Virus record (IMG/VR): IMGVR_UViG_3300031949_000008
Location: 46,228-110,227 of that record
From: a virus
Length of the DNA stretch: 64,000 nucleotides
Strand: one strand, 5' to 3'
Shown here: in pieces, positions 1 to 64,000 of the stretch
How the letters are laid out: the number at the start of each line of letters is the position of its first letter
How positions within the stretch are numbered: position 1 is the first letter of the stretch
The notes under the pieces: generated by a model
Databases searched by the model: none
What the model saw: only the letters and a program-made list of their open reading frames with translations
What the model was told of the DNA's origin: nothing
Position numbers and translations under genes: made by a program

Positions 1-358
1 AATCTACTTCACGAAGAATTTGTTCATATCTTGCTAAGGTTTCGCCTTGATATATCTGTTTAGCAGGATTACCATCTGGTAATTTCCATACATTATCGTC
101 AATATTGCTTCCGACTATTATTCCTTTTTGTTTCAATGCTCTTGTAAGCATCAACGATTCTGGCAAATATTGCCGTTGCCACATTACGATATCTGCTTCT
201 GAGGAAGCTATTGCTTTTTCTAAAGTATATTCAATTCTTCCTTTAAGTAAATTATACTTATGAAAATATTGTAAAGGCAACCATTGCACGTGGAAAGAGG
301 GCCCGCTTTGGTCACTGGCCAAAAATAGCACTTTTAGTTGTCGATTTATATCATTCAC
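1..358 (-). CDS. Glycosyltransferase (GT-B/GT4-like) N-terminal part, truncated by the window edge
   Basis: Hand translation from GTG at 358 (after an AAGGAG RBS): MNDINRQLKVLFLASDQSG...ADIVMWQRQ...GIIVGSNIDDNVWKLPDGNP. The DIV..QR and IDD..W..P..NP pattern is typical of phage GT4-like enzymes. Not in the ORF track. Confidence 0.65.
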   Translation of the reverse strand, partial: MNDINRQLKVLFLASDQSGPSFHVQWLPLQYFHKYNLLKGRIEYTLEKAIASSEADIVMWQRQYLPESLMLTRALKQKGIIVGSNIDDNVWKLPDGNPAKQIYQGETLARYEQILREVD

Positions 359-397
359 AATCACTCCTTAAATCATTAATTTATAACATCTCCTATA

Positions 398-431
398 TAT
401 ATAAATAGGAGAATCACTCTTTTTGTGACAT
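398..431. promoter_or_regulatory. Bipartite motif copy 1 (minus strand ATGTCACAA-N14-CTATTTATATA)
   Basis: Occurs 5 times with an identical 14-nt spacer; here upstream of the glycosyltransferase gene. Confidence 0.6.
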
Positions 432-446
432 AAATTTATTAATTTT

Positions 447-489
447 ATACCCATTGATTAATAAATTGCTTAAATTAATCAATGGGTAT
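447..489. terminator. Hairpin / probable terminator after the structural operon
   Basis: Inverted repeat atacccattgattaat ... attaatcaatgggtat. Confidence 0.5.
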
Positions 490-537
490 ATTTCTAATGA
501 AATTAGATACTTAGGTAGGATTTAAGGTAGGATAAAC

Positions 538-933
538 TTAAGTTAAACTATGACCAAATGCAACAAATCGTACTGTAAATCCAGATAAATCAGTTGCACT
601 CGCTACTTCAGCAGCCATAACGGATGTGGATGGTGCTCCACCAGTTCCAGAAGTCTGCCCAAATGCCATGACTGTTTGATTGTCATAGTTATATTGAGCA
701 ACAAAAGACTGTCCTTTTCCTGCCACTCCTGCGCTAGGTTCTACTGAAAAGGTCACAAACATAATGTCAGCTAAGCCTACATCAGAAGCTGATAAAGCCT
801 CTCCACCAGTAATATAAGAAGAATCCATAACAAATTCTCCCATTGTCATTACGATATCATGACCAAATCCACCTCTTATAGGTCGTGCTGCTCCTACAGG
901 ATTATAACCTGTACGTGTAAAAGTAAGAGCCAA
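538..933 (-). CDS. Putative virion structural/decoration protein
   Basis: 131 aa, beta-rich, YITGGEALSASDVGL and EVASATDLSG patterns seen in small capsid-associated proteins. Confidence 0.4.
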   Translation of the reverse strand: MALTFTRTGYNPVGAARPIRGGFGHDIVMTMGEFVMDSSYITGGEALSASDVGLADIMFVTFSVEPSAGVAGKGQSFVAQYNYDNQTVMAFGQTSGTGGAPSTSVMAAEVASATDLSGFTVRFVAFGHSLT

Positions 934-991
934 ATTAATCGCCTCCTTTTATAATAATATTAATTACTTATACAATATTGTATATTGACCT

Positions 992-1177
992 TTATTCATA
1001 TTCCCCAAATGGATTATCTTTCTTCTTCTTTGCTGTTGATCTGCCTTCTATTCGTTTCTTTGATTCACGTACTGCACCAACACCAGGAATCCAAGAAGGA
1101 ATATAATCTAAAACATTTTCTACAGTAGATTTCTTCTTTGAAACTTCAGGTGTTTCATTTAATGTTTCATGTGCCAT
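992..1177 (-). CDS. Small basic hypothetical protein
   Basis: ORF with AAGGAGG RBS, Lys-rich. Confidence 0.5.
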   Translation of the reverse strand: MAHETLNETPEVSKKKSTVENVLDYIPSWIPGVGAVRESKKRIEGRSTAKKKKDNPFGEYE

Positions 1178-1190
1178 ATTTTTCCTCCTT

Positions 1191-1376
1191 TTAATAAGAT
1201 AGAGATTTCAGGTCTTCTTGCTTAGATTCTTCAAGGTCAATTTTAGGGAATGGACCTATTCTACGTGGTTTTACTGGTAAATCTTCTATACTATAAAGTT
1301 TTCCAACTTTAAATCTCTTCTTTATTCTATTTTGTTCTGCATTATATGCTTTATCAATTTCTGCTAATGTTGGCAT
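1191..1376 (-). CDS. Small hypothetical protein
   Basis: ORF coupled to neighbours. Confidence 0.5.
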   Translation of the reverse strand: MPTLAEIDKAYNAEQNRIKKRFKVGKLYSIEDLPVKPRRIGPFPKIDLEESKQEDLKSLSY

Positions 1377-1687
1377 TATTTATCTCCTATTTTATCCAAT
1401 AATTTATAAATTAAATCAAATATCATATTCTGAGTGGAAATCATATAATCTAAAAATGGACTTAATTGATTAAAATTATTAGTCTTTTTAGCAATCATAT
1501 TAGATAGAATTGTTTCTTTAGAATTCTGTAATCCTAATGAAAATCGTTTCATAGGACTAGACCAATTAGGATCTGATATATTTCCAAGATCATTAGTTCT
1601 AGGAATCTCAATTTCATCTTGGTCAACTGGTAATATCCCAAATATATCTTCTATACTCATTTTCATTCTTTTCATTTCTAAAGCCAT
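1376..1687 (-). CDS. Hypothetical protein
   Basis: ORF in operon. Confidence 0.5.
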   Translation of the reverse strand: MALEMKRMKMSIEDIFGILPVDQDEIEIPRTNDLGNISDPNWSSPMKRFSLGLQNSKETILSNMIAKKTNNFNQLSPFLDYMISTQNMIFDLIYKLLDKIGDK

Positions 1688-1695
1688 ATGATCAC

Positions 1696-2160
1696 CTACT
1701 TTAGAGCGATAAATTGACTCTTTCTTAATGCTTTTTCAATCAATGCTAATTGTGTACTTTCAGAAGCCGTAAGTCCACTTACACCCGTTTCAATAATAAC
1801 ACTTTGCGCTTGTACTGGTTGTGAATATTTAATCTGTACATTATAATTTCCTATAGTTGATATGAAAGGATCTTCACCAGTATCTGTTAGTAAGATACCG
1901 CTAGTGACAGTAAGTGTATGACTGGCCTCTTGTGGTCGAATTCTCCATCCATTCATCAAGAAAATATAAGTTGCAACATAAGTATATGTAGCTGCATTAA
2001 CTAATTCCCCACCAACGACAGAAAAGGTCATTAGATACTTACTTCCGCCTTCATCTCTGACCCAATCTTTCCATCTAGAATATAGATCTTTTACATCTAT
2101 TCCTGTTACACTTTCTGTACAAATAATGAGTTTAGTAGTTCCATCAAATATACATGACAT
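1696..2160 (-). CDS. Putative virion structural protein
   Basis: 154 aa in the tail-appendage cluster; DLYSRWKDW...FLMNGWRIRP. Confidence 0.45.
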   Translation of the reverse strand: MSCIFDGTTKLIICTESVTGIDVKDLYSRWKDWVRDEGGSKYLMTFSVVGGELVNAATYTYVATYIFLMNGWRIRPQEASHTLTVTSGILLTDTGEDPFISTIGNYNVQIKYSQPVQAQSVIIETGVSGLTASESTQLALIEKALRKSQFIALK

Positions 2161-2169
2161 AAATCACCA

Positions 2170-3759
2170 TTACGTTGGATTCTGATAATTTCTTTCGAGA
2201 GCGGAAACTAATGAAATTGAATTAGCTGTAGTTCGTGCAATAGTTCCAGTAGTTTTAACAAATTGAGAACCACTTAATCCTAATGCCACAGCTGTTATTG
2301 GTGCATCTGATCCAGATGTTCTGCCGCCTTGTATATTTGAATCATATTCAAATGTTAACTGTACAGATGACCTACTGGAAAGTAATTCTGACATATTCTC
2401 TGTAATCGTTCCACCAATATCAGCAGTATATGCCTCATCACCAGCACAACTTAGATATGTAAATACAACAGAACTTGGAGTAGAAACTACAACATGAACA
2501 CCGTTATATGCAGAACCACCAACACTTGCAATTTCAATACCATCACTTGCAGATAATCCATGTGCTGCAGCAGCTGTAATACTAGTTGTACCAGAACTTC
2601 TTGCACGAGCACTAGTACCGACAGTCTCTGCAGTATTTACTAGTATTGCATCACTATCTCCATAATCACCACTAGGAATACTAGTAAAATATACCCAATA
2701 TTTTGCTGTTGTATCATTTACTAAATTTTCTCCAAAATTCACAGCCAATACAGCTGTATATGGAAATGTTCTTTCTGTTTGAGTATCATCAACAAATACT
2801 AACCTATTAATATCTGCACTTTGGAAATTATCAATATATGTTCCACCTGTTGGTGTAATTGTATAGAATTCTGTATACATTGTATCACCAACAAACCGTA
2901 GCAAATCAGGTGCAGTCTTTCCAATTTGAGTACCAGCACCAATATCAATATCAGAATCAAGTATTAATAAATAATGTACTCTTTGATATATCTCTTCGGC
3001 TGTAAGTTGTGCACCATCTATAATCACATGAAAATCTCTATTAGTACCACCAATATCCCGTTGCTGTGCTGCAGCATACCATGTTATTGAACTATCTGTA
3101 TAAGGTGCGCCTGACATAGAAGATGCTGCTAAAGTAACTTTAATATCTGTTGCATTAGATAAAGGAAAACGATAAGCTTGATATGTTAATGTAGTAACAC
3201 CAATATCATCTAATTCAGATGCTTCATATGATTTACCCCATGTACGACAAAATAATTTAAGATATGTTCGATAATCAAATACTCCAGGTACTCCACCAGA
3301 TGAATAAACACAGATTCCTTCATTTACTGGGCCAGTTAATTGAAAATTTACAGCAGCACTACCAGCTTCTGTTGCAGCTCCTTGTTGAAAATATACTTGA
3401 TCAGCAGCGCCTAAACTTCCTAATGTTACAATACCTGCCCATTCCTGTTCAGATATACCAGTAGTATTTTTCTTGGCCCAACCACCAGTACGTAATAAAT
3501 ATCTTGTAGTATTATCAGCCCAATCCCATGCATTAATCATTTCAAATTGTTCATCGGTAATTGGCCCCATAGGAAAGGTATATTTAATATAAGTCTCATT
3601 AGATTTCCACAGTTCTTTAAGTTTAGAGTAAACACATTTTATTGTTACTCCATCTGTAGAAAGATTTCCAGCTACAAGTAATTGTATAGTTTTACTGCCT
3701 GGAGTTATTACAATTTCTGTTCCATCATTTAATTGATCAGGATCTGTTATTAAAGGCAT
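2170..3759 (-). CDS. Putative virion structural (tail appendage) protein
   Basis: 529 aa, Thr/Ser/Gly-rich beta composition; C-terminus ERNYQNP resembles the neighbour's DRQYQNP. Confidence 0.5.
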   Translation of the reverse strand: MPLITDPDQLNDGTEIVITPGSKTIQLLVAGNLSTDGVTIKCVYSKLKELWKSNETYIKYTFPMGPITDEQFEMINAWDWADNTTRYLLRTGGWAKKNTTGISEQEWAGIVTLGSLGAADQVYFQQGAATEAGSAAVNFQLTGPVNEGICVYSSGGVPGVFDYRTYLKLFCRTWGKSYEASELDDIGVTTLTYQAYRFPLSNATDIKVTLAASSMSGAPYTDSSITWYAAAQQRDIGGTNRDFHVIIDGAQLTAEEIYQRVHYLLILDSDIDIGAGTQIGKTAPDLLRFVGDTMYTEFYTITPTGGTYIDNFQSADINRLVFVDDTQTERTFPYTAVLAVNFGENLVNDTTAKYWVYFTSIPSGDYGDSDAILVNTAETVGTSARARSSGTTSITAAAAHGLSASDGIEIASVGGSAYNGVHVVVSTPSSVVFTYLSCAGDEAYTADIGGTITENMSELLSSRSSVQLTFEYDSNIQGGRTSGSDAPITAVALGLSGSQFVKTTGTIARTTANSISLVSALERNYQNPT

Positions 3760-3774
3760 CTTTTATGTCACTCC

Positions 3775-5334
3775 TTAAGGATTTTGATATTGTCTATCTA
3801 TTTGTTGTGCAATAGGCAAGCTAGAATTAGCATCTAATAATAAATAATCTTCTACACGATAATATTCATAATCTACTTTATATACAACAATATCTACATA
3901 TGTACTTGCAGAATAAGTATAACTATATTGAAAAGTTGTATCAGAACTTTCACTTCCACCCAATTCAGTTGGAGGTGGGCCTGATTGATCAAAAATACGA
4001 ACTTCACTACCAGAAACTATACCGGTTAAAGTTAGAGTTCGTTGGCCAGTAACTATTTGGGTTGTAGCACCTGAACCATTTCTATATGATGGTACATCTC
4101 CTCCATCAATAGTCAATTTTACGTGTTGTCCAGAGTTATTATAAATTGATTCATTACCACTAGTTCCACTAACACCAGTTCCACCAGCAACATAATTAGA
4201 ATATGTTAATCCTGTTAATACATAAGCAGCACTTGCACCTAATGTTGGAATTTCTAGTGCATGATTACTTCCATCTGATATAAATGAGGTATTAGAAATT
4301 AATCCTGGATTATCAGATAAGATAGATCGTGAATCACGTGTGTTATCAAAAAGACATCCATTAAGTGTTGCACCACTTTGATATACAGATGCACATCGAT
4401 TCATTGTAGTTGAATATATTGTACTATTTGACTGTAATGAAAATGTATCCATATCAGTAAATACACAGCCAGTCATTTGAATAGTTGCATTATCAATCGC
4501 AGATAATGCTCCTCTAGACACAGTGCCTAATGCTGTAAAGTTTATATTCTTCCAGCCTATACTAGATGTAGCCTCGCGCATATCAATACGATTAAATCCA
4601 GATGTAACTTTTCTAGTATTTGCTATAACTATATTTTTATTTTCATCATAGAAATTAATAGCACTAGTTCCATAGCCTAATGTCATTAATCCAAACCATT
4701 GGTATCCACCAGATATAGATTGGAATATACCCCACCTATTAGATACATAATCTGCGCTAGTTGCGAATCCTGAAAATGTACATTGATTGCCTACTTCTCC
4801 ATTGCTAAGGCGCATTTCGCCCCGACCATAACGCAGTCCATCTATGCCATGAGGTGCGCCTTTTAATGTACTAACAACATTCGCCAATGAGCCAAACCAC
4901 TGATTAGTACTTGTTGGTGATCCACCTGTTATTTCTGGTGTGACTGATCGGCATACAGGAATACATTCCCAACCACCATATTGATATGTATCAGAACCTC
5001 TTATAATCCAACCAAAGGTATTCGCTTGGCTACTGCCAATTAATACAGATCGGCCACTACTGGTCTCTGTTTGTATATTATTAGGTGCACCAAAATAATA
5101 CCAACCAATAACTGCATCATCAGCATTAAGGGTGATGCCAGTAACATTATTATATACTATGCCACAGAAACCTGCACCAACAGCTTGTGCAATACATGAA
5201 GCACCTTGTATAAAATAGTCAGTTTCAACGGCTGGAATACCACCAGCTTTCCATGTTGAATGTTCAACCCATGTACCAAGAACTTCACCTAAACTTATCT
5301 CTGTTAAATCATTAGAATAGTAAGGTACAGCCAA
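3775..5334 (-). CDS. Putative tail spike/fibre with beta-helix-like region
   Basis: 519 aa, repetitive short beta-strand pattern (GCVFTDM, GCLFDNT, NTSFISDG). Confidence 0.5.
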   Translation of the reverse strand: MAVPYYSNDLTEISLGEVLGTWVEHSTWKAGGIPAVETDYFIQGASCIAQAVGAGFCGIVYNNVTGITLNADDAVIGWYYFGAPNNIQTETSSGRSVLIGSSQANTFGWIIRGSDTYQYGGWECIPVCRSVTPEITGGSPTSTNQWFGSLANVVSTLKGAPHGIDGLRYGRGEMRLSNGEVGNQCTFSGFATSADYVSNRWGIFQSISGGYQWFGLMTLGYGTSAINFYDENKNIVIANTRKVTSGFNRIDMREATSSIGWKNINFTALGTVSRGALSAIDNATIQMTGCVFTDMDTFSLQSNSTIYSTTMNRCASVYQSGATLNGCLFDNTRDSRSILSDNPGLISNTSFISDGSNHALEIPTLGASAAYVLTGLTYSNYVAGGTGVSGTSGNESIYNNSGQHVKLTIDGGDVPSYRNGSGATTQIVTGQRTLTLTGIVSGSEVRIFDQSGPPPTELGGSESSDTTFQYSYTYSASTYVDIVVYKVDYEYYRVEDYLLLDANSSLPIAQQIDRQYQNP

Positions 5335-5667
5335 TTAGTCTGTTATCTCCTTTTCAGTGTTATCAAAATAATAACAGCCAGCCACTATATCTGCAGTACT
5401 TGGTGGATAAGCTTTACAAATCGCTGGACGTTTTTCATAGATTAAACATCTACTTCTATCCTTAGATAAATAAGGACATGGCCCCATAAATAGAATTAAT
5501 TGTCCATTATCCATCCTTTCCACACGAGACGCCCCGACTCTTCGCATAGCAAATTCTGCTTCTGCATTAGTCATTAATGGATCTAAACGAATCCATGTGA
5601 TCAAACAACAATTACCACATCTTTTACAAGTTCCTTCAGATTTCTTTTCTTCCATTATAATAGCCAT
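5335..5667 (-). CDS. YkgJ-family cysteine-cluster (CxxCxxCC, Zn/Fe-chelating) protein
   Basis: CKRCGNCC...CPYL...RCLIYEKRPAICKAYP. Confidence 0.8.
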   Translation of the reverse strand: MAIIMEEKKSEGTCKRCGNCCLITWIRLDPLMTNAEAEFAMRRVGASRVERMDNGQLILFMGPCPYLSKDRSRCLIYEKRPAICKAYPPSTADIVAGCYYFDNTEKEITD

Positions 5668-5689
5668 TATAACGCCTTAGTTAGGCGGA

Positions 5690-5938
5690 TCATCCGCCTA
5701 ACTTGAAGACAATATTAAAATAATCATATGTTAATATTGTTCGATTAGTCCATGCGGTGATATATGGAGATGCGTTACTTCCACGACAATATCTTACTTC
5801 CACGACAATATCTATATCTGTTACTTTTATAATATACCAATTTCCAATTCCATCTAAATATCCATAGTATTCTGGTGAAGATATTGAATCCATATCTGAT
5901 ATTGCGTAACCATCTTTAATAAATAATTGTTTTGACAT
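5690..5938 (-). CDS. Hypothetical protein
   Basis: 82 aa ORF in operon. Confidence 0.5.
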   Translation of the reverse strand: MSKQLFIKDGYAISDMDSISSPEYYGYLDGIGNWYIIKVTDIDIVVEVRYCRGSNASPYITAWTNRTILTYDYFNIVFKLGG

Positions 5939-5970
5939 GTCACAAAATCCTTGCTCAAACTACTTATATA
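5937..5970. promoter_or_regulatory. Bipartite motif copy 2 (plus strand ATGTCACAA-N14-CTACTTATATA)
   Basis: Same motif and spacer as the other four copies; opposite orientation to copies 1, 3, 4 and 5. Confidence 0.55.
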
Positions 5971-5997
5971 AGTGAAAACTGAGTGAAACGAAAGTAT

Positions 5998-6240
5998 TCA
6001 CTTTATAAACAATTTAATAAATATAGCCGTACAGACACTAGCAATAATACCCATCATAGCACCCCACATAGATGCCTTTGTTTTTAAAACAGCTTGATCT
6101 ATAACACATAAATCCAATTTAGTATCTATATGTACAAGAGCTGTTTTAAGTTCTTGATGTACTATATCATTAGTATTTAATCGTTCTACAATCTGTCCTA
6201 ATATATAATTAAGATCTTTACTAAGGTCTTTATCTTCCAT
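5998..6240 (-). CDS. Small membrane protein (holin/hemolysin XhlA-like)
   Basis: Coiled-coil N-terminus plus one C-terminal hydrophobic helix. Confidence 0.45.
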   Translation of the reverse strand: MEDKDLSKDLNYILGQIVERLNTNDIVHQELKTALVHIDTKLDLCVIDQAVLKTKASMWGAMMGIIASVCTAIFIKLFIK

Positions 6241-6242
6241 AT

Positions 6243-9200
6243 TTATTCACTTTCTGATTCAGTCTGTGGCGCTGCAGACCACATGGAACGTTCAGCAATA
6301 GTTTCTATTTTGCCAAACTTATTAGGCATTAAAAATTGATTTAATTCATCTACACGCTTCTGCATAGGTGCTCTAAGATGTTTTGGAAGTCTTTCTATCT
6401 GTGATTCCAGGTATGTCTTAGTTTTGTGTATTCTATGATACTTATATAGTTCTGAATAAGTTATTACTACATTATGGTCTTTAGCAGATTGAAACATCTT
6501 TCGAACATCTTCCATACTACCTTTATCCAGAGCTTTAATACCTTTAAGGACTAAATCTTGTTTCTCTTTCTGATATTCGTCTGCTTGATCTCTCATTTGT
6601 TGAGTCAAATCATAGACATGTCTAGGGCCTACAAATGGCATACCCATAAGATCCATCATAGCAATAAGTGGACTTGTTTCCATAACTTCTAATTCACGTT
6701 TTCCTGCTACTTTATATCCTCTCTCTAAATCAGTGAATGTCTTCAAAACTTTCTTACCATATCTAAATTGTGGTACTGAAAGAATTCCTGCTGCATTTAT
6801 AACGTCATCAGAACCCTTTGACCTATCTTGTTCAGTCTGGCCAAATGTCATATTATATGTACCTTTCATCAAATCCCAGGGTACGGAGAATAATTTTACT
6901 GGCATTAAACCCACACCAAAAATAGAACCAACATCCAATCCTAATTGAGCTAAAGCTGTTGCTATTGTTAATTGAAATCCCATATATAATGCAAATCGAG
7001 TTGTTTTAGCAATATCACCACTTTTAAGTCCATCTGTTAATCCTCGTGCAATAAATTGTACAGTATTTGCTGGGTAAGACCAGAAAATAGTACTTATTTT
7101 AGCCAGTGGGCCTCTAGTAAGAGGATTTCGCATAACTTTAGAATATCCATATTGAGACTGAATAGTATGCTTAAAAGCATTCCAATATGCATCAGGAATG
7201 ACTAAATCAGGCACACCTTCCATTGCTCTAAGTAGTCCTAATCTAACACCTTTCTCAAAACTCAAACCTTTTTCTCCAGCTTCACTTAAAGCTGATTGAA
7301 AAGCCAAAAATTTATTGAAATGTTCAGTTGCTCGCATTGGTGTAAGTGCCATATCAGCAACCCAATTATAAAAAGCACCAGTTTTTGCTAAAGACCCTTC
7401 GGCTTTACCCCATCTACCTTTAAGAGTTTTAGCAACAGGTTCACCTTCATAGTATTCTTCTGCACCAAGTAAGATATCAAACATTCTACGATCTTCTGTT
7501 GAGCCTTTTTTGAAAAAGCCCTTAAATTCTTTATCTGTTATCATTGAATGCAACCCCTTAGCAAATGCACCTGGACCCTCATTTACAAGTGTTTGTACTG
7601 ATTGCATAATATTACGAATAGCAGTATCTGGACCTAATGCTCCACGTGCAACCTGACCAGATATCTTGCCAGCCATCCAAGTTGGAAAATTAGGATTAAT
7701 AACATCTTTTCCAATCAAACCATTTAATCTTTCTGTTTCTTGACTAAGCCAACGAGCACCTACTGTACGGGTTCCAAGTGCTTGTTTTACCTGACGTTCC
7801 ATATACCAACGAACTGATCTAGGTATATCACCACGTGGATAAGCATTCATTATAGGAGCAGCTTCATGTTTCATTAATGCATCTGCTTCTTTATTAATCA
7901 TAGTATAGATATATTGTCTTAATACTTCTTGTGCGTCATATTTAAATAATAGTATATCTCCACCTGTTCTTGCTTGTAAATGCTGATTGAATGTCTTTTT
8001 ACTTGTTCGTTCTTGAACATCAGAAGGTAAAAATGCCCATTCATCATAGATACCTTCATGCTGTAGAACATCATATCTTATTCTATTCTTCTCATAACTT
8101 GAGAGATTATTCCAAGAGTCTTTTCTTATTATAGATTTTATTTCATTAAACTCTGCGTCTTCTAACATAGATTTACCTGCCACAATATATCTATCTGGAA
8201 TACCTTTAGAATTTGTATCTTTATTATAAGGTCTATTATTCTCAATATTACTCCACATCCCTCTTATTTTCTTATAAGTATTCTCCATATCTGCAATTAG
8301 GGGGAAATATTTATTAATAAAGAATCCACGTTCTCGTAAATCATGCATATCACCAAATGTATCCAAAAATTTTACAATTTCTTGTTTTGCTTCAATAATT
8401 AATGGATTATTAGAGGCATTTATACGTGCTTTAGAATAACCTTTAGTTTCAGCAATAAATTCATTGCCTAAAGCTTCTCGTAATGCTTTTGCATTAGGTT
8501 GTGCATTAATCTTTGCAAAAATCTTATTTAATCGACTATCCTCACCATAAACTAATTTTTCTTTTAAATATCGCTTCACCATTTCAGTTTTTATGGTTAA
8601 TTCCTGTAATTTAACTATATCTGGATTAGCATTGGCCATACTTTGTCCAAGAATATCAGTTGGTTTTACCATAGGAACTTCGCCTTTAGCAATTGCTGCG
8701 GCTGCATTTGGGTCTGTTTGTGCTACTGCTTGAGTTATCTTTGCTTGAGTTTCGACTTGTTTTATCTCATTAGTTTTAGTTATTTTTGATATTCTTCCAA
8801 GTTCTTGTTCCATCTGTTCTGCATGCATAGCAGTTATTTCTCGTTCTTTGAGTTTTAATGTATCTGCATCCATTATATCTTTCATTGCAGAAGACACATT
8901 TTCTCTAGAAATACTTTTATTAGCACCTTTTCTAGCCGCAAAAGTCTGATAAATTGCTACAGTTTTGGCTCTTAGACGCTGACCCATCTCCTTCAATAAG
9001 TCAATATCTATACCACTTCTTAACTTTATACCATCAGATATACCTTTACCTTGATTTGCATAGTAAGTTTCTATAGTTTTTGAAAATTGTTCTTTAAAAA
9101 ATTCTGATTGAGGAATACTTAATGTTTCAGGTAATATAGATCTTACAGGTTTATTTAAATGTTTATCAGTTATAATAACTTCTGCTACAACCTTTAAATT

Positions 9201-12116
9201 TGTATCACCAGGAAGTGGTGTTTTACCATCTTCTGTGGTAATAAATTGGAATTTATCAATCTTATCAGATATATTTGTTTTTACAACAATACCGCCATTA
9301 TCATCTTTTATAAGTGTAGCTAGTTTTTCTTCACCACCAAGTTTAACTCCAGCTCGTTTCTTCTCATTCGCTATATTATGTCGTCGTTGAGCAATTTCTC
9401 TAATAACCTTATTTCGTTCATTTTGAATAGTGTTTAAATCTAATCTATCAACATTACCAATTGCTACTAATGGTTTTAATTCCTCAATTTTCTTATCAAC
9501 TCTTGCCAATCTTGAATTTAATTTGGTAAGTTCAGGATCACTCATAGGATCTTGTGAGATAGTTTTATTAAATGTCTGTGCAGCCTTGGTTTCGCCTTTA
9601 TCAATAGTTTCTCCAAGTTTAGTAATTTCACCAATATGTTCAGCTATATATTTCTTATGTGAATCAACCATTTGCTGCATATCAGCCTTAGTTAACTTTT
9701 GAAATATTGAAGAATCAGGATCAATTTCCATCCATAAAGCTGCTGATCTAACTTCTGCTGGTGTGAATCCAGGACTTGTTGGCTTTATATTCTCTTTGAT
9801 AGGTGCTGCTTCTTCTGGCGATGCACCAAGAATAGTAGCTAATGTCTTATCTTCTGCTGTAAAAATAAGTAACTTACCAGTAGGTGTAAGAGTAGCTTTC
9901 TGAGGAGTTATATTCTTATCAACAATCTTTTTTAAATCTTCATCTGAAAGTGTAGCTAAATCTAATCTTCGTCTTGGCCATAACTTCTCCGCCTTATCTA
10001 TGAGTGCTGCATGCTCAGGTGAAGTGATATTTGTCTCTTCAGGAGCTTTCATTATTTCTTCTAATTGTTTTGCAGTAGTCTTCTTCCTACTTACTGCCTT
10101 TTCAGGAACTGAAGGTTTCACTTCTGAAATAATTTCTTTAGGAGGTAATTTTTCTAACTCAGCTTTAATCCAATCTAACTTTATATTGAGATCATCAGGT
10201 GTTATACCTTTCTTATCAACAGTTAGATAAGTTTCAATATCTTTTGCAATAAGAGTTTTATCTCCAAGTAATTCAGCAATCTTTGTTTTTATTTCTTTTC
10301 GTTTGGTTGTATCTTTTTCTTTCTTATAATCTAACCATAAATTCTTTGCTTCTTCACGTTTAACAGATGCTTGCGCTTTAACTGGTTTAATTGGTCCTAC
10401 TTGTTTAGCTTTTACTTCAGCTTCTAATACATGGGTCGCCAACGATTTACCTTTAGGCAATAATGGAAGATTAATAGTTTCAAAGAATGTTGTAGCTTGA
10501 GTAGGAATAGTAATTCCACGTTCCTGCAATAATTTAGCAGTCTTCTTTGCCTCAGCTATACCAACCTGAAATTTAAATCTTAATTGACTAACTAATGTCT
10601 TATCAAGAGGTTTAGTCATATCAACTTTAGGTTTGCCTATTTTCTCTTCTAAAATAGATACCTTGGCTTCACTTATGGCAATGTTCTTCTCAATCTCTTC
10701 TATTTTAGCTGGTTTTGTTAATTCAGTAACAGTCTTCACTGTGGCTTTCTTAGTCAAGATATCAATCATAGCATCTCGATCTAAAGTACCAGGATCTAAA
10801 CCAGTTTCTCTAAATTTAGTCTTAATTTCATCAGTTGTTATACCCTGGAAAGGTTCCATCAATTTTTCAACATCAACACGACCAGGAAGTAATTTAGTTT
10901 TTAAATGTTCTACAATTGCAGCAGTTTTAACTGGATCAGCAGCTAAATCTTCTACTGTAGCTCCGCCTTTAGTAACAGGTTGTTCAATAACTGGTTCTTT
11001 TACAATATCAGTTAATGTCATAGCACCAGAAATTGGATCTATTTTAACTGTCTTAGAATTATGTGCTGGATCATTGGTAATGGCTATTTTAACTTCAATA
11101 GACATAGCGCCTATATCTTTATCAGTAAATCCACGACTTGTTAATATCTTATTATAGATAAGTGTTTCAGGATCAATAATAGTGCGTATCTGTAAAGGAA
11201 GTCCTAATTGACCAGTGGTTTCACCTACTGTAGTACCAGGAACTTCAATAGCTCTCTTCTCTTGTAAAGGAAGATTTAACTGATCTAGTGTTGGAATAGT
11301 TGTAGCGGCCACAGGTTCTGGAGGAGTATATTTCTCTTTATTTCTTACTACCTCTCTTGCTCGTTTAATAGATGCAATAGACTTAATTGCTTCATTTGAA
11401 TATCCTAATTTATGTAATTGATTTGATAAGTTATGTGGTAGTCGTGGTCCAATTGCACGCATACCAGCCATAGTCAAACCAGTAATAGCCAATTCTTCAG
11501 GTCTAGTTTCACCTGCCAATGCTTGAACACCAGCAGCTCCACCACCTAATAAAGCCATACCTGCTTTACGAGGTAACCGACCGGCTCCTGCAAATAAACC
11601 ACCTGTTACAGCTCCAGCTAATCCAGCTTTTGCAATATCTCCTGGAGGTGCACCTTGGCCCCATGCAGTCGCAGCTTCTATACCACCAATCACCGGAATC
11701 GCAGCTAAAGCCGCAGCTCCACCTGTTAGACCTGTTAAAGCAAGAGGAATACCATATTTTGGTAATCCAATAAGCAAACCACCAAATACTTGACCAAATT
11801 TTGCTGCTAATGTATCAGGATTTTGAAAATCTTGAGGTTCAACTGCTTCAGCAAGACGAGCAAATATATCAGTTCTAACAGGATTAACACCTTGTCTAAT
11901 TGCAGCATTATTAAGAGCATCAGTAACTTTATTCAATACTCTTGGTAAATCTGCAAGTCCTGATCTAACTTCATTAATTGCAGCACTAGATAAATCCTTG
12001 AAAAATCCACCTGTTTCTTGTTGAGGAATATAAGCTTCTAAACCAACTGGAGGTGTACCTTGCGGTAATTGTAACTTAGATTGTAAATCCTGTGCAAGAT
12101 CAATTGTCTCTGCCAT
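6243..12116 (-). CDS. Large internal virion / DNA-ejection protein
   Basis: 1957 aa; Gly/Ala-rich hydrophobic N-terminal region, long charged helical body; last of three large ORFs after the nozzle, as in podoviruses. Confidence 0.65.
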   Translation of the reverse strand: MAETIDLAQDLQSKLQLPQGTPPVGLEAYIPQQETGGFFKDLSSAAINEVRSGLADLPRVLNKVTDALNNAAIRQGVNPVRTDIFARLAEAVEPQDFQNPDTLAAKFGQVFGGLLIGLPKYGIPLALTGLTGGAAALAAIPVIGGIEAATAWGQGAPPGDIAKAGLAGAVTGGLFAGAGRLPRKAGMALLGGGAAGVQALAGETRPEELAITGLTMAGMRAIGPRLPHNLSNQLHKLGYSNEAIKSIASIKRAREVVRNKEKYTPPEPVAATTIPTLDQLNLPLQEKRAIEVPGTTVGETTGQLGLPLQIRTIIDPETLIYNKILTSRGFTDKDIGAMSIEVKIAITNDPAHNSKTVKIDPISGAMTLTDIVKEPVIEQPVTKGGATVEDLAADPVKTAAIVEHLKTKLLPGRVDVEKLMEPFQGITTDEIKTKFRETGLDPGTLDRDAMIDILTKKATVKTVTELTKPAKIEEIEKNIAISEAKVSILEEKIGKPKVDMTKPLDKTLVSQLRFKFQVGIAEAKKTAKLLQERGITIPTQATTFFETINLPLLPKGKSLATHVLEAEVKAKQVGPIKPVKAQASVKREEAKNLWLDYKKEKDTTKRKEIKTKIAELLGDKTLIAKDIETYLTVDKKGITPDDLNIKLDWIKAELEKLPPKEIISEVKPSVPEKAVSRKKTTAKQLEEIMKAPEETNITSPEHAALIDKAEKLWPRRRLDLATLSDEDLKKIVDKNITPQKATLTPTGKLLIFTAEDKTLATILGASPEEAAPIKENIKPTSPGFTPAEVRSAALWMEIDPDSSIFQKLTKADMQQMVDSHKKYIAEHIGEITKLGETIDKGETKAAQTFNKTISQDPMSDPELTKLNSRLARVDKKIEELKPLVAIGNVDRLDLNTIQNERNKVIREIAQRRHNIANEKKRAGVKLGGEEKLATLIKDDNGGIVVKTNISDKIDKFQFITTEDGKTPLPGDTNLKVVAEVIITDKHLNKPVRSILPETLSIPQSEFFKEQFSKTIETYYANQGKGISDGIKLRSGIDIDLLKEMGQRLRAKTVAIYQTFAARKGANKSISRENVSSAMKDIMDADTLKLKEREITAMHAEQMEQELGRISKITKTNEIKQVETQAKITQAVAQTDPNAAAAIAKGEVPMVKPTDILGQSMANANPDIVKLQELTIKTEMVKRYLKEKLVYGEDSRLNKIFAKINAQPNAKALREALGNEFIAETKGYSKARINASNNPLIIEAKQEIVKFLDTFGDMHDLRERGFFINKYFPLIADMENTYKKIRGMWSNIENNRPYNKDTNSKGIPDRYIVAGKSMLEDAEFNEIKSIIRKDSWNNLSSYEKNRIRYDVLQHEGIYDEWAFLPSDVQERTSKKTFNQHLQARTGGDILLFKYDAQEVLRQYIYTMINKEADALMKHEAAPIMNAYPRGDIPRSVRWYMERQVKQALGTRTVGARWLSQETERLNGLIGKDVINPNFPTWMAGKISGQVARGALGPDTAIRNIMQSVQTLVNEGPGAFAKGLHSMITDKEFKGFFKKGSTEDRRMFDILLGAEEYYEGEPVAKTLKGRWGKAEGSLAKTGAFYNWVADMALTPMRATEHFNKFLAFQSALSEAGEKGLSFEKGVRLGLLRAMEGVPDLVIPDAYWNAFKHTIQSQYGYSKVMRNPLTRGPLAKISTIFWSYPANTVQFIARGLTDGLKSGDIAKTTRFALYMGFQLTIATALAQLGLDVGSIFGVGLMPVKLFSVPWDLMKGTYNMTFGQTEQDRSKGSDDVINAAGILSVPQFRYGKKVLKTFTDLERGYKVAGKRELEVMETSPLIAMMDLMGMPFVGPRHVYDLTQQMRDQADEYQKEKQDLVLKGIKALDKGSMEDVRKMFQSAKDHNVVITYSELYKYHRIHKTKTYLESQIERLPKHLRAPMQKRVDELNQFLMPNKFGKIETIAERSMWSAAPQTESESE

Positions 12117-12125
12117 ATTAATTCC

Positions 12126-14063
12126 TTATTTTATAATAGGTAATGGAACTTTCCGCTGAGTTAAAATTTCTGCTACTGTTTGCCATACTAATTCTGGATT
12201 ACCTGAATTAGATGCTGTAGCAATTCTATAACGTTCATCTTGTGTCAAAAATGGTTGTTTTTTACTCTGTAAAAATGTATTTACACTATCAAATACAGGT
12301 TTATTTTTATGTAATATAACTGTATCTATACTTGACCTAACAGCAGGATCATCTGTCCATGCTTTTAAAGTATCATATGTTTTTGCCACATTAGGTGGGG
12401 CCATTTTAGCAGAAGTACTAAAAGGTTCTGGTAAATTGGCTGCAGTTGCGTCATCTGTAAATAATATCTCTAATGGAGAGTGTTTATATTTATCAGAAAA
12501 TATTTTTTCTTTAATTGGATTACCAACTGCTGCTTTAGCTTCTTGTTTAATCTTCTCAGCGACTTTAACTTCAACTGGTGCATGTGGAGTTGGTGTTTTT
12601 GTTTCCAAACCCAATGCTGTACGCATTGTATCATTTTTAAAGAAATTTGCAGTGTCTTTATCTGTAAATATCTTATCAAATGACTTTAATCCAGGATCTC
12701 TTTCTATTAATGCTAATGCTTTTGCTTGAGCAGTATTCACATTTGTCATTGCTTGATATGCTTGTATATTTTTAGTTATAGCTTTTGCTCTTGCTATATC
12801 AGGTGGAGTCTGTGACATAGTACTTTGTAACTGTGTCCCCATATAATCTAAATATTCTTTACTCCCACCACGAGATATAAAACGTGCGCGATCTCTAGGC
12901 ATTCCAGTATCTACTAAACCTTGTTCTGCTATATTCCAAAGAGCTTTCTGTTGGGTTTCCATTCGTTCTTCTGGAGTCTGATATAATTTTAATTGTCCAG
13001 TAGTTGGATCATACCCTTGTCGAATAATCTTAGCAGCTTCTTCAGATGGAACACCAAGATTTGATGCTACAGCCTTAATAAAAGGAAGGCTATTCATTAA
13101 CTCTGGTTTTGATTTGGCAGCCACTTCTAAGAATTTTGCTTGTCTTTCTCTATCTGCTTCTTCTTTCTGTATTGTTTGTTGCAAGCCAAGAAGTTTAAGA
13201 TTCGCTACTTGAGCTGCTCGTTGAACAATAAAATTACGTTTCTGAGTTGCTTTAGCTTCTATATCTGCTTCTTCTGTACGTATAACATCATAAGGTTCTT
13301 TTCCAGCAGATCGCTTTAAAGCCAATAATCGTCCAGCCTCACCTAACCATTCCAGCATATTACCAGGTTTTTTATATTCTGGTTTAGGCAAATCTTCCCA
13401 TTTAGGAATTACTTCATCCATAATCTGTTTAAGACTTTCCATAAAATCCGTCTTAGGTTTCCACGGCGTTATACCTGCAGCAATATCTTCTTCTGTTGGT
13501 ATTTCAGCTGGAGGAGGTACAACCGTAGGTGGTGTAACTTCTTCTGGTATAGGTACAAATTCTGGAGTTTCTAGTTTAGGAATTGTACTATACTGTGGCC
13601 CTCCAACTTGTTGTCCACTTTCAGGTATAGAAGGTGTTTGTCTTGTTGCTTTACTTACTGGTGCTGGCGAAATTGGCTCATTGCCTTCATCTACATTAAA
13701 TACTGCTGTTGATGGTTTAGTTTTACCAGTTTTACTTATAGAAATACCTTCTGGAGTTAAAGAAAGACGTGAAAGAAAATCTTCTATACTACCTTTAACA
13801 TATTGAGATGCTCGTACTGGAGCAAATAATGTTTTTTCAATCCCTTCTTGTAGTGCTTGTGCCGAAGGGCTGGGGCCGATAACTGTACTTTCTGGAGTTT
13901 GTTTTATAGATATTGGAGAAAGTGATTTTAGAAAATTCATTAAAACTGATTGACTCTCTCCAGATGCTATCTGTGGTTCTGTTGTTAAATCTGGAACACT
14001 TCCAGGAAACATCATTTGTTGGTAATACTCCAAGATTCTTGGATTAATGCTATTTATATCCAT
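12126..14063 (-). CDS. Internal virion / ejection protein
   Basis: 645 aa, Pro-rich then helical; position in the ejectosome cluster. Confidence 0.5.
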   Translation of the reverse strand: MDINSINPRILEYYQQMMFPGSVPDLTTEPQIASGESQSVLMNFLKSLSPISIKQTPESTVIGPSPSAQALQEGIEKTLFAPVRASQYVKGSIEDFLSRLSLTPEGISISKTGKTKPSTAVFNVDEGNEPISPAPVSKATRQTPSIPESGQQVGGPQYSTIPKLETPEFVPIPEEVTPPTVVPPPAEIPTEEDIAAGITPWKPKTDFMESLKQIMDEVIPKWEDLPKPEYKKPGNMLEWLGEAGRLLALKRSAGKEPYDVIRTEEADIEAKATQKRNFIVQRAAQVANLKLLGLQQTIQKEEADRERQAKFLEVAAKSKPELMNSLPFIKAVASNLGVPSEEAAKIIRQGYDPTTGQLKLYQTPEERMETQQKALWNIAEQGLVDTGMPRDRARFISRGGSKEYLDYMGTQLQSTMSQTPPDIARAKAITKNIQAYQAMTNVNTAQAKALALIERDPGLKSFDKIFTDKDTANFFKNDTMRTALGLETKTPTPHAPVEVKVAEKIKQEAKAAVGNPIKEKIFSDKYKHSPLEILFTDDATAANLPEPFSTSAKMAPPNVAKTYDTLKAWTDDPAVRSSIDTVILHKNKPVFDSVNTFLQSKKQPFLTQDERYRIATASNSGNPELVWQTVAEILTQRKVPLPIIK

Positions 14064-14074
14064 ATTATCCCTCT

Positions 14075-15022
14075 TTATGCTGTTTTAACTCCACCTAATG
14101 CTGCTAACACTCCACCTAACTGACTCAAAAGTGACTGATCAGTTGATGCTTTATTAAATCCACCTGTACCACGTTCTACTGCTTGTAGAATATTTGCTAA
14201 ATTAGCAATATTTCCTTGTGTATAAGTCTGTGGATAATTTGCCATTCCTAGTGCACTAGATAATTGATTAGGCATAGCTATATTAGATGCTTGTTGTGCT
14301 TGTGCTTTAGCTTGTTGTAATGCTGTAGCTAATTGTGTCATATAATCATTTTCTTGAGAAACCTGTGAAATCATATTCTGAACCACAGGGCCTTTAGAAT
14401 ATGCATTAGGAGCCACTCTACCTAATTTAGATGATAAGGCAGCTTCTCGTGCAGCCTGTGTCTGTGGTATCATATTTTCTGCATTCTGCCAAGTCTGTGC
14501 TGGAAATACATTTAAAAGTGATCCTAAATCCATTTGATTATATAATGATTGAGCTTGTGGTGTCATGGTAAGTGGTTGCTGTTGTGCAAGATTAAATACA
14601 CTTTGTCCAGCTGGAGATGCGATAGGTGTTCTATTAATATCCATAGTCTGTGTTGGCGTTCCACCAGCTATTGATGCAGCTGCTCCTCCTAATCCAAGTA
14701 AACCTTTACCTGTGGATGAAGATAAAAAGTTCAACAATCCAGAACCTAATGATCCAAGTGTACTACCAATTCCACTAAGAAATGATCCACCAGTAGATGG
14801 AGAACTTGGAGATATCCAATTTCCTGCATCATCGCGCATATATCCTAAAGCTTCTGGATCAAACTGACTTACCCAGTCTTGGGCTGACTGAGTAGAATTA
14901 TAAGGAGATGAATATGAGTCATTCATCCAACTCGTATCACTCAAAAATGAATTGAGATCAAAGCCTCCCATTCCACTTAAATCTCCACCAAAATCATATC
15001 CTGAGAAATCCCAATCTTCCAT
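14075..15022 (-). CDS. Internal virion / ejection (pilot) protein
   Basis: Gly/Ser/Gln-rich, amphipathic GG..LG repeats typical of ejection proteins. Confidence 0.55.
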   Translation of the reverse strand: MEDWDFSGYDFGGDLSGMGGFDLNSFLSDTSWMNDSYSSPYNSTQSAQDWVSQFDPEALGYMRDDAGNWISPSSPSTGGSFLSGIGSTLGSLGSGLLNFLSSSTGKGLLGLGGAAASIAGGTPTQTMDINRTPIASPAGQSVFNLAQQQPLTMTPQAQSLYNQMDLGSLLNVFPAQTWQNAENMIPQTQAAREAALSSKLGRVAPNAYSKGPVVQNMISQVSQENDYMTQLATALQQAKAQAQQASNIAMPNQLSSALGMANYPQTYTQGNIANLANILQAVERGTGGFNKASTDQSLLSQLGGVLAALGGVKTA

Positions 15023-15038
15023 ATTATTCTAGCTCCTT

Positions 15039-15584
15039 TTAGAAATGTATCCGAAATATTGTTAAATTGATATGTTGTATAGTAATATCATTAGTATTTG
15101 TTAAATTTTGTACTTGTAATTTTATTGTATCATCATAACGTATTTCAAATGTACTATTACCAGATACATTGAATACTTGATTTACTGCTAATACAGGGGC
15201 TACTAGATGCATTGTTGCAGTTGTCTGCCATACATTATTAATAGCAATAGCAAATTCAAAATCTTGTGTTCCAACAGATACTGGATCAAATGCTATTGAA
15301 TATAATATAATAGTATGACCTGTTATTAAACTTCTAAATTCTTTTGTATTTTCAAATATAAAACCACTTTCATGATCAGCAGTATAACCATCAATATCTA
15401 CAGGTGTTGCTGTAGCAGCAATACTTATTAACTGATTAAGATTATTAGCATACGCATGAGCATGTGGTGTCTGTTCTAAATCATTTATATGTTGTTCCAG
15501 TAAACGAATTCGCTCAGATAATGCAATTGCATTTTTCTGTGTCCATTTATCATCTAAAAGTAATGTTCCTCTACTAATTCCCAT
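15039..15584 (-). CDS. Putative tail-associated protein
   Basis: Coiled coil followed by a beta-sandwich (BclA/C1q-like) C-terminus. Confidence 0.4.
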   Translation of the reverse strand: MGISRGTLLLDDKWTQKNAIALSERIRLLEQHINDLEQTPHAHAYANNLNQLISIAATATPVDIDGYTADHESGFIFENTKEFRSLITGHTIILYSIAFDPVSVGTQDFEFAIAINNVWQTTATMHLVAPVLAVNQVFNVSGNSTFEIRYDDTIKLQVQNLTNTNDITIQHINLTIFRIHF

Positions 15585-15606
15585 TATAATACCTTATTAT
15601 ATTTGA

Positions 15607-17223
15607 TTAACTAACAAGTGTTCGTCCTTTAACAAGAAAATCTATTATTACTTTATGTATTGTCACAGTTGCATTTAATTGATTTATAGCTAATTTAAAT
15701 TTAAAAGAACGTAATGGTAATGTAAAATCTAATCTCTTTTCTGCAATATCTTTATTGTTGGCTAGAGATGAAAATGTTTTTGTCACTACTGAACTAATAT
15801 CATTCCAATCTGAATAACCTGTAAATGTTAATGTATAATCCTCTATACCTGTAGAATCAACAAATACAGAGACTCTTAATATTCGTTTATTTATATCCGG
15901 ATATCCAAAATCAATCCAAGGACTTATCCAATAGGAATTTAATGCAATACCTAAGTCATTTTCTGAGACACCAAATCGTTGTATAAATCCATCATATGAT
16001 CCCATAGCCATAAATGTATCATGGGCGCCACCAGCATCTCCAATTTTTAAAGAATAGGTTTCATATGCATTTGGAAAATCTATATGCATTAACGCTCCAC
16101 CATATAAAATATTAGATAAAGAAGCGATAGAAATTTCCCATTTACTCCAATTTTTAATGACTGGATCATAAATATATATCTTATTTTTTCGTTCAGAAGA
16201 ACCATCTGCAATATTAAAAAATATTTGACCTTTTTCACCAAAATTATCAGCTTCAAATGCATATGAAGGCTCTAAATTAAATCTATTTGCGCTTCTTTCT
16301 ATTTTATCTGTAATTGAGGAAGGTGGATTTACACCATTAAACATATAAAATCCATCATCAGAGATAAAATATAAAAGTCCTCCATCTTCACATATTGCAT
16401 TGGGGCCAACACAACCAATACCACTATCAATTCTTTCCCAATCAAAAATAGATACTCCACCTACATATTTTATAATATAGGTTCTATAACGTTTAAATAC
16501 AACTAACATATCTTTAAATAACCACATAGCAGTAATAGTATCACCATCTTCATTATCTAAATCAATGAAGTTAGCAGATGGCCATACATTAGGATTAAGT
16601 CCATCATTCCATACAATACGATATCTATATCTTGTTCCACTAACAAGAATATTACCTGCAAATAAATAAGAACCCCAAGAGGCAATAACTTTTGCACCAG
16701 ATGGTGCTCCAGTATCTAACAATGGAGCAATATAATTACTACCTGTATATACGGCCAGAGGTAAATCACTACCATAAGTCATAATAGCTGATCCAGCATA
16801 TGCAGCGATATCTATCATATCATTAAGCCCAGGACTCCACGCTGCTAGAGCTGATCCAGATGCTGATACGGCTGTAAATATAGCCGAACCACCAGATACA
16901 GTGACAGATGCAATTGAAGCAGATGCAGCACCAGATACACAAGAAAAAGCTAAAGTAAATTCAGATGAGGAGGGATTTTGCCATTGATACATTCTAGTAA
17001 TTGCTGAATTTTTCCAGGTAGATAGGTGTAATACTTCTCGTCCCTGTATCTTATTTAATGCATGTCGTGTATAAAAATCCATAGCATTGATATCAGAAGC
17101 AGGACAATCAGATAGTCTTATTTCCTGTTTAGTTATACCTTCTTTAGGAGATGCTAAACCCATACGAGTTACAACATCTTCATCTATTAAACCTTGAGAA
17201 AATCCTTCAATTATTAGTCTCAT
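15607..17223 (-). CDS. Tail nozzle / tail tubular protein B (P22 gp10-like beta-propeller)
   Basis: 538 aa; GDTITAM...LVVFK...IGCVGPNAI...LYFISDDGFY and SPWIDFGYPDINKRI patterns. Confidence 0.7.
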   Translation of the reverse strand: MRLIIEGFSQGLIDEDVVTRMGLASPKEGITKQEIRLSDCPASDINAMDFYTRHALNKIQGREVLHLSTWKNSAITRMYQWQNPSSSEFTLAFSCVSGAASASIASVTVSGGSAIFTAVSASGSALAAWSPGLNDMIDIAAYAGSAIMTYGSDLPLAVYTGSNYIAPLLDTGAPSGAKVIASWGSYLFAGNILVSGTRYRYRIVWNDGLNPNVWPSANFIDLDNEDGDTITAMWLFKDMLVVFKRYRTYIIKYVGGVSIFDWERIDSGIGCVGPNAICEDGGLLYFISDDGFYMFNGVNPPSSITDKIERSANRFNLEPSYAFEADNFGEKGQIFFNIADGSSERKNKIYIYDPVIKNWSKWEISIASLSNILYGGALMHIDFPNAYETYSLKIGDAGGAHDTFMAMGSYDGFIQRFGVSENDLGIALNSYWISPWIDFGYPDINKRILRVSVFVDSTGIEDYTLTFTGYSDWNDISSVVTKTFSSLANNKDIAEKRLDFTLPLRSFKFKLAINQLNATVTIHKVIIDFLVKGRTLVS

Positions 17224-17224
17224 A

Positions 17225-19246
17225 TTAAAATAAGTCTACTGGCAATCGATGCATTGCAAAATATGTAAATGCAGTATTACCAAATATATAATCGTTTTCT
17301 AATGTTTTAGTATATGCTATTTTTATTGTATCACCTGGAACAAGAAATAATATAGAAAATGTATTTACTGTTTGGTATGGAGATGTTACAGCTTCATGTA
17401 TGGGTCTATAAGTAGATTGATATAATATATTATTTTTATATACATGTAACCCCATAACAGGACGAGACGGAAACCATTGTAATGATAAATAACATTGACT
17501 TATATCAGCAGAACATCCAGCAGAGGCTAGAGTTGCACTATAGCCGAATCCTTGTATACCAGATACTGAAGCAGCAGTCCAAGCTAAGCCAGTAGATGGA
17601 TCAAGAGTCCAACGTTCATTATAATCTACGAAAGATGATGTCAACATAGTAGAAGTACCAAGATAATTAATATCACCTTTTCGTAATACAGTAGCTGGTA
17701 TTGTTTCAGCTTCTAAATAACATGTAGTATCACAGGTACAACCTGCTGATCCATATGTGGTATTATAACAAGTAACACAATCATATACATAACATGTAGC
17801 ATTACAAGAACAAGCTGCATATCCATAACAGACATTATAACAAGTACAAGATCCTTTAATATATACATAACATGTATTATTACAACTACAAGAGCTATCT
17901 CCATAACAGGCATTATTACAACTACAACTATATCCATAACATGCATTATTACATGTACAGTTTTCACCATAACATGTATTATTACATATACAACCACGCC
18001 TTCGACTTCTAAAATTTACAGTAACTACAAAAGGGCTAACTTCTGTATATAGTGTTCCTAATCCCCCTGAAAAAATATCTGTTGCACCGCATGTTTGTGT
18101 AGTATTAAAATCTGCATCATTTGCAGTTGGATAATCATCAATAGCTAAAAGATTACTTGCAGCACCAGAAACTGTCCATGTAACAATAGGAGCACCGGTC
18201 TGTAATTCTATTCTCCTAACCCCCATGTAGGTAGCATTTCCCCAATTGTCTGCAAACTTGAAGGCATAATAACGATAGGAGGTTGTATTTGTGACTTCAA
18301 TATATTTAGGATCAGAAGCATCAGCAACAGCATGCTGGTCAAAGGTAGATTGTGCTGTCGTTAGCTGTACCCATGTACCATCATTCGCATAAACTAAATC
18401 AGCAAAATCACCAGAGGCAGTTGATCCCCAAAAAGTAAAATTTTCAACTCCACGATCTGTCTGTGTTCCGACGTGGTGGAAATTTTCATAATAAATTCGT
18501 TTTATAATTTTTTCTGAACCAAGGTCTATATGAAATCTTTGATTAGTCACAACCCCACTTTGAGACATCCAAGAATTATTTTCATAAGTTCCAGTCAAAG
18601 ATTTTGCCGGATCTGTGGCAAAATAAGGCCAAGAATCTGTAGCATATTTAGTTGTGGCCTTAACATAGGTATCATTATGAGCGGGTGGATATTGAGATCC
18701 TTGTCCTGGAGGTATTCCTGTAGCTGATGTCACACTACTTGTAAGTTGTGTTCCAGATGCTACCATTGTAAGTTGTCCTATAAGTAAATAATATCCAGAT
18801 GCTAATGCTGTAAATATACCACTTGTATGATCATATTCATTTAAAGTATCATAATCCTCTGTATCAAAAACTAAAGTATTAGCAGATGCTCCTGCAGTTA
18901 CTATCACAGTATTTGTACAGGCTGCTTTAAATCTAGACCAATAATTCTGACTCAATCGTAGCCAATTACTACCACTATATTTAACTAATACACCTAATGT
19001 AGTATCAAATGCCAATGCTCCAGACATTGGACTAGTTAATGCAGCAATTTGAGTTGTTGTTCCCTCATATATTGCGCCAACAGAGCCAATCCTATGTTCA
19101 CCAGATAACCCAACACTACCAGATGCTGGACTATAATGTTCTATATTATATGCATCTTCGATAGCAGAAAAATTCTGTTGTAGGATATTGGGAATTTGTT
19201 TAATTTCATTTTCACTATTAGGGTATACCTTTTTCCATTGTCCCAT
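17225..19246 (-). CDS. Mosaic tail fibre/appendage protein (C1q-like domain, discoidin-like insert, CxCxxxCY repeat insert)
   Basis: N-terminus paralogous to 19255 and 19979 ORFs; FDTEDYDTLNEYDHTSGIFTALASGYY C1q-like signature; IDLGSEKII...YRYYAFKF F5/8C-like segment; Cys-rich block. Confidence 0.65.
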   Translation of the reverse strand: MGQWKKVYPNSENEIKQIPNILQQNFSAIEDAYNIEHYSPASGSVGLSGEHRIGSVGAIYEGTTTQIAALTSPMSGALAFDTTLGVLVKYSGSNWLRLSQNYWSRFKAACTNTVIVTAGASANTLVFDTEDYDTLNEYDHTSGIFTALASGYYLLIGQLTMVASGTQLTSSVTSATGIPPGQGSQYPPAHNDTYVKATTKYATDSWPYFATDPAKSLTGTYENNSWMSQSGVVTNQRFHIDLGSEKIIKRIYYENFHHVGTQTDRGVENFTFWGSTASGDFADLVYANDGTWVQLTTAQSTFDQHAVADASDPKYIEVTNTTSYRYYAFKFADNWGNATYMGVRRIELQTGAPIVTWTVSGAASNLLAIDDYPTANDADFNTTQTCGATDIFSGGLGTLYTEVSPFVVTVNFRSRRRGCICNNTCYGENCTCNNACYGYSCSCNNACYGDSSCSCNNTCYVYIKGSCTCYNVCYGYAACSCNATCYVYDCVTCYNTTYGSAGCTCDTTCYLEAETIPATVLRKGDINYLGTSTMLTSSFVDYNERWTLDPSTGLAWTAASVSGIQGFGYSATLASAGCSADISQCYLSLQWFPSRPVMGLHVYKNNILYQSTYRPIHEAVTSPYQTVNTFSILFLVPGDTIKIAYTKTLENDYIFGNTAFTYFAMHRLPVDLF
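17718..17992 (-). repeat. Eight tandem C-x-C-x-x-x-C-Y peptide repeats (one degenerate)
   Basis: CICNNTCY/CTCNNACY/CSCNNACY/CSCNNTCY/CTCYNVCY/CSCNATCY/CVTCYNTTY/CTCDTTCY; 23 Cys in about 92 aa. Confidence 0.95.
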
Positions 19247-19254
19247 AATAATTC

Positions 19255-19971
19255 CTAGCAGATTCTATAAATATTAAGGAAGTTACGGTCTGAACCTCCT
19301 ACTAATACAATACTTGTTGTACGTGAATGTGTTACTTTTACCTTTATTTTATCTCCAGCTATTAATGATAAAATAGTTGTAATTCCCTGATACAATTCAT
19401 CAGATGATAATGTGTAACAATATGTCACAGGAGATGTTTGTAATATATCACTAGAATTATATTGCTCAATTAACATATTAATTGCAATAGCACCAATAGC
19501 AGTAAAACTTGCCTGTGCACGAATAAAATAGAATCCAGCAGCTTTAGCTATAAATGTATAGGTTGTATTATTATATTCATCCAAATTATCTATAGATTCT
19601 GTATCAAATGGAATAAGTCCAGTTGTTCCAGCAGTAATAAGATAATCTGTACTACGATATGCTATTACTTCACTATGATTCAATAAATTTATCTGTTGCC
19701 AAGTAGCTCCAGTAAATACATTAGATACTCCTAATACTGTATCTTGTGCCATCGCTCCTGTTGAAGGATCTGTAATAGCCGTGATACCAGATGTTGTAGT
19801 AGATGTTATAACAGGTAAAATACCAGGTTTATGTCGCCCAGATAATACAACAGTTAATCCATTATGCTCTAATGCACTCATATCTTCAATAGCTGTCCAA
19901 TTACCTACATAGATACTAGAAATATCTACAATAAATGAACCTGTGGTAGGTACTGTTTTACTCCATGCCAT
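19255..19971 (-). CDS. Tail appendage protein with C1q-like domain (paralog 2)
   Basis: NWTAIED..H...SGRH.PG N-terminus; IPFDTESIDNLDEYNNTTYTFIAKAAGFY. Confidence 0.6.
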   Translation of the reverse strand: MAWSKTVPTTGSFIVDISSIYVGNWTAIEDMSALEHNGLTVVLSGRHKPGILPVITSTTTSGITAITDPSTGAMAQDTVLGVSNVFTGATWQQINLLNHSEVIAYRSTDYLITAGTTGLIPFDTESIDNLDEYNNTTYTFIAKAAGFYFIRAQASFTAIGAIAINMLIEQYNSSDILQTSPVTYCYTLSSDELYQGITTILSLIAGDKIKVKVTHSRTTSIVLVGGSDRNFLNIYRIC

Positions 19972-19978
19972 AATAATC

Positions 19979-20692
19979 CTAAGATAATCTTATAATATGT
20001 AAACTTGCATTTACAAGTGTAATAGAAGATGTATGTTCCTGATAACCATATAGTTCAATTTCATCACCTGTTACCAATGATAAAATATCTGCTACATCTA
20101 CATTTCGCATGGCTGCACCATAAAGCACTGATTTACTCCATAGTATACTATTTAAACCTATTGCAATACCTTTTTGATAATTTAGTACTGTTTCATGAGG
20201 AAAACGAATACTAGCTTTAATAAAATAAATACCAGTATTAAGTACAGTAAAACGTCTTGTAGTAGAATTAAATTCTGACAAGGTATCATAATATACTCCA
20301 CTAGTAGCACCTGCTGATGTTAACTTTGTCCATGCACTAGTAGGAATTGTCTGTTCATTAAAAACTACTCGTAATCTAGAATATTTATTAGCTGTAAGTT
20401 GTCCCCATCCAGTTGATCGATAAATTAAAGTTTGTCCATTGGTAGTATCGTAACCAATAGCTCCAGTTCCTGGTGATGTTGCTGTTGTAATAGTAGTATT
20501 AGTATCTACAAGAAGTATTCCAGATTTACCTGCAATATGTTGTCCACTGCCGCCGCTGGTAAAAGTTTGATGATCAATATCCCACCAATCCTCAATAGCT
20601 TTCCAATTATTTCTAATTTGAGAATTAGGATCATCTGCAACTGATCCACTCACTGATGTTGAACCTAGCGGAAAATTAGCATTCCAAGTCAT
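19979..20692 (-). CDS. Tail appendage protein with C1q-like domain (paralog 1)
   Basis: NWKAIED...H...SGQHIAG N-terminus; YDTLSEFNSTTRRFTVLNTGIYFI. Confidence 0.6.
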   Translation of the reverse strand: MTWNANFPLGSTSVSGSVADDPNSQIRNNWKAIEDWWDIDHQTFTSGGSGQHIAGKSGILLVDTNTTITTATSPGTGAIGYDTTNGQTLIYRSTGWGQLTANKYSRLRVVFNEQTIPTSAWTKLTSAGATSGVYYDTLSEFNSTTRRFTVLNTGIYFIKASIRFPHETVLNYQKGIAIGLNSILWSKSVLYGAAMRNVDVADILSLVTGDEIELYGYQEHTSSITLVNASLHIIRLS

Positions 20693-20695
20693 ATA

Positions 20696-21046
20696 TTAGT
20701 TCTCTAGATAATGTTTTATATTCTCTATTTTGTCTATATAAGGTTCAAAATGACCAAGCATTAAATTACATGCACGATGTAAAAGTCCTCGTATTTTATT
20801 AGTATCATGGTCATGGTCTACAACAGCTGAAGAAAAGTCAAGAGGTTGTTCACAAATAGGGCATATCCCATTTTGAGATTTCCATATATTCATATACTCA
20901 TCTTGTGTTAGACCATAGGAATATAATATTTTACGCCATTTGTTATAATCTTTATTTGCAACATACCATTTACGAGAATTTTTGGTAATTTTATCTTTAT
21001 GTTCTTTATAATATTGTTTTGCTTCTATTTTAGTTTTGAAGGGCAT
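20696..21046 (-). CDS. Endonuclease VII-type HNH homing endonuclease
   Basis: YGLT...Q..CPIC...VDHDH...IRGLLHRACN..LG. Confidence 0.8.
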   Translation of the reverse strand: MPFKTKIEAKQYYKEHKDKITKNSRKWYVANKDYNKWRKILYSYGLTQDEYMNIWKSQNGICPICEQPLDFSSAVVDHDHDTNKIRGLLHRACNLMLGHFEPYIDKIENIKHYLEN

Positions 21047-22035
21047 TATTTATTTTCCCACCGTGTATTTAATTTCATAAGTAAAGGAAATAATTTCTTA
21101 AATTCTTCACAAAAAGGACTCTTATGTCCATACTCACCAAAGGTGAGCTTTTGAACATAAGGGCATCCAGCCTGACAAAGAGTTACCCATTCACAGTCAT
21201 GACATTCTGGTATATTCTTAGCACTCCATCTTTGAGGACATTTTAAATCACTCCAATGTATATGAGTATCTATATGTCCAATTACTGTATCTTTGTCAGG
21301 ATTACAACTTCTTAATGTTCCATCAGGATCTATAATCACTAACCACCGACCACAGGAATACGGATTTTTCACACTTTTCCAAGATGGGTATGTAGATTCC
21401 ACAATCCAGTTAGGCCAGATTGGTCGTGGAGAGGCCAATAAAATTTCTAAAACTTCCTTCATTTGCTTTCCATATTCTTTTACATATTCAGAATCTTTTC
21501 CACCATCATATAATCTATTAATTCTCATTTGACAATGATGCTTAACTGCCAATTGAGCTAAATTAGTAATCCTTGGCATGTTAACTTTATTCAATACTAT
21601 TGAAAGAGTACAACCACCACATATGGCTTTAATCTGGCAAATTTTATCTTCTATTCGTGCCAAACTGTCATATGTGGGATTCAGTGCTATTTTTATTCTT
21701 CGCACTTTAAATACTTTTAAAATATCCTTTGTTAAAAGATCACCATTTGTATGAAATATATGACCATCAGGAGGTAGAGGTGTCACCCACCCTATGTTCG
21801 ATTCCATCTGGTCTACTAGATATAATACAGTATCTACAACATTTAATGGTTCTCCACCAAGAAATGACACCCTGAGATGTTCAACTTTCTCTTCAATACA
21901 AATATTTTTAAGCCAATTAATTGCTTTATCTGCTATTTCTATAGACATATTTTCATTGACTGATGGATTGTAGCAACCATCACATCCCCTATGACATATA
22001 TTTGTAGGAAAAAAGAATACCATTAAATTATGCAT
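21046..22035 (-). CDS. Radical SAM/SPASM-domain protein (2)
   Basis: CHRGCDGC, FLGGEPL, HTNG, SCG...DPDGTLRSC, C-terminal CHDC.....CQAGC. Confidence 0.9.
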   Translation of the reverse strand: MHNLMVFFFPTNICHRGCDGCYNPSVNENMSIEIADKAINWLKNICIEEKVEHLRVSFLGGEPLNVVDTVLYLVDQMESNIGWVTPLPPDGHIFHTNGDLLTKDILKVFKVRRIKIALNPTYDSLARIEDKICQIKAICGGCTLSIVLNKVNMPRITNLAQLAVKHHCQMRINRLYDGGKDSEYVKEYGKQMKEVLEILLASPRPIWPNWIVESTYPSWKSVKNPYSCGRWLVIIDPDGTLRSCNPDKDTVIGHIDTHIHWSDLKCPQRWSAKNIPECHDCEWVTLCQAGCPYVQKLTFGEYGHKSPFCEEFKKLFPLLMKLNTRWENK

Positions 22036-22744
22036 TCTGTAACTTCTTTACCTGTTTTGCTGCATTATCCATTTCTTTTATCCAACGTTTAATTGTTTCT
22101 AAACTTCTATTAGGAACTGCACTCATATATGTTACTAAATCCATACTATTATAGATCTCACCATTAAATTCAAGTATAGCAAAATGATTATCATTATATT
22201 TAAAAGGATGGTTTATACTAATATATTTCTGAACATCTGGTGTATCACTTATATATCTTTTACCAATACACGGCATCTTATTCATATCGATAATATCATA
22301 GAAAAATAAAGATGCACTTGATTTAATAGGAACATAAGCATATAAATACTTTGCAATTCCAGATTTAAACATTAAATGAAGAAAATCTGACATTAAATAA
22401 CGCACGTATTTTGTTTGTCGATATTCAGGATATACTAATTTAATATTCTCAAAATCATATTTACCATACCCATCAGGATTGTCTAATATTTCCTGAGATA
22501 AAATACATCCAATACATATATCGTCTTTATACGCATAAATACAATATTTACGATCAATCTGACTTCCTTTATTAATATTTATAGAAGTAGTATGAGTTAA
22601 ATATGTTGGATTATATTTAAAGAACTTTCTTGTGATCTCACGTTCTTCAAGAGAAATATCGTTTACATCTTTATATAATATGTTAGGAAATATAATAATA
22701 CCTTCTGAAGGTAGTAATCTATCCCAATTTTGCAAAAAATACAT
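22028..22744 (-). CDS. GNAT-like acyltransferase (divergent)
   Basis: YAYKDDICIGCI strand followed by motif-A-like LVYPEYRQTKYVRYLM. Confidence 0.45.
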   Translation of the reverse strand: MYFLQNWDRLLPSEGIIIFPNILYKDVNDISLEEREITRKFFKYNPTYLTHTTSININKGSQIDRKYCIYAYKDDICIGCILSQEILDNPDGYGKYDFENIKLVYPEYRQTKYVRYLMSDFLHLMFKSGIAKYLYAYVPIKSSASLFFYDIIDMNKMPCIGKRYISDTPDVQKYISINHPFKYNDNHFAILEFNGEIYNSMDLVTYMSAVPNRSLETIKRWIKEMDNAAKQVKKLQNA

Positions 22745-23375
22745 GTCGTTTGTAGCCCTCTAGATCAGTAATTTCATCTGCTATAGGTGTCATATCGTCT
22801 ATATAACTAACTGGTAGAATTCTATATAATTCAGATTTCTTCAATTCTTTAAAACAAAATTCCATAAATGTATTTGTACATTCTTGTACTATTGCTTTAT
22901 CTTTAGAAGCAATAGCTCGTTCCCAATGTGATTTATCTTTATAATTAAATAATACCTCTCGCGATATAGGTTCCCAATTATATATTACATACCACGAATC
23001 TGCAGAATCATATACAACATCATCTACTAAATAAGCCATTAAATATTCATTAGTTATATGACTATCATTAAAGAATGATTTCATATATCTTGTAGCTGCA
23101 CCAACACTCATTATCTCAACTTTATCTTTTTTATAATGAATAATAGGTGCATCTCTATTAATTGTTAATTCACCTTTAATATAACGACTAATCATATCTT
23201 CTGGTGAATAAGTTGCTAATTTTAAATTAGTATATTTATTAACTAATTCAGTCCAAGGAGCAATAGCTATAAAAAATAAATTATCTCCTTCAGCTTCTGG
23301 AATAGGGTACTTAATATTCTGACGTAAGCGTAGGGCATTTGCAAATGGGTAAATTCTAGGCATCAGTCGCCTCAT
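22719..23375 (-). CDS. Hypothetical protein in the radical SAM operon
   Basis: Translationally coupled to both neighbours; no motif recognised. Confidence 0.55.
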   Translation of the reverse strand: MRRLMPRIYPFANALRLRQNIKYPIPEAEGDNLFFIAIAPWTELVNKYTNLKLATYSPEDMISRYIKGELTINRDAPIIHYKKDKVEIMSVGAATRYMKSFFNDSHITNEYLMAYLVDDVVYDSADSWYVIYNWEPISREVLFNYKDKSHWERAIASKDKAIVQECTNTFMEFCFKELKKSELYRILPVSYIDDMTPIADEITDLEGYKRHVFFAKLG

Positions 23376-24169
23376 TATTTCTCATAGTCTATCTCCTCAA
23401 TTACTATGATGCCTTCATCTGTTGGAAATGTAAACTGTGCAACCTCTAAACGACCTGGAACTAGACCACCTTCAAATACCAAAATATCTTTAATTTTACA
23501 TGTATTTAATACATATGCATCATTTAATTCCTGTACAAGTTTGTCATTTTTACCTATTTTATATCTATCTTTAGCGCCATCAAGCATATATCTTATTCTA
23601 TTTATAAAATTATTATACATAGATGGTATTTTATTAAAAGAACTTTGTTCTCTAATTTTTGTTATTGAACTTTTAATAACTTTAGGAAAGATTTCTATAT
23701 CAACACTATTTCCTAATTTACTCACAGATTTTTGAAAAAATGATGCAATATCTGGTCCTTTGATAATAATATCATTTCTACTAACAGTTGAATGTTGAAA
23801 AGCCATTGCACCCATTACTATAGCAGTAGCTCTTTGAATATAATCATCAGTCAATAAAAAATCTTTATATAATGATACAAATGCAGCAGCTTTTTGAGCC
23901 ATTGGTGCTCTCCAACTTTCGTCTATTTTAAATGCATTTTGATCTTCAACTATAAATCCTTTATCTATAATATCTTGTACCATTTTTTGTGATTTCTTTT
24001 CAGGAGCAAAACCCAAACCTAGTGTTAAATGGTTTAACCAATCACGAGGTCGTCCTACAACTTTTACTACATATGTTCCAGGAAATGTTTTAGCAAAATC
24101 TAATAATGCCTGATGTCCAGCATGTAGACCTTCAGAATGATTTGCTATCGGGACTATTACTCTACCCAT
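23375..24169 (-). CDS. HxGH nucleotidyltransferase-fold, pantoate-beta-alanine-ligase-like protein
   Basis: GLHAGHQALLDFAK; KGPD...VDIEIFPKVI...EQSSFN parallels PanC FGEKD...VEIVGVPTVRE...SSRN. Confidence 0.55.
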   Translation of the reverse strand: MGRVIVPIANHSEGLHAGHQALLDFAKTFPGTYVVKVVGRPRDWLNHLTLGLGFAPEKKSQKMVQDIIDKGFIVEDQNAFKIDESWRAPMAQKAAAFVSLYKDFLLTDDYIQRATAIVMGAMAFQHSTVSRNDIIIKGPDIASFFQKSVSKLGNSVDIEIFPKVIKSSITKIREQSSFNKIPSMYNNFINRIRYMLDGAKDRYKIGKNDKLVQELNDAYVLNTCKIKDILVFEGGLVPGRLEVAQFTFPTDEGIIVIEEIDYEK

Positions 24170-24171
24170 AT

Positions 24172-25392
24172 TTAACCCCTTCGCTCCAGTGCAGAAACAC
24201 GATTATTCAAATCTGATATTAATAATGCTATCGTTTCCAAAGAAATCGTGGGAGGATTGTCTATTACTGGACCTGTATAATGTTCAAAATTGCAAATACA
24301 GTTTTTATCTTGTGATATAGCCTTATCACCTATTTTTTCTTTATAATACATTGATATCTTTTTTTGTACTTCGACATATTTACATAATCCTATATGAGGA
24401 ATTTTTATATCACCAGTAAAGTCAAAGTTGACCGCATAACATCCCGAATTGCAAGGAGTATCTTTAAGCCTTGCACATCCATTACATTGATTATGAGAAA
24501 AATCTATAAATGACTGTCTAAATTCTGATCTAGTAATTCCATGATCAATATGACCAATACAAATTTCTTTATCTTGCCATGCTCGTTTATCGTCAAATTT
24601 GAAAAATCGGTGACAGGGCGCTATGGCTCCATCAATATCTATTCCAACATAATTACGTCCTCCACCACATGGATATTTGCTATTATCAGCTGCCTGATAT
24701 GATTTAAAATGTTCTATTTCAATAATATGACCATTATCACGATAAGTTTTTAATAGATCTACTATCTTATATCCTTGTTCTTCAAAGATTTTCCACTTTT
24801 CATCTGTCCATTTTGTCTCATAAACTGGAGAAAAGATTATAGAATTAAAACCAAAATCGATTAAGTACTTAACATCATTATATAAGTTATGAATGCTATC
24901 AGCCGTGAGGCCTAGTCTTGGTCTATAGAATGGCCATCTCTCTAATACTTTTTCCATATTTTTCATAATGGTAGCATGAGAACCCTGACCATCTTTAAAT
25001 CTTCTATAGAAATCATGTGTTTCTTGTGTACCATCTAAACTGACTAAGAAAAATATCTTATGTTCATCTAAAAAATCAAATTTCTCTTCAGTCAATAATG
25101 TACCATTAGTCGTACCACCAAAAGTAACAGGCACCACAACCTGTACACTTTTCTCCTTTGCGTAAAGAACAATCTTTTGTAATAATGACCACTCTAGTAA
25201 TGGTTCGCCTCCCCAAAAACTAATTTCAACAGGATTAACTTTATCAGCATTTTTGAAAAGAAAATCTACAGCTTTATAAGCAATTTCTTCTGACATACGG
25301 CCAACTCTACATCCATATGTAAAACAGTATGAACATGCTAAGTTACAGTTTCTAGTTAAATTTAATGATGCACGTGTTATTGGATAGTTCAT
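24172..25392 (-). CDS. Radical SAM/SPASM-domain protein (1), peptide-maturase-like
   Basis: CNLACSYC, ISFWGGEPLL, TTNGTLL, VSLDG..ETHD..R, PCGGG...DIDGAIAPCHRF, CNGC......CNSGC. Confidence 0.95.
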   Translation of the reverse strand: MNYPITRASLNLTRNCNLACSYCFTYGCRVGRMSEEIAYKAVDFLFKNADKVNPVEISFWGGEPLLEWSLLQKIVLYAKEKSVQVVVPVTFGGTTNGTLLTEEKFDFLDEHKIFFLVSLDGTQETHDFYRRFKDGQGSHATIMKNMEKVLERWPFYRPRLGLTADSIHNLYNDVKYLIDFGFNSIIFSPVYETKWTDEKWKIFEEQGYKIVDLLKTYRDNGHIIEIEHFKSYQAADNSKYPCGGGRNYVGIDIDGAIAPCHRFFKFDDKRAWQDKEICIGHIDHGITRSEFRQSFIDFSHNQCNGCARLKDTPCNSGCYAVNFDFTGDIKIPHIGLCKYVEVQKKISMYYKEKIGDKAISQDKNCICNFEHYTGPVIDNPPTISLETIALLISDLNNRVSALERRG

Positions 25393-26939
25393 ATAAGTTT
25401 TAAAAGTTCTTCCATAAATTGAGAATTTGTTCCTAATTGTTTTGATAAACTTTGTGGATCTCCTATACGTTGTAATACACCAAATGATGGATTAAGAGAT
25501 GATGGTATCGGAGTCAGTGGTTGTATATCAGATACTTCTCCTAATGAAGTAGATGTTCCTGCTTGTTGTTCTAATACTGATGTTAGTGATTGTGGTTGAC
25601 TTCCTAATGTAGAAGATATTGCTGGTTGTATTTCATTAGTCTTATTAAAAAAAGCTGCTTGTTGTTCTGGAGTCATTTGCCAAAGTGGTGTTGTTATTTC
25701 TTTTGAAACATTATATGCAGCATAAGGATTTGGTGGGCTTTGATACCATCCTCCCTCCATATAAGGCCACATATTTCCCTCAAGATCTGTCTGACGTTGG
25801 GCCTCTGCTGTATATTGATTATACCCACTTTCACTATAAGTAGGATTTGCTACTGTTTGATACCAAGGAATTTTAGATGTATTTTCACCAGATAAAGTAG
25901 GACTTCCTAATAACTGTTCATGAGTACCAGCTACGGTAGTTCCATAATTCAATGCTAATCCAGATTCATTCGTGGGAGATATTCCCTCATATGGATTTCC
26001 TGTCATAGACATTAATAGATTTGAAGGAGCTTCTTTTTGATATTGTTGTTCCCACCAAGATGAAGGCAGATTTGCAACATCACCAGTTCCATATGCTCCT
26101 GTATACATACTTGCTGGACTATATGAAGTCCATCCTTGAGAAGGATCATATACCCAACCAGTTGGCCCACCTCCTGTAGTTGCTCCACGAAGTTGAGACA
26201 TAGCAGTCGTTTCTTCTCCTGTATACATGCCTGTTATTTGGCCATTATTACCTTCTACATACATATTATTCATTTTTGCTATACCATAGATATCATAATC
26301 AGTATAGCCCTGTGCTTTTAATTGTTCAACTCGTTTAGCTCCACTATTGAATATAGGTGTTATTGCCTCACCAATTCTTTTTTGCATTTTTTCATCTCTG
26401 CTACCAAATGCTTCAAATAACATAGCAATTCCAGGCCCGATTAAAGGAATATTACTAGCATAACTAGCATATGGATTAGTGTAATTTTGACCTGCTTCCA
26501 TAGTGACCATAGATTGAAAAGGAGCGATTTGAGATGCAAGACCACTAAAAGTATTTCCCACTACATTTCCTAATACCGTTCCTAATCCTTTACCAATCAA
26601 ATTTCCAGCCATACTATTAACACCTGGGGATATAGTCGCTCCTGTTCCAAGGGCAGGTATATTTAATAGTCCACCAAGAGTACTTGATAATTGTGAAGTC
26701 ATCCAAGGAAGAACAGGATTATCTCCCATTATTCCACCAGCTGATTTAAGTCCTGCTGATCCCAGTAGTCCTAATATACCAGAAAGAGAGAGTTCAGGTG
26801 TAGTTCCACCTAAACCCAATTGAGATGCTAGAGCTTGTATTCCTGTACTACCAGCGTTCTGTCCAACATTAGATAGAACACTATTTAAATAACTTGAAAG
26901 TGATGGTTGTGCTGTCGGAGTTGTATCTGTTATTGCCAT
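25389..26939 (-). CDS. Putative internal virion / ejection-like protein
   Basis: 516 aa, Gly/Ser/Thr/Gln-rich with amphipathic LG repeats. Confidence 0.4.
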   Translation of the reverse strand: MAITDTTPTAQPSLSSYLNSVLSNVGQNAGSTGIQALASQLGLGGTTPELSLSGILGLLGSAGLKSAGGIMGDNPVLPWMTSQLSSTLGGLLNIPALGTGATISPGVNSMAGNLIGKGLGTVLGNVVGNTFSGLASQIAPFQSMVTMEAGQNYTNPYASYASNIPLIGPGIAMLFEAFGSRDEKMQKRIGEAITPIFNSGAKRVEQLKAQGYTDYDIYGIAKMNNMYVEGNNGQITGMYTGEETTAMSQLRGATTGGGPTGWVYDPSQGWTSYSPASMYTGAYGTGDVANLPSSWWEQQYQKEAPSNLLMSMTGNPYEGISPTNESGLALNYGTTVAGTHEQLLGSPTLSGENTSKIPWYQTVANPTYSESGYNQYTAEAQRQTDLEGNMWPYMEGGWYQSPPNPYAAYNVSKEITTPLWQMTPEQQAAFFNKTNEIQPAISSTLGSQPQSLTSVLEQQAGTSTSLGEVSDIQPLTPIPSSLNPSFGVLQRIGDPQSLSKQLGTNSQFMEELLKLI

Positions 26940-26954
26940 ATTATTTTATAATTT

Positions 26955-27431
26955 CTAAATCCACAGTGATCCTACTATTGTATAAACTCGTCCTTGTATT
27001 GAATAAGGAGAATAAGCATCTAGTGTCCAACTTGCTTTCGTTGATGTGGTTATAATATCTCCATTTTTATTGTATCTTGTACCTCCACCAGTAGCACAAC
27101 TAATTGTTCCAGAAGCTTGATAACTACCAATACGATCATTCTTTTCAACCGGTATCCAGCATAACAAATCAGAATTTAATCCTGCGTTAAGAGAATATGC
27201 TGGACTTTCTCCTATAAAAATAAAGTTAGTGCCATCATCTCTAAATATTTTTAATTTAAATACAGTTACATTTGCAACTATATAGACAGAAAATGATTTC
27301 ATTATACCTCTACATTGAGAAATAGAAGCACTATAAGCATCTATAGCTGTAAATGGGCCTCCGGCTTCTCCACGGACTATAGGATCAGAACCAAATAATT
27401 GATAAGACATATTATATTTCTGTCCATTCAA
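26955..27431 (-). CDS. Putative tail fibre-associated protein
   Basis: Overlaps the end of the tail fibre gene; beta-rich. Confidence 0.4.
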   Translation of the reverse strand: MNGQKYNMSYQLFGSDPIVRGEAGGPFTAIDAYSASISQCRGIMKSFSVYIVANVTVFKLKIFRDDGTNFIFIGESPAYSLNAGLNSDLLCWIPVEKNDRIGSYQASGTISCATGGGTRYNKNGDIITTSTKASWTLDAYSPYSIQGRVYTIVGSLWI

Positions 27432-28497
27432 GAGTAAAGAACATTATACTAGCAGTATTTAATAAAGTATCTCCAACTGCCCCAGAGGCGGTACGACTTT
27501 TTCTCATAATTTCCCATACTGAATCATAACCAGAGAGCATTACTGATGGTGTAAAGATAAATGGAGATAAGTTTAAAGCATTAGCTGTTGTACCAGCTGA
27601 CACCGCAGCTGATGATATTTCTGTCAATGCAGAATCAAATATCTGGCCGCCTGATACTCCCACACCATAAATAGTAAATACGACTCCAGCTGGAGATGCA
27701 CTAGTAGTTGATGTTTTCCATCCTATTGTACCAGTCATAGCAGTCTGATTCCAACTACCTAATGTTATAGATGGAGTAAACGCCTTTGTATCATTTCCAC
27801 TTGGAGCATTTATTTGACCATAGTCAAAATTAGTCCCTTCTGTTTGTGCAAAGGCCATCCAAGCAGAAGTAGGTGTTGCTCGTGATTCAAATGCACCAGC
27901 TGGAATTATTACTCTTTTAGCTCCTCCAATACTTGTAGGAGCTACATACGTTCCATCTCCTCTAAAGAAAGTAGTAATATTGCCTGGAAATTTTGGGATT
28001 AAACCATGTGCTCCAGATGTGACATTTAAATCTGTATTGTCATCCGCAGAAGCTAAATCATCTAATTTTATAGAGTCTGCTCCGCCTGATAGATGCTGTG
28101 AGGCATGTGCAGATGCAGCAAAAGCTAATGAATCTAATCCATCTAATAAATTAGAATCATTAGCATTTAAAGAATTTGTAGCTGTTGAAGCACTTAAAGC
28201 ATTCACTGCACAAGTTGCAGAAGCCACTATTGACGTAATCTCTGTTCCTGAATGTGTATGTGCGGATGAAGCAAATGCATCAAAGTCATATCCATCAACT
28301 TTATCTGCATCTAATCCCTTACCTGCTCCTTCACCTGTAAATGTTAGTCCATGTACATTAGAAGTAGCTTGTCGATGTGTCTGTACTAATAATAATTCTG
28401 AATCTGCACACACAAGCCCAGTATCAAATAATGTATATTCTGCTATACCTTGTGCGGCATATGTAGGTCGATAAATAAAAGATGCCCAATTTCCCAT
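27412..28497 (-). CDS. Tail fibre protein
   Basis: DADKVDGYD and NDSNLLDGLDS repeats, AHTH/HASQH motifs, FFRGDGT. Confidence 0.7.
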   Translation of the reverse strand: MGNWASFIYRPTYAAQGIAEYTLFDTGLVCADSELLLVQTHRQATSNVHGLTFTGEGAGKGLDADKVDGYDFDAFASSAHTHSGTEITSIVASATCAVNALSASTATNSLNANDSNLLDGLDSLAFAASAHASQHLSGGADSIKLDDLASADDNTDLNVTSGAHGLIPKFPGNITTFFRGDGTYVAPTSIGGAKRVIIPAGAFESRATPTSAWMAFAQTEGTNFDYGQINAPSGNDTKAFTPSITLGSWNQTAMTGTIGWKTSTTSASPAGVVFTIYGVGVSGGQIFDSALTEISSAAVSAGTTANALNLSPFIFTPSVMLSGYDSVWEIMRKSRTASGAVGDTLLNTASIMFFTLEWTEI

Positions 28498-28509
28498 TAA
28501 TATTAATCC

Positions 28510-28680
28510 TTATATTATTGTCCAATTAGTAATAATTTTTGGTAATGTGTCCCAAGATGTAGTTCCAACAAACCATCCTAATACAAACCAATCTCCTACA
28601 AACCAGTCACCTGCAATAGTAGGTAACTTATCTATTTTTGTAAACCCATCTGCTGATTTGGTTACTTTTGTCCAAGCCAT
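28510..28680 (-). CDS. Small Trp-rich protein (56 aa)
   Basis: Hand translation MAWTKVTK...GDWFVGDWFVLGWFVG...; stop-start coupled to the adaptor gene; not in the ORF track. Confidence 0.55.
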   Translation of the reverse strand: MAWTKVTKSADGFTKIDKLPTIAGDWFVGDWFVLGWFVGTTSWDTLPKIITNWTII

Positions 28681-29393
28681 TAATTAGCTATCTTCATTAT
28701 ACGTTTTATTTGTATTGGAGAAAAATCTTTATAAGTTTTCCATCTTATTAATGTATCTGCATTTTGCCTATTTTTTTCATGTTGTAATATTGCTTTTATT
28801 TCTTGTGAATATAATGTATCAAATTTTTGTGCTTTTTTATCGTCTTCTAAATAAATAGCTCCTCGTAATGTGGCACCAAATATTACAGCCTCATTATGAA
28901 ATGTAGATATATAATCATATTCTACATCACTTGTCCAATCTGCTGGATTAGCATAATATCTTATTGTTAATGTATATGTTCCATTAGGAATAGGATATAA
29001 ATCAAATTCCATACCTCTATCTATATAATAATCAGGTTCATCTTGTTCACTAGAACCTATTGTAGTCAAATATTTTGTTGTACCATCAGTACTTTGTATA
29101 TCTATATCTGTACCATGAATTGAATCAAATTCATTAGTACGTAATCTTATCAACTTCTTTGTTCCAATAAATAAATTTAAATGTCCTAAATAATCAGCAG
29201 GTAATGCATAGCGGGCTATTCCTGCTGATGTGGTTGCTGTTGCTTCTGTAAATAAGTATGCGAAATCATATTTTGTTGCTATATTTCTACGAGTATCATT
29301 AATCCACGAATTAATAGATGTATCTAAATCAGTACGACCATCTAAATACTCAATAACTCTTGTACGAATTGTACCACGATCTGAGAAAGCCAT
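28680..29393 (-). CDS. Head-tail adaptor / tail tubular protein A
   Basis: RYALPADY, FDLYPIPNGTYTLTIRYY, HNEAVIFGA; position after the capsid genes. Confidence 0.75.
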   Translation of the reverse strand: MAFSDRGTIRTRVIEYLDGRTDLDTSINSWINDTRRNIATKYDFAYLFTEATATTSAGIARYALPADYLGHLNLFIGTKKLIRLRTNEFDSIHGTDIDIQSTDGTTKYLTTIGSSEQDEPDYYIDRGMEFDLYPIPNGTYTLTIRYYANPADWTSDVEYDYISTFHNEAVIFGATLRGAIYLEDDKKAQKFDTLYSQEIKAILQHEKNRQNADTLIRWKTYKDFSPIQIKRIMKIAN

Positions 29394-29474
29394 GTTTATT
29401 CCTCATAAAACGTACTTACCATATGTTAGCGGACAGTAAGTACGTTGAGACAGTCCGCTTGCCTATAGGTCAAG

Positions 29475-30041
29475 TTATGTACTTGTATGCTCCATTTGTT
29501 TATGTTTTCCAATCTCAACTCCACTTTTCCCAATAAATCCACATCCAGGTACTGGGCATGTAAATACCTTTTTAGCCTTTGATGTTTCTACTTGTAACGC
29601 ACTTGAGATATTAAGTTTAGCAAATAGCTGTTCAGCAAAAGCATTCAACTTGGTATCTAATTTACTATCAATAATAGAATCTAAATCTACTACAGGATCA
29701 CTTCTCTTGTCTGGTTGTATATGTGATCTTGCAGCTTGTGCTAAAGGTGATGGTGTATTAATAGTAGCTATTGCTCCAGTAACCATTTCAATAGAAGGAC
29801 GAAAATATTCAGGATGGTTTGCAATCCATTCCTTTTCATCTTCTACTGGTGCAAATCTAATGTTGCAATAGTCATGTTTCAGCATCATCGCAATAATTTC
29901 TGGATCTTCAATTTCTAGACGACCATTCATAAATTCTACTGTACGTCCAGGAATTTGTACTCGTTGTCCATTTGCGTCCAGAATGTAAAATGCTGGTTTA
30001 AGTATTACCCTCAATCGTTTATTTCTTGCCATAAATATCAT
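29475..30041 (-). CDS. Hypothetical protein with C-terminal C2H2 zinc finger
   Basis: FTCPVPGCGF........KHKQMEH. Confidence 0.6.
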   Translation of the reverse strand: MIFMARNKRLRVILKPAFYILDANGQRVQIPGRTVEFMNGRLEIEDPEIIAMMLKHDYCNIRFAPVEDEKEWIANHPEYFRPSIEMVTGAIATINTPSPLAQAARSHIQPDKRSDPVVDLDSIIDSKLDTKLNAFAEQLFAKLNISSALQVETSKAKKVFTCPVPGCGFIGKSGVEIGKHKQMEHTST

Positions 30042-30054
30042 AATATTACTCCTT

Positions 30055-30453
30055 TCAATCGTCTATATCTTCTCTTTTAAGAAGTTTCAAGCGTTTTGAC
30101 AGAGGCATGACATAGGTTTTAGGATCTTTTGCTGTAGATTTATATTGCATAAATTCTATACCTAAATCTGCTTGATCTGTTTTAATTTGTAAATAAGGCA
30201 TTATTAATAATAGAAAATCTGCAGCTGCTTTATCTTTCCATTTTGCTTTATATTTACCATCTGCTCGTTTTCCTATTACTGCACCAAATTTCTGTAAAGC
30301 AGTCATAAGCTTAAAATTTGAAGCAGTTATCCATACAAATAAACAATGTTCATCTACCACTTCTTCAGGAATAATTGTATGAATAATATTAATACTACCT
30401 ATTGTATCAAAAACTCCTGCCGCATAAGCAATATCGCAATCTTTGTACTGCAT
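30055..30453 (-). CDS. Free-standing LAGLIDADG homing endonuclease (possibly degenerate)
   Basis: IAYAAGVFDTIGSI; FLLLIMPYLQIKTDQA. Confidence 0.7.
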   Translation of the reverse strand: MQYKDCDIAYAAGVFDTIGSINIIHTIIPEEVVDEHCLFVWITASNFKLMTALQKFGAVIGKRADGKYKAKWKDKAAADFLLLIMPYLQIKTDQADLGIEFMQYKSTAKDPKTYVMPLSKRLKLLKREDIDD

Positions 30454-30472
30454 AGATTCTCCATTGAATTTT

Positions 30473-30500
30473 ATAGGGGCCGAATCTAATCAGCCCCTAT
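30473..30500 (-). terminator. Hairpin terminator downstream of capsid exon 3
   Basis: ataggggc-cgaatctaatca-gcccctat stem. Confidence 0.5.
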
Positions 30501-30514
30501 AGTTAAAGATTAAA

Positions 30515-31195
30515 CTAGATTAGCCGGTCACTCCTGTGAGCATTCCCATTTTTGTTAATGATATCTAAATTATTGATATCATACTTGGACATTTCTGCCA
30601 AGTTCTGCATATTCAAATTATATGCAGATCGGACTGTAGCATCATCCTCTTTAATAGGAGCCTCTCGCTCAGTCTCTACGCCTGACTTCTGTCTTGGCTC
30701 GGAATTATCATCGCAGACTTTTCCCGATTTCAGAGAGGTTTTACAAGAGAAATTACTTTCTCCAGGCACGCTTTTTAAACCTGACAGTTTCTCTTTATAA
30801 TATTCACGAACTAATATATCGGCTTTTGTCATTCCTCTAATATAAGCATGACAAACTTTTTCTTGATATTCAATTGCTATTAAAGCTTGTTCATACTTTT
30901 CTTTTAGCCAAGGAAGAATAGTTTGTAAGAATTGTTTTGCATTTTCTCGTTCCACTACATAAACAAATAGTTCACGATAACCATGTTCTTTATTTTTCTT
31001 ACAACTAGTTCTTGTAACAAAACCAATATTAATAGTGTCTTTTATCCATTGCAAAAGTTTTCTATTAGCCATAGTAATTTGTATACGTAAGTAATAATGA
31101 ACTTTACCAGTTTTAGCTCGTTTATTACGAACAATATATACACATCCTTCACTATCAAAAACTCCAGCAATATAAGATAAATCTTCTTTATTCAT
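30515..31195 (-). CDS. Intron-encoded LAGLIDADG homing endonuclease
   Basis: LSYIAGVFDSEGCV; FLQTILPWLKEKYEQA; the frame runs on through the ribozyme core. Confidence 0.85.
   Translation of the reverse strand: MNKEDLSYIAGVFDSEGCVYIVRNKRAKTGKVHYYLRIQITMANRKLLQWIKDTINIGFVTRTSCKKNKEHGYRELFVYVVERENAKQFLQTILPWLKEKYEQALIAIEYQEKVCHAYIRGMTKADILVREYYKEKLSGLKSVPGESNFSCKTSLKSGKVCDDNSEPRQKSGVETEREAPIKEDDATVRSAYNLNMQNLAEMSKYDINNLDIINKNGNAHRSDRLI
30520..30546 (-). CDS. Major capsid protein exon 3 (GMLTGVTG*)
   Basis: GGA ATG CTC ACA GGA GTG ACC GGC TAA directly after the intron terminal G at 30547. Confidence 0.75.
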   Translation of the reverse strand, partial: GMLTGVTG

Positions 31196-31227
31196 AAATA
31201 TTATCCAGTTACTCCGGTCAATAAGGC
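30547..31227 (-). mobile_element. Group I intron 2 in the major capsid gene
   Basis: R-like GTAGAGACTGAGC and S-like GATGCTACAGTCC elements; P9 hairpins; ends ...TAACAAAAATG; exon GCAU|GC can pair with GCGUGC (30766-30771), giving the U-G splice pair. Confidence 0.8.
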
Positions 31228-32280
31228 ATGCTTCTCTTCATTATGGAACTCAAAGCCGATTTCGCAAATATACTGATCTTTTACGAAATCGTCTCCTGGA
31301 TGCTGAATATCAGCTTCCATCGTTACGTCTCTATTCTGAAGATAGCGATAAACCATCTCGTCGAGTTTCAACGCAAACGCATAGCCACCATACAAAGAAG
31401 TATTCGACACAGAACCAGCGTTTTCTAGCATATAGTCCTTGATCAAATTCAAGGTTCCATGAGGAGAGAGATACTGAGCAATTGCAATTCCGTAGGTTTT
31501 ATCCTTGGAATACATCTGCAATTTGCCCTGCGCCCATTGACTAATTACGGATATGATAAGAGGAGAAGCCAATAAATACACTTCGTCTCCACCAAATCTC
31601 GTCACTGTCCTAATGAAAGCCTCAAAATCGGATTCAGTAAGAATTCCGCCAACTGCTGTCACGTTTGTGCTGATAAAATAATCAGCTCCACCTGACGTTC
31701 GCCGTGCGTGAGAGATAGTTGCATCTAACCCACTCGACGTGTCTTCTAACCGCTCGCCATATAAAGCCATACGCTCGATGTCTCGCATTAACTCAATACC
31801 CTTTACCTTCCGCTCATACGCACGATAATTTCCGCCGTACAATTCAGAATTTAACATCGAATTAGTCACCTCAACGGATTTTCTAATAGTCTGTAGATAA
31901 TTGAAAACACGAGCAGCTTTGCGACTCTTGGACACTAATGCAGTAGAAGCAGAACCTTCCTCAAATGCCGCACCGATGATCACCATAGTAGAAGAATTTG
32001 CTGCACTAGCTGCAGTTGTTGCGCCATACGCTCTAATAGCCGTAACCGCACATGCTGCAGTTGCTGTAATAAGAATAACTTCACCAGTAGCAGGAATCTT
32101 AACGAGATCATACTTGTTAAAGTAGTTACCTTCGTTAGTTGCCACAGTAAAATTAGTCGCAGCAGATGTAGCAGAAGCTGCCAAAGATGACCAAGATGGA
32201 TTTAAGTCGTTTTCAGGCCATTCGATTGTAGTATTAATAGCAACTCGTTTATTAAGACGAGAAACTAGAACATACAAAGG
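31201..32280 (-). CDS. Major capsid protein (SU10/DUF5309-like), exon 2 (31228-32280) plus the unspliced C-terminus
   Basis: EWPEND, NYLQTIRKSVEVT, ELMRDIERMALYG, R.SGG...I.TN, E.GFE..NE..H; the true N-terminus is exon 1 at 33031-33138. Confidence 0.9.
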   Translation of the reverse strand, partial: PLYVLVSRLNKRVAINTTIEWPENDLNPSWSSLAASATSAATNFTVATNEGNYFNKYDLVKIPATGEVILITATAACAVTAIRAYGATTAASAANSSTMVIIGAAFEEGSASTALVSKSRKAARVFNYLQTIRKSVEVTNSMLNSELYGGNYRAYERKVKGIELMRDIERMALYGERLEDTSSGLDATISHARRTSGGADYFISTNVTAVGGILTESDFEAFIRTVTRFGGDEVYLLASPLIISVISQWAQGKLQMYSKDKTYGIAIAQYLSPHGTLNLIKDYMLENAGSVSNTSLYGGYAFALKLDEMVYRYLQNRDVTMEADIQHPGDDFVKDQYICEIGFEFHNEEKHALLTGVTG

Positions 32281-33030
32281 CAATCTGTTACTTTAAGACC
32301 TATTTCTAGGCGGATAGTTATTTCTAACTATCTCTACATATCACTATGTAGTTCGGACTATATCATCAACGAAGTATTAAAACTTTGTTGGCTTCCCGTA
32401 TAGTCTCTGAGGGAGATGGTGGATTATGTTTTAAATCTAGTAATTCTTGAATTAACTTATTAAGTATTTCATCTTGATCAAGTGGTTTCCAATCAGGATC
32501 AACATTCCATCCCGTCCATCGTGATCCTTGAATCTTTTTAAAACCACCTTTATAACCAAGACTATCTCTATATTCAATTAATTCTAAGAACTTATGTACT
32601 TGATCTCGCTTATTGTAAATGTAAGGTAAAATTCCTAAAAGAACTTTCTTACAATTTCCTTTTCCTTGTACTACAATTGAGATTGCCCATTTTCTATTAG
32701 GTCTATTATCTTTATAAGTTCTATAATAAAACCCAATCTTATTTTCTTTATAAATTATACTAACTTTCTCAATCATACGAGGATCAGTATTATCAATTTT
32801 AATTCTACAATAAAAGCCCTTGGTTACTAATAATTCACCAGTTTTTTTACTTAGATTCTTTCTGGTACACCAATTAGCTTCTAATGATCCTTCTCCATCA
32901 ATAATACCTGCGAGCCAAGACCACCTTATCTTCCTGCTGATTGTCTCTTCGTCCATACTTTATTCCTCCTTGGGAAATGGATATGAGATATTCCAGCATC
33001 AGGGATGCTTTATAGCCACCCATTTTACTA
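32281..33030 (-). mobile_element. Group I intron 1 in the major capsid gene
   Basis: P1 AGCCGCU pairs with GGUGGCU with U-G at the splice site; canonical R TCAGAGACTATA and S GATGATATAGTCC; terminal ...AACAGATTG; splicing gives LLQPEAA|PLYVLV in frame. Confidence 0.92.
32366..32956 (-). CDS. Intron-encoded LAGLIDADG homing endonuclease
   Basis: WLAGIIDGEGSL; ILPYIYNKRDQ. Confidence 0.9.
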   Translation of the reverse strand: MDEETISRKIRWSWLAGIIDGEGSLEANWCTRKNLSKKTGELLVTKGFYCRIKIDNTDPRMIEKVSIIYKENKIGFYYRTYKDNRPNRKWAISIVVQGKGNCKKVLLGILPYIYNKRDQVHKFLELIEYRDSLGYKGGFKKIQGSRWTGWNVDPDWKPLDQDEILNKLIQELLDLKHNPPSPSETIREANKVLILR

Positions 33031-33138
33031 AGCGGCTTCTGGCTGTAAAAGATAAATTTTATCAGCCATGTCAACGACTCTCAAGTTCGACAATATATTC
33101 TGAGAACCAGTTGCATTCGTTACCATTGTAGCTGCCAT
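33031..33138 (-). CDS. Major capsid protein exon 1 (36 codons)
   Basis: MAATMVTNATGSQNILSNLRVVDMADKIYLLQPEAA after a GGGGTG RBS, followed by TAG (the first intron bases). Confidence 0.88.
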
Positions 33139-33179
33139 ATTTTTATTTCACCCCTTTCTTTTTTAAGTATTTTCTGGCC

Positions 33180-34172
33180 TTACCTTTTTGCTGCTGCTAA
33201 ATCAAGCCCATGCAAGAAATTAGTAGAAGGAGGTCCAGATGCCATCATCTCTGCAAACATTTTTTCCTCTTCAGTCATTGGTTTATCTGTTGCAGTTGGT
33301 GTCTGCCGATCAGCCGGACTTATAGGAGTTGTCTGAGATGCTGTTAGTGTACCCGAAAGCGATCTTCGTTTTTTAATCTTCTCTGCAATCCTTTGTTCAA
33401 GTTTTGTAAGAATCTCTTCTTCTGATAATGATGGAGCTGGTACTGGATTCGTAGTAGAAAGATTTAATTCTTTCTTCATAGTATCCAACATTGCAGCTTT
33501 TCTAGCTTTGGCTTCATCGTAAACACGAGGAAGAGAAGCTATTGTATCATTAACCTTTGGATTTTCTGCAACAATTTGACGCATTAAAGGACGTAGTTCT
33601 TCAAAGTCAGAATGATCTGCTCTAAATTTTTCTATATATTCTTTAACCGATCTACTATTGTCATATTCTACAAATGCTTGTGGAAGCACTTGCTTCAAAA
33701 TGGCATGAACGAGAGGTGGAACCATTTTTACAATGGATTCTTTTGGTCGTTCAATAATAGCCTGATCATCCACCTCATCTAATGGATTAGATGGAGTTAC
33801 TATTGTTGCATCTGTCGGAGATGTCTGAGATTTCTTTAAAAGTTCTTGAACAATAATATTCAAAGAGGCCAATTTATCATTGGCAGCCTTTAAAGAAGAT
33901 TCTAAGTCCAACGACTTAGGCGAAGATGTTACAACCTGCGTAGATTCAGGTACTACAACAGGAGGTGCCACAATTGCAGGAACTATTGGTGTAGTTACTG
34001 CAGGTGGCAGGTTCACCGGCTCTACAGTCGGGGTGGCTGGCACAGTAGTCGGAACTAAAGCTGCTTCAGCAGCTGTGTCCTCAAACAGAGCCTGCAAATC
34101 TGCGTCGGAAATACCAAAATTACTATTTAATGTGTCATTAACTATCTGATCTAATGATTTCTTTTCAGCCAT
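33180..34172 (-). CDS. Capsid scaffolding protein
   Basis: Pro/Thr-rich N-terminus, helical acidic body, directly upstream of the capsid gene. Confidence 0.65.
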   Translation of the reverse strand: MAEKKSLDQIVNDTLNSNFGISDADLQALFEDTAAEAALVPTTVPATPTVEPVNLPPAVTTPIVPAIVAPPVVVPESTQVVTSSPKSLDLESSLKAANDKLASLNIIVQELLKKSQTSPTDATIVTPSNPLDEVDDQAIIERPKESIVKMVPPLVHAILKQVLPQAFVEYDNSRSVKEYIEKFRADHSDFEELRPLMRQIVAENPKVNDTIASLPRVYDEAKARKAAMLDTMKKELNLSTTNPVPAPSLSEEEILTKLEQRIAEKIKKRRSLSGTLTASQTTPISPADRQTPTATDKPMTEEEKMFAEMMASGPPSTNFLHGLDLAAAKR

Positions 34173-34191
34173 TTAATTTTCTCCTTTCATT

Positions 34192-34530
34192 CTATGCACT
34201 CTTCTTGAGTGTTTTAAATGCTTTATCTCCTTCATCAATGCGATTCTTGATGAAATTTAAGAGAGTAAAAAGTGATTTTTGTTCTGCTCTAATATCGGCT
34301 AATTGATCATTAGGAGCTTCTAAATATCTCTCCTGAGAGATCTGTCTATTAATATGTTTCTCCATAAGATCTTTCCAGCCTGGAGAATCTTTCATAGATA
34401 AATACATTGCTCCGACTTCAGCAGCTTTCCGTAATTTTACTTCTTCTTCTGTAGTAATCTCTTTATGCACAGAAGATTCTAACAATAATTCCTTACGATC
34501 CATTGTCACCTCCGTAATTAAAATTCCCAT
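34192..34530 (-). CDS. Small head-assembly-region protein
   Basis: SPGWKDL helical protein typical of the portal-scaffold interval. Confidence 0.5.
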   Translation of the reverse strand: MGILITEVTMDRKELLLESSVHKEITTEEEVKLRKAAEVGAMYLSMKDSPGWKDLMEKHINRQISQERYLEAPNDQLADIRAEQKSLFTLLNFIKNRIDEGDKAFKTLKKSA

Positions 34531-35957
34531 TTACGACCAAGTTGATTAACTTCTGTTGGGCGTGGTATATCTTCTAAATATGTACTTAATTTGTCAGATT
34601 CAGTGGACATCATACCTCCACCTTTTTTAGAAGTAATTGTGCCGCCACGTCCTGGTTTTTGTATATATTTACCTATTTCTTCTTTTATAATATCTTGTAT
34701 TTCTTTAGATTTTGCAATATCTTTTTGTTTCTCAATAGTTTTACGTCCAGGTGATGCTGTTTTAAGTAATTTAACTTTGCCTTCTTCTAAAGGATTCAAT
34801 ACATTATTCCATAATTTAGATATAATTTTAGGAGCATCTTCAGAACCAAATTCGGCAAATAATAACATTTCTTGTTTTGGAATCAATGCTCTTAATCCTT
34901 CATGAACATGTTGTGCTACAAATTCTAAATCTAAAGCAGCTGAAGGATCTTTAGGATCTTTTATATTACTTAATAATGTAGTAGCCTGTTTTTTATATGA
35001 GCTCTCAGGTAAATTTTTTACTCTAGTTTTTAATTCGTTATAAAATTTTACTCTTGCAAAAGGATTTTCTTCAATTTTTGATCTTAAAGGATGAAATTCT
35101 GATGTTAAATTCATCATATCTGTATATGTCTGTTGTAATATTTCTGAAGTTTTAGGAACTTTAGTTTTAGTTAATTTTGTACTTTCTTTAAGTGGAACAT
35201 AATTACTTTTAGCAGGTTCGCTCTGTAACAATTTCCACATTCTATCTTTAGCTTCTGAAGTAAATGGAATTTTACTTTGAGGAAGTGATATACCTAATTT
35301 ATTTCCTACATGTTCAGCCATTAAATTCTCAATTAATCTGGCTCCAAAATCTTGCCTCAGTATATAAGGAGATACTCCAACTTTTGTAAGAGCTGCTTCT
35401 GTTCCTATTGGAGATTTGGCATATAGTACATTTAAAAGATTATTAACTTCTGGATCAAGTGATTGTAATCCATGTGCTCCTTCATGAATAACCGCAGTAG
35501 GATCAGGTCTATATAATTGTGCTGTTCCTAATGGACGCATTTGAGATGGCTCAAGATATTCAGCAATAGTTAATGGTGATTTTGGTATAGGTTTCATTAC
35601 ATTCACTGGCATCTTTGCTGTAACTGCACTCATACGTGGAGAAAGTTCCTCTGCTGTTGCTCCAACCTTTTTTATCGTATCAAGCATTTTTAATAATTGT
35701 GGGGATGTTTGAGATGATGTATTATAGATAAATCCAGACGGTCCACCAATCATACCTGTAGGATCAAGAAGATTTAACAATGATCCTAATGCAGATGGTC
35801 CTGTTCCTATATTAGGAAATTTTATTTCTTTACCTCTATATGATTCTATCATTTCAGGTGTAAACATGTTTAACAGAGAAAAATCACGCAGATTTTGTAT
35901 ATCTGCTTCTCTCTGTTGAGACATACTTTCTCCAATTTGACCACCTAAAATTGCCAT
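34518..35957 (-). CDS. Hypothetical virion protein with HExxH motif
   Basis: TAVIHEGAHGLQ; Gly-rich N-terminus. Confidence 0.45.
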   Translation of the reverse strand: MAILGGQIGESMSQQREADIQNLRDFSLLNMFTPEMIESYRGKEIKFPNIGTGPSALGSLLNLLDPTGMIGGPSGFIYNTSSQTSPQLLKMLDTIKKVGATAEELSPRMSAVTAKMPVNVMKPIPKSPLTIAEYLEPSQMRPLGTAQLYRPDPTAVIHEGAHGLQSLDPEVNNLLNVLYAKSPIGTEAALTKVGVSPYILRQDFGARLIENLMAEHVGNKLGISLPQSKIPFTSEAKDRMWKLLQSEPAKSNYVPLKESTKLTKTKVPKTSEILQQTYTDMMNLTSEFHPLRSKIEENPFARVKFYNELKTRVKNLPESSYKKQATTLLSNIKDPKDPSAALDLEFVAQHVHEGLRALIPKQEMLLFAEFGSEDAPKIISKLWNNVLNPLEEGKVKLLKTASPGRKTIEKQKDIAKSKEIQDIIKEEIGKYIQKPGRGGTITSKKGGGMMSTESDKLSTYLEDIPRPTEVNQLGRKWEF

Positions 35958-36394
35958 TATTCTGTTACCTCTAAATATTTTATTGCATTACCTAAAATTT
36001 CTTTATTATCACCAGCATTGCCTAATATTAAATTACACTGATTACATAATAATCCTCTTACTTTATTAGTTTTATGATCATGATCTACACATAACATATC
36101 ATAGATTTTACCGCATATAGCACATTTATTTTCTTGTTGTAAAAATAATTGTTTATATTGATCTTCTGTTAATCCATATTTATAACAATTTCTACGTATT
36201 CTTAATTTATCTTTATTACGTACTTTATAGACTTTATCCCATATTTTAGCTTTATCAGGATTATTCTTTTTATACTTTGCATTTCGCTTTAAAATTATAT
36301 CTTTATTTATATTATAATAAGTTTTGCCTTGTTGTAAGAGGTTTTCTTTATGTTTAAGATAATATTGTCTACGATATTCTTTAGACTGTGACAT
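35957..36394 (-). CDS. Endonuclease VII-type HNH homing endonuclease
   Basis: YGLT...QENKCAIC...VDHDH.TNKVRGLLCNQCN..LG; likely start MSQSKEY at 36394. Confidence 0.85.
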   Translation of the reverse strand: MSQSKEYRRQYYLKHKENLLQQGKTYYNINKDIILKRNAKYKKNNPDKAKIWDKVYKVRNKDKLRIRRNCYKYGLTEDQYKQLFLQQENKCAICGKIYDMLCVDHDHKTNKVRGLLCNQCNLILGNAGDNKEILGNAIKYLEVTE

Positions 36395-36395
36395 A

Positions 36396-38189
36396 TTATT
36401 CTCCACTAACTCCAGGCATAGTTCCAGTTGTTGGCCGTGGGCCTCCAGTAGCTCTTGATAGCAGACCACCTCCTGCAGCCCGTGCTAATTCTTGCATTTG
36501 TGTTTGTGGACTGATCACTGGCTGTCCTGGTGGGGCGACAGGTGGTGGACCACCTTTACCACCTGGTGCTTCTTGACCAGTTTGTGCCATCATGGCTTGT
36601 TGCTGTTGCTGCATTGCCATTGCTTGCTCAGGTTTTAATAATCTTCCGATATTTCTAATATCCAATACATCAAGAACCATTTTTCGTAATTCAACTTGAT
36701 CCATATAAGGATCTTGATTGAACATTTTATAAGCTTGCATAATCTGCTGAATTCTAACTTCCTTAATAGCAGTAGTTGAAGAGCCCATGGGCTGAAAGTT
36801 ATATTGTTTCAGCATCTCATTAATATCTTGCTGATAAAAAGACATACCATTATATCTCTGAAACTCTTCAATTCCAACAATTTTAGCAAATTCTTCAGGT
36901 GGTAAGAAATGATAATCTAACCATACAAACATTTTTGCAATACTGCGTAGAACAGTAAACTCTAACATCTTAATAATTGTATCAAATCTAATATTTGATG
37001 CTTGTTGTAATCTTATAATTCCTGTAGCAGTTTCTCTACGTTCAGGTGGTTCTCCTTTTGAATATGAATACTCGCCTGTGGCAGTATCCATATCTCGTTT
37101 TATAATATCTTCTTCCATATATGCAGATTTAGTAACATCACGAGTATCTAATGGTTTAATAGCATTAACATCATTAGATAAAATAACATTACCTGGGTAA
37201 GATATCATGTTATCAAAATCTATATCAGCATATTTGTTAGCAATCCACATACGGTTAATAATCAAGTTCACATTATCCATACGCTGATTTCTAACGCTAT
37301 TTAACTCTTCTTGTAGATTTTCAGCTACTTCAGGAATTCCTATACCATACAGTTCATGTTGTACTGGAATATATCTTGCCATAATAAAAGGAAGCAATCC
37401 CTGAAATGGATTATCTTCTATTTTTAATACAAAATTCTTAGCACCAATTACAATTATTTTATCTCTATCCCAATATTCTAATACTTCTACAATATTTCTA
37501 TTATTATCAAATCCATACTCATCCAAAATACCGACACTGGATAAACGATCTTTCTTAAACTGATCTACATTTGCCATTGATTCAGTATGATTAAGTAACT
37601 CTGGAACATTGGTATAAAAGCCCTGCTCATATAATCTCTGTAATTCGTCATAATCCATATATGCCAATTGGATTATATGCTTCATTCTACGAACAGATTT
37701 AGCTCTATAATCAGGAAAAACATTAAATAAATCCAATGGTTCAATATCAATATAATTAAAACTTACAAGTTCATCATCACTAAACTTTGGAATTATCTTA
37801 GCAAAAGATGTACCATAAATAGCAGTTTCCTTAAAAAATTCAAGTATCTTACTGAATAACTCTAACTGTTCTTCATCTAATTGATATTCTAATAATCTTT
37901 CCAATAATATAGCCATTCCTTCTGCTGCACTTTTACGAGATATAACAGAAAGAATAGGTCGAGTATTGAATATCGTGCCTAACATTTTTGGAACGACTGA
38001 TTCTACGATTGAGAAAATATATGGAACAAAAATATTAGATTTAAATGGAGTTGTAGTTACATCACGCCAGCTTCTGTAAAGTTTATAAAATCTTTTCCAG
38101 CGATCTTCATAAGGTGTACGCCATCGCTTGGAAGCTTCATAAAGATTTGTCACAAAGAGAGCGGGATTTTCTTCTCTTGATACGATCAT
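36396..38189 (-). CDS. Portal protein
   Basis: 597 aa; YGIGIPEVAENLQEELNSVRNQRMDN, RRETATG, Gln/Pro-rich tail; follows the terminase. Confidence 0.9.
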   Translation of the reverse strand: MIVSREENPALFVTNLYEASKRWRTPYEDRWKRFYKLYRSWRDVTTTPFKSNIFVPYIFSIVESVVPKMLGTIFNTRPILSVISRKSAAEGMAILLERLLEYQLDEEQLELFSKILEFFKETAIYGTSFAKIIPKFSDDELVSFNYIDIEPLDLFNVFPDYRAKSVRRMKHIIQLAYMDYDELQRLYEQGFYTNVPELLNHTESMANVDQFKKDRLSSVGILDEYGFDNNRNIVEVLEYWDRDKIIVIGAKNFVLKIEDNPFQGLLPFIMARYIPVQHELYGIGIPEVAENLQEELNSVRNQRMDNVNLIINRMWIANKYADIDFDNMISYPGNVILSNDVNAIKPLDTRDVTKSAYMEEDIIKRDMDTATGEYSYSKGEPPERRETATGIIRLQQASNIRFDTIIKMLEFTVLRSIAKMFVWLDYHFLPPEEFAKIVGIEEFQRYNGMSFYQQDINEMLKQYNFQPMGSSTTAIKEVRIQQIMQAYKMFNQDPYMDQVELRKMVLDVLDIRNIGRLLKPEQAMAMQQQQQAMMAQTGQEAPGGKGGPPPVAPPGQPVISPQTQMQELARAAGGGLLSRATGGPRPTTGTMPGVSGE

Positions 38190-38191
38190 AT

Positions 38192-38941
38192 TTACCTACT
38201 TGGTTGTCCTAAATATTGTAATAAACTTTGTATAAAAGGATTAATCAGTCCTGATTCTCCTATAGGAACTGCTTTCTGATTTGATATCTTATTCATTAAT
38301 ATATCCATGAGTGAAGGAGAATAAATAGTATTTACCATATCTGGATTTGTCTTTACTTGTTCAGCTAATCTAGCTACTCTTTGTGCTTGTGGTTTCTCTT
38401 TAGCATAATTAATTTGATTATAAGGCTTTCCAAATGCTCTTTTGCTTCCTAAATTATATTCTACCACATCAGGATTTCCACCATATAATGTATTACCTAA
38501 ACCAGAATATGCCTGTAATGCTGTCATTCTATCATTAGGATATTGTTTAAACTTTTCAGCCAAAAATTTAGCCGCAAAGTCTAAGGATATCTTTCTAGAT
38601 TCATCTTCTGGTAACATAAATGCTAAATTTCCAGAATCATCGCCACCACTAAGAGCTTTCATTAAACTAGGATGCTTGCTCCAAAATACTCGTGCTGGAT
38701 TACCAGGATCAAAATTTCCTAACCCACTTTCTGACATACCTAATGCTACAAAATCAGCAGGATCAAGTCCATACTTTCTAGCTGCATTTGCAAATTCTAA
38801 AATAGTTGGTAAGTTATACCAATCGGTGTGTGTACTAGGTTTAGACTGATCAACAAACCATGTCCAATCTTGTGGATTTTCACTAACTCCTAAAACATCT
38901 GCTCGTTTTGCATTCGAAGAATTAATTTTAGATTCTGACAT
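38192..38941 (-). CDS. Lysozyme-fold / lytic transglycosylase-like protein
   Basis: AARKYGLDPADFVALGMSESG; AAKFL....., ALQAYSG. Confidence 0.6.
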   Translation of the reverse strand: MSESKINSSNAKRADVLGVSENPQDWTWFVDQSKPSTHTDWYNLPTILEFANAARKYGLDPADFVALGMSESGLGNFDPGNPARVFWSKHPSLMKALSGGDDSGNLAFMLPEDESRKISLDFAAKFLAEKFKQYPNDRMTALQAYSGLGNTLYGGNPDVVEYNLGSKRAFGKPYNQINYAKEKPQAQRVARLAEQVKTNPDMVNTIYSPSLMDILMNKISNQKAVPIGESGLINPFIQSLLQYLGQPSR

Positions 38942-40299
38942 TAAAAATATCCAGTTACTTTATTTAATCTATCAGGAGTTTTTGGTAAAAATTTATATCC
39001 TGGATGACGGTAAATTATTGGAACCATACATATATATCTAAGACTATCAATTAAATGATCATCTCGCTTTAATACTCTCTCTTTAGGATCTTTTTGATTC
39101 TTATTTCTAGCCCAATCATCCCATAGATAATGACGTAATTCTCTTTTTAGATTTACACAATTTTTAGTAATAGATAACTTTGGCTTCTTATTCTCAGAAT
39201 CAAATAATGAGTTTAATGTTAAAATACCTGCTGGAACATCTTTATCTGCATCAGTAGTATAAATACCAGAAGACATTAATTGATCTTTAATACTTTTACC
39301 AGATGTTGCTTGTACAATTTTACCAGATGTATCCATCACACTAATCTGTGGTACTCGTCCATGTAATTTCTTCTTTATTTCAGGCACAAGTTCTGTAACT
39401 GTACCTGCTTGTAATATTTCATCATATACAATATATTCATTTTCTTTATTAAAGGCTACAAATAGAATACCCCAAGGATTTCGATCATGTGGATCTATTC
39501 CAATAAATATCATATGATCATCAGTTATCTTAATAGGATCTATCATATTTTTATCAGAAAATGATTTTAATACTAATCCACTTCTAGGAATAAATTCACC
39601 CATCAAAGCAGCTTCCAAGTTATCCTTCATTGCTGGATTGGCCCTCACTGAGTCAATTTCTTTCTTTGTCACATATGGATTTTCATCAGTCCGAACATGC
39701 CAATGTTCTACTGCTGGAGGAATAGCTTCAGGATTATCATATAATTGGTCATAGAGCCAGGTTAATCCGTGAAGAGGGGTACAGGTAATAATTAATTTTC
39801 CACCAACATCAATAGTTCGCATAAAATTACTTTGAAATACATCTAAAGGTGGTTCCTCATCCATAGATACTAAATTACGAGATACACCTTCAAAGGATTC
39901 CAAATCAGATTCATAACTTTTAAATTCTATTTCTGTACCATTCTTTAATATTAAAATAGGACGTTCTTTACTACAATGACCATCCCATGCGTCAGGATAT
40001 AAAAACTTTTTAAAATAAGGTAATGCAATTCTAAAAATACCATTAAAATCTACTGTACAATATCTAATCTGTAAAGGTGGTTCTGGATAATCTAAATATG
40101 GATGAATACCCAAAGCTGCCCAACAAACTTCTCCTATATTACTATAAGTTTTTGAACTTCGCTTTCCACCTAAAATAAGTCTAGTTTTAGCTGTACTTTT
40201 ATGAAACTCAGCAATTTTAGAATTTGCTGGTTTATATTTCAGCAATTCCATATTTGCTAACTTCATAGTAGTACCATCATCAAATTGAGAAAAATCCAT
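38941..40299 (-). CDS. terL: Terminase large subunit
   Basis: GGKRSSKT Walker A, VSMDEEPP Walker B, TCTPLHG, GIDPH nuclease motif, DDHLIDSLRY. Confidence 0.95.
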   Translation of the reverse strand: MDFSQFDDGTTMKLANMELLKYKPANSKIAEFHKSTAKTRLILGGKRSSKTYSNIGEVCWAALGIHPYLDYPEPPLQIRYCTVDFNGIFRIALPYFKKFLYPDAWDGHCSKERPILILKNGTEIEFKSYESDLESFEGVSRNLVSMDEEPPLDVFQSNFMRTIDVGGKLIITCTPLHGLTWLYDQLYDNPEAIPPAVEHWHVRTDENPYVTKKEIDSVRANPAMKDNLEAALMGEFIPRSGLVLKSFSDKNMIDPIKITDDHMIFIGIDPHDRNPWGILFVAFNKENEYIVYDEILQAGTVTELVPEIKKKLHGRVPQISVMDTSGKIVQATSGKSIKDQLMSSGIYTTDADKDVPAGILTLNSLFDSENKKPKLSITKNCVNLKRELRHYLWDDWARNKNQKDPKERVLKRDDHLIDSLRYICMVPIIYRHPGYKFLPKTPDRLNKVTGYF

Positions 40300-41678
40300 T
40301 ATACACCAAAAATATGTCTAGTTTTATCATAATATGATTTAATTTCATGTGCTGATAAAGCACGATTAAATATAAGGACTTCGCCAATTTCACCTATTAG
40401 ATACTGTCCAGCCTGTGACGCCCAACTCCCAATTTCAAGAGTGGCTGCATTGGTTAAATCAATATTTCCGGCTGCAGATGAACCATCTAGACTACCGTTA
40501 GTATATGCACTACACAGATTACCAGAATAATTTCTAGTAGCTCCCAATAAAGAAAACTTATTCATGGTAATAGGTGTATTATTTGTTACGCCAACTCCTG
40601 CGGCAATTTCAAGTTGAAAGTAGGCAAGGCTTGAAATTAAATATAAGCTATACCATGCTGCCCCATCACGTTTGGTCACTAATCTATGAAGAGTCGAAGG
40701 ATATCCAGATGGTCTTACCCAAACCAATATTGTTAAATCACTTATACCAATGGTAAGACTTGCATTAGCACCACAATTTACATAATCATCCACCCCATCA
40801 AAGTACCATCCTATTCCTACTTTTGGTCTAACTTTATCTATTCTCCAGCTTGTTATCGTATTTGGATTAAATCCACTCTCAACGCTTGCCCAATTTCTCG
40901 TTGTGCCATTTAAGGCACTGACGATATGGACGGCGGTTGCGGGAGGATCGGTGACACGCTTAAAGGAGACATCGTCAGCATCTAATGAAGCAATTGTTCC
41001 GGCAATGATGTAAAATCTTCCGTTTGAAGACCCAATAATATATCCTGTTTTTAAGCCATTCCCAGTTGATAAACTAACGCGAGTTAAACTCGAAATATCC
41101 AAATTGCCTGCAACGTGATTTGAAACCGTTAGTATTCCTTTGTAGAGAGCCAAATACGTTAACAGAGCTGCATTCTGATTTAATCCATAGTTTACAGCTA
41201 CGGCAACAAAATGAGCTACCCCGACAGCTATGGTACATCCAGCATCCTTAACCCAAAATCCCGTGTCTGAAGAAAATTCCCTGTCGGCAGCATTGGTTAT
41301 AATTTCACTCCCCAACGTCTCCCCTGCCCCGACTCCAGCAAGGTAGCCGGTGGCTTTCTTGCCTGCGGCGTCGAGGACTTCAATATAGTGAGGAGTATAA
41401 CCTAAATCTGTTCCAGCAAGAGCACTTAGGTCAAGAGATGACCAGAAGAAGGCATTACCAGAGGTGAAGTCACCATAGTTATAGGTTGAGCCGATACTAG
41501 TCATCTGAGGATTACCAGCATATGGTACTGCTCCATTAATAATACCATCATTATGATTATCTGATTGATCCCAAATTTTAGATGCTTCTTTACCATATTT
41601 ATAAAATGGTAACCAAAGGACACAGCCACCTAATGACATAGGATTCCATTCATGTTTACGAGTAGATCGTCTTCTCAT
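40299..41678 (-). CDS. LamG/concanavalin A-like domain virion protein
   Basis: WDQSDNHNDG ... FDGVDDYV ... GEIGEVLIFNRALSAHEI. Confidence 0.8.
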   Translation of the reverse strand: MRRRSTRKHEWNPMSLGGCVLWLPFYKYGKEASKIWDQSDNHNDGIINGAVPYAGNPQMTSIGSTYNYGDFTSGNAFFWSSLDLSALAGTDLGYTPHYIEVLDAAGKKATGYLAGVGAGETLGSEIITNAADREFSSDTGFWVKDAGCTIAVGVAHFVAVAVNYGLNQNAALLTYLALYKGILTVSNHVAGNLDISSLTRVSLSTGNGLKTGYIIGSSNGRFYIIAGTIASLDADDVSFKRVTDPPATAVHIVSALNGTTRNWASVESGFNPNTITSWRIDKVRPKVGIGWYFDGVDDYVNCGANASLTIGISDLTILVWVRPSGYPSTLHRLVTKRDGAAWYSLYLISSLAYFQLEIAAGVGVTNNTPITMNKFSLLGATRNYSGNLCSAYTNGSLDGSSAAGNIDLTNAATLEIGSWASQAGQYLIGEIGEVLIFNRALSAHEIKSYYDKTRHIFGV

Positions 41679-41679
41679 A

Positions 41680-42171
41680 TTATTTCTCTAAATATTCTAT
41701 TGCTTTCTTTAATATTTCTATATTTTCTTTTAAATGACCTAGACCAACATTACAACTATGACACAGTATGCCACGAACAGTATTATTATAATGATTATGA
41801 TCAATACATCTTCTTGTTTCAGCTAATAAAATACCACAAATAGGACACATATGATTTTGTTGTATCAATATATTATCTACATCTTCTAAAGTTAAACCAT
41901 ATAAATGTTTAATTTGGTTTTTTCGTTGTCCTACCTTACCTTTTTCAGATAATGCATATTTACGATTTGACGCTTTTCCTGAATCTGTTTTTCTATATTT
42001 CTTTTTAATTTCTCTAGTAATTATCTTCCCTTGTTCTGTAGCATGATATCTTTTACTACATTCATCTTGACATAATTTACACCATCCATCATACCCATCT
42101 TTAGATCTAGAATGTCTATAAAACTCATCTATAGATTTTTCTATATGACATTTACTACATAGTTTAGTCAT
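41680..42171 (-). CDS. Endonuclease VII-type HNH homing endonuclease with N-terminal Zn ribbon
   Basis: KLCSKC...CKLC; CPIC...IDHNH...VRGILCHSCNVGLG. Confidence 0.85.
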   Translation of the reverse strand: MTKLCSKCHIEKSIDEFYRHSRSKDGYDGWCKLCQDECSKRYHATEQGKIITREIKKKYRKTDSGKASNRKYALSEKGKVGQRKNQIKHLYGLTLEDVDNILIQQNHMCPICGILLAETRRCIDHNHYNNTVRGILCHSCNVGLGHLKENIEILKKAIEYLEK

Positions 42172-42173
42172 AT

Positions 42174-42509
42174 CTATTTCTCAAGTTGTATCTTAATTGT
42201 TACATTAGGATCTCCAGGCCCAATATCGCCACCTGTGGTCAGGCGAACTGAATCTTCAGGAAATACATCAACATCTGTTATAAAATTATAACTAGCTGTT
42301 GGGGCTATTGTAGCTGACTGATAAAGTAATTCTCCTGTTTCTGCAAAGATATTTATATTGCCACTCACAAGAGGAGTAAAAGATCCCATTGTTCCATAAA
42401 AGCGGCATATTTTCATAGGCGAATTACTAGAATCAAATGTTACAGCAATTGCAGACGCAGCCGCACCACTTGTGATCGACGTTATAGCAACTATTCTATC
42501 TAAAATCAT
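42174..42509 (-). CDS. Hypothetical (beta-rich) protein
   Basis: ORF in operon. Confidence 0.5.
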   Translation of the reverse strand: MILDRIVAITSITSGAAASAIAVTFDSSNSPMKICRFYGTMGSFTPLVSGNINIFAETGELLYQSATIAPTASYNFITDVDVFPEDSVRLTTGGDIGPGDPNVTIKIQLEK

Positions 42510-42973
42510 TTTATTTCTTCTCCTTTAGGTGTATCTACAACTTCACCTTCAATAACATCAGGTTCTTCAATATGTGCTTTGATTATATCTCTTAATTGCT
42601 CTGGCGTTGCAGCCCCAAAAATACTTACTTGTTTCATTTCTACTTGTTCTGGTGGTTTTAAACCAGCACCATATAGGATTTCTTTATTAGCATCCAACTT
42701 AACTCGCTCATTTTCAGCATTCTCTGCTAACTGTTCTATACGAGCAAGCGCATCAGGAGCTAACATAACAAACTGAGCACGCATACCCTGTTGAATTTCT
42801 GATATAAGCTCTTTTATTTTAGGATTATCTAGTTTATGATAAGCTGTACTAGCTAAAAATTTTACTTTTTTAGCATTCTCTCCGTAGGCAAGCTTATACG
42901 CCAAAATTGCATCGCCGCTCTCCGCGTATGCTTTAGCAAATGTAATCTGATTTGGTGAGGGATTATTTGACAT
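42506..42973 (-). CDS. terS: Terminase small subunit
   Basis: PNQITFAKAY...AY..AYG...A...L.NPKI HTH pattern; upstream of terL. Confidence 0.75.
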   Translation of the reverse strand: MSNNPSPNQITFAKAYAESGDAILAYKLAYGENAKKVKFLASTAYHKLDNPKIKELISEIQQGMRAQFVMLAPDALARIEQLAENAENERVKLDANKEILYGAGLKPPEQVEMKQVSIFGAATPEQLRDIIKAHIEEPDVIEGEVVDTPKGEEIK

Positions 42974-43521
42974 ATTATATAAAGTCAGATAACTTTTCTG
43001 ATTCTTGTTTAATTTCTTTTTGTTTTTCTATTCGTTTCGATGGAGATAAAACTATCCGACAAGATGTAATCTTTCCAGGAATAGGAAGTTCAAACTTTAT
43101 TTCTTCTCTTACTGGAACACGTCCTGCGGGATCTCTATTATCTTTTACTAGACTCTTTGGGTCAATTTTAGATTTACTGACTTTGGTATGAGCTTTATGG
43201 ATAGGGAATTTAAGGTCTGCTATTTTATTACATTCCTTTCGGTATCATTTTCTTTTTCTTCATATCAGCATTCATAAGAGTATGATGAGCATCTTTACAA
43301 GGTGAGGGAGGAGCCACTGCTTTCCTTGGATCTTTAAATGTTCCATTACTTTTCTTTGCCATAATTTCTCCTTTAAATCTTACCAAACTTTATTGTAGGA
43401 AGTTTAAGTTTATGTTGCACAGGCATTTTCAGAGAGATGGAAGGATCTTTGCTTAATTTACGAGCCTTGGGCAATTTAATCTTTACTTCTTTAAAATAAG
43501 ATGTATCAGTTTTCTTAGCCA

Positions 43522-43755
43522 TTATTTATTTGGGCGCATTCTGGTTGAACCTCTATATGTCCTTTGTCCAAATCCAGTCTTTTCTCCCTTTTTACCTTCT
43601 GAATAAAAGATGGCCAAAGCCTGCCTTACATCTTCTGGTTTATGTGGATCTAATTTCTTTCCTGCTGAAGTGCGAAGTAACTTACCTTTCTCAAAACGTT
43701 TCATCTGTTCTGATACATGGACCTTCCCTTTTTCACCTAATTCTGTCTTTGCCAT
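43522..43755 (-). CDS. Small basic protein
   Basis: Lys-rich; M..F.KG.L....G......RQALAI..SE pattern. Confidence 0.55.
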   Translation of the reverse strand: MAKTELGEKGKVHVSEQMKRFEKGKLLRTSAGKKLDPHKPEDVRQALAIFYSEGKKGEKTGFGQRTYRGSTRMRPNK

Positions 43756-43823
43756 ATCTATATCTTTAAATGGAAAGGTCTGTATTTACAGACCCTCAGC
43801 GAGACGCATTCTCTGCCTCTCAT

Positions 43824-44012
43824 TTAAATTATTGGATTCTTGATACTCGTTTTTTTCTTAGCTGATCGATGTTTTATCTTTATACCTTTAGATTTATTAG
43901 GATATCTCTCTAGATCAGCTCCAGCGATATCTGGTCTTCCAATATGTGTCTGAGTATTTTCTGGTCCGCTGGTTCCTATGCCAGCATATCCTCTACCTGC
44001 TACTGTTGCCAT
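43824..44012 (-). CDS. Small basic protein
   Basis: ORF with Lys-rich tail. Confidence 0.45.
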   Translation of the reverse strand: MATVAGRGYAGIGTSGPENTQTHIGRPDIAGADLERYPNKSKGIKIKHRSAKKKTSIKNPII

Positions 44013-44019
44013 GATACCC

Positions 44020-44781
44020 TTATTCTATATGATCAGCTAGACCAAATTCTATAACTTCTTTAGCATCTAACCATAGTTCTTTTTTATCAATACGTGATTG
44101 AAGATCTGTTAGTGAGAATTTACTATGTGCAGATATATATGCATTAATATTATTTTGAATCTTTCTTAATATTTTTGCTTCTTCTTCTTTAGATGTAGGT
44201 GTCTCTACTTTAAGAAATGTAAAACTCTGTAATTCATGAAACATTGCCATTGCATTTCTATCAATATACCTATATCCAGTACTTCCTGAAACAAGAATAA
44301 TGATTCCAGCAGAAGCTGCAAGACCTTTTGCTCTAACTTCTACAATAGTTCCATTACGCTTAACATCTTCAATTAAACCTGCCATAGCTAATGCATCAAA
44401 TACTGATCCACCAAAACTGAATAAATGTATTACAAGCTTTTTTGGAGATCTAATTTTAACATATTGTAAATTTTTCCATAATGAAGAGTAATCTATATAT
44501 TCAAGGTATAAATGAATAGAATCGCCTTCTGCTCTTATTCCCTTAGCTATACTTTCCTTAAGAGCCATATCATATGTAAGTTCATTTATTTTCTTATCTT
44601 GTTCTACTTTTTCTAGATCGGATTCTATTTTCTTGATTGTTAATTCCTTGATTTTTACATCAAGGTCTGAACATTTATTCGTTATATTATTATCCTGAGC
44701 AAATGCTACTGAAAAACATGACAGCATTCCGATAGTTAAAACTATCGCTATTGCTTTCTTGAGCCAAGATTTCACATTCAT
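44020..44781 (-). CDS. ClpP-like serine protease with N-terminal signal peptide
   Basis: SFGGSVFDALA, GLAASAG (catalytic Ser), MFHE, WLDAKEVIEFGLADHI; MNVKSWLKKAIAIVLTIGMLSCFSVAFA leader. Confidence 0.8.
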   Translation of the reverse strand: MNVKSWLKKAIAIVLTIGMLSCFSVAFAQDNNITNKCSDLDVKIKELTIKKIESDLEKVEQDKKINELTYDMALKESIAKGIRAEGDSIHLYLEYIDYSSLWKNLQYVKIRSPKKLVIHLFSFGGSVFDALAMAGLIEDVKRNGTIVEVRAKGLAASAGIIILVSGSTGYRYIDRNAMAMFHELQSFTFLKVETPTSKEEEAKILRKIQNNINAYISAHSKFSLTDLQSRIDKKELWLDAKEVIEFGLADHIE

Positions 44782-45149
44782 GTTGTCTCCTTCTTCTTAC
44801 TAGATTTTTCTAAATATTCACTTGCTTTTATTAATACCTGTGAATTGTCTTTAAAATGTCCAAGACCTTTATTACATCTTCGACAAAGAATACCACGTAT
44901 TTTTCCAGTTGAATGATCATGATCTATAGCACTATTTTTAATAGTTATATTTGTATTACAAATAGGACACATATTTTCACATTTAATAAGCATTTCTTCT
45001 ATATCTTGTAATGTAAGATTATAGTGTGATTTATAATGTTTCTCTTTCTTATATACCTGATGTTCTGAATTCCATTTTCTTCTATAATCTTGAAGATACT
45101 GTTTATGAGTATCTCTCCATTGTTTTTGATATTCTTTTTTATTATACAT
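44778..45149 (-). CDS. Endonuclease VII-type HNH homing endonuclease
   Basis: CPIC...IDHDHSTGKIRGILCRRCNKGLG. Confidence 0.85.
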   Translation of the reverse strand: MYNKKEYQKQWRDTHKQYLQDYRRKWNSEHQVYKKEKHYKSHYNLTLQDIEEMLIKCENMCPICNTNITIKNSAIDHDHSTGKIRGILCRRCNKGLGHFKDNSQVLIKASEYLEKSSKKKETT

Positions 45150-45581
45150 TTTTACCTCCTATTAGGTATTGGGGGAGAATAGGCTCCCCCACTTTAGGTC
45201 ATGACTCCTAAAGTCCTAAATTTTCTTGGGATGTTTACGAACTTTTCTCTTCTTGGAAACAATTTTCCAGGACATCTCAGGTATTCTTAAACCTGGTGAG
45301 ATATTTGCTGTACTTGTTGCTCCTGTAACTACTTCAGCCATAATATGTTTCCCCAACCCCACCCTCGCCCTTTATTTATTATAGGGTTACGCTCTACTTT
45401 ATTACTTATTTATTCTTTTTACCTTTTATACTTTTAAACATTTTTAATTGCGCAATTCTCTTATCTGCAGTAGTATCAGAAGGATAGACTTTTGGAAGTA
45501 ATTTTCCAGATTCTAAACGAATTTTCCATCCACCACTTACCTTTACTTTCATAATATGCTCCTTACATATAGAGTATGTTT

Positions 45582-45878
45582 TTAGTCACGCTTTTTGCGT
45601 ATGTTTTTAATATGTTGACGAAGAGATTCCCTAGTCATATTAAGCATTTGACAGATTTCTTCACGTGTTTTACTATCTAACAAGGCGTGAAGTATTTTTC
45701 TTTCTGTTTCCGTATACTTAGACTTTTCTATAAAATCTGGCCAATTACCTGACTGTGGATTAGAAAGAAGTAGTTCTCTTTGCTCCTTATTATCTTGATT
45801 TACATACATTTCTGCTTCTGGACAGAGACAAGAACATAGAGATTTATTAGGACATTCATTACATAACATATTGATCAT
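45582..45878 (-). CDS. Sigma70 region-4/LuxR-type HTH regulator with N-terminal Cys cluster
   Basis: TETERKIL......TREEICQMLNMTRESLRQHIKNIRKK; C..C.....C...C N-terminus. Confidence 0.65.
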   Translation of the reverse strand: MINMLCNECPNKSLCSCLCPEAEMYVNQDNKEQRELLLSNPQSGNWPDFIEKSKYTETERKILHALLDSKTREEICQMLNMTRESLRQHIKNIRKKRD

Positions 45879-46132
45879 ATTGGTCTAATTAAATTAGCCC
45901 CACCTATCCTCTGTAATTTTCGTTTACGGATATAAGTTGGACAGAATACATGTCCACATCCAGGACATTCAATCCATCCATAACCAGAAAGCATTACCAA
46001 GTACTCAAAAGTACTGATTAATTTACTACAGAAGGGACAAGATGCAGTCTCTGCCTCCTTTAGCATTTCTGCCTCATCGGCCTCTAAAGCCGCAACCTCT
46101 TCTTTTTTCTTTTGAGCCATTTCTTCTGACAT
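45875..46132 (-). CDS. Zn-ribbon hypothetical protein
   Basis: CPFC...CPGC. Confidence 0.5.
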   Translation of the reverse strand: MSEEMAQKKKEEVAALEADEAEMLKEAETASCPFCSKLISTFEYLVMLSGYGWIECPGCGHVFCPTYIRKRKLQRIGGANLIRPI

Positions 46133-46537
46133 TATAATTTCTCCTTAGCAAGATCTCAATATTATAACTAGTATAAAAAGTACTATACATAAACCTATAA
46201 ATGATATTATAGTATTTATGAAACCGTCATCCCTGTGTGCCCAATAATTACATCTTGAGAGATTATATTGAATTCGTCCTGGATATATACATACCCACCA
46301 TTTAACCTTATCTATCCCTTTAAATTTATATAGTCTATTTCCACATTTAGGACATATTTTCATACTTCTTCTACCCCTATCTCAATGATTGGACAATCTT
46401 CATAGTAATACCATTTGTCTATTCTTTTCTTTAGCCAATTACACCAACATGTTCCTTCTTCAAAGAAAGGACAGTCTATGCACTTCTTATTAGGTCTAAT
46501 GGTTACTTTATTTGTGATAGCGTAACATCCTAAGATC

Positions 46538-46909
46538 TCAGTTTTCATGCTTCTTCCATTTCTTATAAACTTTGGCTAGGTCAGGTAATGCTTCAACCAA
46601 AAAGTCAGCAGCTCTAGCGCAGACTTTTGAGAATTGAGGATGATTAAATACCATTAAATAAGTATCATGCCCATGACTTAAATCATTAGAGGGTCTATAT
46701 CTACAATCAGCCCTAGTAATTACGAACTCCATAACTTCATGTAATAGAGTTTCTACTACATCTATCCATGTTCCATTAACACCAATCTTAATTATAGGTA
46801 ACTTACCTCTTTCTGGACAGAAAGTATATGAACCACCATTTCCTTCAAAAATAATGAGTTCACATTGTTCAAAACCAATATAATATGTACCAACTATTTT
46901 TTGCTTCAT
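46538..46909 (-). CDS. Hypothetical protein with HE motif (zincin-like)
   Basis: ETLLHEVME. Confidence 0.4.
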   Translation of the reverse strand: MKQKIVGTYYIGFEQCELIIFEGNGGSYTFCPERGKLPIIKIGVNGTWIDVVETLLHEVMEFVITRADCRYRPSNDLSHGHDTYLMVFNHPQFSKVCARAADFLVEALPDLAKVYKKWKKHEN

Positions 46910-47067
46910 GCGTCCACCAATATTAAACTATCTAGTTGAAATGTACTTCTATGTAATATTGCTCCGTCAAACCAAACACAATAAACTGTTTGGCCAAAAA
47001 TGTCTTCTACTGTCATTTCAGGACCACCTGTAATTTTTACTACATCTCCTACTTTTAATGGTTCCAT
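46906..47067 (-). CDS. YodC/DUF2158-like small protein
   Basis: Hand translation MEPLKVGDVVKITGGPEMTV...YCVWFDG. Confidence 0.7.
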   Translation of the reverse strand: MEPLKVGDVVKITGGPEMTVEDIFGQTVYCVWFDGAILHRSTFQLDSLILVDA

Positions 47068-47075
47068 AATTCCTC

Positions 47076-47402
47076 CTATGCTGTTGTAACTGGTGTCTTT
47101 TTCATTGCTGGCTTTTTATTTCTCTTAGGCACTAAAAAATAATATATCATAGGTGGCCATCTCTCAGCTACACACTTATCTCCAATTGTATCACCTATAA
47201 TATCCATTATAATCAAAGGAATACTCCAATCAGTGATCTTACCTACAATATAGAAACTTATCCAGGTAAATGTCTTGGTTATTAAAGATACAGGAATTAC
47301 TGTATTTCCTTTCTTTCCTATTACAGTCATAGCACTTATATTTACCAAATAAGAGGCTATGGTACTGGAGATAAAAACAATTATGATCCATAAGAGCATC
47401 AT
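47076..47402 (-). CDS. Small membrane protein
   Basis: Several hydrophobic helices. Confidence 0.5.
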   Translation of the reverse strand: MMLLWIIIVFISSTIASYLVNISAMTVIGKKGNTVIPVSLITKTFTWISFYIVGKITDWSIPLIIMDIIGDTIGDKCVAERWPPMIYYFLVPKRNKKPAMKKTPVTTA

Positions 47403-47671
47403 ACATGTTTATGCTCCATAACTGCAGCATTTAATTCTCTTGTAAAAGTTGATACTTTATTAAAGTCACCTGTAACTTCAAAGAATACTGTTTCTCGTAG
47501 AATTCGTTTATGCACATCCAAAGTTATGTTAACTTCATTATCAATGGCTAATTCTTTTAAGAATTCAGGTAGATGGGCAAATTTTGGACCTTCTATATAG
47601 GATTTTATATAACCTTCTTGTTCAATTGTGGATATATTAGAAGTTCCACTGGTACAATATGTTTCAGGCAT
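47399..47671 (-). CDS. Hypothetical protein
   Basis: ORF with RBS. Confidence 0.5.
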   Translation of the reverse strand: MPETYCTSGTSNISTIEQEGYIKSYIEGPKFAHLPEFLKELAIDNEVNITLDVHKRILRETVFFEVTGDFNKVSTFTRELNAAVMEHKHV

Positions 47672-48065
47672 GCTTTCTCTCCTTATATAACTTCTTTGTT
47701 CGCTGATATACTGATCTTAGGCTATATTCTTTATTAACAACCTGACCTGTATGTAATGTCTCGTATTCTCTATCTCTAGGATCAACATTCCCATAAACAG
47801 TCTTCCTCAATAGTTTTGCCTTCTTATCATTCATTTACGACTCCTTACCAGCTGAGGTTCCTATTACTATCCATATAGGGCGTCTTTAAAATAATTAAAT
47901 TCTGTTATCCTGTTATCAGAGTTCATGCATTCATTAGAGCAATAAGCTATCTGTAAATCTGGATTAATTAAAGCTTCTGGACTTAATGTAATAAATCTTA
48001 TAAGAAAAGGATAAATACAAGGTTTGCCACATATAACACAATTTCTATTCATAACATCTCCTACT

Positions 48066-48099
48066 TATATAAATAGTAAAATCCTTAAAGTTGTGACAT
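48066..48099. promoter_or_regulatory. Bipartite motif copy 3 at the head of the minus-strand late arm
   Basis: ATGTCACAA-N14-CTATTTATATA on the minus strand, directly followed by an AGGAG RBS and the ATG at 48052. Confidence 0.65.
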
Positions 48100-48506
48100 G
48101 ATTATAAAAATATAAAGGACGACAATGATAGGTATTACTATACATATAAGAAATATAGAAAACTATGACATGTGTCGTCCTTTTGAATAAAAAGAGCATA
48201 AGGGGTCTATAAACTACCTTTGAAATATAATTTTATAGTATACGGCACTGACACCTTTTTATGGTGATAGGTGGCCCCCCTCATGGTGTGATAGTCATAG
48301 TTTCATAGTCCATAAGGTTGATAGTATTCACAATCACAAATTATCATAACTATTTGATATGATTAATCTATCTTAGATTGCTCACCATTCCTTATGTGAA
48401 CTTCTAATTACCTTTACAGTTCAATCCTTTAGATAGTCAAATATTTTCACTTAAAAATCCAATAAATTTAATTTTCTAATAATTTCAAAGGTTTAATCCC
48501 TATCTA

Positions 48507-48535
48507 TTGACAAAAACATTGTTATTTTTTATAAT
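48507..48535 (+). promoter_or_regulatory. Consensus sigma70 early promoter
   Basis: TTGACA-17 nt-TATAAT, perfect consensus at the start of the plus-strand arm. Confidence 0.85.
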
Positions 48536-48981
48536 TTGGCCAAAATCGAAAATCTAAAAGGAAATGGAGAGGAAGGAAATGGCCTATTGAGAGGAGAGAT
48601 AACATGATAATATATGTGGCTCACAGATCAGATTTTAGAGTGTGTAAGTATTGTCTCACAAAAGTAAACAAGAGATACCGAAAAGCACACAAGAGAAACT
48701 GTAGAGCAATCAAACAATGATTGGGGGTTCAGAAACCCTACTGGTACACAATACAGTAAAAAACTGATAAGCATTACGCTGTATGCTTAGGTTTGACCAA
48801 ACAGATACCGAATAGGTGATAATCAGCACCTAACAGCAGGAATGGAAGTTTGACAAATGGTTTGGCATATGTGTCGCTTCCCTACCGTCCAAACGCCAAT
48901 GACGGTCATAATTCAGGGCTATATACCTGAATATCCTTAAGGCTGCTGATTACATTCCTATCTGGAATATGGCTTCAGATA

Positions 48982-49487
48982 GGCCAATATGGATTCTCAT
49001 ACTTGCTCTATCCTACAATCAATAAAACAGGAGAATACCATGAATAACACTGTCACATTGAAGGTAGGAAAAGCAAGTATTGTATGCAGACCAGAGGATG
49101 TTGCCAAGATTATGGCACAAATCGGCGGAACGACTGGCACCGGCACTCCAGTGTATGAAAAGAGTGCTGAAGTCCACAAGGCCATCAGAAACATCAAAGC
49201 AGACAATGCTGAAGAACTGGTCATCAAGTCATTAGCCGGTCGAACAGGACTGCATACCGTGTTTAGTGGTCTGAATGATGAAATCCGAACACGGTATAAT
49301 CTTGATCCTGTCAAGGTGACCAACGACATGATCGCTAATGGAATTCTTGATGAAAAGAAAAGTCGTCCATCAAAAAGGGGTTTTTGGATTGTATTGAAGT
49401 AAAGTCAATTAAAACGCATACATAACAACCAGCATCTGTCAAATGCTGAATTGTAGGATAGAGCAAGAATGGGAATCCATATTGGTC
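48982..49487. repeat. 38-bp inverted repeat pair (48982-49019 / 49450-49487) enclosing a gene
   Basis: ggccaatatggattctcatacttgctctatcctacaat versus attgtaggatagagcaagaatgggaatccatattggtc; 3 differences, 2 of them G-U compatible. Confidence 0.9.
49040..49402 (+). CDS. First early protein (hypothetical)
   Basis: AGGAG RBS before ATG 49040; higher GC than flanks; GLHTVFSG.N...R motif. Confidence 0.7.
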   Translation: MNNTVTLKVGKASIVCRPEDVAKIMAQIGGTTGTGTPVYEKSAEVHKAIRNIKADNAEELVIKSLAGRTGLHTVFSGLNDEIRTRYNLDPVKVTNDMIANGILDEKKSRPSKRGFWIVLK

Positions 49488-49513
49488 TTTAGAATACTGC
49501 AACCTGTTGTGTA

Positions 49514-50257
49514 AATTTATACATTGTCAGTACATTATGCCTTATAGTCTGTTCTGTTGTAAGACTATCTCAACATAATGTTATGAAATGTATAGATTGC
49601 ATATCCTTTTCCTAATCCTGTCAAACTAAGTAAATATATGAATGGGCAGAGTATAGGTGGAAGTCCTATAACTATATCTATCTAGAATAGGACTAGTAAG
49701 CTCATTAAGCCTTACTTATCACTATTGGATATAGGTTTCATCAATGTCATATATCTAAAAGGGAGATGCCTTAATTGGTAAATGGATAGCCATCAGACCA
49801 GTATTCGATTCCAAACTTGTAATATGCGGATATGCTAATGATATCCACATATAAGCAAGCAGGGGCGTAGATGCACAGGGACGTTGCCCGTTCTACGTTA
49901 ACAAAAGTGTAGACAGGAAAAACTAATGGGGATACAGACTAACCCACAACGAGTATATGTCGGCCTGTCGTATTACTATGAGGAAGAATCTAGCCATATA
50001 TGCACTGATATATGGATAGACTAGATATCATAGTCTTTGTATGCTATAAGAATCTGCCTCAGCTCACAGAGGAAAGCATACCTGTATGAGTTAGTATTGA
50101 GAGCATACAGAATAACTAATCTATATAAAGGCACGGTCTTGACAATGCAGATAGATGGACGTGAGCTACACTGATATAGATTAGTTATAACAAATGAGAA
50201 GGGGATGATTAATAGTGTTGAGTCGCTTAGCGTCTCGGCCTATTGATTGTCCTCTTT
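49514..50257 (+). ncRNA. Array of back-to-back long hairpins (candidate structured RNA)
   Basis: No ORF of 60 aa or more; stems at about 49514-49598, 49599-49769, 49975-50034, 50035-50111, 50112-50188 (15-bp perfect) and 50198-50257. Confidence 0.55.
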
Positions 50258-50263
50258 TTATTT

Positions 50264-50678
50264 ATTATCTTTATATAGTATACTCGTCAGAAATAGAGGA
50301 AACAAGTGGCTGGATTAAAAGAAAGAATATTGAAGGCCGAAACAAAAGATGATCTTAGGAAATTATTAGATGAAAGCTTTCTTCGCCTCCTCCAAGAGAC
50401 GAGGAGAAAATGGAGCAGAGAGTTCCAAAAGAAGTCTACTGAATTGAAATGAAAGGAGCTATATCTATGACAAAAGAGAAATGGAATTTTACCAAAGCAG
50501 CAGCTAGATTCTTTTATCGCAAGGGAGTAGATAATCTCACGTGTTTCACACAGGAACTGAAAGCCCTCACAATCGAAGATAAGAAAGAGCTGGCTCCTCT
50601 ACTGGCACAGGCTTTGGATCTTGAGGAAGTCATTGTGGCCTAGACAATTATATGACGAGTATACTATATAGAGATAAT
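50264..50678. repeat. 26-bp inverted repeat pair (50264-50289 / 50653-50678) enclosing two small ORFs
   Basis: attatctttatatagtatactcgtca versus tgacgagtatactatatagagataat; single G-U difference. Confidence 0.88.
50449..50643 (+). CDS. Small early protein
   Basis: AAGGAG RBS, probable start at 50467. Confidence 0.55.
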   Translation: MKGAISMTKEKWNFTKAAARFFYRKGVDNLTCFTQELKALTIEDKKELAPLLAQALDLEEVIVA

Positions 50679-50904
50679 GAGGTACTTTATGTTAAGAAAA
50701 TCAAGGACTTAATAGAAACTAAAGCATTTAAGAATTGAGGTTAATGAGTGGAGGAGAGTAAAATATGAAAAAGATTATTACAGTATTAGCTGCTATATTC
50801 TTTCCACTAACTATAGTAATTCTCTTATTTTATAGTATAGGTAAAACAACTTATACTATTGTTCATGAATTAATAGGAGATTAATAGTATTAAAGAGTGT
50901 AGAT

Positions 50905-50938
50905 AATAGATATAGTAAAATCAGGTATTTTGTGACAT
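50905..50938. promoter_or_regulatory. Bipartite motif copy 4 (variant)
   Basis: ATGTCACAA-N14-CTATATCTATT on the minus strand. Confidence 0.5.
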
Positions 50939-51677
50939 AATATTTAAATTATTAAAGGAGGTATAATATGAAACCTTATCATCGAGCATGTGGTAGTTCT
51001 GATCTTATTACAGTTCCTTTTAGAAAGAGGGATATTACACTATGTAATCATTGTGTTCGTCAAATTGAGGAACATGAGATACAAAGACCATCAGACATAG
51101 TTTCTTGCGTCAGTAAGGTGACTGTATTAGGAAAGGAAGTTAACCATCATTTTATTGATGTAATGAAATCACATATTAAGTAAGCTAAATACGTTTGAAG
51201 GCACTATAGGATTGACAATTAAGTTTTAGATTATTGGAGGTAAATATGTTAAACATTATTATAGGTTTACTTATGTATGCTTGTTCAATTATCAACTCGC
51301 CAGATTATGTTATAACATATGAAAGAAAATATGGTGTTGTACAAGGAGATTACGAATATATAGGATATGTATTAAAAGATGATAAGCAATATCATGTAGT
51401 TATAATGAGAATGGAGGAAATATGAATATATTTGCTATATGGATGGTGACTATAATATCAATGGCACTTATAGCATTAAGTCTTATTTTAGCCCTTTATA
51501 TAACTTGGTTGACAGTATCTCATAGTTCTCCTATCCCTAATGATATACTAGTTAGATTACTATTCTTCTTTATATCTACATCTCTTGAGATAACATTAAT
51601 AATATATGTAATTAAATTTATTACGATCTATTATATAAGAATATAAATTAAATAGATATAGTTTCGCTTCGCTCAAC

Positions 51678-51711
51678 TATATAAATAGTAAAATCAGGAT
51701 ATTTGTGACAT
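51678..51711. promoter_or_regulatory. Bipartite motif copy 5
   Basis: ATGTCACAA-N14-CTATTTATATA on the minus strand. Confidence 0.6.
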
Positions 51712-51897
51712 AAATTTTAAAATAATTTAAGGAGGATATATGAAAATCTGTGACGAATGTGGCAGAAAAATTCCTCAACAGTATGTTACTGCACATAATA
51801 AATGGGAAAAGTCAGATAAAAAGTATTCTGATCCTGATGTTAAACATATTGCGTTACATAAGAAATTAAGAAAGATGAGGAAAACAAAGTAGGAGAA

Positions 51898-52084
51898 TAA
51901 GGTCAATGGTGGCGAGCATAAGTGACGGGGCTGGTGTAGTAAAGGGCTTTCAACCTACCAGTCAGTGATATGCCGAAAGTGGTCTCGCCTGTTGGTCCTA
52001 TTTTAGAAAAGGGATGAAGGAGCCGAAGGAAGGGTAAATGCTCTTATGAATAGGACTAATATAGGAGCCTATCTATTGACTTTA
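51898..52084 (+). ncRNA. Candidate structured ncRNA
   Basis: GC-richer intergenic segment closed by taaggtcaat/attgacttta, with internal stems ggcgag/ctcgcc and gttggtcctatt/aataggactaat. Confidence 0.45.
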
Positions 52085-53575
52085 AGTATGCTGTTCTTGA
52101 TGGAGTTAAGCTTTCTATAAAGTGTAAAACTCACATCTCCTATGGATATTAATTAAACAAATCGTGAGTCGAATTTCTATCTTATATATGAAAGGACTCT
52201 ATGAGAAAAGCTAGAAGTAATGAACTGGGACGAGTATTAGAAAAAGGATATGATATTGATCAGACATTACTTAGCAAATGTGCATATTATCCACTATTTA
52301 GATATATTGATTTCTACGATCCAAAAACTGATGAACATGTTAAAGGTCAGCAATTAGTATGTGGTAAGTGTAGTAGTATTGAACCTAATCCTAAATGTAA
52401 ACACCACGTTAATTTACTTTGGTGAAACAAAGATATGAATAAATTTACAGAATTAACTAATAAACAAATTGAGGAAAATATATATATATGTCCATCATGT
52501 GGTAGAGTTGTACAAGTCCAAGATATTTCTAACCAATATGAAGATATTGATGAAAATCATGCAGAAGGATACTGTCCATTTTGTCATCGATTTTGCTGTT
52601 TTCTATGTGAATATGTCTATACATAAAAGGAGAAGTGAAATGAATCAACCAATCTATACTAAAATAGATAATGAGTTTAGAAGTTTTGTAGCAAATAATG
52701 AAAAAGTATTGAGAGAATTAGAAGCAGAATGTCCTTTAAGGGTAGATATACTACATGGAGTAAAAGGAGTATGTCGAAGTGATATGTTGGATGAACCATA
52801 TAATATCGCTTTCATTTATAAAATAGGTGGTGACGAAGGTTCAGCATACCATTTTTTAGATAAACATATGGATAAAATATATTCTTATTATGAGTATTTG
52901 TAGGATATCGATTACCAACACAACTATATACAAAGAATCAAATAGATATAATGTTTAATCAACCATAAGGAGCTAAGATGACAAAGAAACTTACAAAAAG
53001 AGAATTTACTATTAAACATAAAGCATATGAACAAGGTCTTATTGAAGGATGGCAACACGCAATTCTTTTACTAAGAGGATGTATTAAAGCACATAAAACT
53101 ATTCTTAAACAAAAAGAAATTGAAGCATATGTAGCACATAATAAAAATTATATGTGGAAGGAATGATATGACACTCAAAATATTACATAATAGTCGAAAG
53201 AAAGAAAAGACTGATCTTGTGCAATGTTCTTATATTGATCATTGTACAAGGTATCATTGTGCTTGTTATAAGGAACATCATCGTAGATGACAATGTCACC
53301 GAACACTAGTTGAGTGTTATTGGACAAAGAAAAAGGTTATATGTAAAACAATTATAAATTAAGGAGAGAATATGCAGCCACATTATAATTTAGGTATTCG
53401 TTTTCGTACTCATTTTCAGCCATTTGGTATTTCAAAAAAGAGAATATCTAATAAACTTCATGATGAATTACAAGGCCATATTAATGCTTTAAAAGAAGGT
53501 AGGATAACATGGGCAGATATTAAAGATACTGTTAAAGATTTATATAGTGTTATTAAAAGATTAGGTAAATAAATT

Positions 53576-53650
53576 GCCGCAGTAGCTCAAATAGTAGAGC
53601 CTTGTTTTGTAAACAAGAAGATAGGGGTTCAACTCCTCTCTGCGGCCCCA
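53576..53650 (+). tRNA. tRNA-Thr (TGT)
   Basis: GCCGCAG/CTGCGGC acceptor, CTTGT-TTTGTAA-ACAAG anticodon arm, GGTTCAACTCC T-arm, encoded CCA. Confidence 0.9.
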
Positions 53651-53655
53651 AATAT

Positions 53656-53726
53656 AGCCAGTTAACTCAATGTAGAGTAATCGCTTTATAAGCGATAAGT
53701 TACTGGTTCAAGTCCAGTACTGGCTA
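53656..53726 (+). tRNA. tRNA-Ile (TAT)
   Basis: AGCCAGT/ACTGGCT acceptor, ATCGC-TTTATAA-GCGAT anticodon arm, ACTGG-TTCAAGT-CCAGT T-arm; followed by CTA rather than CCA. Confidence 0.85.
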
Positions 53727-53732
53727 CTAATA

Positions 53733-53815
53733 TAGTTGGTAGTAACAGCCACGTTGAGTTAGCCGCAACACTAGGTGGATGGACTGTCGGCGACCTATCC
53801 AGTTATTATCAACTT
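53733..53815 (+). ncRNA. Structured RNA between tRNAs
   Basis: agttggtagtaac pairs with gttattatcaact, enclosing internal hairpins. Confidence 0.35.
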
Positions 53816-53821
53816 ATAAGT

Positions 53822-53896
53822 GTGGTCATAGTGTAAGTAGGTAGCACAAGAGGTTGAGGCTTCTAGGTTCGGAACACCTGCTCCGATGATCACCCC
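53822..53896 (+). tRNA. Degenerate tRNA-like element (His-like scaffold, aberrant anticodon and T loops)
   Basis: GTGGTCA/TGATCAC-C-CCA acceptor, D arm GTGT/GCAC, 6-nt anticodon loop TTGAGG, T loop lacks TTC. Confidence 0.5.
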
Positions 53897-54266
53897 ATTT
53901 TATAAAAGGAGACTATATGCTACTTGATATAATGGCATGTGGAGTCCATGTTGAAGAATGCATGAAAGAATGTTTTGGTTGTGGATATAAAATGTATTGG
54001 TATATTGAAGAACTTAATGAATGGAAACATGTATATCTAATACCAGTAGGAAACATGTCATGAGTGAATGAAATAACAGTGATAATAAAGTAAAAGTTAA
54101 ACTAAAGGAGATCCTATGACAAGAGCACAAACTACATTATTAATAGCAATGGCTAAGGGAATAACATATCTTTTACGTGAAGATAATTATCGTGATCAAT
54201 CTGCATTTGGATTTATTAAGTCTATTGAAGAAAATATTGAAGAGGTAGGGAGGAGGACACGGATAT

Positions 54267-54599
54267 ATGAAAAAGAAACATGTTAAACAAAGTATCGAAG
54301 AATTGGCTAAAGGATTGCAAGCAATCTATAGAGTAAAGCCTAACTTATCTGACATAACTTTAAATATTATGTATAGTGGTGAAGCCTTTACTCTTGCAGT
54401 TGCAACAATTACAATACCAAATAGTAGTGGTAATAAGTCAAAGGTTATTATTGGTGAAGGAATCTGTAAAAGAGGGTTTGAAGATGACAAATCTGATGAA
54501 ATTAGAAGTTATAATATTGCTGGCTCAAGAGCATTAGAAGCTATAGATAAAAAACTCAGACGAGCTAATAAATATATTGGCCATAAATATGAAGGTTAG
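54267..54599 (+). CDS. Hypothetical early protein
   Basis: GGAGG RBS, 110 aa. Confidence 0.55.
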   Translation: MKKKHVKQSIEELAKGLQAIYRVKPNLSDITLNIMYSGEAFTLAVATITIPNSSGNKSKVIIGEGICKRGFEDDKSDEIRSYNIAGSRALEAIDKKLRRANKYIGHKYEG

Positions 54600-55313
54600 A
54601 GACAGCATACAACATCAAATTTTAAATAAGTTATTGATATTACAATGGAAATTACGTCCAATTATAGGTAAGAAGTGGGCAAGACGTATATCTATATATA
54701 TTGAACATCTATTATTACATTAGGAGAAGAAAATGATCATAAGATTATATATTGCCTTTGAATTACTTCTTATTATATACCTGTTAACAAAGATATTGGT
54801 GGCTTTAGGTGGAACAACAAATCCATTTCCTGTGTAAGTAACTATTACAGGAAAAGAAGTTACTTATAGTTTTATTGAAGCAATTAAATTACAAGTAGAA
54901 TAAATAAATTGTAAAATAAAGGAGGAATAATATGCATCTATTTCATAAATGGAAAACTATATCTAAACGGAAGACAACCATAACAGAAACTATATTAGGT
55001 CGATATGTTGCAAAAGGTATTCCAGCGATTGTTGAACTTCAGAAATGTAAGGAGTGTTCTAAAGAACGTGCATTTGTCATTAAAGGTAATAATTTACGTA
55101 CAGAAGTAAATCCTGACCTTTGGTTTACAAATAAAGATAGAGAGATATATAAATTATGAGATCATATAACAAATAGATCATTACAAGCATGGCTAAAACA
55201 ATTTCCTGACGGATCTTCGATATCTATTCATAATAATAAACTTATTCTTCATAGTTTAAACGGTCAGGATTGGATCTGTATTGATACTCTTATGTAATAA
55301 AGAGGAAATAATT

Positions 55314-56192
55314 ATGGGATATATGCATATTGAAAATCTTTATAAGAATCAGGATATCTTCATGTTCAAAAGATGTTATGCAATGGAGAAGATTCATGGC
55401 ACTTCTGCACATATCTCTTATAAGGATGGTAATATCAATTTCTTTGCAGGTGGCTCAAAGCATGAAACTTTTGTAAAGCTATTTGATGTAGAAATGCTAC
55501 TAATGGCTCTAAAAGAAACAACTTCTGATGAGCGTTCCATACATATCTATGGTGAAGCATATGGTGGAAGTATTCAAAGAGGATGGACGACTGAATCTTA
55601 TGGAAACCAGATATGCTTTGTTGCTTTTGAAGTTAAAATAGGGGATACTTGGCTCTCTGTTCCTAAAGCAGAACATTTCTGTAAGAGATTAGGATTAGAT
55701 TTTGTACATTACTTAGAGATTCCTACTATGTTAGAATATATTGATGCTGAACGGGATGCTGATTCTATACAAGCTATTAAGAACGGAATGGGAGAAGGGC
55801 ACAAGCGAGAAGGAATTGTGCTACGTCCATTAGAAGAAGTTATAAAGAATAATGGTGAACGAGTTATAGCCAAACATAAACGAGCTGATTGTAGCGAAAC
55901 AACAACACCACGCAATATTACAGACAAATTAATAAGGCAGACTGATATAAAAAAGATTGTGGATGAATGGGTAACAGAAGAACGATTGAACCATATTGTC
56001 ACTTCTGGTGAAGTGGAATTAAAATTAGAAAATATAGGTAAAATGATGCATATAATGATTTCAGACATTTATAGAGAAGGCAAAGATGAGATTGAAGAAT
56101 CAAAAGATTTAGAAAGAGCAATAGGCAGAGAAACAGCTTTATTAGTTAAACGTCAGATTAAAAATGAATTTTATATTTCTCAAGAAAGATAA
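55314..56192 (+). CDS. RNA ligase (Rnl2-like nucleotidyltransferase)
   Basis: EKIHGTS (motif I), YGEAYGGSIQ, FEV, REGIVLRP, IAKHK; likely start MGYMH at 55314. Confidence 0.85.
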   Translation: MGYMHIENLYKNQDIFMFKRCYAMEKIHGTSAHISYKDGNINFFAGGSKHETFVKLFDVEMLLMALKETTSDERSIHIYGEAYGGSIQRGWTTESYGNQICFVAFEVKIGDTWLSVPKAEHFCKRLGLDFVHYLEIPTMLEYIDAERDADSIQAIKNGMGEGHKREGIVLRPLEEVIKNNGERVIAKHKRADCSETTTPRNITDKLIRQTDIKKIVDEWVTEERLNHIVTSGEVELKLENIGKMMHIMISDIYREGKDEIEESKDLERAIGRETALLVKRQIKNEFYISQER

Positions 56193-56336
56193 TTTATATG
56201 GAGGTAATATGTGTCTACATTTTAGTTATGAGAAAAAGATTAAAGTTATCGGATATTTACATATCTGTGAGTTGATTTGTAACAAATGTCATAAGATTAT
56301 CAGTTCATATGTATACCAGCCACGATGGAGATAATG

Positions 56337-56531
56337 ATGCCATTAGAAATATTAACAAATAAAGAATTAGAAGGAATTAAAGTTGGCGATTGGGTTACAC
56401 GACCAGGATGGGAGTTATTTTATGAAGTAACTAAAGTAGATAGATGGACAGATTCCCTTTGGTTATTTGCAAAATCCACTGGCCGAGCTTATGCATATAA
56501 ATTAACTGATCCAATATGGAAAATTAAGTGA
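56337..56531 (+). CDS. Small MPLEIL-tagged protein (paralog A)
   Basis: MPLEILTNKE...IKVGDWVTRPGW. Confidence 0.6.
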   Translation: MPLEILTNKELEGIKVGDWVTRPGWELFYEVTKVDRWTDSLWLFAKSTGRAYAYKLTDPIWKIK

Positions 56532-56537
56532 AAGAAT

Positions 56538-56726
56538 ATGCCATTAGAAATTCTAACAAATAAAGAGCCAGAGTCTACTATTAAAGTTGGAGATCAGATA
56601 ACTAGAAAAGGATGGAATAACGAGCGGTATGATGTAATTTATATTGATTGGGACAGTAATCTTTTTACCATAAGAAATAAACAAGGTTATAAGTATATTT
56701 ATAGTATGTGTCTTAGGGATGGCTAA
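56538..56726 (+). CDS. Small MPLEIL-tagged protein (paralog B)
   Basis: MPLEILTNKE...IKVGDQITRKGW. Confidence 0.6.
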   Translation: MPLEILTNKEPESTIKVGDQITRKGWNNERYDVIYIDWDSNLFTIRNKQGYKYIYSMCLRDG

Positions 56727-56903
56727 TAAACAGAAATGGTAAGATTATTGTTTTATGAGGTAATTAATGAAATGTCCAGATTGTTCTACAGAATTAATTA
56801 CTACAAAGAAATTTGGGCAAGGTGTATGGTTTTGTACGTTATGTAAATTTGCATGGTTTATACTAAAAATTAGACGAAAAGTATAGAGGAGGTATGCTCT
56901 ATT

Positions 56904-58124
56904 ATGCGAAAGATACATTTTAAGAATGCAGAAGGAAAAGTTGTCAAATGGAAAGATAAGATCGGCATTGTTAGAGATATTCAAATCGTAAATAGAAATG
57001 TAACAGGCCGTTTAATAGAAATACCTTCTAATCAATGTATTTGGATTAAGATTAGACCAGAGGATGATAATATGGTGACATTATTATCTAAGATAGATAC
57101 ATTAAAGTTACATAAGAATATTGATTATCAGAGTATGTTAAATAGTATATATTTAACAGGAGGTTTCTTAATGGGTGCTGATCCAGAAGTATTTGTAGTT
57201 AATAAACAAGGTATAATTATTCCAGCATTTACATTTCTTCCACATAAAAAAGCTGGAAATCCATTTTGGGATGGATTTCAAGCCGAATTTACTACTAGAG
57301 CATACAATTGTCTTGCTTTTCTTGTAGATGAAGTACAAAGCAAATTAAAGACTATCTTAAATGAAGCAAAAAAGATAGATGAAACAGCAAGCCTTACATA
57401 TAAAAGTGTAGTAGAAATACCAATCTCAATAATGAACAAAGCAGATAAAGAACATGTTATGCTTGGTTGTGCTCCTAGTAAAAATATATACAATATACCA
57501 TCAATTAAAATAGACGATCCTTATACTTTACCTATAAGATTTGCTGGTTGTCATTTTCATCTTGGAGGTGATAGATTTACAAATATCGATCAAACCGTGG
57601 GAGGCATAGATGCTATTCTTGGTGTTATATCGGTTTCTCTATTTCAAGGAATGGAAGATGAAAGGCGTAGACGATACTATGGACGAGCAGGAGAATTCAG
57701 AACACCAACACATGGTCTTGAATATCGTACATTAAGTTCTGCAGTACTATCTCATCCTGTCTTATTTCATCTTTGTTATGACTTGGCACGTGCATCTGCA
57801 CATATAGCACAAGCACAGTTATTTGATTTTTGGAATACAAAAGATTTTTCTATACCAGATATTATTAATGATTATGATATTATAGCTGCTAAAAAATTAT
57901 TAATACAGAACAAGGCTGCATTGATGGCTATTCTAGAAAAATTATATAGATTAAAATCTCCCATAACTACAAAATTATATAATTTAATTATAGAAGGTGC
58001 AATAAATATGCTTCCAGTGAATGATATGGCAGATAATTGGCATATAAAGAGAAATCAAATATGGAAGAGCCACTCTGAAGGAAATAATTGTTGCGTTTAT
58101 AAATTAAATATTGAGGAGGTTTAA
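56904..58124 (+). CDS. phiEco32-like COOH-NH2 ligase (type 2)
   Basis: MGADPEVFV, DGFQAEF, LGCAPSKNIY, RFAGCHFHLG, RRRYYGRAGEFR...GLEYRTLS. Confidence 0.85.
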   Translation: MRKIHFKNAEGKVVKWKDKIGIVRDIQIVNRNVTGRLIEIPSNQCIWIKIRPEDDNMVTLLSKIDTLKLHKNIDYQSMLNSIYLTGGFLMGADPEVFVVNKQGIIIPAFTFLPHKKAGNPFWDGFQAEFTTRAYNCLAFLVDEVQSKLKTILNEAKKIDETASLTYKSVVEIPISIMNKADKEHVMLGCAPSKNIYNIPSIKIDDPYTLPIRFAGCHFHLGGDRFTNIDQTVGGIDAILGVISVSLFQGMEDERRRRYYGRAGEFRTPTHGLEYRTLSSAVLSHPVLFHLCYDLARASAHIAQAQLFDFWNTKDFSIPDIINDYDIIAAKKLLIQNKAALMAILEKLYRLKSPITTKLYNLIIEGAINMLPVNDMADNWHIKRNQIWKSHSEGNNCCVYKLNIEEV

Positions 58125-58130
58125 TATAAA

Positions 58131-58451
58131 ATGTCCTTAGATTTTATAAAAAATAAGGAACCTAAAATAATCATAGCGTATGATCCAGAACAATTACCAG
58201 TAGAAACAAGAAATTATGAATATAGGTGTAAATTTTGTGGGGCTTTTAATTCTGGTATGGCAAATTTTCATGAAGAGGTACATAGTACTGCTGATATAGT
58301 AGAGTTAGGTCAAGATGAACCAGAATTAGAAAACTTCAATGATTATGAACCAGAAAATTTTATAATAGATTCTTTTAGATGTACAGAATGTGGGGAAGAG
58401 CGAGATAATATACAAGATATTTTTGAAGATTTTATAGCAGAGGCAAGATGA
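58131..58451 (+). CDS. Acidic Zn-ribbon protein
   Basis: CKFCG...CTECG; N-terminus MSLDFIKNKE. Confidence 0.55.
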   Translation: MSLDFIKNKEPKIIIAYDPEQLPVETRNYEYRCKFCGAFNSGMANFHEEVHSTADIVELGQDEPELENFNDYEPENFIIDSFRCTECGEERDNIQDIFEDFIAEAR

Positions 58452-58889
58452 GAGAAGAATCTGAAACAGTTTGTAAACTCGAAGAATGTATCAAGGAGTT
58501 GAAGAAAGAGAATGATATATAAATTTTTATGTTCTCATTGTCATGTAATATTTGAAGATGAATATATTAATGGGCAGATATTATTTAATTATACGATAGA
58601 TATCTCATGTCCTCTTTGTGGACATCATTGGAAGATAAACAAATCGTAGAATAAAGGAAGATATATGCAAGGAATAATTCGCTTACCTACTGATTTGAAT
58701 CAACGTGAACGATATAGATATAAAAAAGCTGTAGATATCTGGGCTAGTGCAGAATGGGTAGATGCAATAAAGATATGCTGTAATGATAAAGATATGGATT
58801 CATTATGTCAATTTCCATATATTCAAGTGTTAGCTGATATTTTCTTTAGAAAAGATATTCCTATATTTAAAATGGAAAAGGAGTAAGTA

Positions 58890-59132
58890 ATGAGTCTGGA
58901 AATATTAGAGAATATAATACCTCCAACAAAATTTAGAATACAAGATATGATAAGGGGGATAAGTTATGAATTTACTATTGGTGATATTGTAGAATGTAAG
59001 AATTATCCATATATACGTTGTAAATTACGTACTCATCCCTGTAATAAATGTACAATATCACTTTCATATCTCTCAAAAGAATCAGGAGTAGCATATTGTT
59101 CAAATTATCCTTTCGTAAAATCTAGTAGATAA
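58890..59132 (+). CDS. Small Cys-containing protein with MSLEILEN N-terminus
   Basis: AAGGAG RBS; shared N-terminal tag. Confidence 0.55.
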   Translation: MSLEILENIIPPTKFRIQDMIRGISYEFTIGDIVECKNYPYIRCKLRTHPCNKCTISLSYLSKESGVAYCSNYPFVKSSR

Positions 59133-59143
59133 AAAGGAATAAC

Positions 59144-59404
59144 ATGTCAACAGTTTATGTTTATAAGACCAAGAAAAAACAGATACTTGCAGTGCTAATA
59201 GGTACACCAGATGGAGAAGGTACTTCAAAAATTACAGTGCTAGATAGTAATATACCTCCTTCGAAAGCAGAATTAATTGATACATTTGAAGCTAATACTC
59301 AATGTGATTATATATCTGCTATGGTTCCTATCTTGCTTAAATATCTATCAGAAGATAAACGATTAATGAAGATAGTAAAGAGAATAGAGAAGGAGGGATT
59401 ATGA
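59144..59404 (+). CDS. Hypothetical protein
   Basis: ORF with RBS. Confidence 0.5.
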   Translation: MSTVYVYKTKKKQILAVLIGTPDGEGTSKITVLDSNIPPSKAELIDTFEANTQCDYISAMVPILLKYLSEDKRLMKIVKRIEKEGL

Positions 59405-59742
59405 ACGAATGTACTATGATTCATGTAAAATTTCCTGACTGTTTAGATTTGCTAAAATATTTATATCAACAAACATTATTGGACTGTTTTTATGTTAAAA
59501 TTCGCCCTCCATTTACCTCTTGTGATTCAGAAGATAATGGTGTTCGCAAGACATCAGATGGTCATACACTCTGTATAGAATTTGCATTTGCAAGTGATAT
59601 TGAAAAAGATCGTCTAAAATTATGGAAAACTTTAAATGATTATGGTATAAGAATAGTATGGAAAAAACTTGATAAAGGATATGAAATTGATGGTACTGGA
59701 AAGATACTTAAATCATGGGATTTAGATGATGGAATGTGTTAA
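59401..59742 (+). CDS. Hypothetical protein
   Basis: ORF with RBS. Confidence 0.5.
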   Translation: MNECTMIHVKFPDCLDLLKYLYQQTLLDCFYVKIRPPFTSCDSEDNGVRKTSDGHTLCIEFAFASDIEKDRLKLWKTLNDYGIRIVWKKLDKGYEIDGTGKILKSWDLDDGMC

Positions 59743-59937
59743 GGAGATAATATGACTGTTTATGAAATTTGGTATGAAACTAATGTTGGTCCTATTTTAT
59801 CTACTTATGAAAAAGCAATAGCATATTTAGAGCAAGATGGAGAGAAGTATGATCCATATCCATCTTCTGGTTATCCTTGTATTAAACATATTATAGTAGA
59901 TGATGAAGAAGTCTTTAGAGATAGATAGTGAGGGAAT

Positions 59938-60888
59938 ATGATCAAATTAGATTCACATTTAGATACCTTATATAAACTATATAAAGATTCCTCTCAACGA
60001 TATGATTTAACAAATAGGAAGAACCTAGATATAGATATTGAGAGATTAAAACAAGGAGACATTAATGTCTGTTTCTTTGCTCTTTGGCAGCCTCAATTAA
60101 TAGAAGACTCGCAAGAAGCTTTGATGAAAGTTGTTAAGAAATATGAATTTTTTCAGCAAGTGATCTTAGAAAATCCTGCTTTGGTCTTCTCAACCTCGCC
60201 CAAAGATATTAAAATAAATATGAATAACGATAAAATATCGGCATTTTTAGGATTAGAGAATGGGATTTCTATTGGAAAATCTTTAAATATTTTAAGATAT
60301 TATAATATATTGGGAATAAGTTACATGACATTATGTCACAATTATAATAATCAATTGTGTAGCTCGTCTACTGACAGCCCGTATCACAATGGATTAAGTA
60401 ACTTAGGAAAACAGACTATAAAAGAAATGAATAAGATAGGAATGATAATAGATATCTCTCATCTATCCGACAAATCAGTAGAAGATGTATTAGATATTTC
60501 TCAACTACCTGTCATTGCATCTCATTCTGGCTGCTATACAGTATATCCTAATTCACGGAACCTTAATGATAGATTGCTGGAAAAGATAGCACATAATGAG
60601 GGAGTTGTACAGGTTACATTATTGCCGAAGTGCGTTGGACAGAGAAATGATATCTCTAGCTTTGTCAATCATATAGATCATCTTCGTAGACTTATTGGCA
60701 TTGATTATATTGGAATTGGATCTGACTTTGATGGTGGGGGTGGGATAGTTGGATGTAGAGACATTAGTCAAGTAGATAATATCACTAAAGAATTACAGAG
60801 ACGTAAGTATAAAGAAGATGAGATAGAAAAGATATGGGGTTTAAACTTTTTAAGAGTTTATAGTCAAAACTACAAGAAAGGAGAATAA
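59938..60888 (+). CDS. Membrane/renal dipeptidase family (M19) amidohydrolase
   Basis: DSHLD, LGLENG, TLCHN, IDISH, ASHS, RNLND, IGSDFDG, IWGLNFLRV. Confidence 0.9.
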   Translation: MIKLDSHLDTLYKLYKDSSQRYDLTNRKNLDIDIERLKQGDINVCFFALWQPQLIEDSQEALMKVVKKYEFFQQVILENPALVFSTSPKDIKINMNNDKISAFLGLENGISIGKSLNILRYYNILGISYMTLCHNYNNQLCSSSTDSPYHNGLSNLGKQTIKEMNKIGMIIDISHLSDKSVEDVLDISQLPVIASHSGCYTVYPNSRNLNDRLLEKIAHNEGVVQVTLLPKCVGQRNDISSFVNHIDHLRRLIGIDYIGIGSDFDGGGGIVGCRDISQVDNITKELQRRKYKEDEIEKIWGLNFLRVYSQNYKKGE

Positions 60889-60890
60889 TT

Positions 60891-61673
60891 ATGAATATTC
60901 TTTTAAGAAACATTCCAGCAGGAGAACCATCAGCAACACGTCTCTTTAAGAGGATGCGAGAATTAGATGTAGATATACAAATTGTAGAGGACTATGAAGA
61001 ACTTATGCAACCAGCTGATTTTCTTATTCGTTGGGGATCGACAAAGAAATTCCCTATGAACCGTGGAGGAGTAGTAATTAATACAGCAGAGTCTATCAGG
61101 AATGGAGATGTAGATAAGGTAATAGGGCGCGAGATATTACAACAAGCAGGTGTTTCTGTACCACGGACATTCTTTTCAAAAGAAGATATATTAGAAGCTA
61201 ATAATGTACATTATCCATTAATTGGTAGGCAAAGACATCACGGTCAAGGAACTAACATAGAAGTAATTAAAGACAGAGCCGGTGTTAATAGGTCTATATC
61301 AGTATATTGGTCAGAATTTATCCCAAAAGATAGAGAATTTAGAACATATGTCTTTGGGAATAAAGTAATTGGTGTAGCTGAAAAGATTCCAAAAGATAAA
61401 AAAGATGTCGGGTGGAATAGTCATCTAGGAGCAACATTTATTGATGTGACTGAACCCTGGGATATTAATATGATAAACACAGGTCTAGCAGCCGCCAAGG
61501 AGATTGGTCATCATTTCTCTGGCGTAGATATTATGAAACTTAATGGTAAATATTACGTATTAGAAGTTAATACTGCTGTTGCTTTGTCTAATCCGCATAG
61601 AGTCGATATATTTGCAAGAGCATTTAAAGATGCAATTTATAATTTTGGGAGGTATGGAAAATTATGCAGATAA
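60891..61673 (+). CDS. ATP-grasp ligase (RimK/phiEco32-like) 1
   Basis: IRWG, DK...R..LQ..GVSVP, YPLIGR...HGQG, EFR.YV, GVDI...YYVLEVNTA. Confidence 0.85.
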   Translation: MNILLRNIPAGEPSATRLFKRMRELDVDIQIVEDYEELMQPADFLIRWGSTKKFPMNRGGVVINTAESIRNGDVDKVIGREILQQAGVSVPRTFFSKEDILEANNVHYPLIGRQRHHGQGTNIEVIKDRAGVNRSISVYWSEFIPKDREFRTYVFGNKVIGVAEKIPKDKKDVGWNSHLGATFIDVTEPWDINMINTGLAAAKEIGHHFSGVDIMKLNGKYYVLEVNTAVALSNPHRVDIFARAFKDAIYNFGRYGKLCR

Positions 61674-62494
61674 GTATTTCTAGAAGTGCAGGATCTAGCA
61701 TGACAACTATTGAAAGAATACTAGATCATTTAGATGATGCTAAACTGATTCAGCAAGAAGATATGGATAGAGCAAAGGTAGATATTTTATTTAGATTTGG
61801 GGGGGTTCGTACACAAAGGAGTTCTTTTGAAATAAATACCCCAACAATGATTAAAGCTATAAATAATAAACCATTTACACGAAGATTGCTATATGAAGGC
61901 CTTATATCTATTCCAGTAACATACTTCAGTAAAGCAGAAATAGAACAAGCTGATCATATACATTTTCCTCTTATAGGAAGAGCCAAATATCATTTACAAG
62001 GAAAAGGAGTTATAATTAGTAACAATATAAGAGATATAAAACTAGATACAAAGTCAAGATATTGGTCAGAAATAATTGATAAGGATAGAGAATATCGAGT
62101 TTATGTATTCTTTGGAAAAGTTATCGGGATGGAGGAAAAAATACCTAAAGATAGAAATAATATCGTATGGAATTTCCATGCTGGAAATTCTGTATTTAAA
62201 TCCATTAAATATATTAACTATCCTATTGATGTATGTGTATTAGCAATACAAGCAGCCAAATGTATAAATATAGATTTTTCTGCTGTTGATATTATTTCCA
62301 AGAAGAATAAGCATTATATTTTAGAATTGAATGCTTCTCCAAGTTGTAGTGCAAATAGATGTCATCGTATCGCACAAGTTCTAAATTGGGCAAAAGAGGA
62401 AATAGAAAGAGATGGTAGGAAGCCACAGCACTTTGTATTACCTAATATAATCAGAAGTTACAAGGAATTAATACATCCATGTCTGTATAAGTAG
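61664..62494 (+). CDS. ATP-grasp ligase (RimK/phiEco32-like) 2
   Basis: FRFG, FPLIGR...HLQGKG, EYRVYV, AVDI...YILELNASP. Confidence 0.85.
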   Translation: MQISISRSAGSSMTTIERILDHLDDAKLIQQEDMDRAKVDILFRFGGVRTQRSSFEINTPTMIKAINNKPFTRRLLYEGLISIPVTYFSKAEIEQADHIHFPLIGRAKYHLQGKGVIISNNIRDIKLDTKSRYWSEIIDKDREYRVYVFFGKVIGMEEKIPKDRNNIVWNFHAGNSVFKSIKYINYPIDVCVLAIQAAKCINIDFSAVDIISKKNKHYILELNASPSCSANRCHRIAQVLNWAKEEIERDGRKPQHFVLPNIIRSYKELIHPCLYK

Positions 62495-62528
62495 AGTCTA
62501 GTGAAAGAAGGACTATTGAGGATTGTAT

Positions 62529-62792
62529 ATGCCATTAGAAATATTAAATAACCCAGTTGCAGATAATTATCTAAAACCAGGATGGTATAAAGTCAATCAT
62601 AAGGATTATGGATATATAAAAAGTGGTAGTATAGTACATATAATAGATACTGTAGAGTGTGATAATATGAACGATATCCATTGTCAAGGATGTAAAGGTC
62701 TTCTAAAAATAGAACATGATAATATAATTGAGGCACACTGTTTCAGTTGGAATGGTGGCAAAGATAGACATAATATTTTTAAACCTATATAA
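62529..62792 (+). CDS. Small protein with MPLEILNN N-terminus
   Basis: GAGG RBS, ATG at 62529; C..C cluster. Confidence 0.55.
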   Translation: MPLEILNNPVADNYLKPGWYKVNHKDYGYIKSGSIVHIIDTVECDNMNDIHCQGCKGLLKIEHDNIIEAHCFSWNGGKDRHNIFKPI

Positions 62793-62806
62793 AGGAGGAT
62801 AAAGAA

Positions 62807-63088
62807 ATGGAGACAAATGTAAATAACGTTTTCTTCCATGAAAATATCACGAAAGAATCTATCAAAGATATGACAAGAAAAAATGTTGATATTATTCCTG
62901 CAATAAAAGAATTGATAGGACCTAATCCTATACCTGGTTTAGCGATTGTATCTATAGATGATGATGAAATTGTAGAAATTATTAATCATATTAACCAATC
63001 GCTAGAATATTATATTGCAGGAGAAGACGATATTAGACTTGGGAATACTACAATAACTATTTCAGCATTAATCGTAGATAAGATTTAA
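62807..63088 (+). CDS. Hypothetical protein
   Basis: AAGGAGG RBS. Confidence 0.55.
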   Translation: METNVNNVFFHENITKESIKDMTRKNVDIIPAIKELIGPNPIPGLAIVSIDDDEIVEIINHINQSLEYYIAGEDDIRLGNTTITISALIVDKI

Positions 63089-63123
63089 GTATTCATATAC
63101 TTTAGGTAAAAGGATAAAATATA

Positions 63124-63333
63124 ATGGTATTAGAAATATTAACAAATAATATGACAATAAAAAGAAATATTGTCGTAAATGGTATATTAGTATATTGTAT
63201 GTCTTGTGAACAACCAATGGATAGAAGTGGTTGGAGACATTTATGTCTGAAATGTGCTACTGATAAAACTATTGATAGTATGCATATGTGGCATAAAGCA
63301 GTTGAAATATTTCCTGAATTAAAATACACATAG
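63124..63333 (+). CDS. Small Zn-finger protein with MVLEILTN N-terminus
   Basis: CMSC...CLKC. Confidence 0.55.
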   Translation: MVLEILTNNMTIKRNIVVNGILVYCMSCEQPMDRSGWRHLCLKCATDKTIDSMHMWHKAVEIFPELKYT

Positions 63334-63342
63334 GAGATAGAT

Positions 63343-64000
63343 ATGGAGTTATTACTAGAATTTAAAAATTGTAATAGTTGTAAACTACCTACCATACATG
63401 AGACAGGATATCAACATACTATCATTAAACTACCAGGACTTCCGGCTTTATTTAAAAAGAATAAGCTTACTATGTTTGTTGCACGTTTAGGCATAGAAGC
63501 AATAACAGATACAAAACTAAATGTAGCAGATATTTTATATGCAGTAGAAAATAATAAGCTAGATGACCCGCCTTTACAATCTGATACAATTTATTGTTAT
63601 TGCAAATTAAAAAAGAGTAAAGCAGATTTAGATATATTAACTAAGTTAAATAGTGCTACTGCAAATAGAAAATCTATAACTGTTCTTATAGATAATATGA
63701 CGGGTTTTGAAGTAGATTATATTCCATTAGATATTCCAGTATATAAAGATATTATATTTAATTATATGGATAAAGAAATTGGCTTTTATAATATGAAAGC
63801 CAATATTTTATGGTTATGTGATATTGGTCATTATAAAGATAAATTTAAAGATAAATTATATAGTATTTTAACAACTATTTCTTATTATAAATTACGTGGA
63901 GAAATTCCAATATTACCTAATCTAACAATAGGGATAGATCCTGAATTCGAAATATTTGATGGAAAGACATTTATTCGTGCTGTTACTGTTATACAAGACG
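63343..64000 (+). CDS. Second COOH-NH2 ligase-like protein, truncated by the window edge
   Basis: Open frame from ATG 63343 to the window end, reaching LTIGIDPEFEIFDG, the G.DPE motif; not in the ORF track. Confidence 0.65.
   Translation, partial: MELLLEFKNCNSCKLPTIHETGYQHTIIKLPGLPALFKKNKLTMFVARLGIEAITDTKLNVADILYAVENNKLDDPPLQSDTIYCYCKLKKSKADLDILTKLNSATANRKSITVLIDNMTGFEVDYIPLDIPVYKDIIFNYMDKEIGFYNMKANILWLCDIGHYKDKFKDKLYSILTTISYYKLRGEIPILPNLTIGIDPEFEIFDGKTFIRAVTVIQD

What the first reader, a model, noticed from the sequence alone, without database searches (positions are those of the whole stretch)
17225..25392. Candidate RiPP-like virion-modification system: twin radical SAM/SPASM operon among tail genes, next to a tail protein with CxCxxxCY repeats
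Seen in sequence: five tightly packed or overlapping enzyme-like genes (rSAM/SPASM 24172-25392, PanC-like HxGH protein, unknown, GNAT-like, rSAM/SPASM 21046-22035) lie inside the late structural operon, between tail fibre and nozzle genes. About 3 kb downstream, the tail protein 17225-19246 contains eight C-x-C-x-x-x-C-Y units (17718-17992). Established: rSAM/SPASM enzymes such as ranthipeptide and sactipeptide maturases form Cys-thioether or aromatic crosslinks on Cys-rich precursor peptides. Inference: here the substrate is not a free peptide but a segment built into a virion appendage, so the phage may crosslink, acylate or ligate its own tail fibre to stiffen it, protect it from proteases or alter receptor binding. 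No separate short Cys-rich precursor was noticed near the operon.
Basis: partly seen in the sequence, partly recalled or inferred. Interest (0 to 1): 0.92.

Follow-up and report, generated by a model that had tools for sequence, protein, structure and literature searches.

The report
Phage enzymes that staple tail-fibre cysteine repeats
This uncultured 110-kb phage encodes peptide-cross-linking radical-SAM enzymes next to a tail-fibre protein with eight cysteine-rich repeats. The same enzyme and repeat travel together in dozens of unrelated phages, so the phage very probably hardens part of its own tail chemically, which no paper I found describes for any virus.

Summary
The 673-aa C1q-like tail protein (17225-19246, minus strand) carries eight C-x-C-N-x-x-C-Y units at 17717-17992. 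These hold 23 of its 27 cysteines and form the only such array in the 110-kb genome. Upstream lie a CteB/PapB-like radical SAM/SPASM enzyme without a leader-binding domain, a PanC-fold ligase, an unknown gene, a GNAT-fold protein and a second radical SAM/SPASM enzyme.

Orthologues of the first enzyme fall into 52 clusters at 70% identity. Of the 29 clusters with at least 3 kb upstream visible, 22 have a repeat ORF nearby; in the 80 metagenome loci these ORFs were always on the enzyme's strand and mostly directly upstream. None of 64 phage loci with distant radical SAM genes has one.

The repeat sits in unrelated tail proteins (J-like central fibre, collar fibre, baseplate) or in small all-repeat proteins. 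Most orthologous enzymes carry a repeat-like unit in their own C-terminal tail.

The chemistry, probably Cys-Asn/Asp thioethers, is inferred and untested. The nearest published precedent, CrpC/CrpA (2026), is archaeal and not viral. This scan has already reported analogous phage systems with other cysteine repeats on other DNA.

The parts
24172..25392 (-). rSAM1: radical SAM/SPASM enzyme, 406 aa, CteB/PapB-like catalytic core without an N-terminal RRE. CX3CX2C at residues 16-23; SPASM Cys at 242, 260, 303, 306, 314, 318, 337.
   Evidence: Pfam Radical_SAM 57.7 bits. NCBIfam PapB model 261 bits over 5-329/330 (cut-off 340). Profile versus PDB: CteB 5WGG E 8e-53, aligned to CteB 99-446. Cys positions.
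24271..24300 (-). Repeat-like motif CICNFEHYTG in the C-terminal tail of rSAM1, followed by a heptad-like segment (24184-24240).
   Evidence: Alignment A2. 37 of 59 unique orthologue tails carry C-x-C-[NDYH]-x3-[YFH]-x-G, and many also carry a full G-C-[IV]-C-[YN]-N-M-C-Y unit.
23375..24169 (-). PanC-fold HxGH (HAGH, residues 16-19) nucleotidyltransferase-superfamily protein, a putative ATP-dependent ligase. Accessory.
   Evidence: No Pfam, PHROG or NCBIfam hit. Profile versus PDB: PPAT E 8.5e-4 and the PanC HxGH region. AF2 model pLDDT 67.6. Foldseek top 50 are all pantothenate synthetases, E 1.6e-6, TM 0.42. Orthologues sit in the same position in L004, L005, L006, L009.
22719..23375 (-). 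218-aa protein of unknown function, seen only in this phage and its closest relative L005.
   Evidence: No family hit. tblastn finds only L005, at 50% identity.
22028..22744 (-). GNAT-fold protein, a putative acyltransferase, always paired with rSAM2.
   Evidence: Pfam Acetyltransf_1 18.5 bits, below the cut-off. Atlas features 0.96 to viral GNAT clusters, structure TM 0.52-0.56. Adjacent to rSAM2 in L004, L005, L006, L009, L020.
21046..22035 (-). rSAM2: second radical SAM/SPASM enzyme, 329 aa, CX3CX2C at residues 14-21. It belongs to the peptide/protein-maturase group, but its chemistry cannot be assigned.
   Evidence: NCBIfam SPASM domain TIGR04085 36.5 bits (cut-off 27). Weak hits to PapB, DynA, YhhB and others. 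PDB profile: CteB E 1.3e-13, anSME E 5e-9. In the complete 37.7-kb genome G003 it stands with GNAT, without rSAM1, beside a 204-aa all-repeat protein.
17225..19246 (-). P0001: 673-aa C1q/BclA-like tail-fibre protein with nested inserts. Proposed substrate.
   Evidence: Pfam C1q, DUF5000 and F5/8-type-C, all weak. The N-terminal ~170 aa are paralogous to the two upstream C1q-like fibre genes. Homologues P0002-P0011 all carry the array.
17717..17992 (-). Array of eight 11-14-residue units C-[ST]-C-[ND]-x-T-C-Y-G (residues 419-510). Proposed modification site.
   Evidence: Consensus from 230 units in 24 proteins: position 4 is N 68%, D 22%, Y 9%; position 8 is Y 84%; period 11-12. No Pfam or NCBIfam family.
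19255..20692 (-). Two C1q/BclA_C-like fibre paralogues (19979-20692 and 19255-19971). Context, likely fibre partners of P0001.
   Evidence: Pfam BclA_C and C1q, PHROG tail fibre. Syntenic in L004, L005, L006.

Best explanation
The cysteine-repeat array in the tail-fibre protein P0001 is the substrate of the phage's own radical SAM/SPASM enzymes.

Proposed steps, all inferred:
1. rSAM1 is a CteB/PapB-type enzyme with three [4Fe-4S] sites and no leader-binding RRE domain. It recognises the repeat units directly; there is no leader peptide.
2. It abstracts a hydrogen from an acceptor side chain in each unit. The most likely acceptor is the beta-carbon of the Asn/Asp at position 4. Thr/Ser at positions 2 and 6 are alternatives.
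3. It joins that carbon to a neighbouring Cys sulfur, giving small thioether (ranthionine) rings. The geometry would be C1-x-x-N4 or N4-x-x-C7.
4. rSAM2, with its constant GNAT-fold partner, performs a second modification on the same units. In this lineage the PanC-fold ligase and the 218-aa protein add further tailoring.

The product would be a covalently stapled, reduction- and protease-resistant rod or knob in the distal fibre, made in the reducing host cytoplasm where disulfides cannot form.

Shown here: the gene content, the enzyme family and the genomic linkage. Inferred: substrate identity (I put it at about 0.8), thioether chemistry (about 0.55) and the structural role.
For: 1. Linkage starting from the repeat. 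Every phage contig found through the repeat that has enough DNA also carries an rSAM1 or rSAM2 orthologue: the L004/L005/L006 lineage, L007, L009, L011 (22 kb away), L020, L021 and L027.

2. Linkage starting from the enzyme, viral contigs. 14 of 16 rSAM1-orthologue loci have the repeat in the locus or contig. None of 64 loci with distant radical SAM genes does.

3. Linkage starting from the enzyme, metagenome contigs. 49 of 80 orthologue loci have the repeat, many of these contigs being under 3 kb. All 45 strictly scored repeat ORFs are on the enzyme's strand, mostly directly upstream. At 70% clustering, 22 of the 29 clusters with at least 3 kb upstream visible have it.

4. The repeat keeps its enzyme across unrelated host proteins: C1q-like fibre, central-fibre-J-like, collar fibre, baseplate-like, and 100-250-aa all-repeat proteins.

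5. rSAM1 is closest to thioether-forming maturases. CteB scores E 8e-53 with all seven SPASM Cys conserved, and PapB is the best NCBIfam model. Its nearest cellular relatives, in Myxococcota at 25-27% identity, sit next to CADDPC-repeat peptides.

6. Asn/Asp fills position 4 in 90% of 230 units. Asn and Asp are the acceptors in NxxcA and freyrasin (PMC8326336). C-x-x-Q/D is the motif cross-linked in CrpA (PMC13692751).

7. P0001 holds the only array in the genome.

8. Most orthologous enzymes carry a repeat-like unit in their own tail.

9. rSAM2 plus GNAT alone accompany an all-repeat protein in a complete genome that lacks rSAM1.
Against: No biochemical or proteomic data exist, and the phage is uncultured.

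rSAM1 scores below the curated cut-off of every named maturase family (PapB 261 against 340), so its chemistry cannot be transferred by membership.

Seven of the 29 well-flanked clusters show no repeat within the visible DNA, for example L040, L221 and L248.

Asn/Asp at position 4 stays conserved in the genome that has only rSAM2. It may therefore be structural, as in an Asn ladder, and not an acceptor.

AlphaFold2 gives the array no confident fold (pLDDT about 23).

Three Cys per unit could equally serve metal binding.
Confidence: 0.6

Rival explanations
1. Same substrate, different chemistry. The enzymes act on the repeat array but install something other than Cys-Asn/Asp thioethers. Candidates are a Tyr-centred C-C cyclophane on Y8-G9-X10, a sactionine (alpha-carbon) thioether, Cys oxidation to formylglycine as in anSME, epimerisation, or methylation.
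For: Tyr at position 8 is 84% conserved. rSAM2 has weak hits to cyclophane-forming enzymes (YhhB, DynA, XyeB, FxsB) as well as to PapB. anSME is among the PDB matches of both enzymes. No curated family cut-off is reached by either enzyme.
Against: For rSAM1, the thioether maturases CteB and PapB score far above all other families. A link between Tyr8 conservation and presence of rSAM2 was tested and is not clean: L208/L209 and L216 keep Tyr8 without rSAM2 within 10 kb.
Confidence: 0.2
2. The repeat is a self-sufficient structural or metal-binding (Zn, Fe-S) module and is not modified. The enzymes are linked to it indirectly, for example by docking to the fibre through their own repeat-like tail and acting on another target, or by using the array as an iron-sulfur donor.
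For: There are three Cys per 11-12 residues. The 12-residue period recalls disulfide-braced beta-helices such as the beetle antifreeze protein (from memory, not tested). The enzyme tail carries one or two repeat-like units that could pair with the array. CrpA was itself suspected of metal binding (PMC13692751).
Against: The precursor-directly-upstream, same-strand arrangement seen in dozens of lineages is the classical substrate-maturase layout. The enzymes belong to peptide/protein-modifying families. No other candidate substrate is conserved beside them.
Confidence: 0.12
3. The cassette makes a separate product, such as a free RiPP, a small molecule or a DNA base modification, and lies among tail genes by accident.
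For: Phage radical SAM enzymes take part in DNA hypermodification (PMC8989533, listed). PanC-like and GNAT-like enzymes usually act on small molecules.
Against: There is no short precursor anywhere in the genome. Linkage to the repeat survives complete changes of gene neighbourhood and of host protein. rSAM1 alone, without the PanC-like or GNAT-like genes, accompanies the repeat in complete genomes.
Confidence: 0.04

Closest known systems
CrpC/CrpA of Methanococcus voltae (Dieter et al. 2026, PMC13692751; TIGR04463 family)
   Same: A radical SAM/SPASM enzyme installs ranthionine thioethers on a large Cys-rich repeat protein (28.8 kDa) encoded next to it, not on a short peptide. The motif is C-x-x-Q/D. 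The repeat region has a low-confidence AlphaFold model there too.
   Different: CrpC/CrpA is archaeal and cellular, not viral, and the paper does not mention phages. CrpC has an RRE, and CrpA has a 47-residue leader-like N-terminus. Here neither enzyme has an RRE, and all-repeat substrates start directly with a unit. The CrpA unit is 17 residues, against 11-12 here. rSAM1 scores only 66.5 bits on TIGR04463 (cut-off 525).
Ranthipeptide maturases CteB (SCIFF, PDB 5WGG) and PapB (freyrasin, NF047865)
   Same: These are the best structural and family matches of rSAM1. They share the full CX3CX2C and seven-Cys SPASM motifs. Their substrates are Cys-rich repeats with Asp, Asn or Thr acceptors.
   Different: rSAM1 scores below the PapB cut-off (261 against 340). 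CteB's N-terminal 98-residue domain is absent. The substrate is a domain of a 673-aa virion protein, not a leader-core peptide. The enzyme carries a repeat-like C-terminal tail.
QhpD/QhpC (quinohemoprotein amine dehydrogenase maturation)
   Same: A radical SAM/SPASM enzyme makes Cys-Asp and Cys-Glu thioethers in a protein subunit, not in a RiPP (PMC8326336). TIGR03906 is the third-best NCBIfam hit at 164.5 bits.
   Different: That score is far below the cut-off of 453. QhpC is a single small enzyme subunit without tandem repeats and has no virion context.
Other phage radical SAM plus Cys-repeat fibre systems reported earlier in this scan (CXXX-repeat/TIGR04115 type, D/N-C type)
   Same: The same idea applies: a maturase-type radical SAM/SPASM gene sits beside Cys-repeat tail-fibre proteins and recurs in many phages (unchecked AI notes).
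   Different: The repeat family here is different (C-x-C-[ND]-x-x-C-Y-G, period 11-12). TIGR04115 scores only 148.7 bits against a cut-off of 350. No look-alike sequence from another genome is in the scan's index. This cassette adds a PanC-fold ligase, a GNAT-fold protein and a second radical SAM enzyme.

Membership tests
Radical SAM/SPASM peptide/protein maturases (superfamily level) | CX3CX2C radical SAM cluster motif | tested here: met
   rSAM1 residues 16-23 and rSAM2 residues 14-21. Pfam Radical_SAM scores 57.7 bits for rSAM1; rSAM2 scores 26.5, below the 29.5 cut-off.
Radical SAM/SPASM peptide/protein maturases (superfamily level) | Seven-cysteine SPASM domain for two auxiliary [4Fe-4S] clusters | tested here: met
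   rSAM1 Cys 242, 260, 303, 306, 314, 318 and 337 align with the CteB SPASM cysteines. rSAM2 scores 36.5 bits on TIGR04085 (cut-off 27).
PapB-family ranthipeptide maturase (NF047865) | Score at or above the curated equivalog cut-off (340 bits) | tested here: not met
   rSAM1 scores 261.3 bits over model positions 5-329 of 330. rSAM2 scores 49 bits.
SCIFF maturase CteB type (TIGR03974) | N-terminal RRE/leader-binding domain plus a leader-bearing short precursor | tested here: not met
   rSAM1 aligns to CteB residues 99-446 only and starts at the radical SAM domain. TIGR03974 scores 160 bits (cut-off 425). Substrates have no leader.
Ranthipeptide or CrpA-type product | Non-alpha thioether (Cys S to the C-beta or C-gamma of an acceptor) actually formed | not testable with these tools
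   This needs co-expression and MS/NMR. Only the candidate motifs C-x-x-[ND] and [ND]-x-x-C are seen.
TIGR04463 (CrpC family) | Score at or above the cut-off (525 bits) | tested here: not met
   rSAM1 scores 66.5 bits and rSAM2 scores 39.1 bits.
CXXX-repeat maturase system (TIGR04115) | Score at or above the cut-off (350 bits), and a target with Cys at every fourth residue | tested here: not met
   The score is 148.7 bits. The repeat has Cys at positions 1, 3 and 7 of an 11-12-residue unit.
Pantothenate synthetase (PanC) | HxGH motif and the two-domain PanC fold | tested here: inconclusive
   HAGH is present. Foldseek's top hits are all PanC, at E 1.6e-6 but TM only 0.42. By sequence only the HxGH region matches, at E 0.34.
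Pantothenate synthetase (PanC) | Match to the PanC family model by sequence | tested here: not met
   No Pfam or NCBIfam hit at E 0.01 or better.
GNAT acyltransferases (PF00583) | Family model at or above the gathering score; GNAT fold | tested here: inconclusive
   Pfam gives 18.5 bits against a 20.7 cut-off. The PDB profile search found nothing. Atlas features score 0.96 and structure TM is 0.52-0.56 to GNAT clusters.
Phage tail fibre / receptor-binding protein (for P0001) | Homology to known fibre domains and position in the tail module | tested here: met
   The C1q/BclA_C-like N-terminal part is paralogous to two adjacent genes with PHROG tail-fibre hits. The neighbours are virion structural, portal and major head genes. 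No virion proteomics exists.

The most novel reading that the evidence does not exclude
A widespread, undescribed class of virion maturation. Many phage lineages build tail-fibre, baseplate or whisker modules from an 11-12-residue Cys repeat that only becomes a stable structure after leaderless, processive stapling by a dedicated radical SAM enzyme. The enzyme's own C-terminal repeat unit would serve as the built-in primer or template (or pseudo-substrate) that replaces the leader/RRE recognition of RiPP systems. A second enzyme set (rSAM2, GNAT, PanC-like ligase) would add a further, chemically new decoration that tunes receptor binding.
Probability: 0.3. Interest if true: 0.9.

Novelty: new variant of a known kind. 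Interest (0 to 1): 0.78.

Why it matters
If the modification is real, it would be the first enzymatically cross-linked structural protein of a virus particle made by RiPP-type radical chemistry. It would also be a natural example of leader-independent, repeat-directed thioether stapling of a full-size protein.

It would explain how phages of reducing or anoxic habitats obtain disulfide-like rigidity in host-binding organs. It would add a post-translational layer to host-range determinants that sequence-based receptor-binding predictions miss.

It would give protein engineers a portable pair, a short repeat tag plus an enzyme without a leader requirement, for making reduction-proof staples.

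The system is directly testable by co-expression and mass spectrometry, following the protocol just published for CrpC/CrpA.

Tried and rejected
1. Complex prediction of rSAM1 (alignment A2) with the array (P0001 residues 408-470), three 4Fe-4S clusters and SAM gave no verdict (score 0.02). It is evidence neither way.

2. AlphaFold2 of P0001 with a 9-row alignment gave pLDDT 44 overall and about 23 for the array. No fold could be read, so the beta-helix idea (a 12-residue period like the beetle antifreeze protein) stays untested.

3. Hypothesis that rSAM2 targets Tyr8. In the first nine lineages Tyr8 was 81-100% conserved where rSAM2 is present and 17-33% in two complete genomes with rSAM1 only. 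The larger metagenome set broke the pattern: L208/L209 and L216 keep Tyr8 without rSAM2 within 10 kb. I dropped it as unsupported.

4. Single-protein searches of viral contigs with rSAM1 found nothing, and megablast against GenBank phages found nothing. Only alignments and patterns reached relatives.

5. Host assignment failed. The closest hits in the genome collection are short MAG contigs binned with Bathyarchaeota, Thermoplasmata, Planctomycetia and Chitinivibrionales, probably phage fragments. No host can be named.

6. Pfam and NCBIfam searches for the repeat itself found no family.

The contexts of P0002-P0015 and the habitat could therefore not be read that way.

8. Single exact-pattern hits L016, L017, L019, L023-L026, L028, L030, L165, L167 and L169 had no real array and were treated as chance.

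9. The PDB profile search for the GNAT-like protein found nothing.

Full report
**What is there**

The window is the right-hand 64 kb of a single 110,227-bp virus contig. Positions 12-42 kb form one long minus-strand module of virion genes. It includes a portal/adaptor gene (36396-38189), a major head protein (31201-32283) and several 'virion structural' and tail proteins.

Inside this module lie six tightly packed or overlapping genes:
- rSAM1 (24172-25392)
- an HAGH-motif protein (23375-24169)
- a 218-aa unknown (22719-23375)
- a GNAT-like protein (22028-22744)
- rSAM2 (21046-22035)

Three paralogous C1q/BclA-like fibre genes follow. The last is P0001 (17225-19246).

P0001 residues 419-510 (window 17717-17992) hold eight units of C-x-C-N-x-x-C-Y. 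These contain 23 of the protein's 27 cysteines and are preceded by RSRRRG. A six-frame scan of the whole genome finds no second array and no short Cys-rich precursor.

**The enzymes**

rSAM1 has the CX3CX2C motif and all seven SPASM cysteines. A profile of seven orthologues matches the SCIFF thioether maturase CteB (PDB 5WGG) at E 8e-53. The match covers only CteB residues 99-446, so the N-terminal leader-binding domain is missing. The best NCBIfam model is the PapB ranthipeptide maturase, at 261 bits over the whole model. Every named family, PapB included, stays below its curated cut-off.

rSAM2 is a shorter, more divergent radical SAM/SPASM protein of the same broad maturase group. No chemistry can be assigned to it.

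The HAGH protein has no sequence family. Its AlphaFold2 model (pLDDT 67.6) retrieves only pantothenate synthetases with Foldseek (E 1.6e-6, TM 0.42). A profile search touches phosphopantetheine adenylyltransferase and the PanC HxGH region. It is a PanC-fold, probably adenylate-forming ligase, but not a PanC.

The GNAT assignment is weak by Pfam and supported by the protein Atlas.

**The repeat**

Homologues of the array region (P0002-P0015) all carry the same unit in 4 to about 30 copies. The consensus from 230 units in 24 proteins is C-[ST]-C-[N 68%, D 22%, Y 9%]-x-[T]-C-[Y 84%]-[G], with a period of 11-12. No Pfam or NCBIfam model describes it.

The array is a mobile module that appears in several contexts:
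- in C1q-like fibres (this lineage)
- in central-tail-fibre-J-like proteins (L009, L191, P0015)
- in a collar-fibre-like protein (L237)
- in a baseplate-like protein (L027)
- as the bulk of small 100-250-aa proteins that begin directly with a unit and have no leader (L011, L020, L021)

**The co-occurrence test**

*From the repeat to the enzyme.* Loci found through the repeat alone fall into seven assessable lineages. All carry an rSAM1 or rSAM2 orthologue on the same contig. The orthologue is usually within 0-5 kb, and once 22 kb away (L011).

*From the enzyme to the repeat, viral contigs.* An alignment of rSAM1 orthologues retrieved 80 viral loci. Of the 16 true orthologues (185 bits or more), 14 have the repeat in the locus or contig. 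None of the 64 loci with distant radical SAM genes (100 bits or less, about 1 Mb of phage DNA) has it.

*From the enzyme to the repeat, metagenome contigs.* The same query retrieved 80 orthologue loci, many shorter than 3 kb. Of these, 45 have at least three strict units and four more have relaxed ones. Every strictly scored repeat ORF is on the enzyme's strand, and most lie immediately upstream.

*Clustered count.* At 70% identity there are 52 lineages. Of the 29 with at least 3 kb of upstream DNA visible, 22 have the repeat. Exceptions exist (L040, L204, L221, L225, L212/L219, L245, L248). The two most distant of these (25-29% identity) also lack the tail motif described below and probably lie outside the clade.

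*Nearest hits in prokaryotic genome bins.* Two short MAG contigs again have the repeat upstream (L123, L124). The Myxococcota relatives at 25-27% identity sit beside CADDPC-repeat peptides, that is, ordinary Cys/Asp-repeat precursor-like genes.

**Modularity of the cassette**

- Complete genomes exist with rSAM1 only: G005 (69 kb) and G009 (42 kb).
- One complete genome has rSAM2 plus GNAT only. In G003 (37.7 kb) these two genes directly follow a 204-aa all-repeat protein.
- Both enzymes are therefore independently tied to the repeat. GNAT is the constant partner of rSAM2.
- The PanC-fold ligase occurs only in fuller cassettes. The 218-aa protein occurs only here and in L005.

**A feature of the enzyme itself**

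In 37 of 59 distinct orthologues, the C-terminal extension of rSAM1 contains C-x-C-[NDYH]-x3-[YFH]-x-G. It is often preceded by a complete G-C-[IV]-C-[YN]-N-M-C-Y unit. In this window the motif is CICNFEHYTG (24271-24300), followed by a heptad-like segment.

An enzyme that lacks an RRE but carries one or two copies of its presumed substrate unit suggests three possibilities: a pseudo-substrate, self-modification, or a template on which the array docks. This is inference.

**Mechanism proposed**

Radical SAM/SPASM maturases of the CteB, PapB, NxxcB, QhpD and CrpC type abstract a side-chain hydrogen from an acceptor residue. They then join that carbon to a Cys sulfur held at an auxiliary cluster (PMC8326336; PMC13692751).

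The unit here offers both geometries already documented. C1-x-x-[N/D]4 resembles the C-x-x-Q/D motif of CrpA. [N/D]4-x-x-C7 resembles NxxcA. Ser/Thr at positions 2 and 6 are further possible acceptors.

I therefore expect one to three small thioether rings per unit. The result would be a covalently braced module that needs no oxidising compartment. The roles of rSAM2, GNAT and the PanC-like ligase remain open: a second cross-link, possibly involving Tyr8, and acylation or amidation.

My estimates: about 0.8 that the array is the substrate, and about 0.55 that the main chemistry is a non-alpha thioether.

**What failed or is missing**

- The complex prediction gave no verdict.
- AlphaFold2 gave no fold for the array.
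- A correlation between Tyr8 and rSAM2 did not survive the larger sample.
- The host and habitat could not be determined.

**Comparison with what is known**

Protein-level thioether installation by such enzymes has been shown for QhpC and, in September 2026, for the archaeal Cys-repeat protein CrpA. That paper does not mention phages. Full-text searches found no paper linking phage radical SAM/SPASM enzymes to Cys-repeat virion proteins.

Earlier notes of this scan report analogous pairings with other repeat types (CXXX, D/N-C) in many other phage genomes. The general idea is therefore not new to the scan. No sequence look-alike of this enzyme or repeat from another genome is in its index.

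I class this as a new variant of a known kind. The chemistry class is known. The target (tail proteins), the repeat family, the leaderless and RRE-less recognition with a substrate-like enzyme tail, and the accessory enzyme set are new.

Noticed in passing
window 20696-21046 (-): An Endonuclease VII/HNH-type gene (Pfam PF02945, E 8.6e-19) is wedged between rSAM2 and the first fibre gene, overlapping rSAM2 by one base. In the closest relative L005, rSAM2 is followed directly by the fibre gene, so this looks like a mobile homing-endonuclease insertion.
   Followed up: partly
L006:1840-8121 (102-kb relative, IMGVR_UViG_3300047198_000026): The cassette is partly duplicated: rSAM2-like, rSAM1, rSAM1, HAGH, GNAT, rSAM2 in a row. 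That gives two copies of each radical SAM enzyme ahead of one 621-aa repeat fibre.
   Followed up: no
L047 / L223 (255-kb jumbo-phage contig), about 4600-15100: Two large repeat proteins (646 and 779 aa, units mostly ending in Asn instead of Tyr) are followed by two rSAM1-like genes and a diverged rSAM2-like gene.
   Followed up: partly
L129 and L131 (Myxococcota/Deltaproteobacteria MAG contigs): Cellular relatives of rSAM1 (25-27% identity) lie next to ORFs with tandem CADDPC units. These are probable bacterial Cys/Asp-repeat ranthipeptide-type precursors.
   Followed up: no
window 18100-18700 (P0001 residues about 184-380); L001-L003: The DUF5000 / F5/8-type-C-like insert of P0001 is 50-63% identical to parts of proteins on three other viral contigs. 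Those contigs show neither the Cys array nor the radical SAM genes, so it is an independently shuffled module.
   Followed up: partly
window 25389-26939 (-): A 516-aa Gly/Ser/Thr/Asn/Pro-rich protein with no family hit lies directly upstream of rSAM1 and overlaps it by four bases.
   Followed up: no
window 17993-18010 (P0001 residues 413-418): A basic stretch, R-[SGA]-[RK]-[RK]-[RL]-G, immediately precedes the first unit in most C1q-type homologues. It is absent from the small all-repeat proteins. It could be a lineage-specific recognition or cleavage site.
   Followed up: no

Follow-up and report, generated by a model that had tools for sequence, protein, structure and literature searches.

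The window considered here is the whole stretch of 64,000 nucleotides that was analysed, part of a 110,227-bp virus record (completeness 98%) for which blastn and tblastn searches against cultured phages found no close relative. It carries, with all features on the minus strand, a capsid gene of the SU10 type (Pfam SU10_MCP, 2.1e-38) that is interrupted by two predicted introns, here called A and B, both with a LAGLIDADG-type reading frame. In the order in which the gene is read, the features are:

33031..33138, minus strand: first capsid exon, 36 codons (MAATMVT...LLQPEAA), with the start of the capsid gene at 33138
32281..33030, minus strand: intron A, 750 nt, with a LAGLIDADG-like open reading frame of 196 residues, between capsid codons 36 and 37
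31228..32280, minus strand: main capsid exon, 351 codons, ending ...GAA GAG AAG CAU; the exon's final base ahead of intron B is U 31228
30547..31227, minus strand: intron B, predicted group I intron of 681 nt, with the 5′ splice site CAU|GCC, a cassette in the P1 loop, the core and the terminal G 30547
31201..31227, minus strand: intron-borne spare tail, GCC TTA TTG ACC GGA GTA ACT GGA TAA (ALLTGVTG*), in frame with the capsid exon
30515..31195, minus strand: open reading frame of a LAGLIDADG homing endonuclease, 226 residues, with its ATG at 31195, 5 nt past the TAA of the spare tail
30520..30546, minus strand: ancestral last exon, GGA ATG CTC ACA GGA GTG ACC GGC TAA (GMLTGVTG*)

Intron A is bounded by GCU|UAG and AUUG|CCU, and joining the exons across it gives ...LLQPEAA|PLYVLVS, as in the homologues used for protein comparison; an endonuclease homologous to that of intron A occupies the same site in 8 relatives. 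Because a UAG stands directly at the 5′ splice site, intron A must, to judge from the sequence, be removed for the capsid protein to be made, whatever intron B does. The main capsid exon is contiguous with homologues of 387–397 residues, and the true capsid product is a predicted protein of 395 residues for which at least one splice is needed, i.e., the 360-residue capsid protein proposed by the gene caller is wrong at both ends. A first-pass annotation of this DNA had described splicing as optional, which does not hold for the gene as a whole, given the UAG of intron A, and survives as a prediction for intron B only.

At intron B, which is inserted 8 codons ahead of the capsid stop, the capsid frame of the unspliced RNA continues from the ...EEKH of the main exon directly into ALLTGVTG*, and the second tail, GMLTGVTG*, follows on the far side of the intron. 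Both tails and the junction were found where the first-pass annotation had placed them (31227..31201 and 30546..30520, minus strand). When all six frames of the 64-kb window were searched, the two tails were the sole 8-mers followed by a stop that had at least 6 matches to GMLTGVTG; in 40 shuffled windows the best 8-mer matched at 4–5 of the 8 positions, and never at more than 5. The match between the tails is far beyond chance.

Among the 120 capsid homologues examined, the closest full-length ones (P0004–P0008 and P0011, 78–87% identical) end in ...EEKHGMLTGVTG, and because of these endings the downstream tail, whose peptide is identical to their C-termini, is read as the ancestral last exon. 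Joining CAT|GGA (CAU|GGA in the RNA) restores the C-termini of these nearest homologues, and U 31228 and the terminal G 30547 lie exactly where the homologue C-termini place the junction. The spliced product is predicted to end in HGMLTGVTG, and the unspliced frame gives a capsid protein of equal length (395 residues) that ends in HALLTGVTG, the spare tail changing two residues, a glycine to alanine and a methionine to leucine. An alanine after the histidine is natural in this family, as seen in the intron-less homologues L013 (ending KHAALTGVTG) and L034 (KHAELTGVTG), the position after the Ala/Gly is highly variable among the homologues, and the final residues G357, T359 and G360, which are invariant or nearly so, are present in both tails. 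Both RNAs are thereby predicted to encode a 395-residue capsid protein within natural variation. The comparison with intron-less relatives, which the first-pass annotation had called for, upheld its claim that the unspliced frame is a complete capsid gene of the same length: the downstream tail matches the closest homologues, and the alanine and leucine of the spare tail fall within family variation. Its further suggestion of two capsid isoforms fared less well, a functional difference being unlikely where only G/A and M/L at variable positions are exchanged. The alanine tails (KHA...) of other homologues were also considered as further intron-borne tails and rejected, L013 and L034 having a single tail on an uninterrupted gene.

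At the nucleotide level, the two tails are identical at 17 of 27 positions (3 of the 9 beside the insertion site and 14 of the 18 beyond it). A useful third sequence comes from L001, a phage of 106 kb; its capsid protein is 91% identical and ends in ...KHGLLTGVTG*. The L001 tail agrees with the spare tail at 21 of 27 nt, and each of the window tails agrees with it at 20–21 of 27. Because the window tails share 17 of 27 positions with one another and 20–21 each with the L001 tail, the spare tail is no recent copy of the genome's own last exon, but resembles the end of another capsid allele. The first-pass annotation had taken the synonymous codons of the tails as a sign of selection on both of them in place; this argument falls, since two tails that look like the ends of diverged alleles can have acquired their synonymous changes before the duplication. 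No second double tail was found in 80 viral loci or in metagenome scans, the arrangement having been seen in one genome only, and short capsid fragments with HALLTGVTG at their end were searched for without success.

The endonuclease gene that follows the spare tail encodes its domain in about the first 145 residues (31195..~30761), the remainder being a read-through of the ribozyme into the last exon. It matches LAGLIDADG_3 (PF14528, 1.9e-6) and LAGLIDADG_1 (PF00961, 3.2e-5), both passing the Pfam cut-offs, as well as phrog_5046 (5.5e-23), and because it has a single LAGLIDADG motif (YIAGVFDSEGC, in one copy) the enzyme is probably a homodimer. Its putative target is the intron-less allele at the insertion site, ...GAAGAGAAGCAT|GGAATGCTCACAGG.... 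The start of the gene has no good ribosome binding site (a GGAG lies ~20 nt upstream), and scans for promoters and terminators did no better than shuffles. Two metagenomic proteins resemble the window endonuclease closely, P0121 at 93% and P0122 at 85% identity, and their frames, too, run on through this ribozyme; P0121 comes from an ENA contig of 1554 nt and P0122 from a JGI contig of 982 nt. The closest relative with DNA context is the endonuclease of L001 (154 residues; 32% identical, E 8e-17, with the alignment ending at window residue 143), which is free-standing, its start lying 27 nt past the capsid stop. After the stop of the L001 endonuclease, the native spacer resumes, aligned with the window sequence past the last exon, and L001 lacks an intron at the site of intron B. 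No related loci were found when the window endonuclease was searched against viral contigs and P0122 against metagenome contigs, and a search for a free-standing copy of the window endonuclease found none.

The ribozyme of intron B is predicted to consist of the following elements:

30766..30771, minus strand: 3′ strand of P1 (internal guide GC-GUGC), 3 nt before P2, with G 30769 opposite U 31228
30747..30762, minus strand: P2 hairpin, GAGAAA-GUAA-UUUCUC, with a GNRA loop; 6 of 6 pairs covary across 5 family members
30605..30738, minus strand: ribozyme core P3–P9, from Rfam RF00028 and family alignment A3
30738-30731 with 30667-30661, minus strand: P3
30674-30670 with 30636-30632, minus strand: P7
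30627-30620 with 30612-30605, minus strand: P9
30548..30602, minus strand: P9.1 (30602-30584), which covaries, P9.2 (30581-30559) and the 3′ tail UUAACAAAAAU before the terminal G

The Rfam model Intron_gpI (RF00028) was matched over its full length at 30787..30605 with 38 bits, short of the model's gathering score of 50 (E 5e-8, for a scan of 781 nt); a scan over 8 kb missed intron B, which was found only when less than 1 kb was scanned. The intron's 3′ end (...AAAAATG, with the G at 30547, then GGA ATG) resembles the family motif GUAACAG(AUUG)|. Relatives of the ribozyme were found among viral and metagenome contigs by a pattern search with conserved core segments (L083, L092, L095 (=L101/L104), L097 (=L100/L102), L098/L103, L099 and L105). 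Their host genes include an SU10-type capsid gene (L097) and a Phage_capsid_4-type one (L083, at 24 bits, below the cut-off of 27), and intron B is, by its sequence, a member of a compact intron family that resides in capsid genes of unrelated phages. Two members of the family, L092 and L101, are ORF-less; an ORF-less intron at exactly the site of intron B was looked for and not found.

Five members were aligned on a structure that spans P2–P9.1 and includes the P3/P7 pseudoknot. Standard pairs fill 97% of the pair cells, changes on both sides occur at 23 of the 50 pairs, and none of 500 shuffles reached the family values for pairing and covariation, with slid controls at ~40% pairing. The window copy keeps all 50 family pairs and has, where the other four members agree, only 4 private substitutions (2–12 in the other members), and from this the ribozyme appears free of decay. 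The group I intron that the first-pass annotation had proposed at this junction is thus well founded at sequence level, with a canonical U at -1, a terminal G, a full-model Rfam match, and a P3–P9 core with its P3/P7 pseudoknot, a feature named in its refuting condition. In P0121 and P0122 the read-through (96% and 88% identical) is conserved no less than the endonuclease domain (92% and 84%), and this points to a constraint at the RNA level; mapped onto the structure, the differences in the read-through fall in the loops L5, L6 and L8 and in P9. A ribozyme that is conserved in relatives suggests that splicing still matters, which weakens the word “optional” further.

The guide of P1 would pair with GCAU|GC at 31231..31226, ~455 nt upstream, the first two intron bases (GC, of the Ala codon) extending the helix; an identical GCAU/GUGC pairing is found in L095/L101. 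This helix of 6 bp is long-range and has a duplex energy of -9.6 kcal/mol, and such energies do not single it out, the guide region having a better thermodynamic partner. Its position is set by two independent lines, i.e., protein homology on the exon side and the family alignment on the guide side. In all the relatives, P1 forms locally, as a hairpin whose loop has 3–12 nt, the guide lies 0–4 nt before P2, P2 is a stem of 6–7 bp with a GNRA loop, and ORFs, where present, come after P9.1. In intron B, the P1 loop is predicted to hold a cassette of ~430 nt that comprises the rest of the spare tail, the 5-nt spacer and the endonuclease gene; inspection by eye found no local P1 close to the 5′ splice site. 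Between the guide and the 3′ exon, pairing (P10) could amount to 1 bp at most and none was found, as is also the case in the relative L083, and not all group I introns need a P10. Another candidate for the guide, UUUCUCUU, which is complementary to the exon sequence AAGAGAA, was discarded; it would leave GCAU unpaired, and it is the 3′ strand of the covarying P2.

On balance, the element seems to be a composite mobile group I intron seated 8 codons before the stop of an SU10-type capsid gene, with a spare tail that would let capsid synthesis bypass the splicing of intron B. The long translated P1 loop, and ribosomes that read the endonuclease frame through the core, would probably get in the way of such splicing. 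With stop and start only 5 nt apart, the endonuclease may be translated by coupling to capsid translation, and the restarting ribosomes would read through the whole ribozyme, blocking its folding on that transcript. The spare tail would make these read-through transcripts productive, and transcripts that fold first would be spliced. The recoded bases beside the insertion site may, in addition, guard the junction, and with it the element's own genome, against re-cleavage by the endonuclease.

It could instead be supposed, with a good deal of doubt, that splicing is efficient and unspliced capsid negligible, the spare tail being a neutral passenger (a scrap of capsid 3′ end that was dragged along) or a leader of the endonuclease. 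In its favour, the ribozyme has stayed intact, with conservation in two other genomes. Intron A of this gene has to be spliced well too, and splicing within its most expressed gene is evidently something the phage can handle. Phage introns, T4 td among them, usually also have an in-frame stop early past their 5′ splice site. A passenger accords poorly, however, with a tail that is complete codon by codon, keeps both frame and length and is family-typical at the invariant G357, T359 and G360; moreover, translation of an endonuclease frame that spans the whole ribozyme should compete with folding, and some unspliced, translated RNA is then expected.

The opposite supposition, that splicing has been lost and that an endonuclease insertion with replacement of the 3′ end left the ribozyme and the old tail as decaying remnants, would fit the completeness of the unspliced capsid frame, the short, long-range P1 with no P10 found, the endonuclease ORF that runs through the core without a stop of its own, and the documented C-terminal duplications beside endonuclease genes (PMC6279837). 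It is nevertheless unlikely, as decay is not what the locus displays: all 50 pairs are kept, the 4 private substitutions are as few as in the relatives or fewer, the junction that homology defines has its canonical U·G pair and terminal G exactly in place, the peptide of the old tail is identical to that of the closest relatives, and the read-through is conserved in P0121 and P0122. An assembly chimera, in which a strain with a capsid-stop-endonuclease order and a strain with an intron and endonuclease were joined within a shared endonuclease gene, is very improbable, even though the record is a metagenome-assembled virus and the tail-endonuclease junction occurs in one data set only; the endonuclease-ribozyme junction is present independently in ENA and JGI proteins, no free-standing copy of the window endonuclease turned up, and the first two bases of the intron find partners in the guide, as those of a real P1 should. 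The composite intron with its bypassing tail is the reading that is set against known systems here.

Group I introns in capsid genes are already known from mycobacteriophage LittleE and lactococcal phage Tuc2009 (PMC3706429). Intron B is like them in being of the self-splicing type, with a U before the 5′ splice site, a terminal G and an endonuclease gene, and in residing in a major capsid gene. The introns of LittleE and Tuc2009 must splice for the capsid to be made, whereas intron B supplies an in-frame substitute for the remaining exon; it also differs from the ORF-bearing members of its own family, in which the gene is in P9 and not in the P1 loop. The intron of T4 td likewise has an in-frame stop shortly inside it, the product being a truncated, non-functional peptide. 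As in td, translation from the upstream exon would end soon after the 5′ splice site and before the core, but the 8 codons that precede the stop in the window rebuild a natural C-terminus.

A C-terminal duplication beside a free-standing homing endonuclease gene occurs in atp6 of Allomyces. In fungal mitochondria, 3′-end duplications beside free-standing endonuclease genes have also been described for atp6 and cob of Endoconidiophora resinifera (PMC6279837). The window resembles the fungal mitochondrial case in that the insertion brings a replacement end, the original end is displaced downstream, and the nucleotide sequences of the two differ. In the fungal case, however, the displaced end is an untranslated remnant and there is no ribozyme, whereas in the window the two ends are separated by an apparently intact ribozyme that has correct splice sites, the peptide of the displaced tail is intact, and the ribozyme could join it to the capsid. 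The window thus has the duplicate gene end with the original displaced downstream, and its endonuclease gene lies inside the intron, between the 5′ splice site and the guide, instead of standing free.

The merging of free-standing endonucleases with ORF-less introns in phages was reportedly described by Zeng, Bonocora and Shub in 2009 and by Bonocora and Shub in 2009. These two papers are cited in PMC6279837 and summarised in a review (PMC8393795) according to which phage introns and endonuclease genes that target the same site merge into composite elements. As on this route, a related free-standing endonuclease lies beside the same gene (in L001) and the intron family has ORF-less members (L092 and L101), and the window element looks like such a merged product. 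It departs from the known mergers in keeping a piece of the flanking gene, of which no description was found, and the literature searched gave no instance of a replacement gene end carried in an intron's P1 loop, which does not prove that there is none.

As to the origin of the element, an endonuclease gene behind a capsid stop, as in L001, may have moved, with the gene end beside it, into the P1 loop of an intron that had no ORF; since the L001 endonuclease is only 32% identical, we can only infer an L001-like junction as the source. The reverse order, in which the intron came first and the ribozyme was lost later, is conceivable as well. The first-pass proposal of an intermediate between an intron and a free-standing endonuclease gene gains support from L001, where a free-standing endonuclease gene directly follows the capsid stop.

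The usual explanation for the persistence of self-splicing introns is that the host gene depends on their removal, and free-standing endonuclease genes avoid harm by lying between genes or by replacing the gene end that they disrupt. The window element would combine both strategies, i.e., an intron of the self-splicing type and a replaced gene end. If both routes operate, it shows either an intron whose grip on the host is loosening or the merging of a ribozyme with a free-standing endonuclease, and models of mobile-intron formation and decay would gain a concrete intermediate that can be tested. More tentatively, the spare tail may be an adaptive, transmissible part of the element, which would then represent a third state, intermediate between intron and free-standing endonuclease gene, with its own replacement exon, which would free the host gene from its dependence on splicing, an endonuclease whose expression is coupled to the phage gene with the heaviest translation, and the ribozyme as a second route to the protein. 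If that were true, loss of the ribozyme would leave a capsid-stop-endonuclease arrangement like that of L001, and the window would capture a visible step in the turnover of such elements.

The SU10-type major capsid gene of the window is an intron hot spot. Besides intron B, the group I intron located 8 codons before its stop, the gene is split by intron A, whose P1 helix is local (AGCCGCU|...GGUGGCU) and which carries a 196-aa LAGLIDADG-like ORF; homologous ORFs occupy this position of the capsid gene in L003, L010, L011, L013, L014, L020, L021 and L028. In L001, a 106-kb phage with a 91% identical capsid protein, ORF-bearing insertions interrupt about four other sites, and further homologues of the gene show breaks near aa 287-296 and 320. 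The features concerned are as follows.

Window 33030-32281, minus strand: intron A, separating codons 36 and 37 of the capsid gene.
L001 1643-5349: insertions with ORFs in the capsid gene, near aa 25-35, 60, 184 and 374.
Window 30766-30515, minus strand: read-through part of the intron B endonuclease ORF.
Window 30453-30055, minus strand, and L001 5934-6323: LAGLIDADG-like ORF, 129-132 aa (phrog_5046, 4.5e-6).

The endonuclease ORF of intron B has no stop of its own, and its frame crosses P2-P9.2 and the 3′ splice site to end past the stop codon of the last capsid exon; in the related metagenomic proteins P0121 and P0122, the corresponding frame terminates in the P9 loop.

Relatives of the intron B ribozyme form a compact group I family (L083, L092, L095/L101/L104, L097/L100/L102, L098/L103, L099 and L105) whose catalytic core (AACCUCUCUGAA.UCGG ... 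GUAGAGACUGAGCGAGAGGCUC ... ACAGUCCGA) is almost invariant. The phages that carry it differ strongly in G+C content. The ORF is absent in some members and placed after P9.1 in others, and the host gene, wherever examined, is a capsid gene.

In the window, as in at least 13 relatives, the 129-132 aa LAGLIDADG-like ORF lies directly 3′ of the capsid gene. Selfish endonucleases are not usually so conserved in both location and sequence, and this conservation suggests a domesticated protein. All three LAGLIDADG-type proteins described here are matched by phrog_5046 of PHROGs, whose label, “HNH endonuclease”, looks wrong. A weak match to the Rfam model tmRNA_permuted (window 28111-28263, minus strand; 21 bits, E 0.37, against a gathering score of 47) is probably due to chance.

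Follow-up and report, generated by a model that had tools for sequence, protein, structure and literature searches.

Several families of RiPPs combine one leader with many cores, e.g., the prochlorosins and the SCIFF/ranthipeptides. The bacterial clamp-binding motif has the sequence QL[SD]LF, the T4 proteins gp43, gp33, and gp55 carry gp45-binding tails, and N-terminal recognition signals for proteases are established on phage proteins, for example lambda O and ClpX. The internal proteins of T-even phages are highly diverse and have only their N-terminal capsid targeting sequence (CTS) in common (PMC3012670), and the PeSLs of T4-type phages are mobile regulatory cassettes composed of non-coding promoter plus stem-loop DNA (PMC2839356). 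The locus analyzed here, a window of 64,000 nucleotides that corresponds to bases 46228-110227 of a 110,227-bp phage contig (G000), shares one trait with the T4-type proteins in that a short N-terminal peptide is common to otherwise unrelated small proteins. Four related IMG/VR phages (G001, G002, G003, and G004) were included for comparison; the phages of this small uncultured clade have genomes of 100-113 kb.

A Short N-terminal Tag Recurs on Early Open Reading Frames

Seven sites with an N-terminal tag of the type M-x-L-E-I-L-x-N had been claimed for the window in a first-pass annotation, and each of the seven proves to be a genuine ATG start with an open frame on the plus strand (positions refer to the window unless labeled "genome"):

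53168..53290, plus strand: ORF with the loose tag MTLKILHN, 40 amino acids, 4 Cys
56337..56531, plus strand: ORF with the tag MPLEILTNK, 64 amino acids, no Cys, paralog of 56538
56538..56726, plus strand: ORF with the tag MPLEILTNK, 62 amino acids, paralog of 56337
58131..58451, plus strand: ORF with the tag MSLDFIKNK, 106 amino acids, double CxxC zinc ribbon
58890..59132, plus strand: ORF with the tag MSLEILEN, 80 amino acids, 5 Cys
62529..62792, plus strand: ORF with the tag MPLEILNN, 87 amino acids, 4 Cys
63124..63333, plus strand: ORF with the tag MVLEILTN, 69 amino acids, CxxC...CxxC

The loose MTLKILHN fits the core Phi-K-Phi-Phi-x-N of the relatives G002 and G004, and GAGGA precedes the ATG at 62529 but not the TTG at 62523. 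Seven further tagged ORFs are encoded in the rest of the contig (genome 2589, 4576, 6974, 9763, 13784, 13983, and 31744), giving for G000 a total of 14 ATG-started ORFs with a tag of the M-x-L-E-I-L-x-N(K) type (11 strict and 3 loose), plus one decayed copy at genome 5235 that begins with ATA. The tag is real and occurs at ORF starts only: a six-frame search of G000 for the strict form M.LEIL.N returns 11 matches, 11/11 of them at the start of an ORF. Against these 11 copies, amino-acid composition predicts about 0.0005 strict tags at the 212 N-termini of G000. All tags of G000 lie on the early/replication strand, the minus-strand block with the portal, terminase, and capsid genes contains none, and the tag is absent from every late gene.

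The neighbors that had been named for the tagged ORFs, COOH-NH2 ligase, M19 dipeptidase, and two ATP-grasp enzymes of the RimK type, are confirmed as well:

56904..58124, plus strand: COOH-NH2 ligase (PF14395)
59938..60888, plus strand: M19 dipeptidase (PF01244, E 1e-96)
60891-61673 and 61664-62494, plus strand: two RimK-type ATP-grasp genes
63343..63999, plus strand: 5' part of a second COOH-NH2 ligase gene, truncated by the end of the contig

A COOH-NH2 ligase frame is also open from about genome base 1 to 1181.

As had been claimed, the bodies behind the tag in the window are unrelated except for 56337/56538, which without the tag are 39% identical (E 1e-7); genome-wide, the same tag-less comparison detects only one second pair, 63124 and its paralog at genome 4576, which starts with MSLEMLENK. 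Searches against Pfam and PHROG assign no solid family to any tagged protein, the best domain matches among them being one Zn_ribbon_8 at 4.5e-5 and one SH3_3 at 0.017. About two thirds of the tagged proteins contain 4 or more Cys (in G003, at least 4 Cys in 28/42 tagged vs 12/59, p = 4e-6), and several contain 0-1. AF2 models, which are of low confidence and built on shallow alignments, assign tag residues 1-9 of one family a pLDDT below 50; in the zinc-ribbon protein at 58131, the core reaches about 74 and residues 1-28 about 32. The tag is probably located on a low-confidence, flexible N-terminal arm.

Each Related Phage Carries Its Own Version of the Tag

The tag versions of the four relatives are the following:

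G001, nearest complete relative: MLIE[LF]IxNK, two tags only
G002: MKL[EK]FLxN
G003: M[EQD][IL]SxN[RK], 43 ORFs, among them those for the DNA polymerase and for three membrane proteins
G004: MKILxxK, about 12 ORFs, without the Asn that is invariant in the other versions

Strict tags number 31 in G003 vs 0.012 expected and 8 in G004 vs 0.007 expected, all at ORF starts, and in both phages they cluster in the early/replication block as they do in G000. De novo clustering of N-termini in 155 unrelated phage loci (2.18 Mb) and two sister-clade genomes, performed as a control, yields no cluster larger than 3. Some tagged proteins of G003 and G004 end in basic tails, three of those from G003 have clear predicted transmembrane segments, and tagged ORFs form arrays in G003.

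The tags of all five genomes fit a clade-wide core, Phi-[E/K]-Phi-[Phi/S]-x-[N/Q]-[K/R], which is placed at residue 1 or 3 and occurs in genome-specific versions, orthologs included. In three orthologous families each member bears the version of the genome that encodes it. Orthologs of 58131 begin with METSKNK (G003), MKIILNK (G004), and MDKSRNE (another contig), in each case the tag of their own genome, and the ortholog of 63124 in G001 (11875) begins with MLIELIKNK. Across the clade, SNF2 helicases are only 44-59% identical. Distant homologs of the tagged families lack the tag: in a 6-Cys/2-His family, distant members begin at the (L)Y(I)C strand and the members from the clade add 7-11 residues. 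The polymerase of G003 likewise has MDISQNV in front of the N-terminus that it shares with the polymerase of G000. The tag is an add-on, separate from the domains behind it.

Codon variation had been taken at first pass as a hint of conservation at the peptide level, and this proves correct. The invariant Ser4 of G003 is encoded by 23 AGY and 20 TCN codons, a split that argues for selection on the peptide and not on the DNA. Asn6 of G003 is encoded by AAT and AAC at 30:12, close to genome usage, and the variable positions of the tag are whole codons. Upstream of the tag, only a Shine-Dalgarno-like GGAG is common, and conservation begins at the ATG.

A Proposed Docking Motif as the Best Explanation

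Among the functions suggested at first pass, a docking or targeting motif for a common partner fits best, given peptide-level selection, uniformity within each genome, and the probable flexible arm, although no partner has been found. We therefore put forward, tentatively and as something short of an even bet, that the tag serves as a portable docking motif at the N-terminus, recognized by a putative common cytoplasmic partner. The tag would be a short linear motif, selected as peptide and displayed at the tip of a flexible N-terminal arm, where one common cytoplasmic reader, probably encoded by the phage, would capture it. Such a reader would serve the non-late accessory proteins, a large and fast-turning-over set, as a single class, mostly small, Cys-rich, and zinc-ribbon-like clients, with membrane proteins and the DNA polymerase in addition in G003. 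Acting in trans, it would co-evolve with its tags, possibly helped by gene conversion or by copying of 5' ends at the birth of new ORFs, and the outcome would be class-wide control via docking, loading, stability, or activation. Several points count against a docking motif: the version of G004 lacks the Asn, the two tags of G001 would leave a dedicated reader with hardly any clients in that phage, the structure models are of low confidence, and the tags have the A-rich, less folded starts described next.

An alternative that needs no reader is that the tag is an expression cassette, i.e., an A-rich, unstructured start with a nascent peptide that favors (re)initiation and early elongation in tightly packed, often newly born ORFs and that spreads by copying of 5' ends. 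Codons 2-9 contain 47-55% A in tagged ORFs vs 37-40% in untagged small ORFs, the MFE of the start region is weaker for tagged ORFs in all three genomes (p = 0.08, 0.24, 0.20), and tagged ORFs follow the upstream gene at a median distance of 4.5, -1, and -4 nt vs 14, 13, and 8.5 nt (p = 0.12, 0.07, 0.02). In addition, the tag codons GAA, ATA, and AAG of G003 are more uniform than genome usage. Thus, copying by descent and a role at the level of translation contribute or could even suffice. However, a cassette of this kind explains neither why AGY and TCN codons both encode the invariant Ser nor why Asn is kept over any other A-rich codon. The Shine-Dalgarno sites of tagged ORFs are strong and of the ordinary kind, late genes with the highest expression never bear a tag, and untagged neighbors show that many other starts work. 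The translation-start cassette suggested at first pass is partly compatible with the data: the A-rich, slightly less folded starts close to an upstream stop fit it, whereas the Ser codon split, the invariant Asn, and the untagged late genes speak against it, and we regard it as rather unlikely.

An N-terminal degron or stability cap, by which a host or phage protease or adaptor (ClpXP, FtsH, or Lon) would set the lifetime of non-late proteins, would suit the mixed clientele of soluble proteins, membrane proteins, and polymerase as well as the restriction to non-late genes. It would be odd, however, to mark a replicative polymerase for destruction, and the sole phage protease found, a ClpP-like protein of G000, is missing from the relatives, so that this option seems unlikely.

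Quite unlikely, too, is a capsid-targeting or injection signal like the T4 CTS, by which the small proteins would be loaded into the prohead and delivered with the DNA, perhaps after a head protease has cut off the tag, despite the close formal resemblance to T-even internal proteins (PMC3012670) and the basic tails on some tagged proteins of G003 and G004. The clients in G003 include three predicted membrane proteins and a DNA polymerase, which is unlike soluble virion proteins, all tagged genes reside within the early/replication block, and the end of the tag shows no Phi-x-E cleavage motif. Moreover, no S78 prohead protease is detected and a ClpP-like gene occurs in G000 alone; the S77 model (T4 gp21-type, PF03420) has no match in G000, a model that matches no control genome either.

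That the tag is a functionless relic of descent from one ancestral small gene, whose first codons were kept after frameshifts or replacements, could be read from the true paralogs among the tagged ORFs, the arrays in G003, and the partly uniform codons inside the tags. We consider it very unlikely, since the tag is the sole conserved part among proteins that share no detectable similarity and differ in Cys pattern, predicted membrane segments, and domains, persists across genomes as diverged as their SNF2 helicases indicate, and keeps its amino acids through non-synonymous-path codon switches.

Least probable, and very much so, is a leader or handle for the COOH-NH2 ligase/ATP-grasp/GATase module or for radical-SAM/SPASM enzymes that act in a RiPP-like manner on the Cys-rich bodies; 9/14 tags of G000 are interleaved with the ligase module and G003 has the most tags together with the most radical SAM genes (7), yet G003 (CheckV 50% complete), with its 43 tags, contains no PF14395 ligase, no PF08443 ATP-grasp, and no GATase homolog, so that the ligase leader or recognition peptide proposed at first pass is not supported. 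G001 has three ligases, one ATP-grasp, and both SPASM enzymes but only two tags, and G004, with its dozen or so tags, has only one radical SAM gene (an ortholog of G000 39410-40786), which is not of the SPASM type. The rSAM genes are situated in the virion block on the strand opposite to the tags, the rSAM core begins at about residue 10 in both enzymes and leaves no room for an RRE, and a sequence search finds no PqqD/RRE (PF05402) in the five genomes at E <= 1. Finally, the tag is just 7-9 residues long, and among its clients are several with 0-1 Cys and a polymerase.

Returning to the docking motif, its boldest extension is that the clade may run its own proteome address system, with a genome-specific N-terminal code of 7 residues and a putative cytoplasmic reader; we consider this possible but doubtful. 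Such a code would assign up to about one gene in five, for small zinc-binding proteins, membrane proteins, and even the DNA polymerase, to a common fate other than capsid loading or RiPP maturation. The fate may be, for example, timed activation, removal, or recruitment to one complex, and tags and reader may co-evolve in concert. Should the tag prove to be a true address label, a simple sequence rule would define a class of uncharacterized phage accessory proteins, and the tag would offer a direct experimental handle on reader and pathway. The genome-specific versions on orthologs would then represent a clean natural case of concerted evolution between motif and reader, and newly acquired or newly born ORFs would be seen to gain instant access to an existing pathway. 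A cassette or degron would still explain how dozens of ORFan genes stay working.

Comparison With Known Systems

Like the motifs read by sliding-clamp hubs, the tag is a terminal motif of 5-7 residues found on a DNA polymerase and on unrelated small proteins, and xLEIL and SLDFI of G000 resemble the clamp motif QLDLF. A sliding-clamp motif was nevertheless rejected: the fit is loose in G000, G001, and G002, and G003 has its invariant Ser at core position 5, the key hydrophobic site. Dozens of clients per genome are also far above the number for known hubs, and no phage clamp has been identified.

RiPP precursors resemble the tagged proteins in joining a constant N-terminal segment to a hypervariable, often Cys-rich remainder in many copies per genome. 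The tag is, however, far shorter than typical leaders, the bodies comprise 40-180 amino acids plus an 810-residue enzyme, no adjacent maturase or RRE is found, and the number of tags does not track the presence of ligases or rSAM/SPASM enzymes.

Like PeSLs (PMC2839356), the tag is a short element that recurs at the 5' edge of variable ORFs in plastic parts of the genome, where it may help genes to shuffle. A PeSL-type cassette was rejected as well, there being no conserved promoter or stem-loop DNA and just a generic Shine-Dalgarno upstream. In contrast to PeSLs, the element described here is translated and selected as peptide.

The T4 CTS differs from the tag, which has only 7-9 residues and no Phi-x-E site, and whose clients belong to the early/replication block and include membrane proteins and a polymerase; no T4-type head protease is detected with the S77 model, which is silent in the control genomes too. 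In its evolutionary pattern it nevertheless corresponds to the tag: on IPI-III and Alt of T4, as on the proteins described here, a short N-terminal peptide is the sole conserved part of fast-evolving small proteins (PMC3012670).

N-Terminal Tag of Small Early Proteins

Fourteen ORFs of 40-110 amino acids in the whole phage contig (G000) open with M-x-L-E-I-L-x-N, mostly followed by K. At each of the seven sites listed in the first-pass annotation, an open frame on the + strand begins with ATG.

Tag and early-block features of G000
Window 48507-48535; +; perfect sigma-70 consensus promoter, TTGACA-17-TATAAT, head of the early block
Window 53168, 56337, 56538, 58131, 58890, 62529, 63124; +; tagged ORFs inside the window
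Genome 2589, 4576, 6974, 9763, 13784, 13983, 31744; tagged ORFs outside the window
L001:5235-5327 (stretch of G000); +; fifteenth, decayed tag copy, ISLEILENK

A six-frame search gives 11 occurrences of the strict pattern, every one at an ORF start, which is far above the chance expectation of about 0.0005. A GGAG-type ribosome-binding site is the sole common feature upstream of the tagged ATGs and, once the tag is removed, only the bodies of 56337/56538 and 63124/genome-4576 are related. Searches of Pfam and PHROGs give no solid family for the tagged proteins. In the decayed copy, a good GGGAGG site precedes a 31-codon frame in which ATA replaces ATG; this tagged gene is dying or else relies on a rare start codon.

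The window (GC 28-37%) takes up bases 46228-110227 of G000, a single virus contig of 110,227 bp. Early and replication genes of G000 share one strand block, which opens near window 48,500, passes the contig end, and finishes near genome 34,000. This block encodes an SNF2 helicase, a primase-helicase with intein, PolA fused to a UDG-like domain, SbcCD, RecA, and a gp32-like SSB, as well as three COOH-NH2 ligases, a GATase, two ATP-grasp enzymes, and an M19 dipeptidase, whereas terminase, portal, capsid, and tail genes are on the opposite strand. Neither region megablast nor tblastn, for which polymerase and SNF2 helicase were the queries, gives a close GenBank phage; the best identity is 26-30%. 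Hint and LAGLIDADG homing-endonuclease domains are present in the intein that interrupts the primase-helicase (Toprim and DnaB_C; L001:11049-13772, +). A MazZ-like dATP/dGTP diphosphohydrolase N-terminal domain (PF18909, E 3e-32; L002:1880-2473, +) adjoins a nucleoside 2-deoxyribosyltransferase-like gene (L002:1247-1678, +), and this pair, taken with the UDG-like part of the PolA fusion, may be a sign that the phage DNA contains a non-canonical base. One COOH-NH2 ligase gene leaves the 3' end of the contig (window 63343-63999) and another such frame is open at the 5' end (L001:1-1181); both are probably one gene cut by the contig ends, and the contig would thus be circularly permuted or have overlapping ends.

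Relatives Carry Their Own Versions

Four IMG/VR relatives were located by an alignment-based search with the SNF2 helicase, their sequences being taken as 20-kb stretches. De novo clustering of the first nine residues of every ATG start preceded by a Shine-Dalgarno site, to which the known motif was not supplied, recovered the tagged set of G000 and separate common starts in the relatives.

Relatives of G000 and their tags
G001; 106 kb, terminal repeats; SNF2 identity 59%; M-L-I-E-[L/F]-I-x-N-K; two ORFs
G002; 32-kb fragment; SNF2 identity 56%; M-K-L-[E/K]-F-L-x-N; two ORFs
G003; 103 kb; SNF2 identity 46%; M-[E/Q/D]-[I/L]-S-x-N-[R/K]; 43 ORFs
G004; 113 kb, terminal repeats; SNF2 identity 44%; M-K-I-L-x-x-K; about 12 ORFs

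Every version can be fitted to a single core, Phi-[E/K]-Phi-[Phi/S]-x-[N/Q]-[K/R] (Phi, hydrophobic), whose first position is residue 1 of the protein in G003 and G004 and residue 3 in G000-G002. Since the same clustering never exceeds three members in 155 unrelated phage loci (2.18 Mb) or in two 98-kb sister-clade genomes, the phenomenon is real and limited to this clade. A profile search of 5.8 billion proteins identified a single outside orthologue, P0007, which starts with MTLEILTN and shares 66% identity with the 62-aa product of the ORF at genome 13784. A metagenome scan with the alignment of these two proteins found nothing, and one with the SNF2 alignment found one extra contig only, essentially a copy of G004. 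Six matches to the tag DNA pattern ATGCCNTTAGAAATHTTRNNNAAY in IMG/VR are all due to chance, lying in 6-38-codon frames of unrelated contigs, and literature text searches with the tag strings gave nothing relevant. The second ATP-grasp gene of G000 starts with MQISISRS (window 61664-61690, +), which resembles a tag of the G003 type, MQISKNR, possibly by chance.

In three orthologous families, the tag version is that of the genome which encodes the protein.

Tag versions in orthologous families
6-Cys/2-His family: G000 MPLEILINQ-SKLYQC; P0007 MTLEILTNS-KKLYQC; nine G003 paralogues M[EQD][IL]SxN[RKQ]-(L)Y(I)C; G002 MKLKFLPN
Double zinc-ribbon family of window 58131: G000 MSLDFIKNK; G003 METSKNK; G004 MKIILNK; further contig P0147 MDKSRNE
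Family of window 63124: G000 MVLEILTNN and MSLEMLENK; G001 MLIELIKNK

Distant 6-Cys homologues from a library of 1.84 billion representatives have nothing ahead of the first Cys strand; tag-like starts occur in two (MDIYNNK and MNIDMIESNKK). Another library protein, P0128 (884 aa), has 16 separate matches to the small 6-Cys/2-His domain, a sign of a tandem-repeat form of this domain, which otherwise occurs as a free-standing 60-aa phage protein. The DNA polymerase of G003 (810 aa, UDG-like domain and PolA; L102, G003 genome 93612-96041, -) begins with the tag MDISQNV, which puts about seven residues before the N-terminus common to it and the G000 polymerase (MTECQDC). Three tagged G003 ORFs have clear transmembrane segments, and in G000, G001, G003, and G004 the SNF2 gene is directly followed by a tagged ORF, the bodies of these ORFs being without BLAST similarity. 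AF2 models of two tagged families are of low confidence (pLDDT 55 and 51) and show no more than the lack of a confidently predicted structure at the N-terminus: in one family, the score of residues 1-9 stays below 50; in the other, residues 1-28 reach about 32 and the core about 74.

Four traits set this tag apart: an unusually mixed clientele, its very short length, a single core whose versions differ by genome even among orthologues, and its restriction to non-late genes. The best-supported reading, which we hold tentatively, is that the tag is a portable short linear motif at the N-terminus, recognised in peptide form by a putative common cytoplasmic partner. Co-evolution with this partner, gene conversion, or both would keep up the genome-specific versions.

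Conservation of Peptide and DNA

The clearest evidence for conservation of the peptide, and not of the DNA, comes from the codons of the G003 set. Its invariant Ser is encoded by AGY 23 times and by TCN 20 times, its near-invariant Asn shows AAT:AAC = 30:12, near genome usage, five codons are used for Leu, and variable positions are whole codons, which bears out the peptide-level conservation proposed in the first-pass annotation. Codons for Ile5, Leu6, and Asn8 of the G000 tag match genome usage as well, those for Pro2 (CCA 7/8) and Leu3 (TTA 12/14) being somewhat more uniform. Because some G003 codons also exceed usage in uniformity (GAA 20/23, ATA 17/19, AAG 19/21), part of the uniformity is due to copying by descent or 5'-end preference.

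The earlier proposal of a reusable translation-start cassette fits in part: tagged starts are richer in A, slightly less folded, and closer to the upstream stop, in the same direction in all three genomes, and these properties may account for part of the codon uniformity. However, an expression cassette leaves unexplained the invariant Ser and Asn and the absence of the tag throughout the late genes, and is unlikely to be what the tag is. That the motif acts as a degron or stability cap seems quite unlikely, and that it is a relic of common descent very unlikely. A role in Met excision was dropped because position 2, always P, S, G, T, or V in G000, is L, K, E, or Q in relatives. Readings as a clamp-binding motif, an N-glycosylation sequon, or a Lys-Asn isopeptide tag fail on one of three grounds: Ser in place of the hydrophobic residue in G003, no Asn in G004, or no N-x-S/T.

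Ligases and Radical SAM Enzymes

The suggestion that the tag is a leader for the ligases is not upheld. G003 has the most tags, yet lacks homologues of PF14395, PF08443, and GATase, absences limited by its CheckV completeness of 50%, although core replication and virion genes are present; G001 has three ligases and an ATP-grasp enzyme, yet only two tags. For these reasons, the interleaving of tags and ligases in the window would reflect a site where accessory ORFs accumulate, without functional link. It is highly improbable that the tag is a handle for a modification enzyme, whether a ligase or, in the manner of RiPPs, a radical SAM enzyme. Cys-rich bodies are indeed enriched in tagged G003 ORFs (28/42 versus 12/59, p = 4e-6); no significant enrichment is seen in G000 or G004. 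Radical SAM genes number seven in G003, three each in G000 and G001, and one in G004, the last being the orthologue of G000 39410-40786. The two G000 rSAM/SPASM genes sit in the virion block and the catalytic core of their products begins at about residue 10, which argues against a handle; PqqD/RRE is not detectable in any genome. Of the seven radical SAM genes of G003 (at 37.7-43.2 kb and 75.7-78.1 kb of its genome; L103, L104, L105), four are clustered in the virion block.

Comparison With Capsid Targeting

A ClpP-family protease (PF00574, E 3e-19; window 44020-44778, -) with an N-terminal extension of about 100 residues is encoded in G000 only and, being absent from G001-G004, is ruled out as the common reader of the tag. 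Loading of tagged proteins into the capsid is distinctly unlikely, as the clients include membrane proteins and a polymerase, the tagged genes are in non-late position, and no head protease common to the clade was recognised. Formally, however, the tag has a strong analogy in the capsid targeting sequence of T4 internal proteins (PMC3012670).
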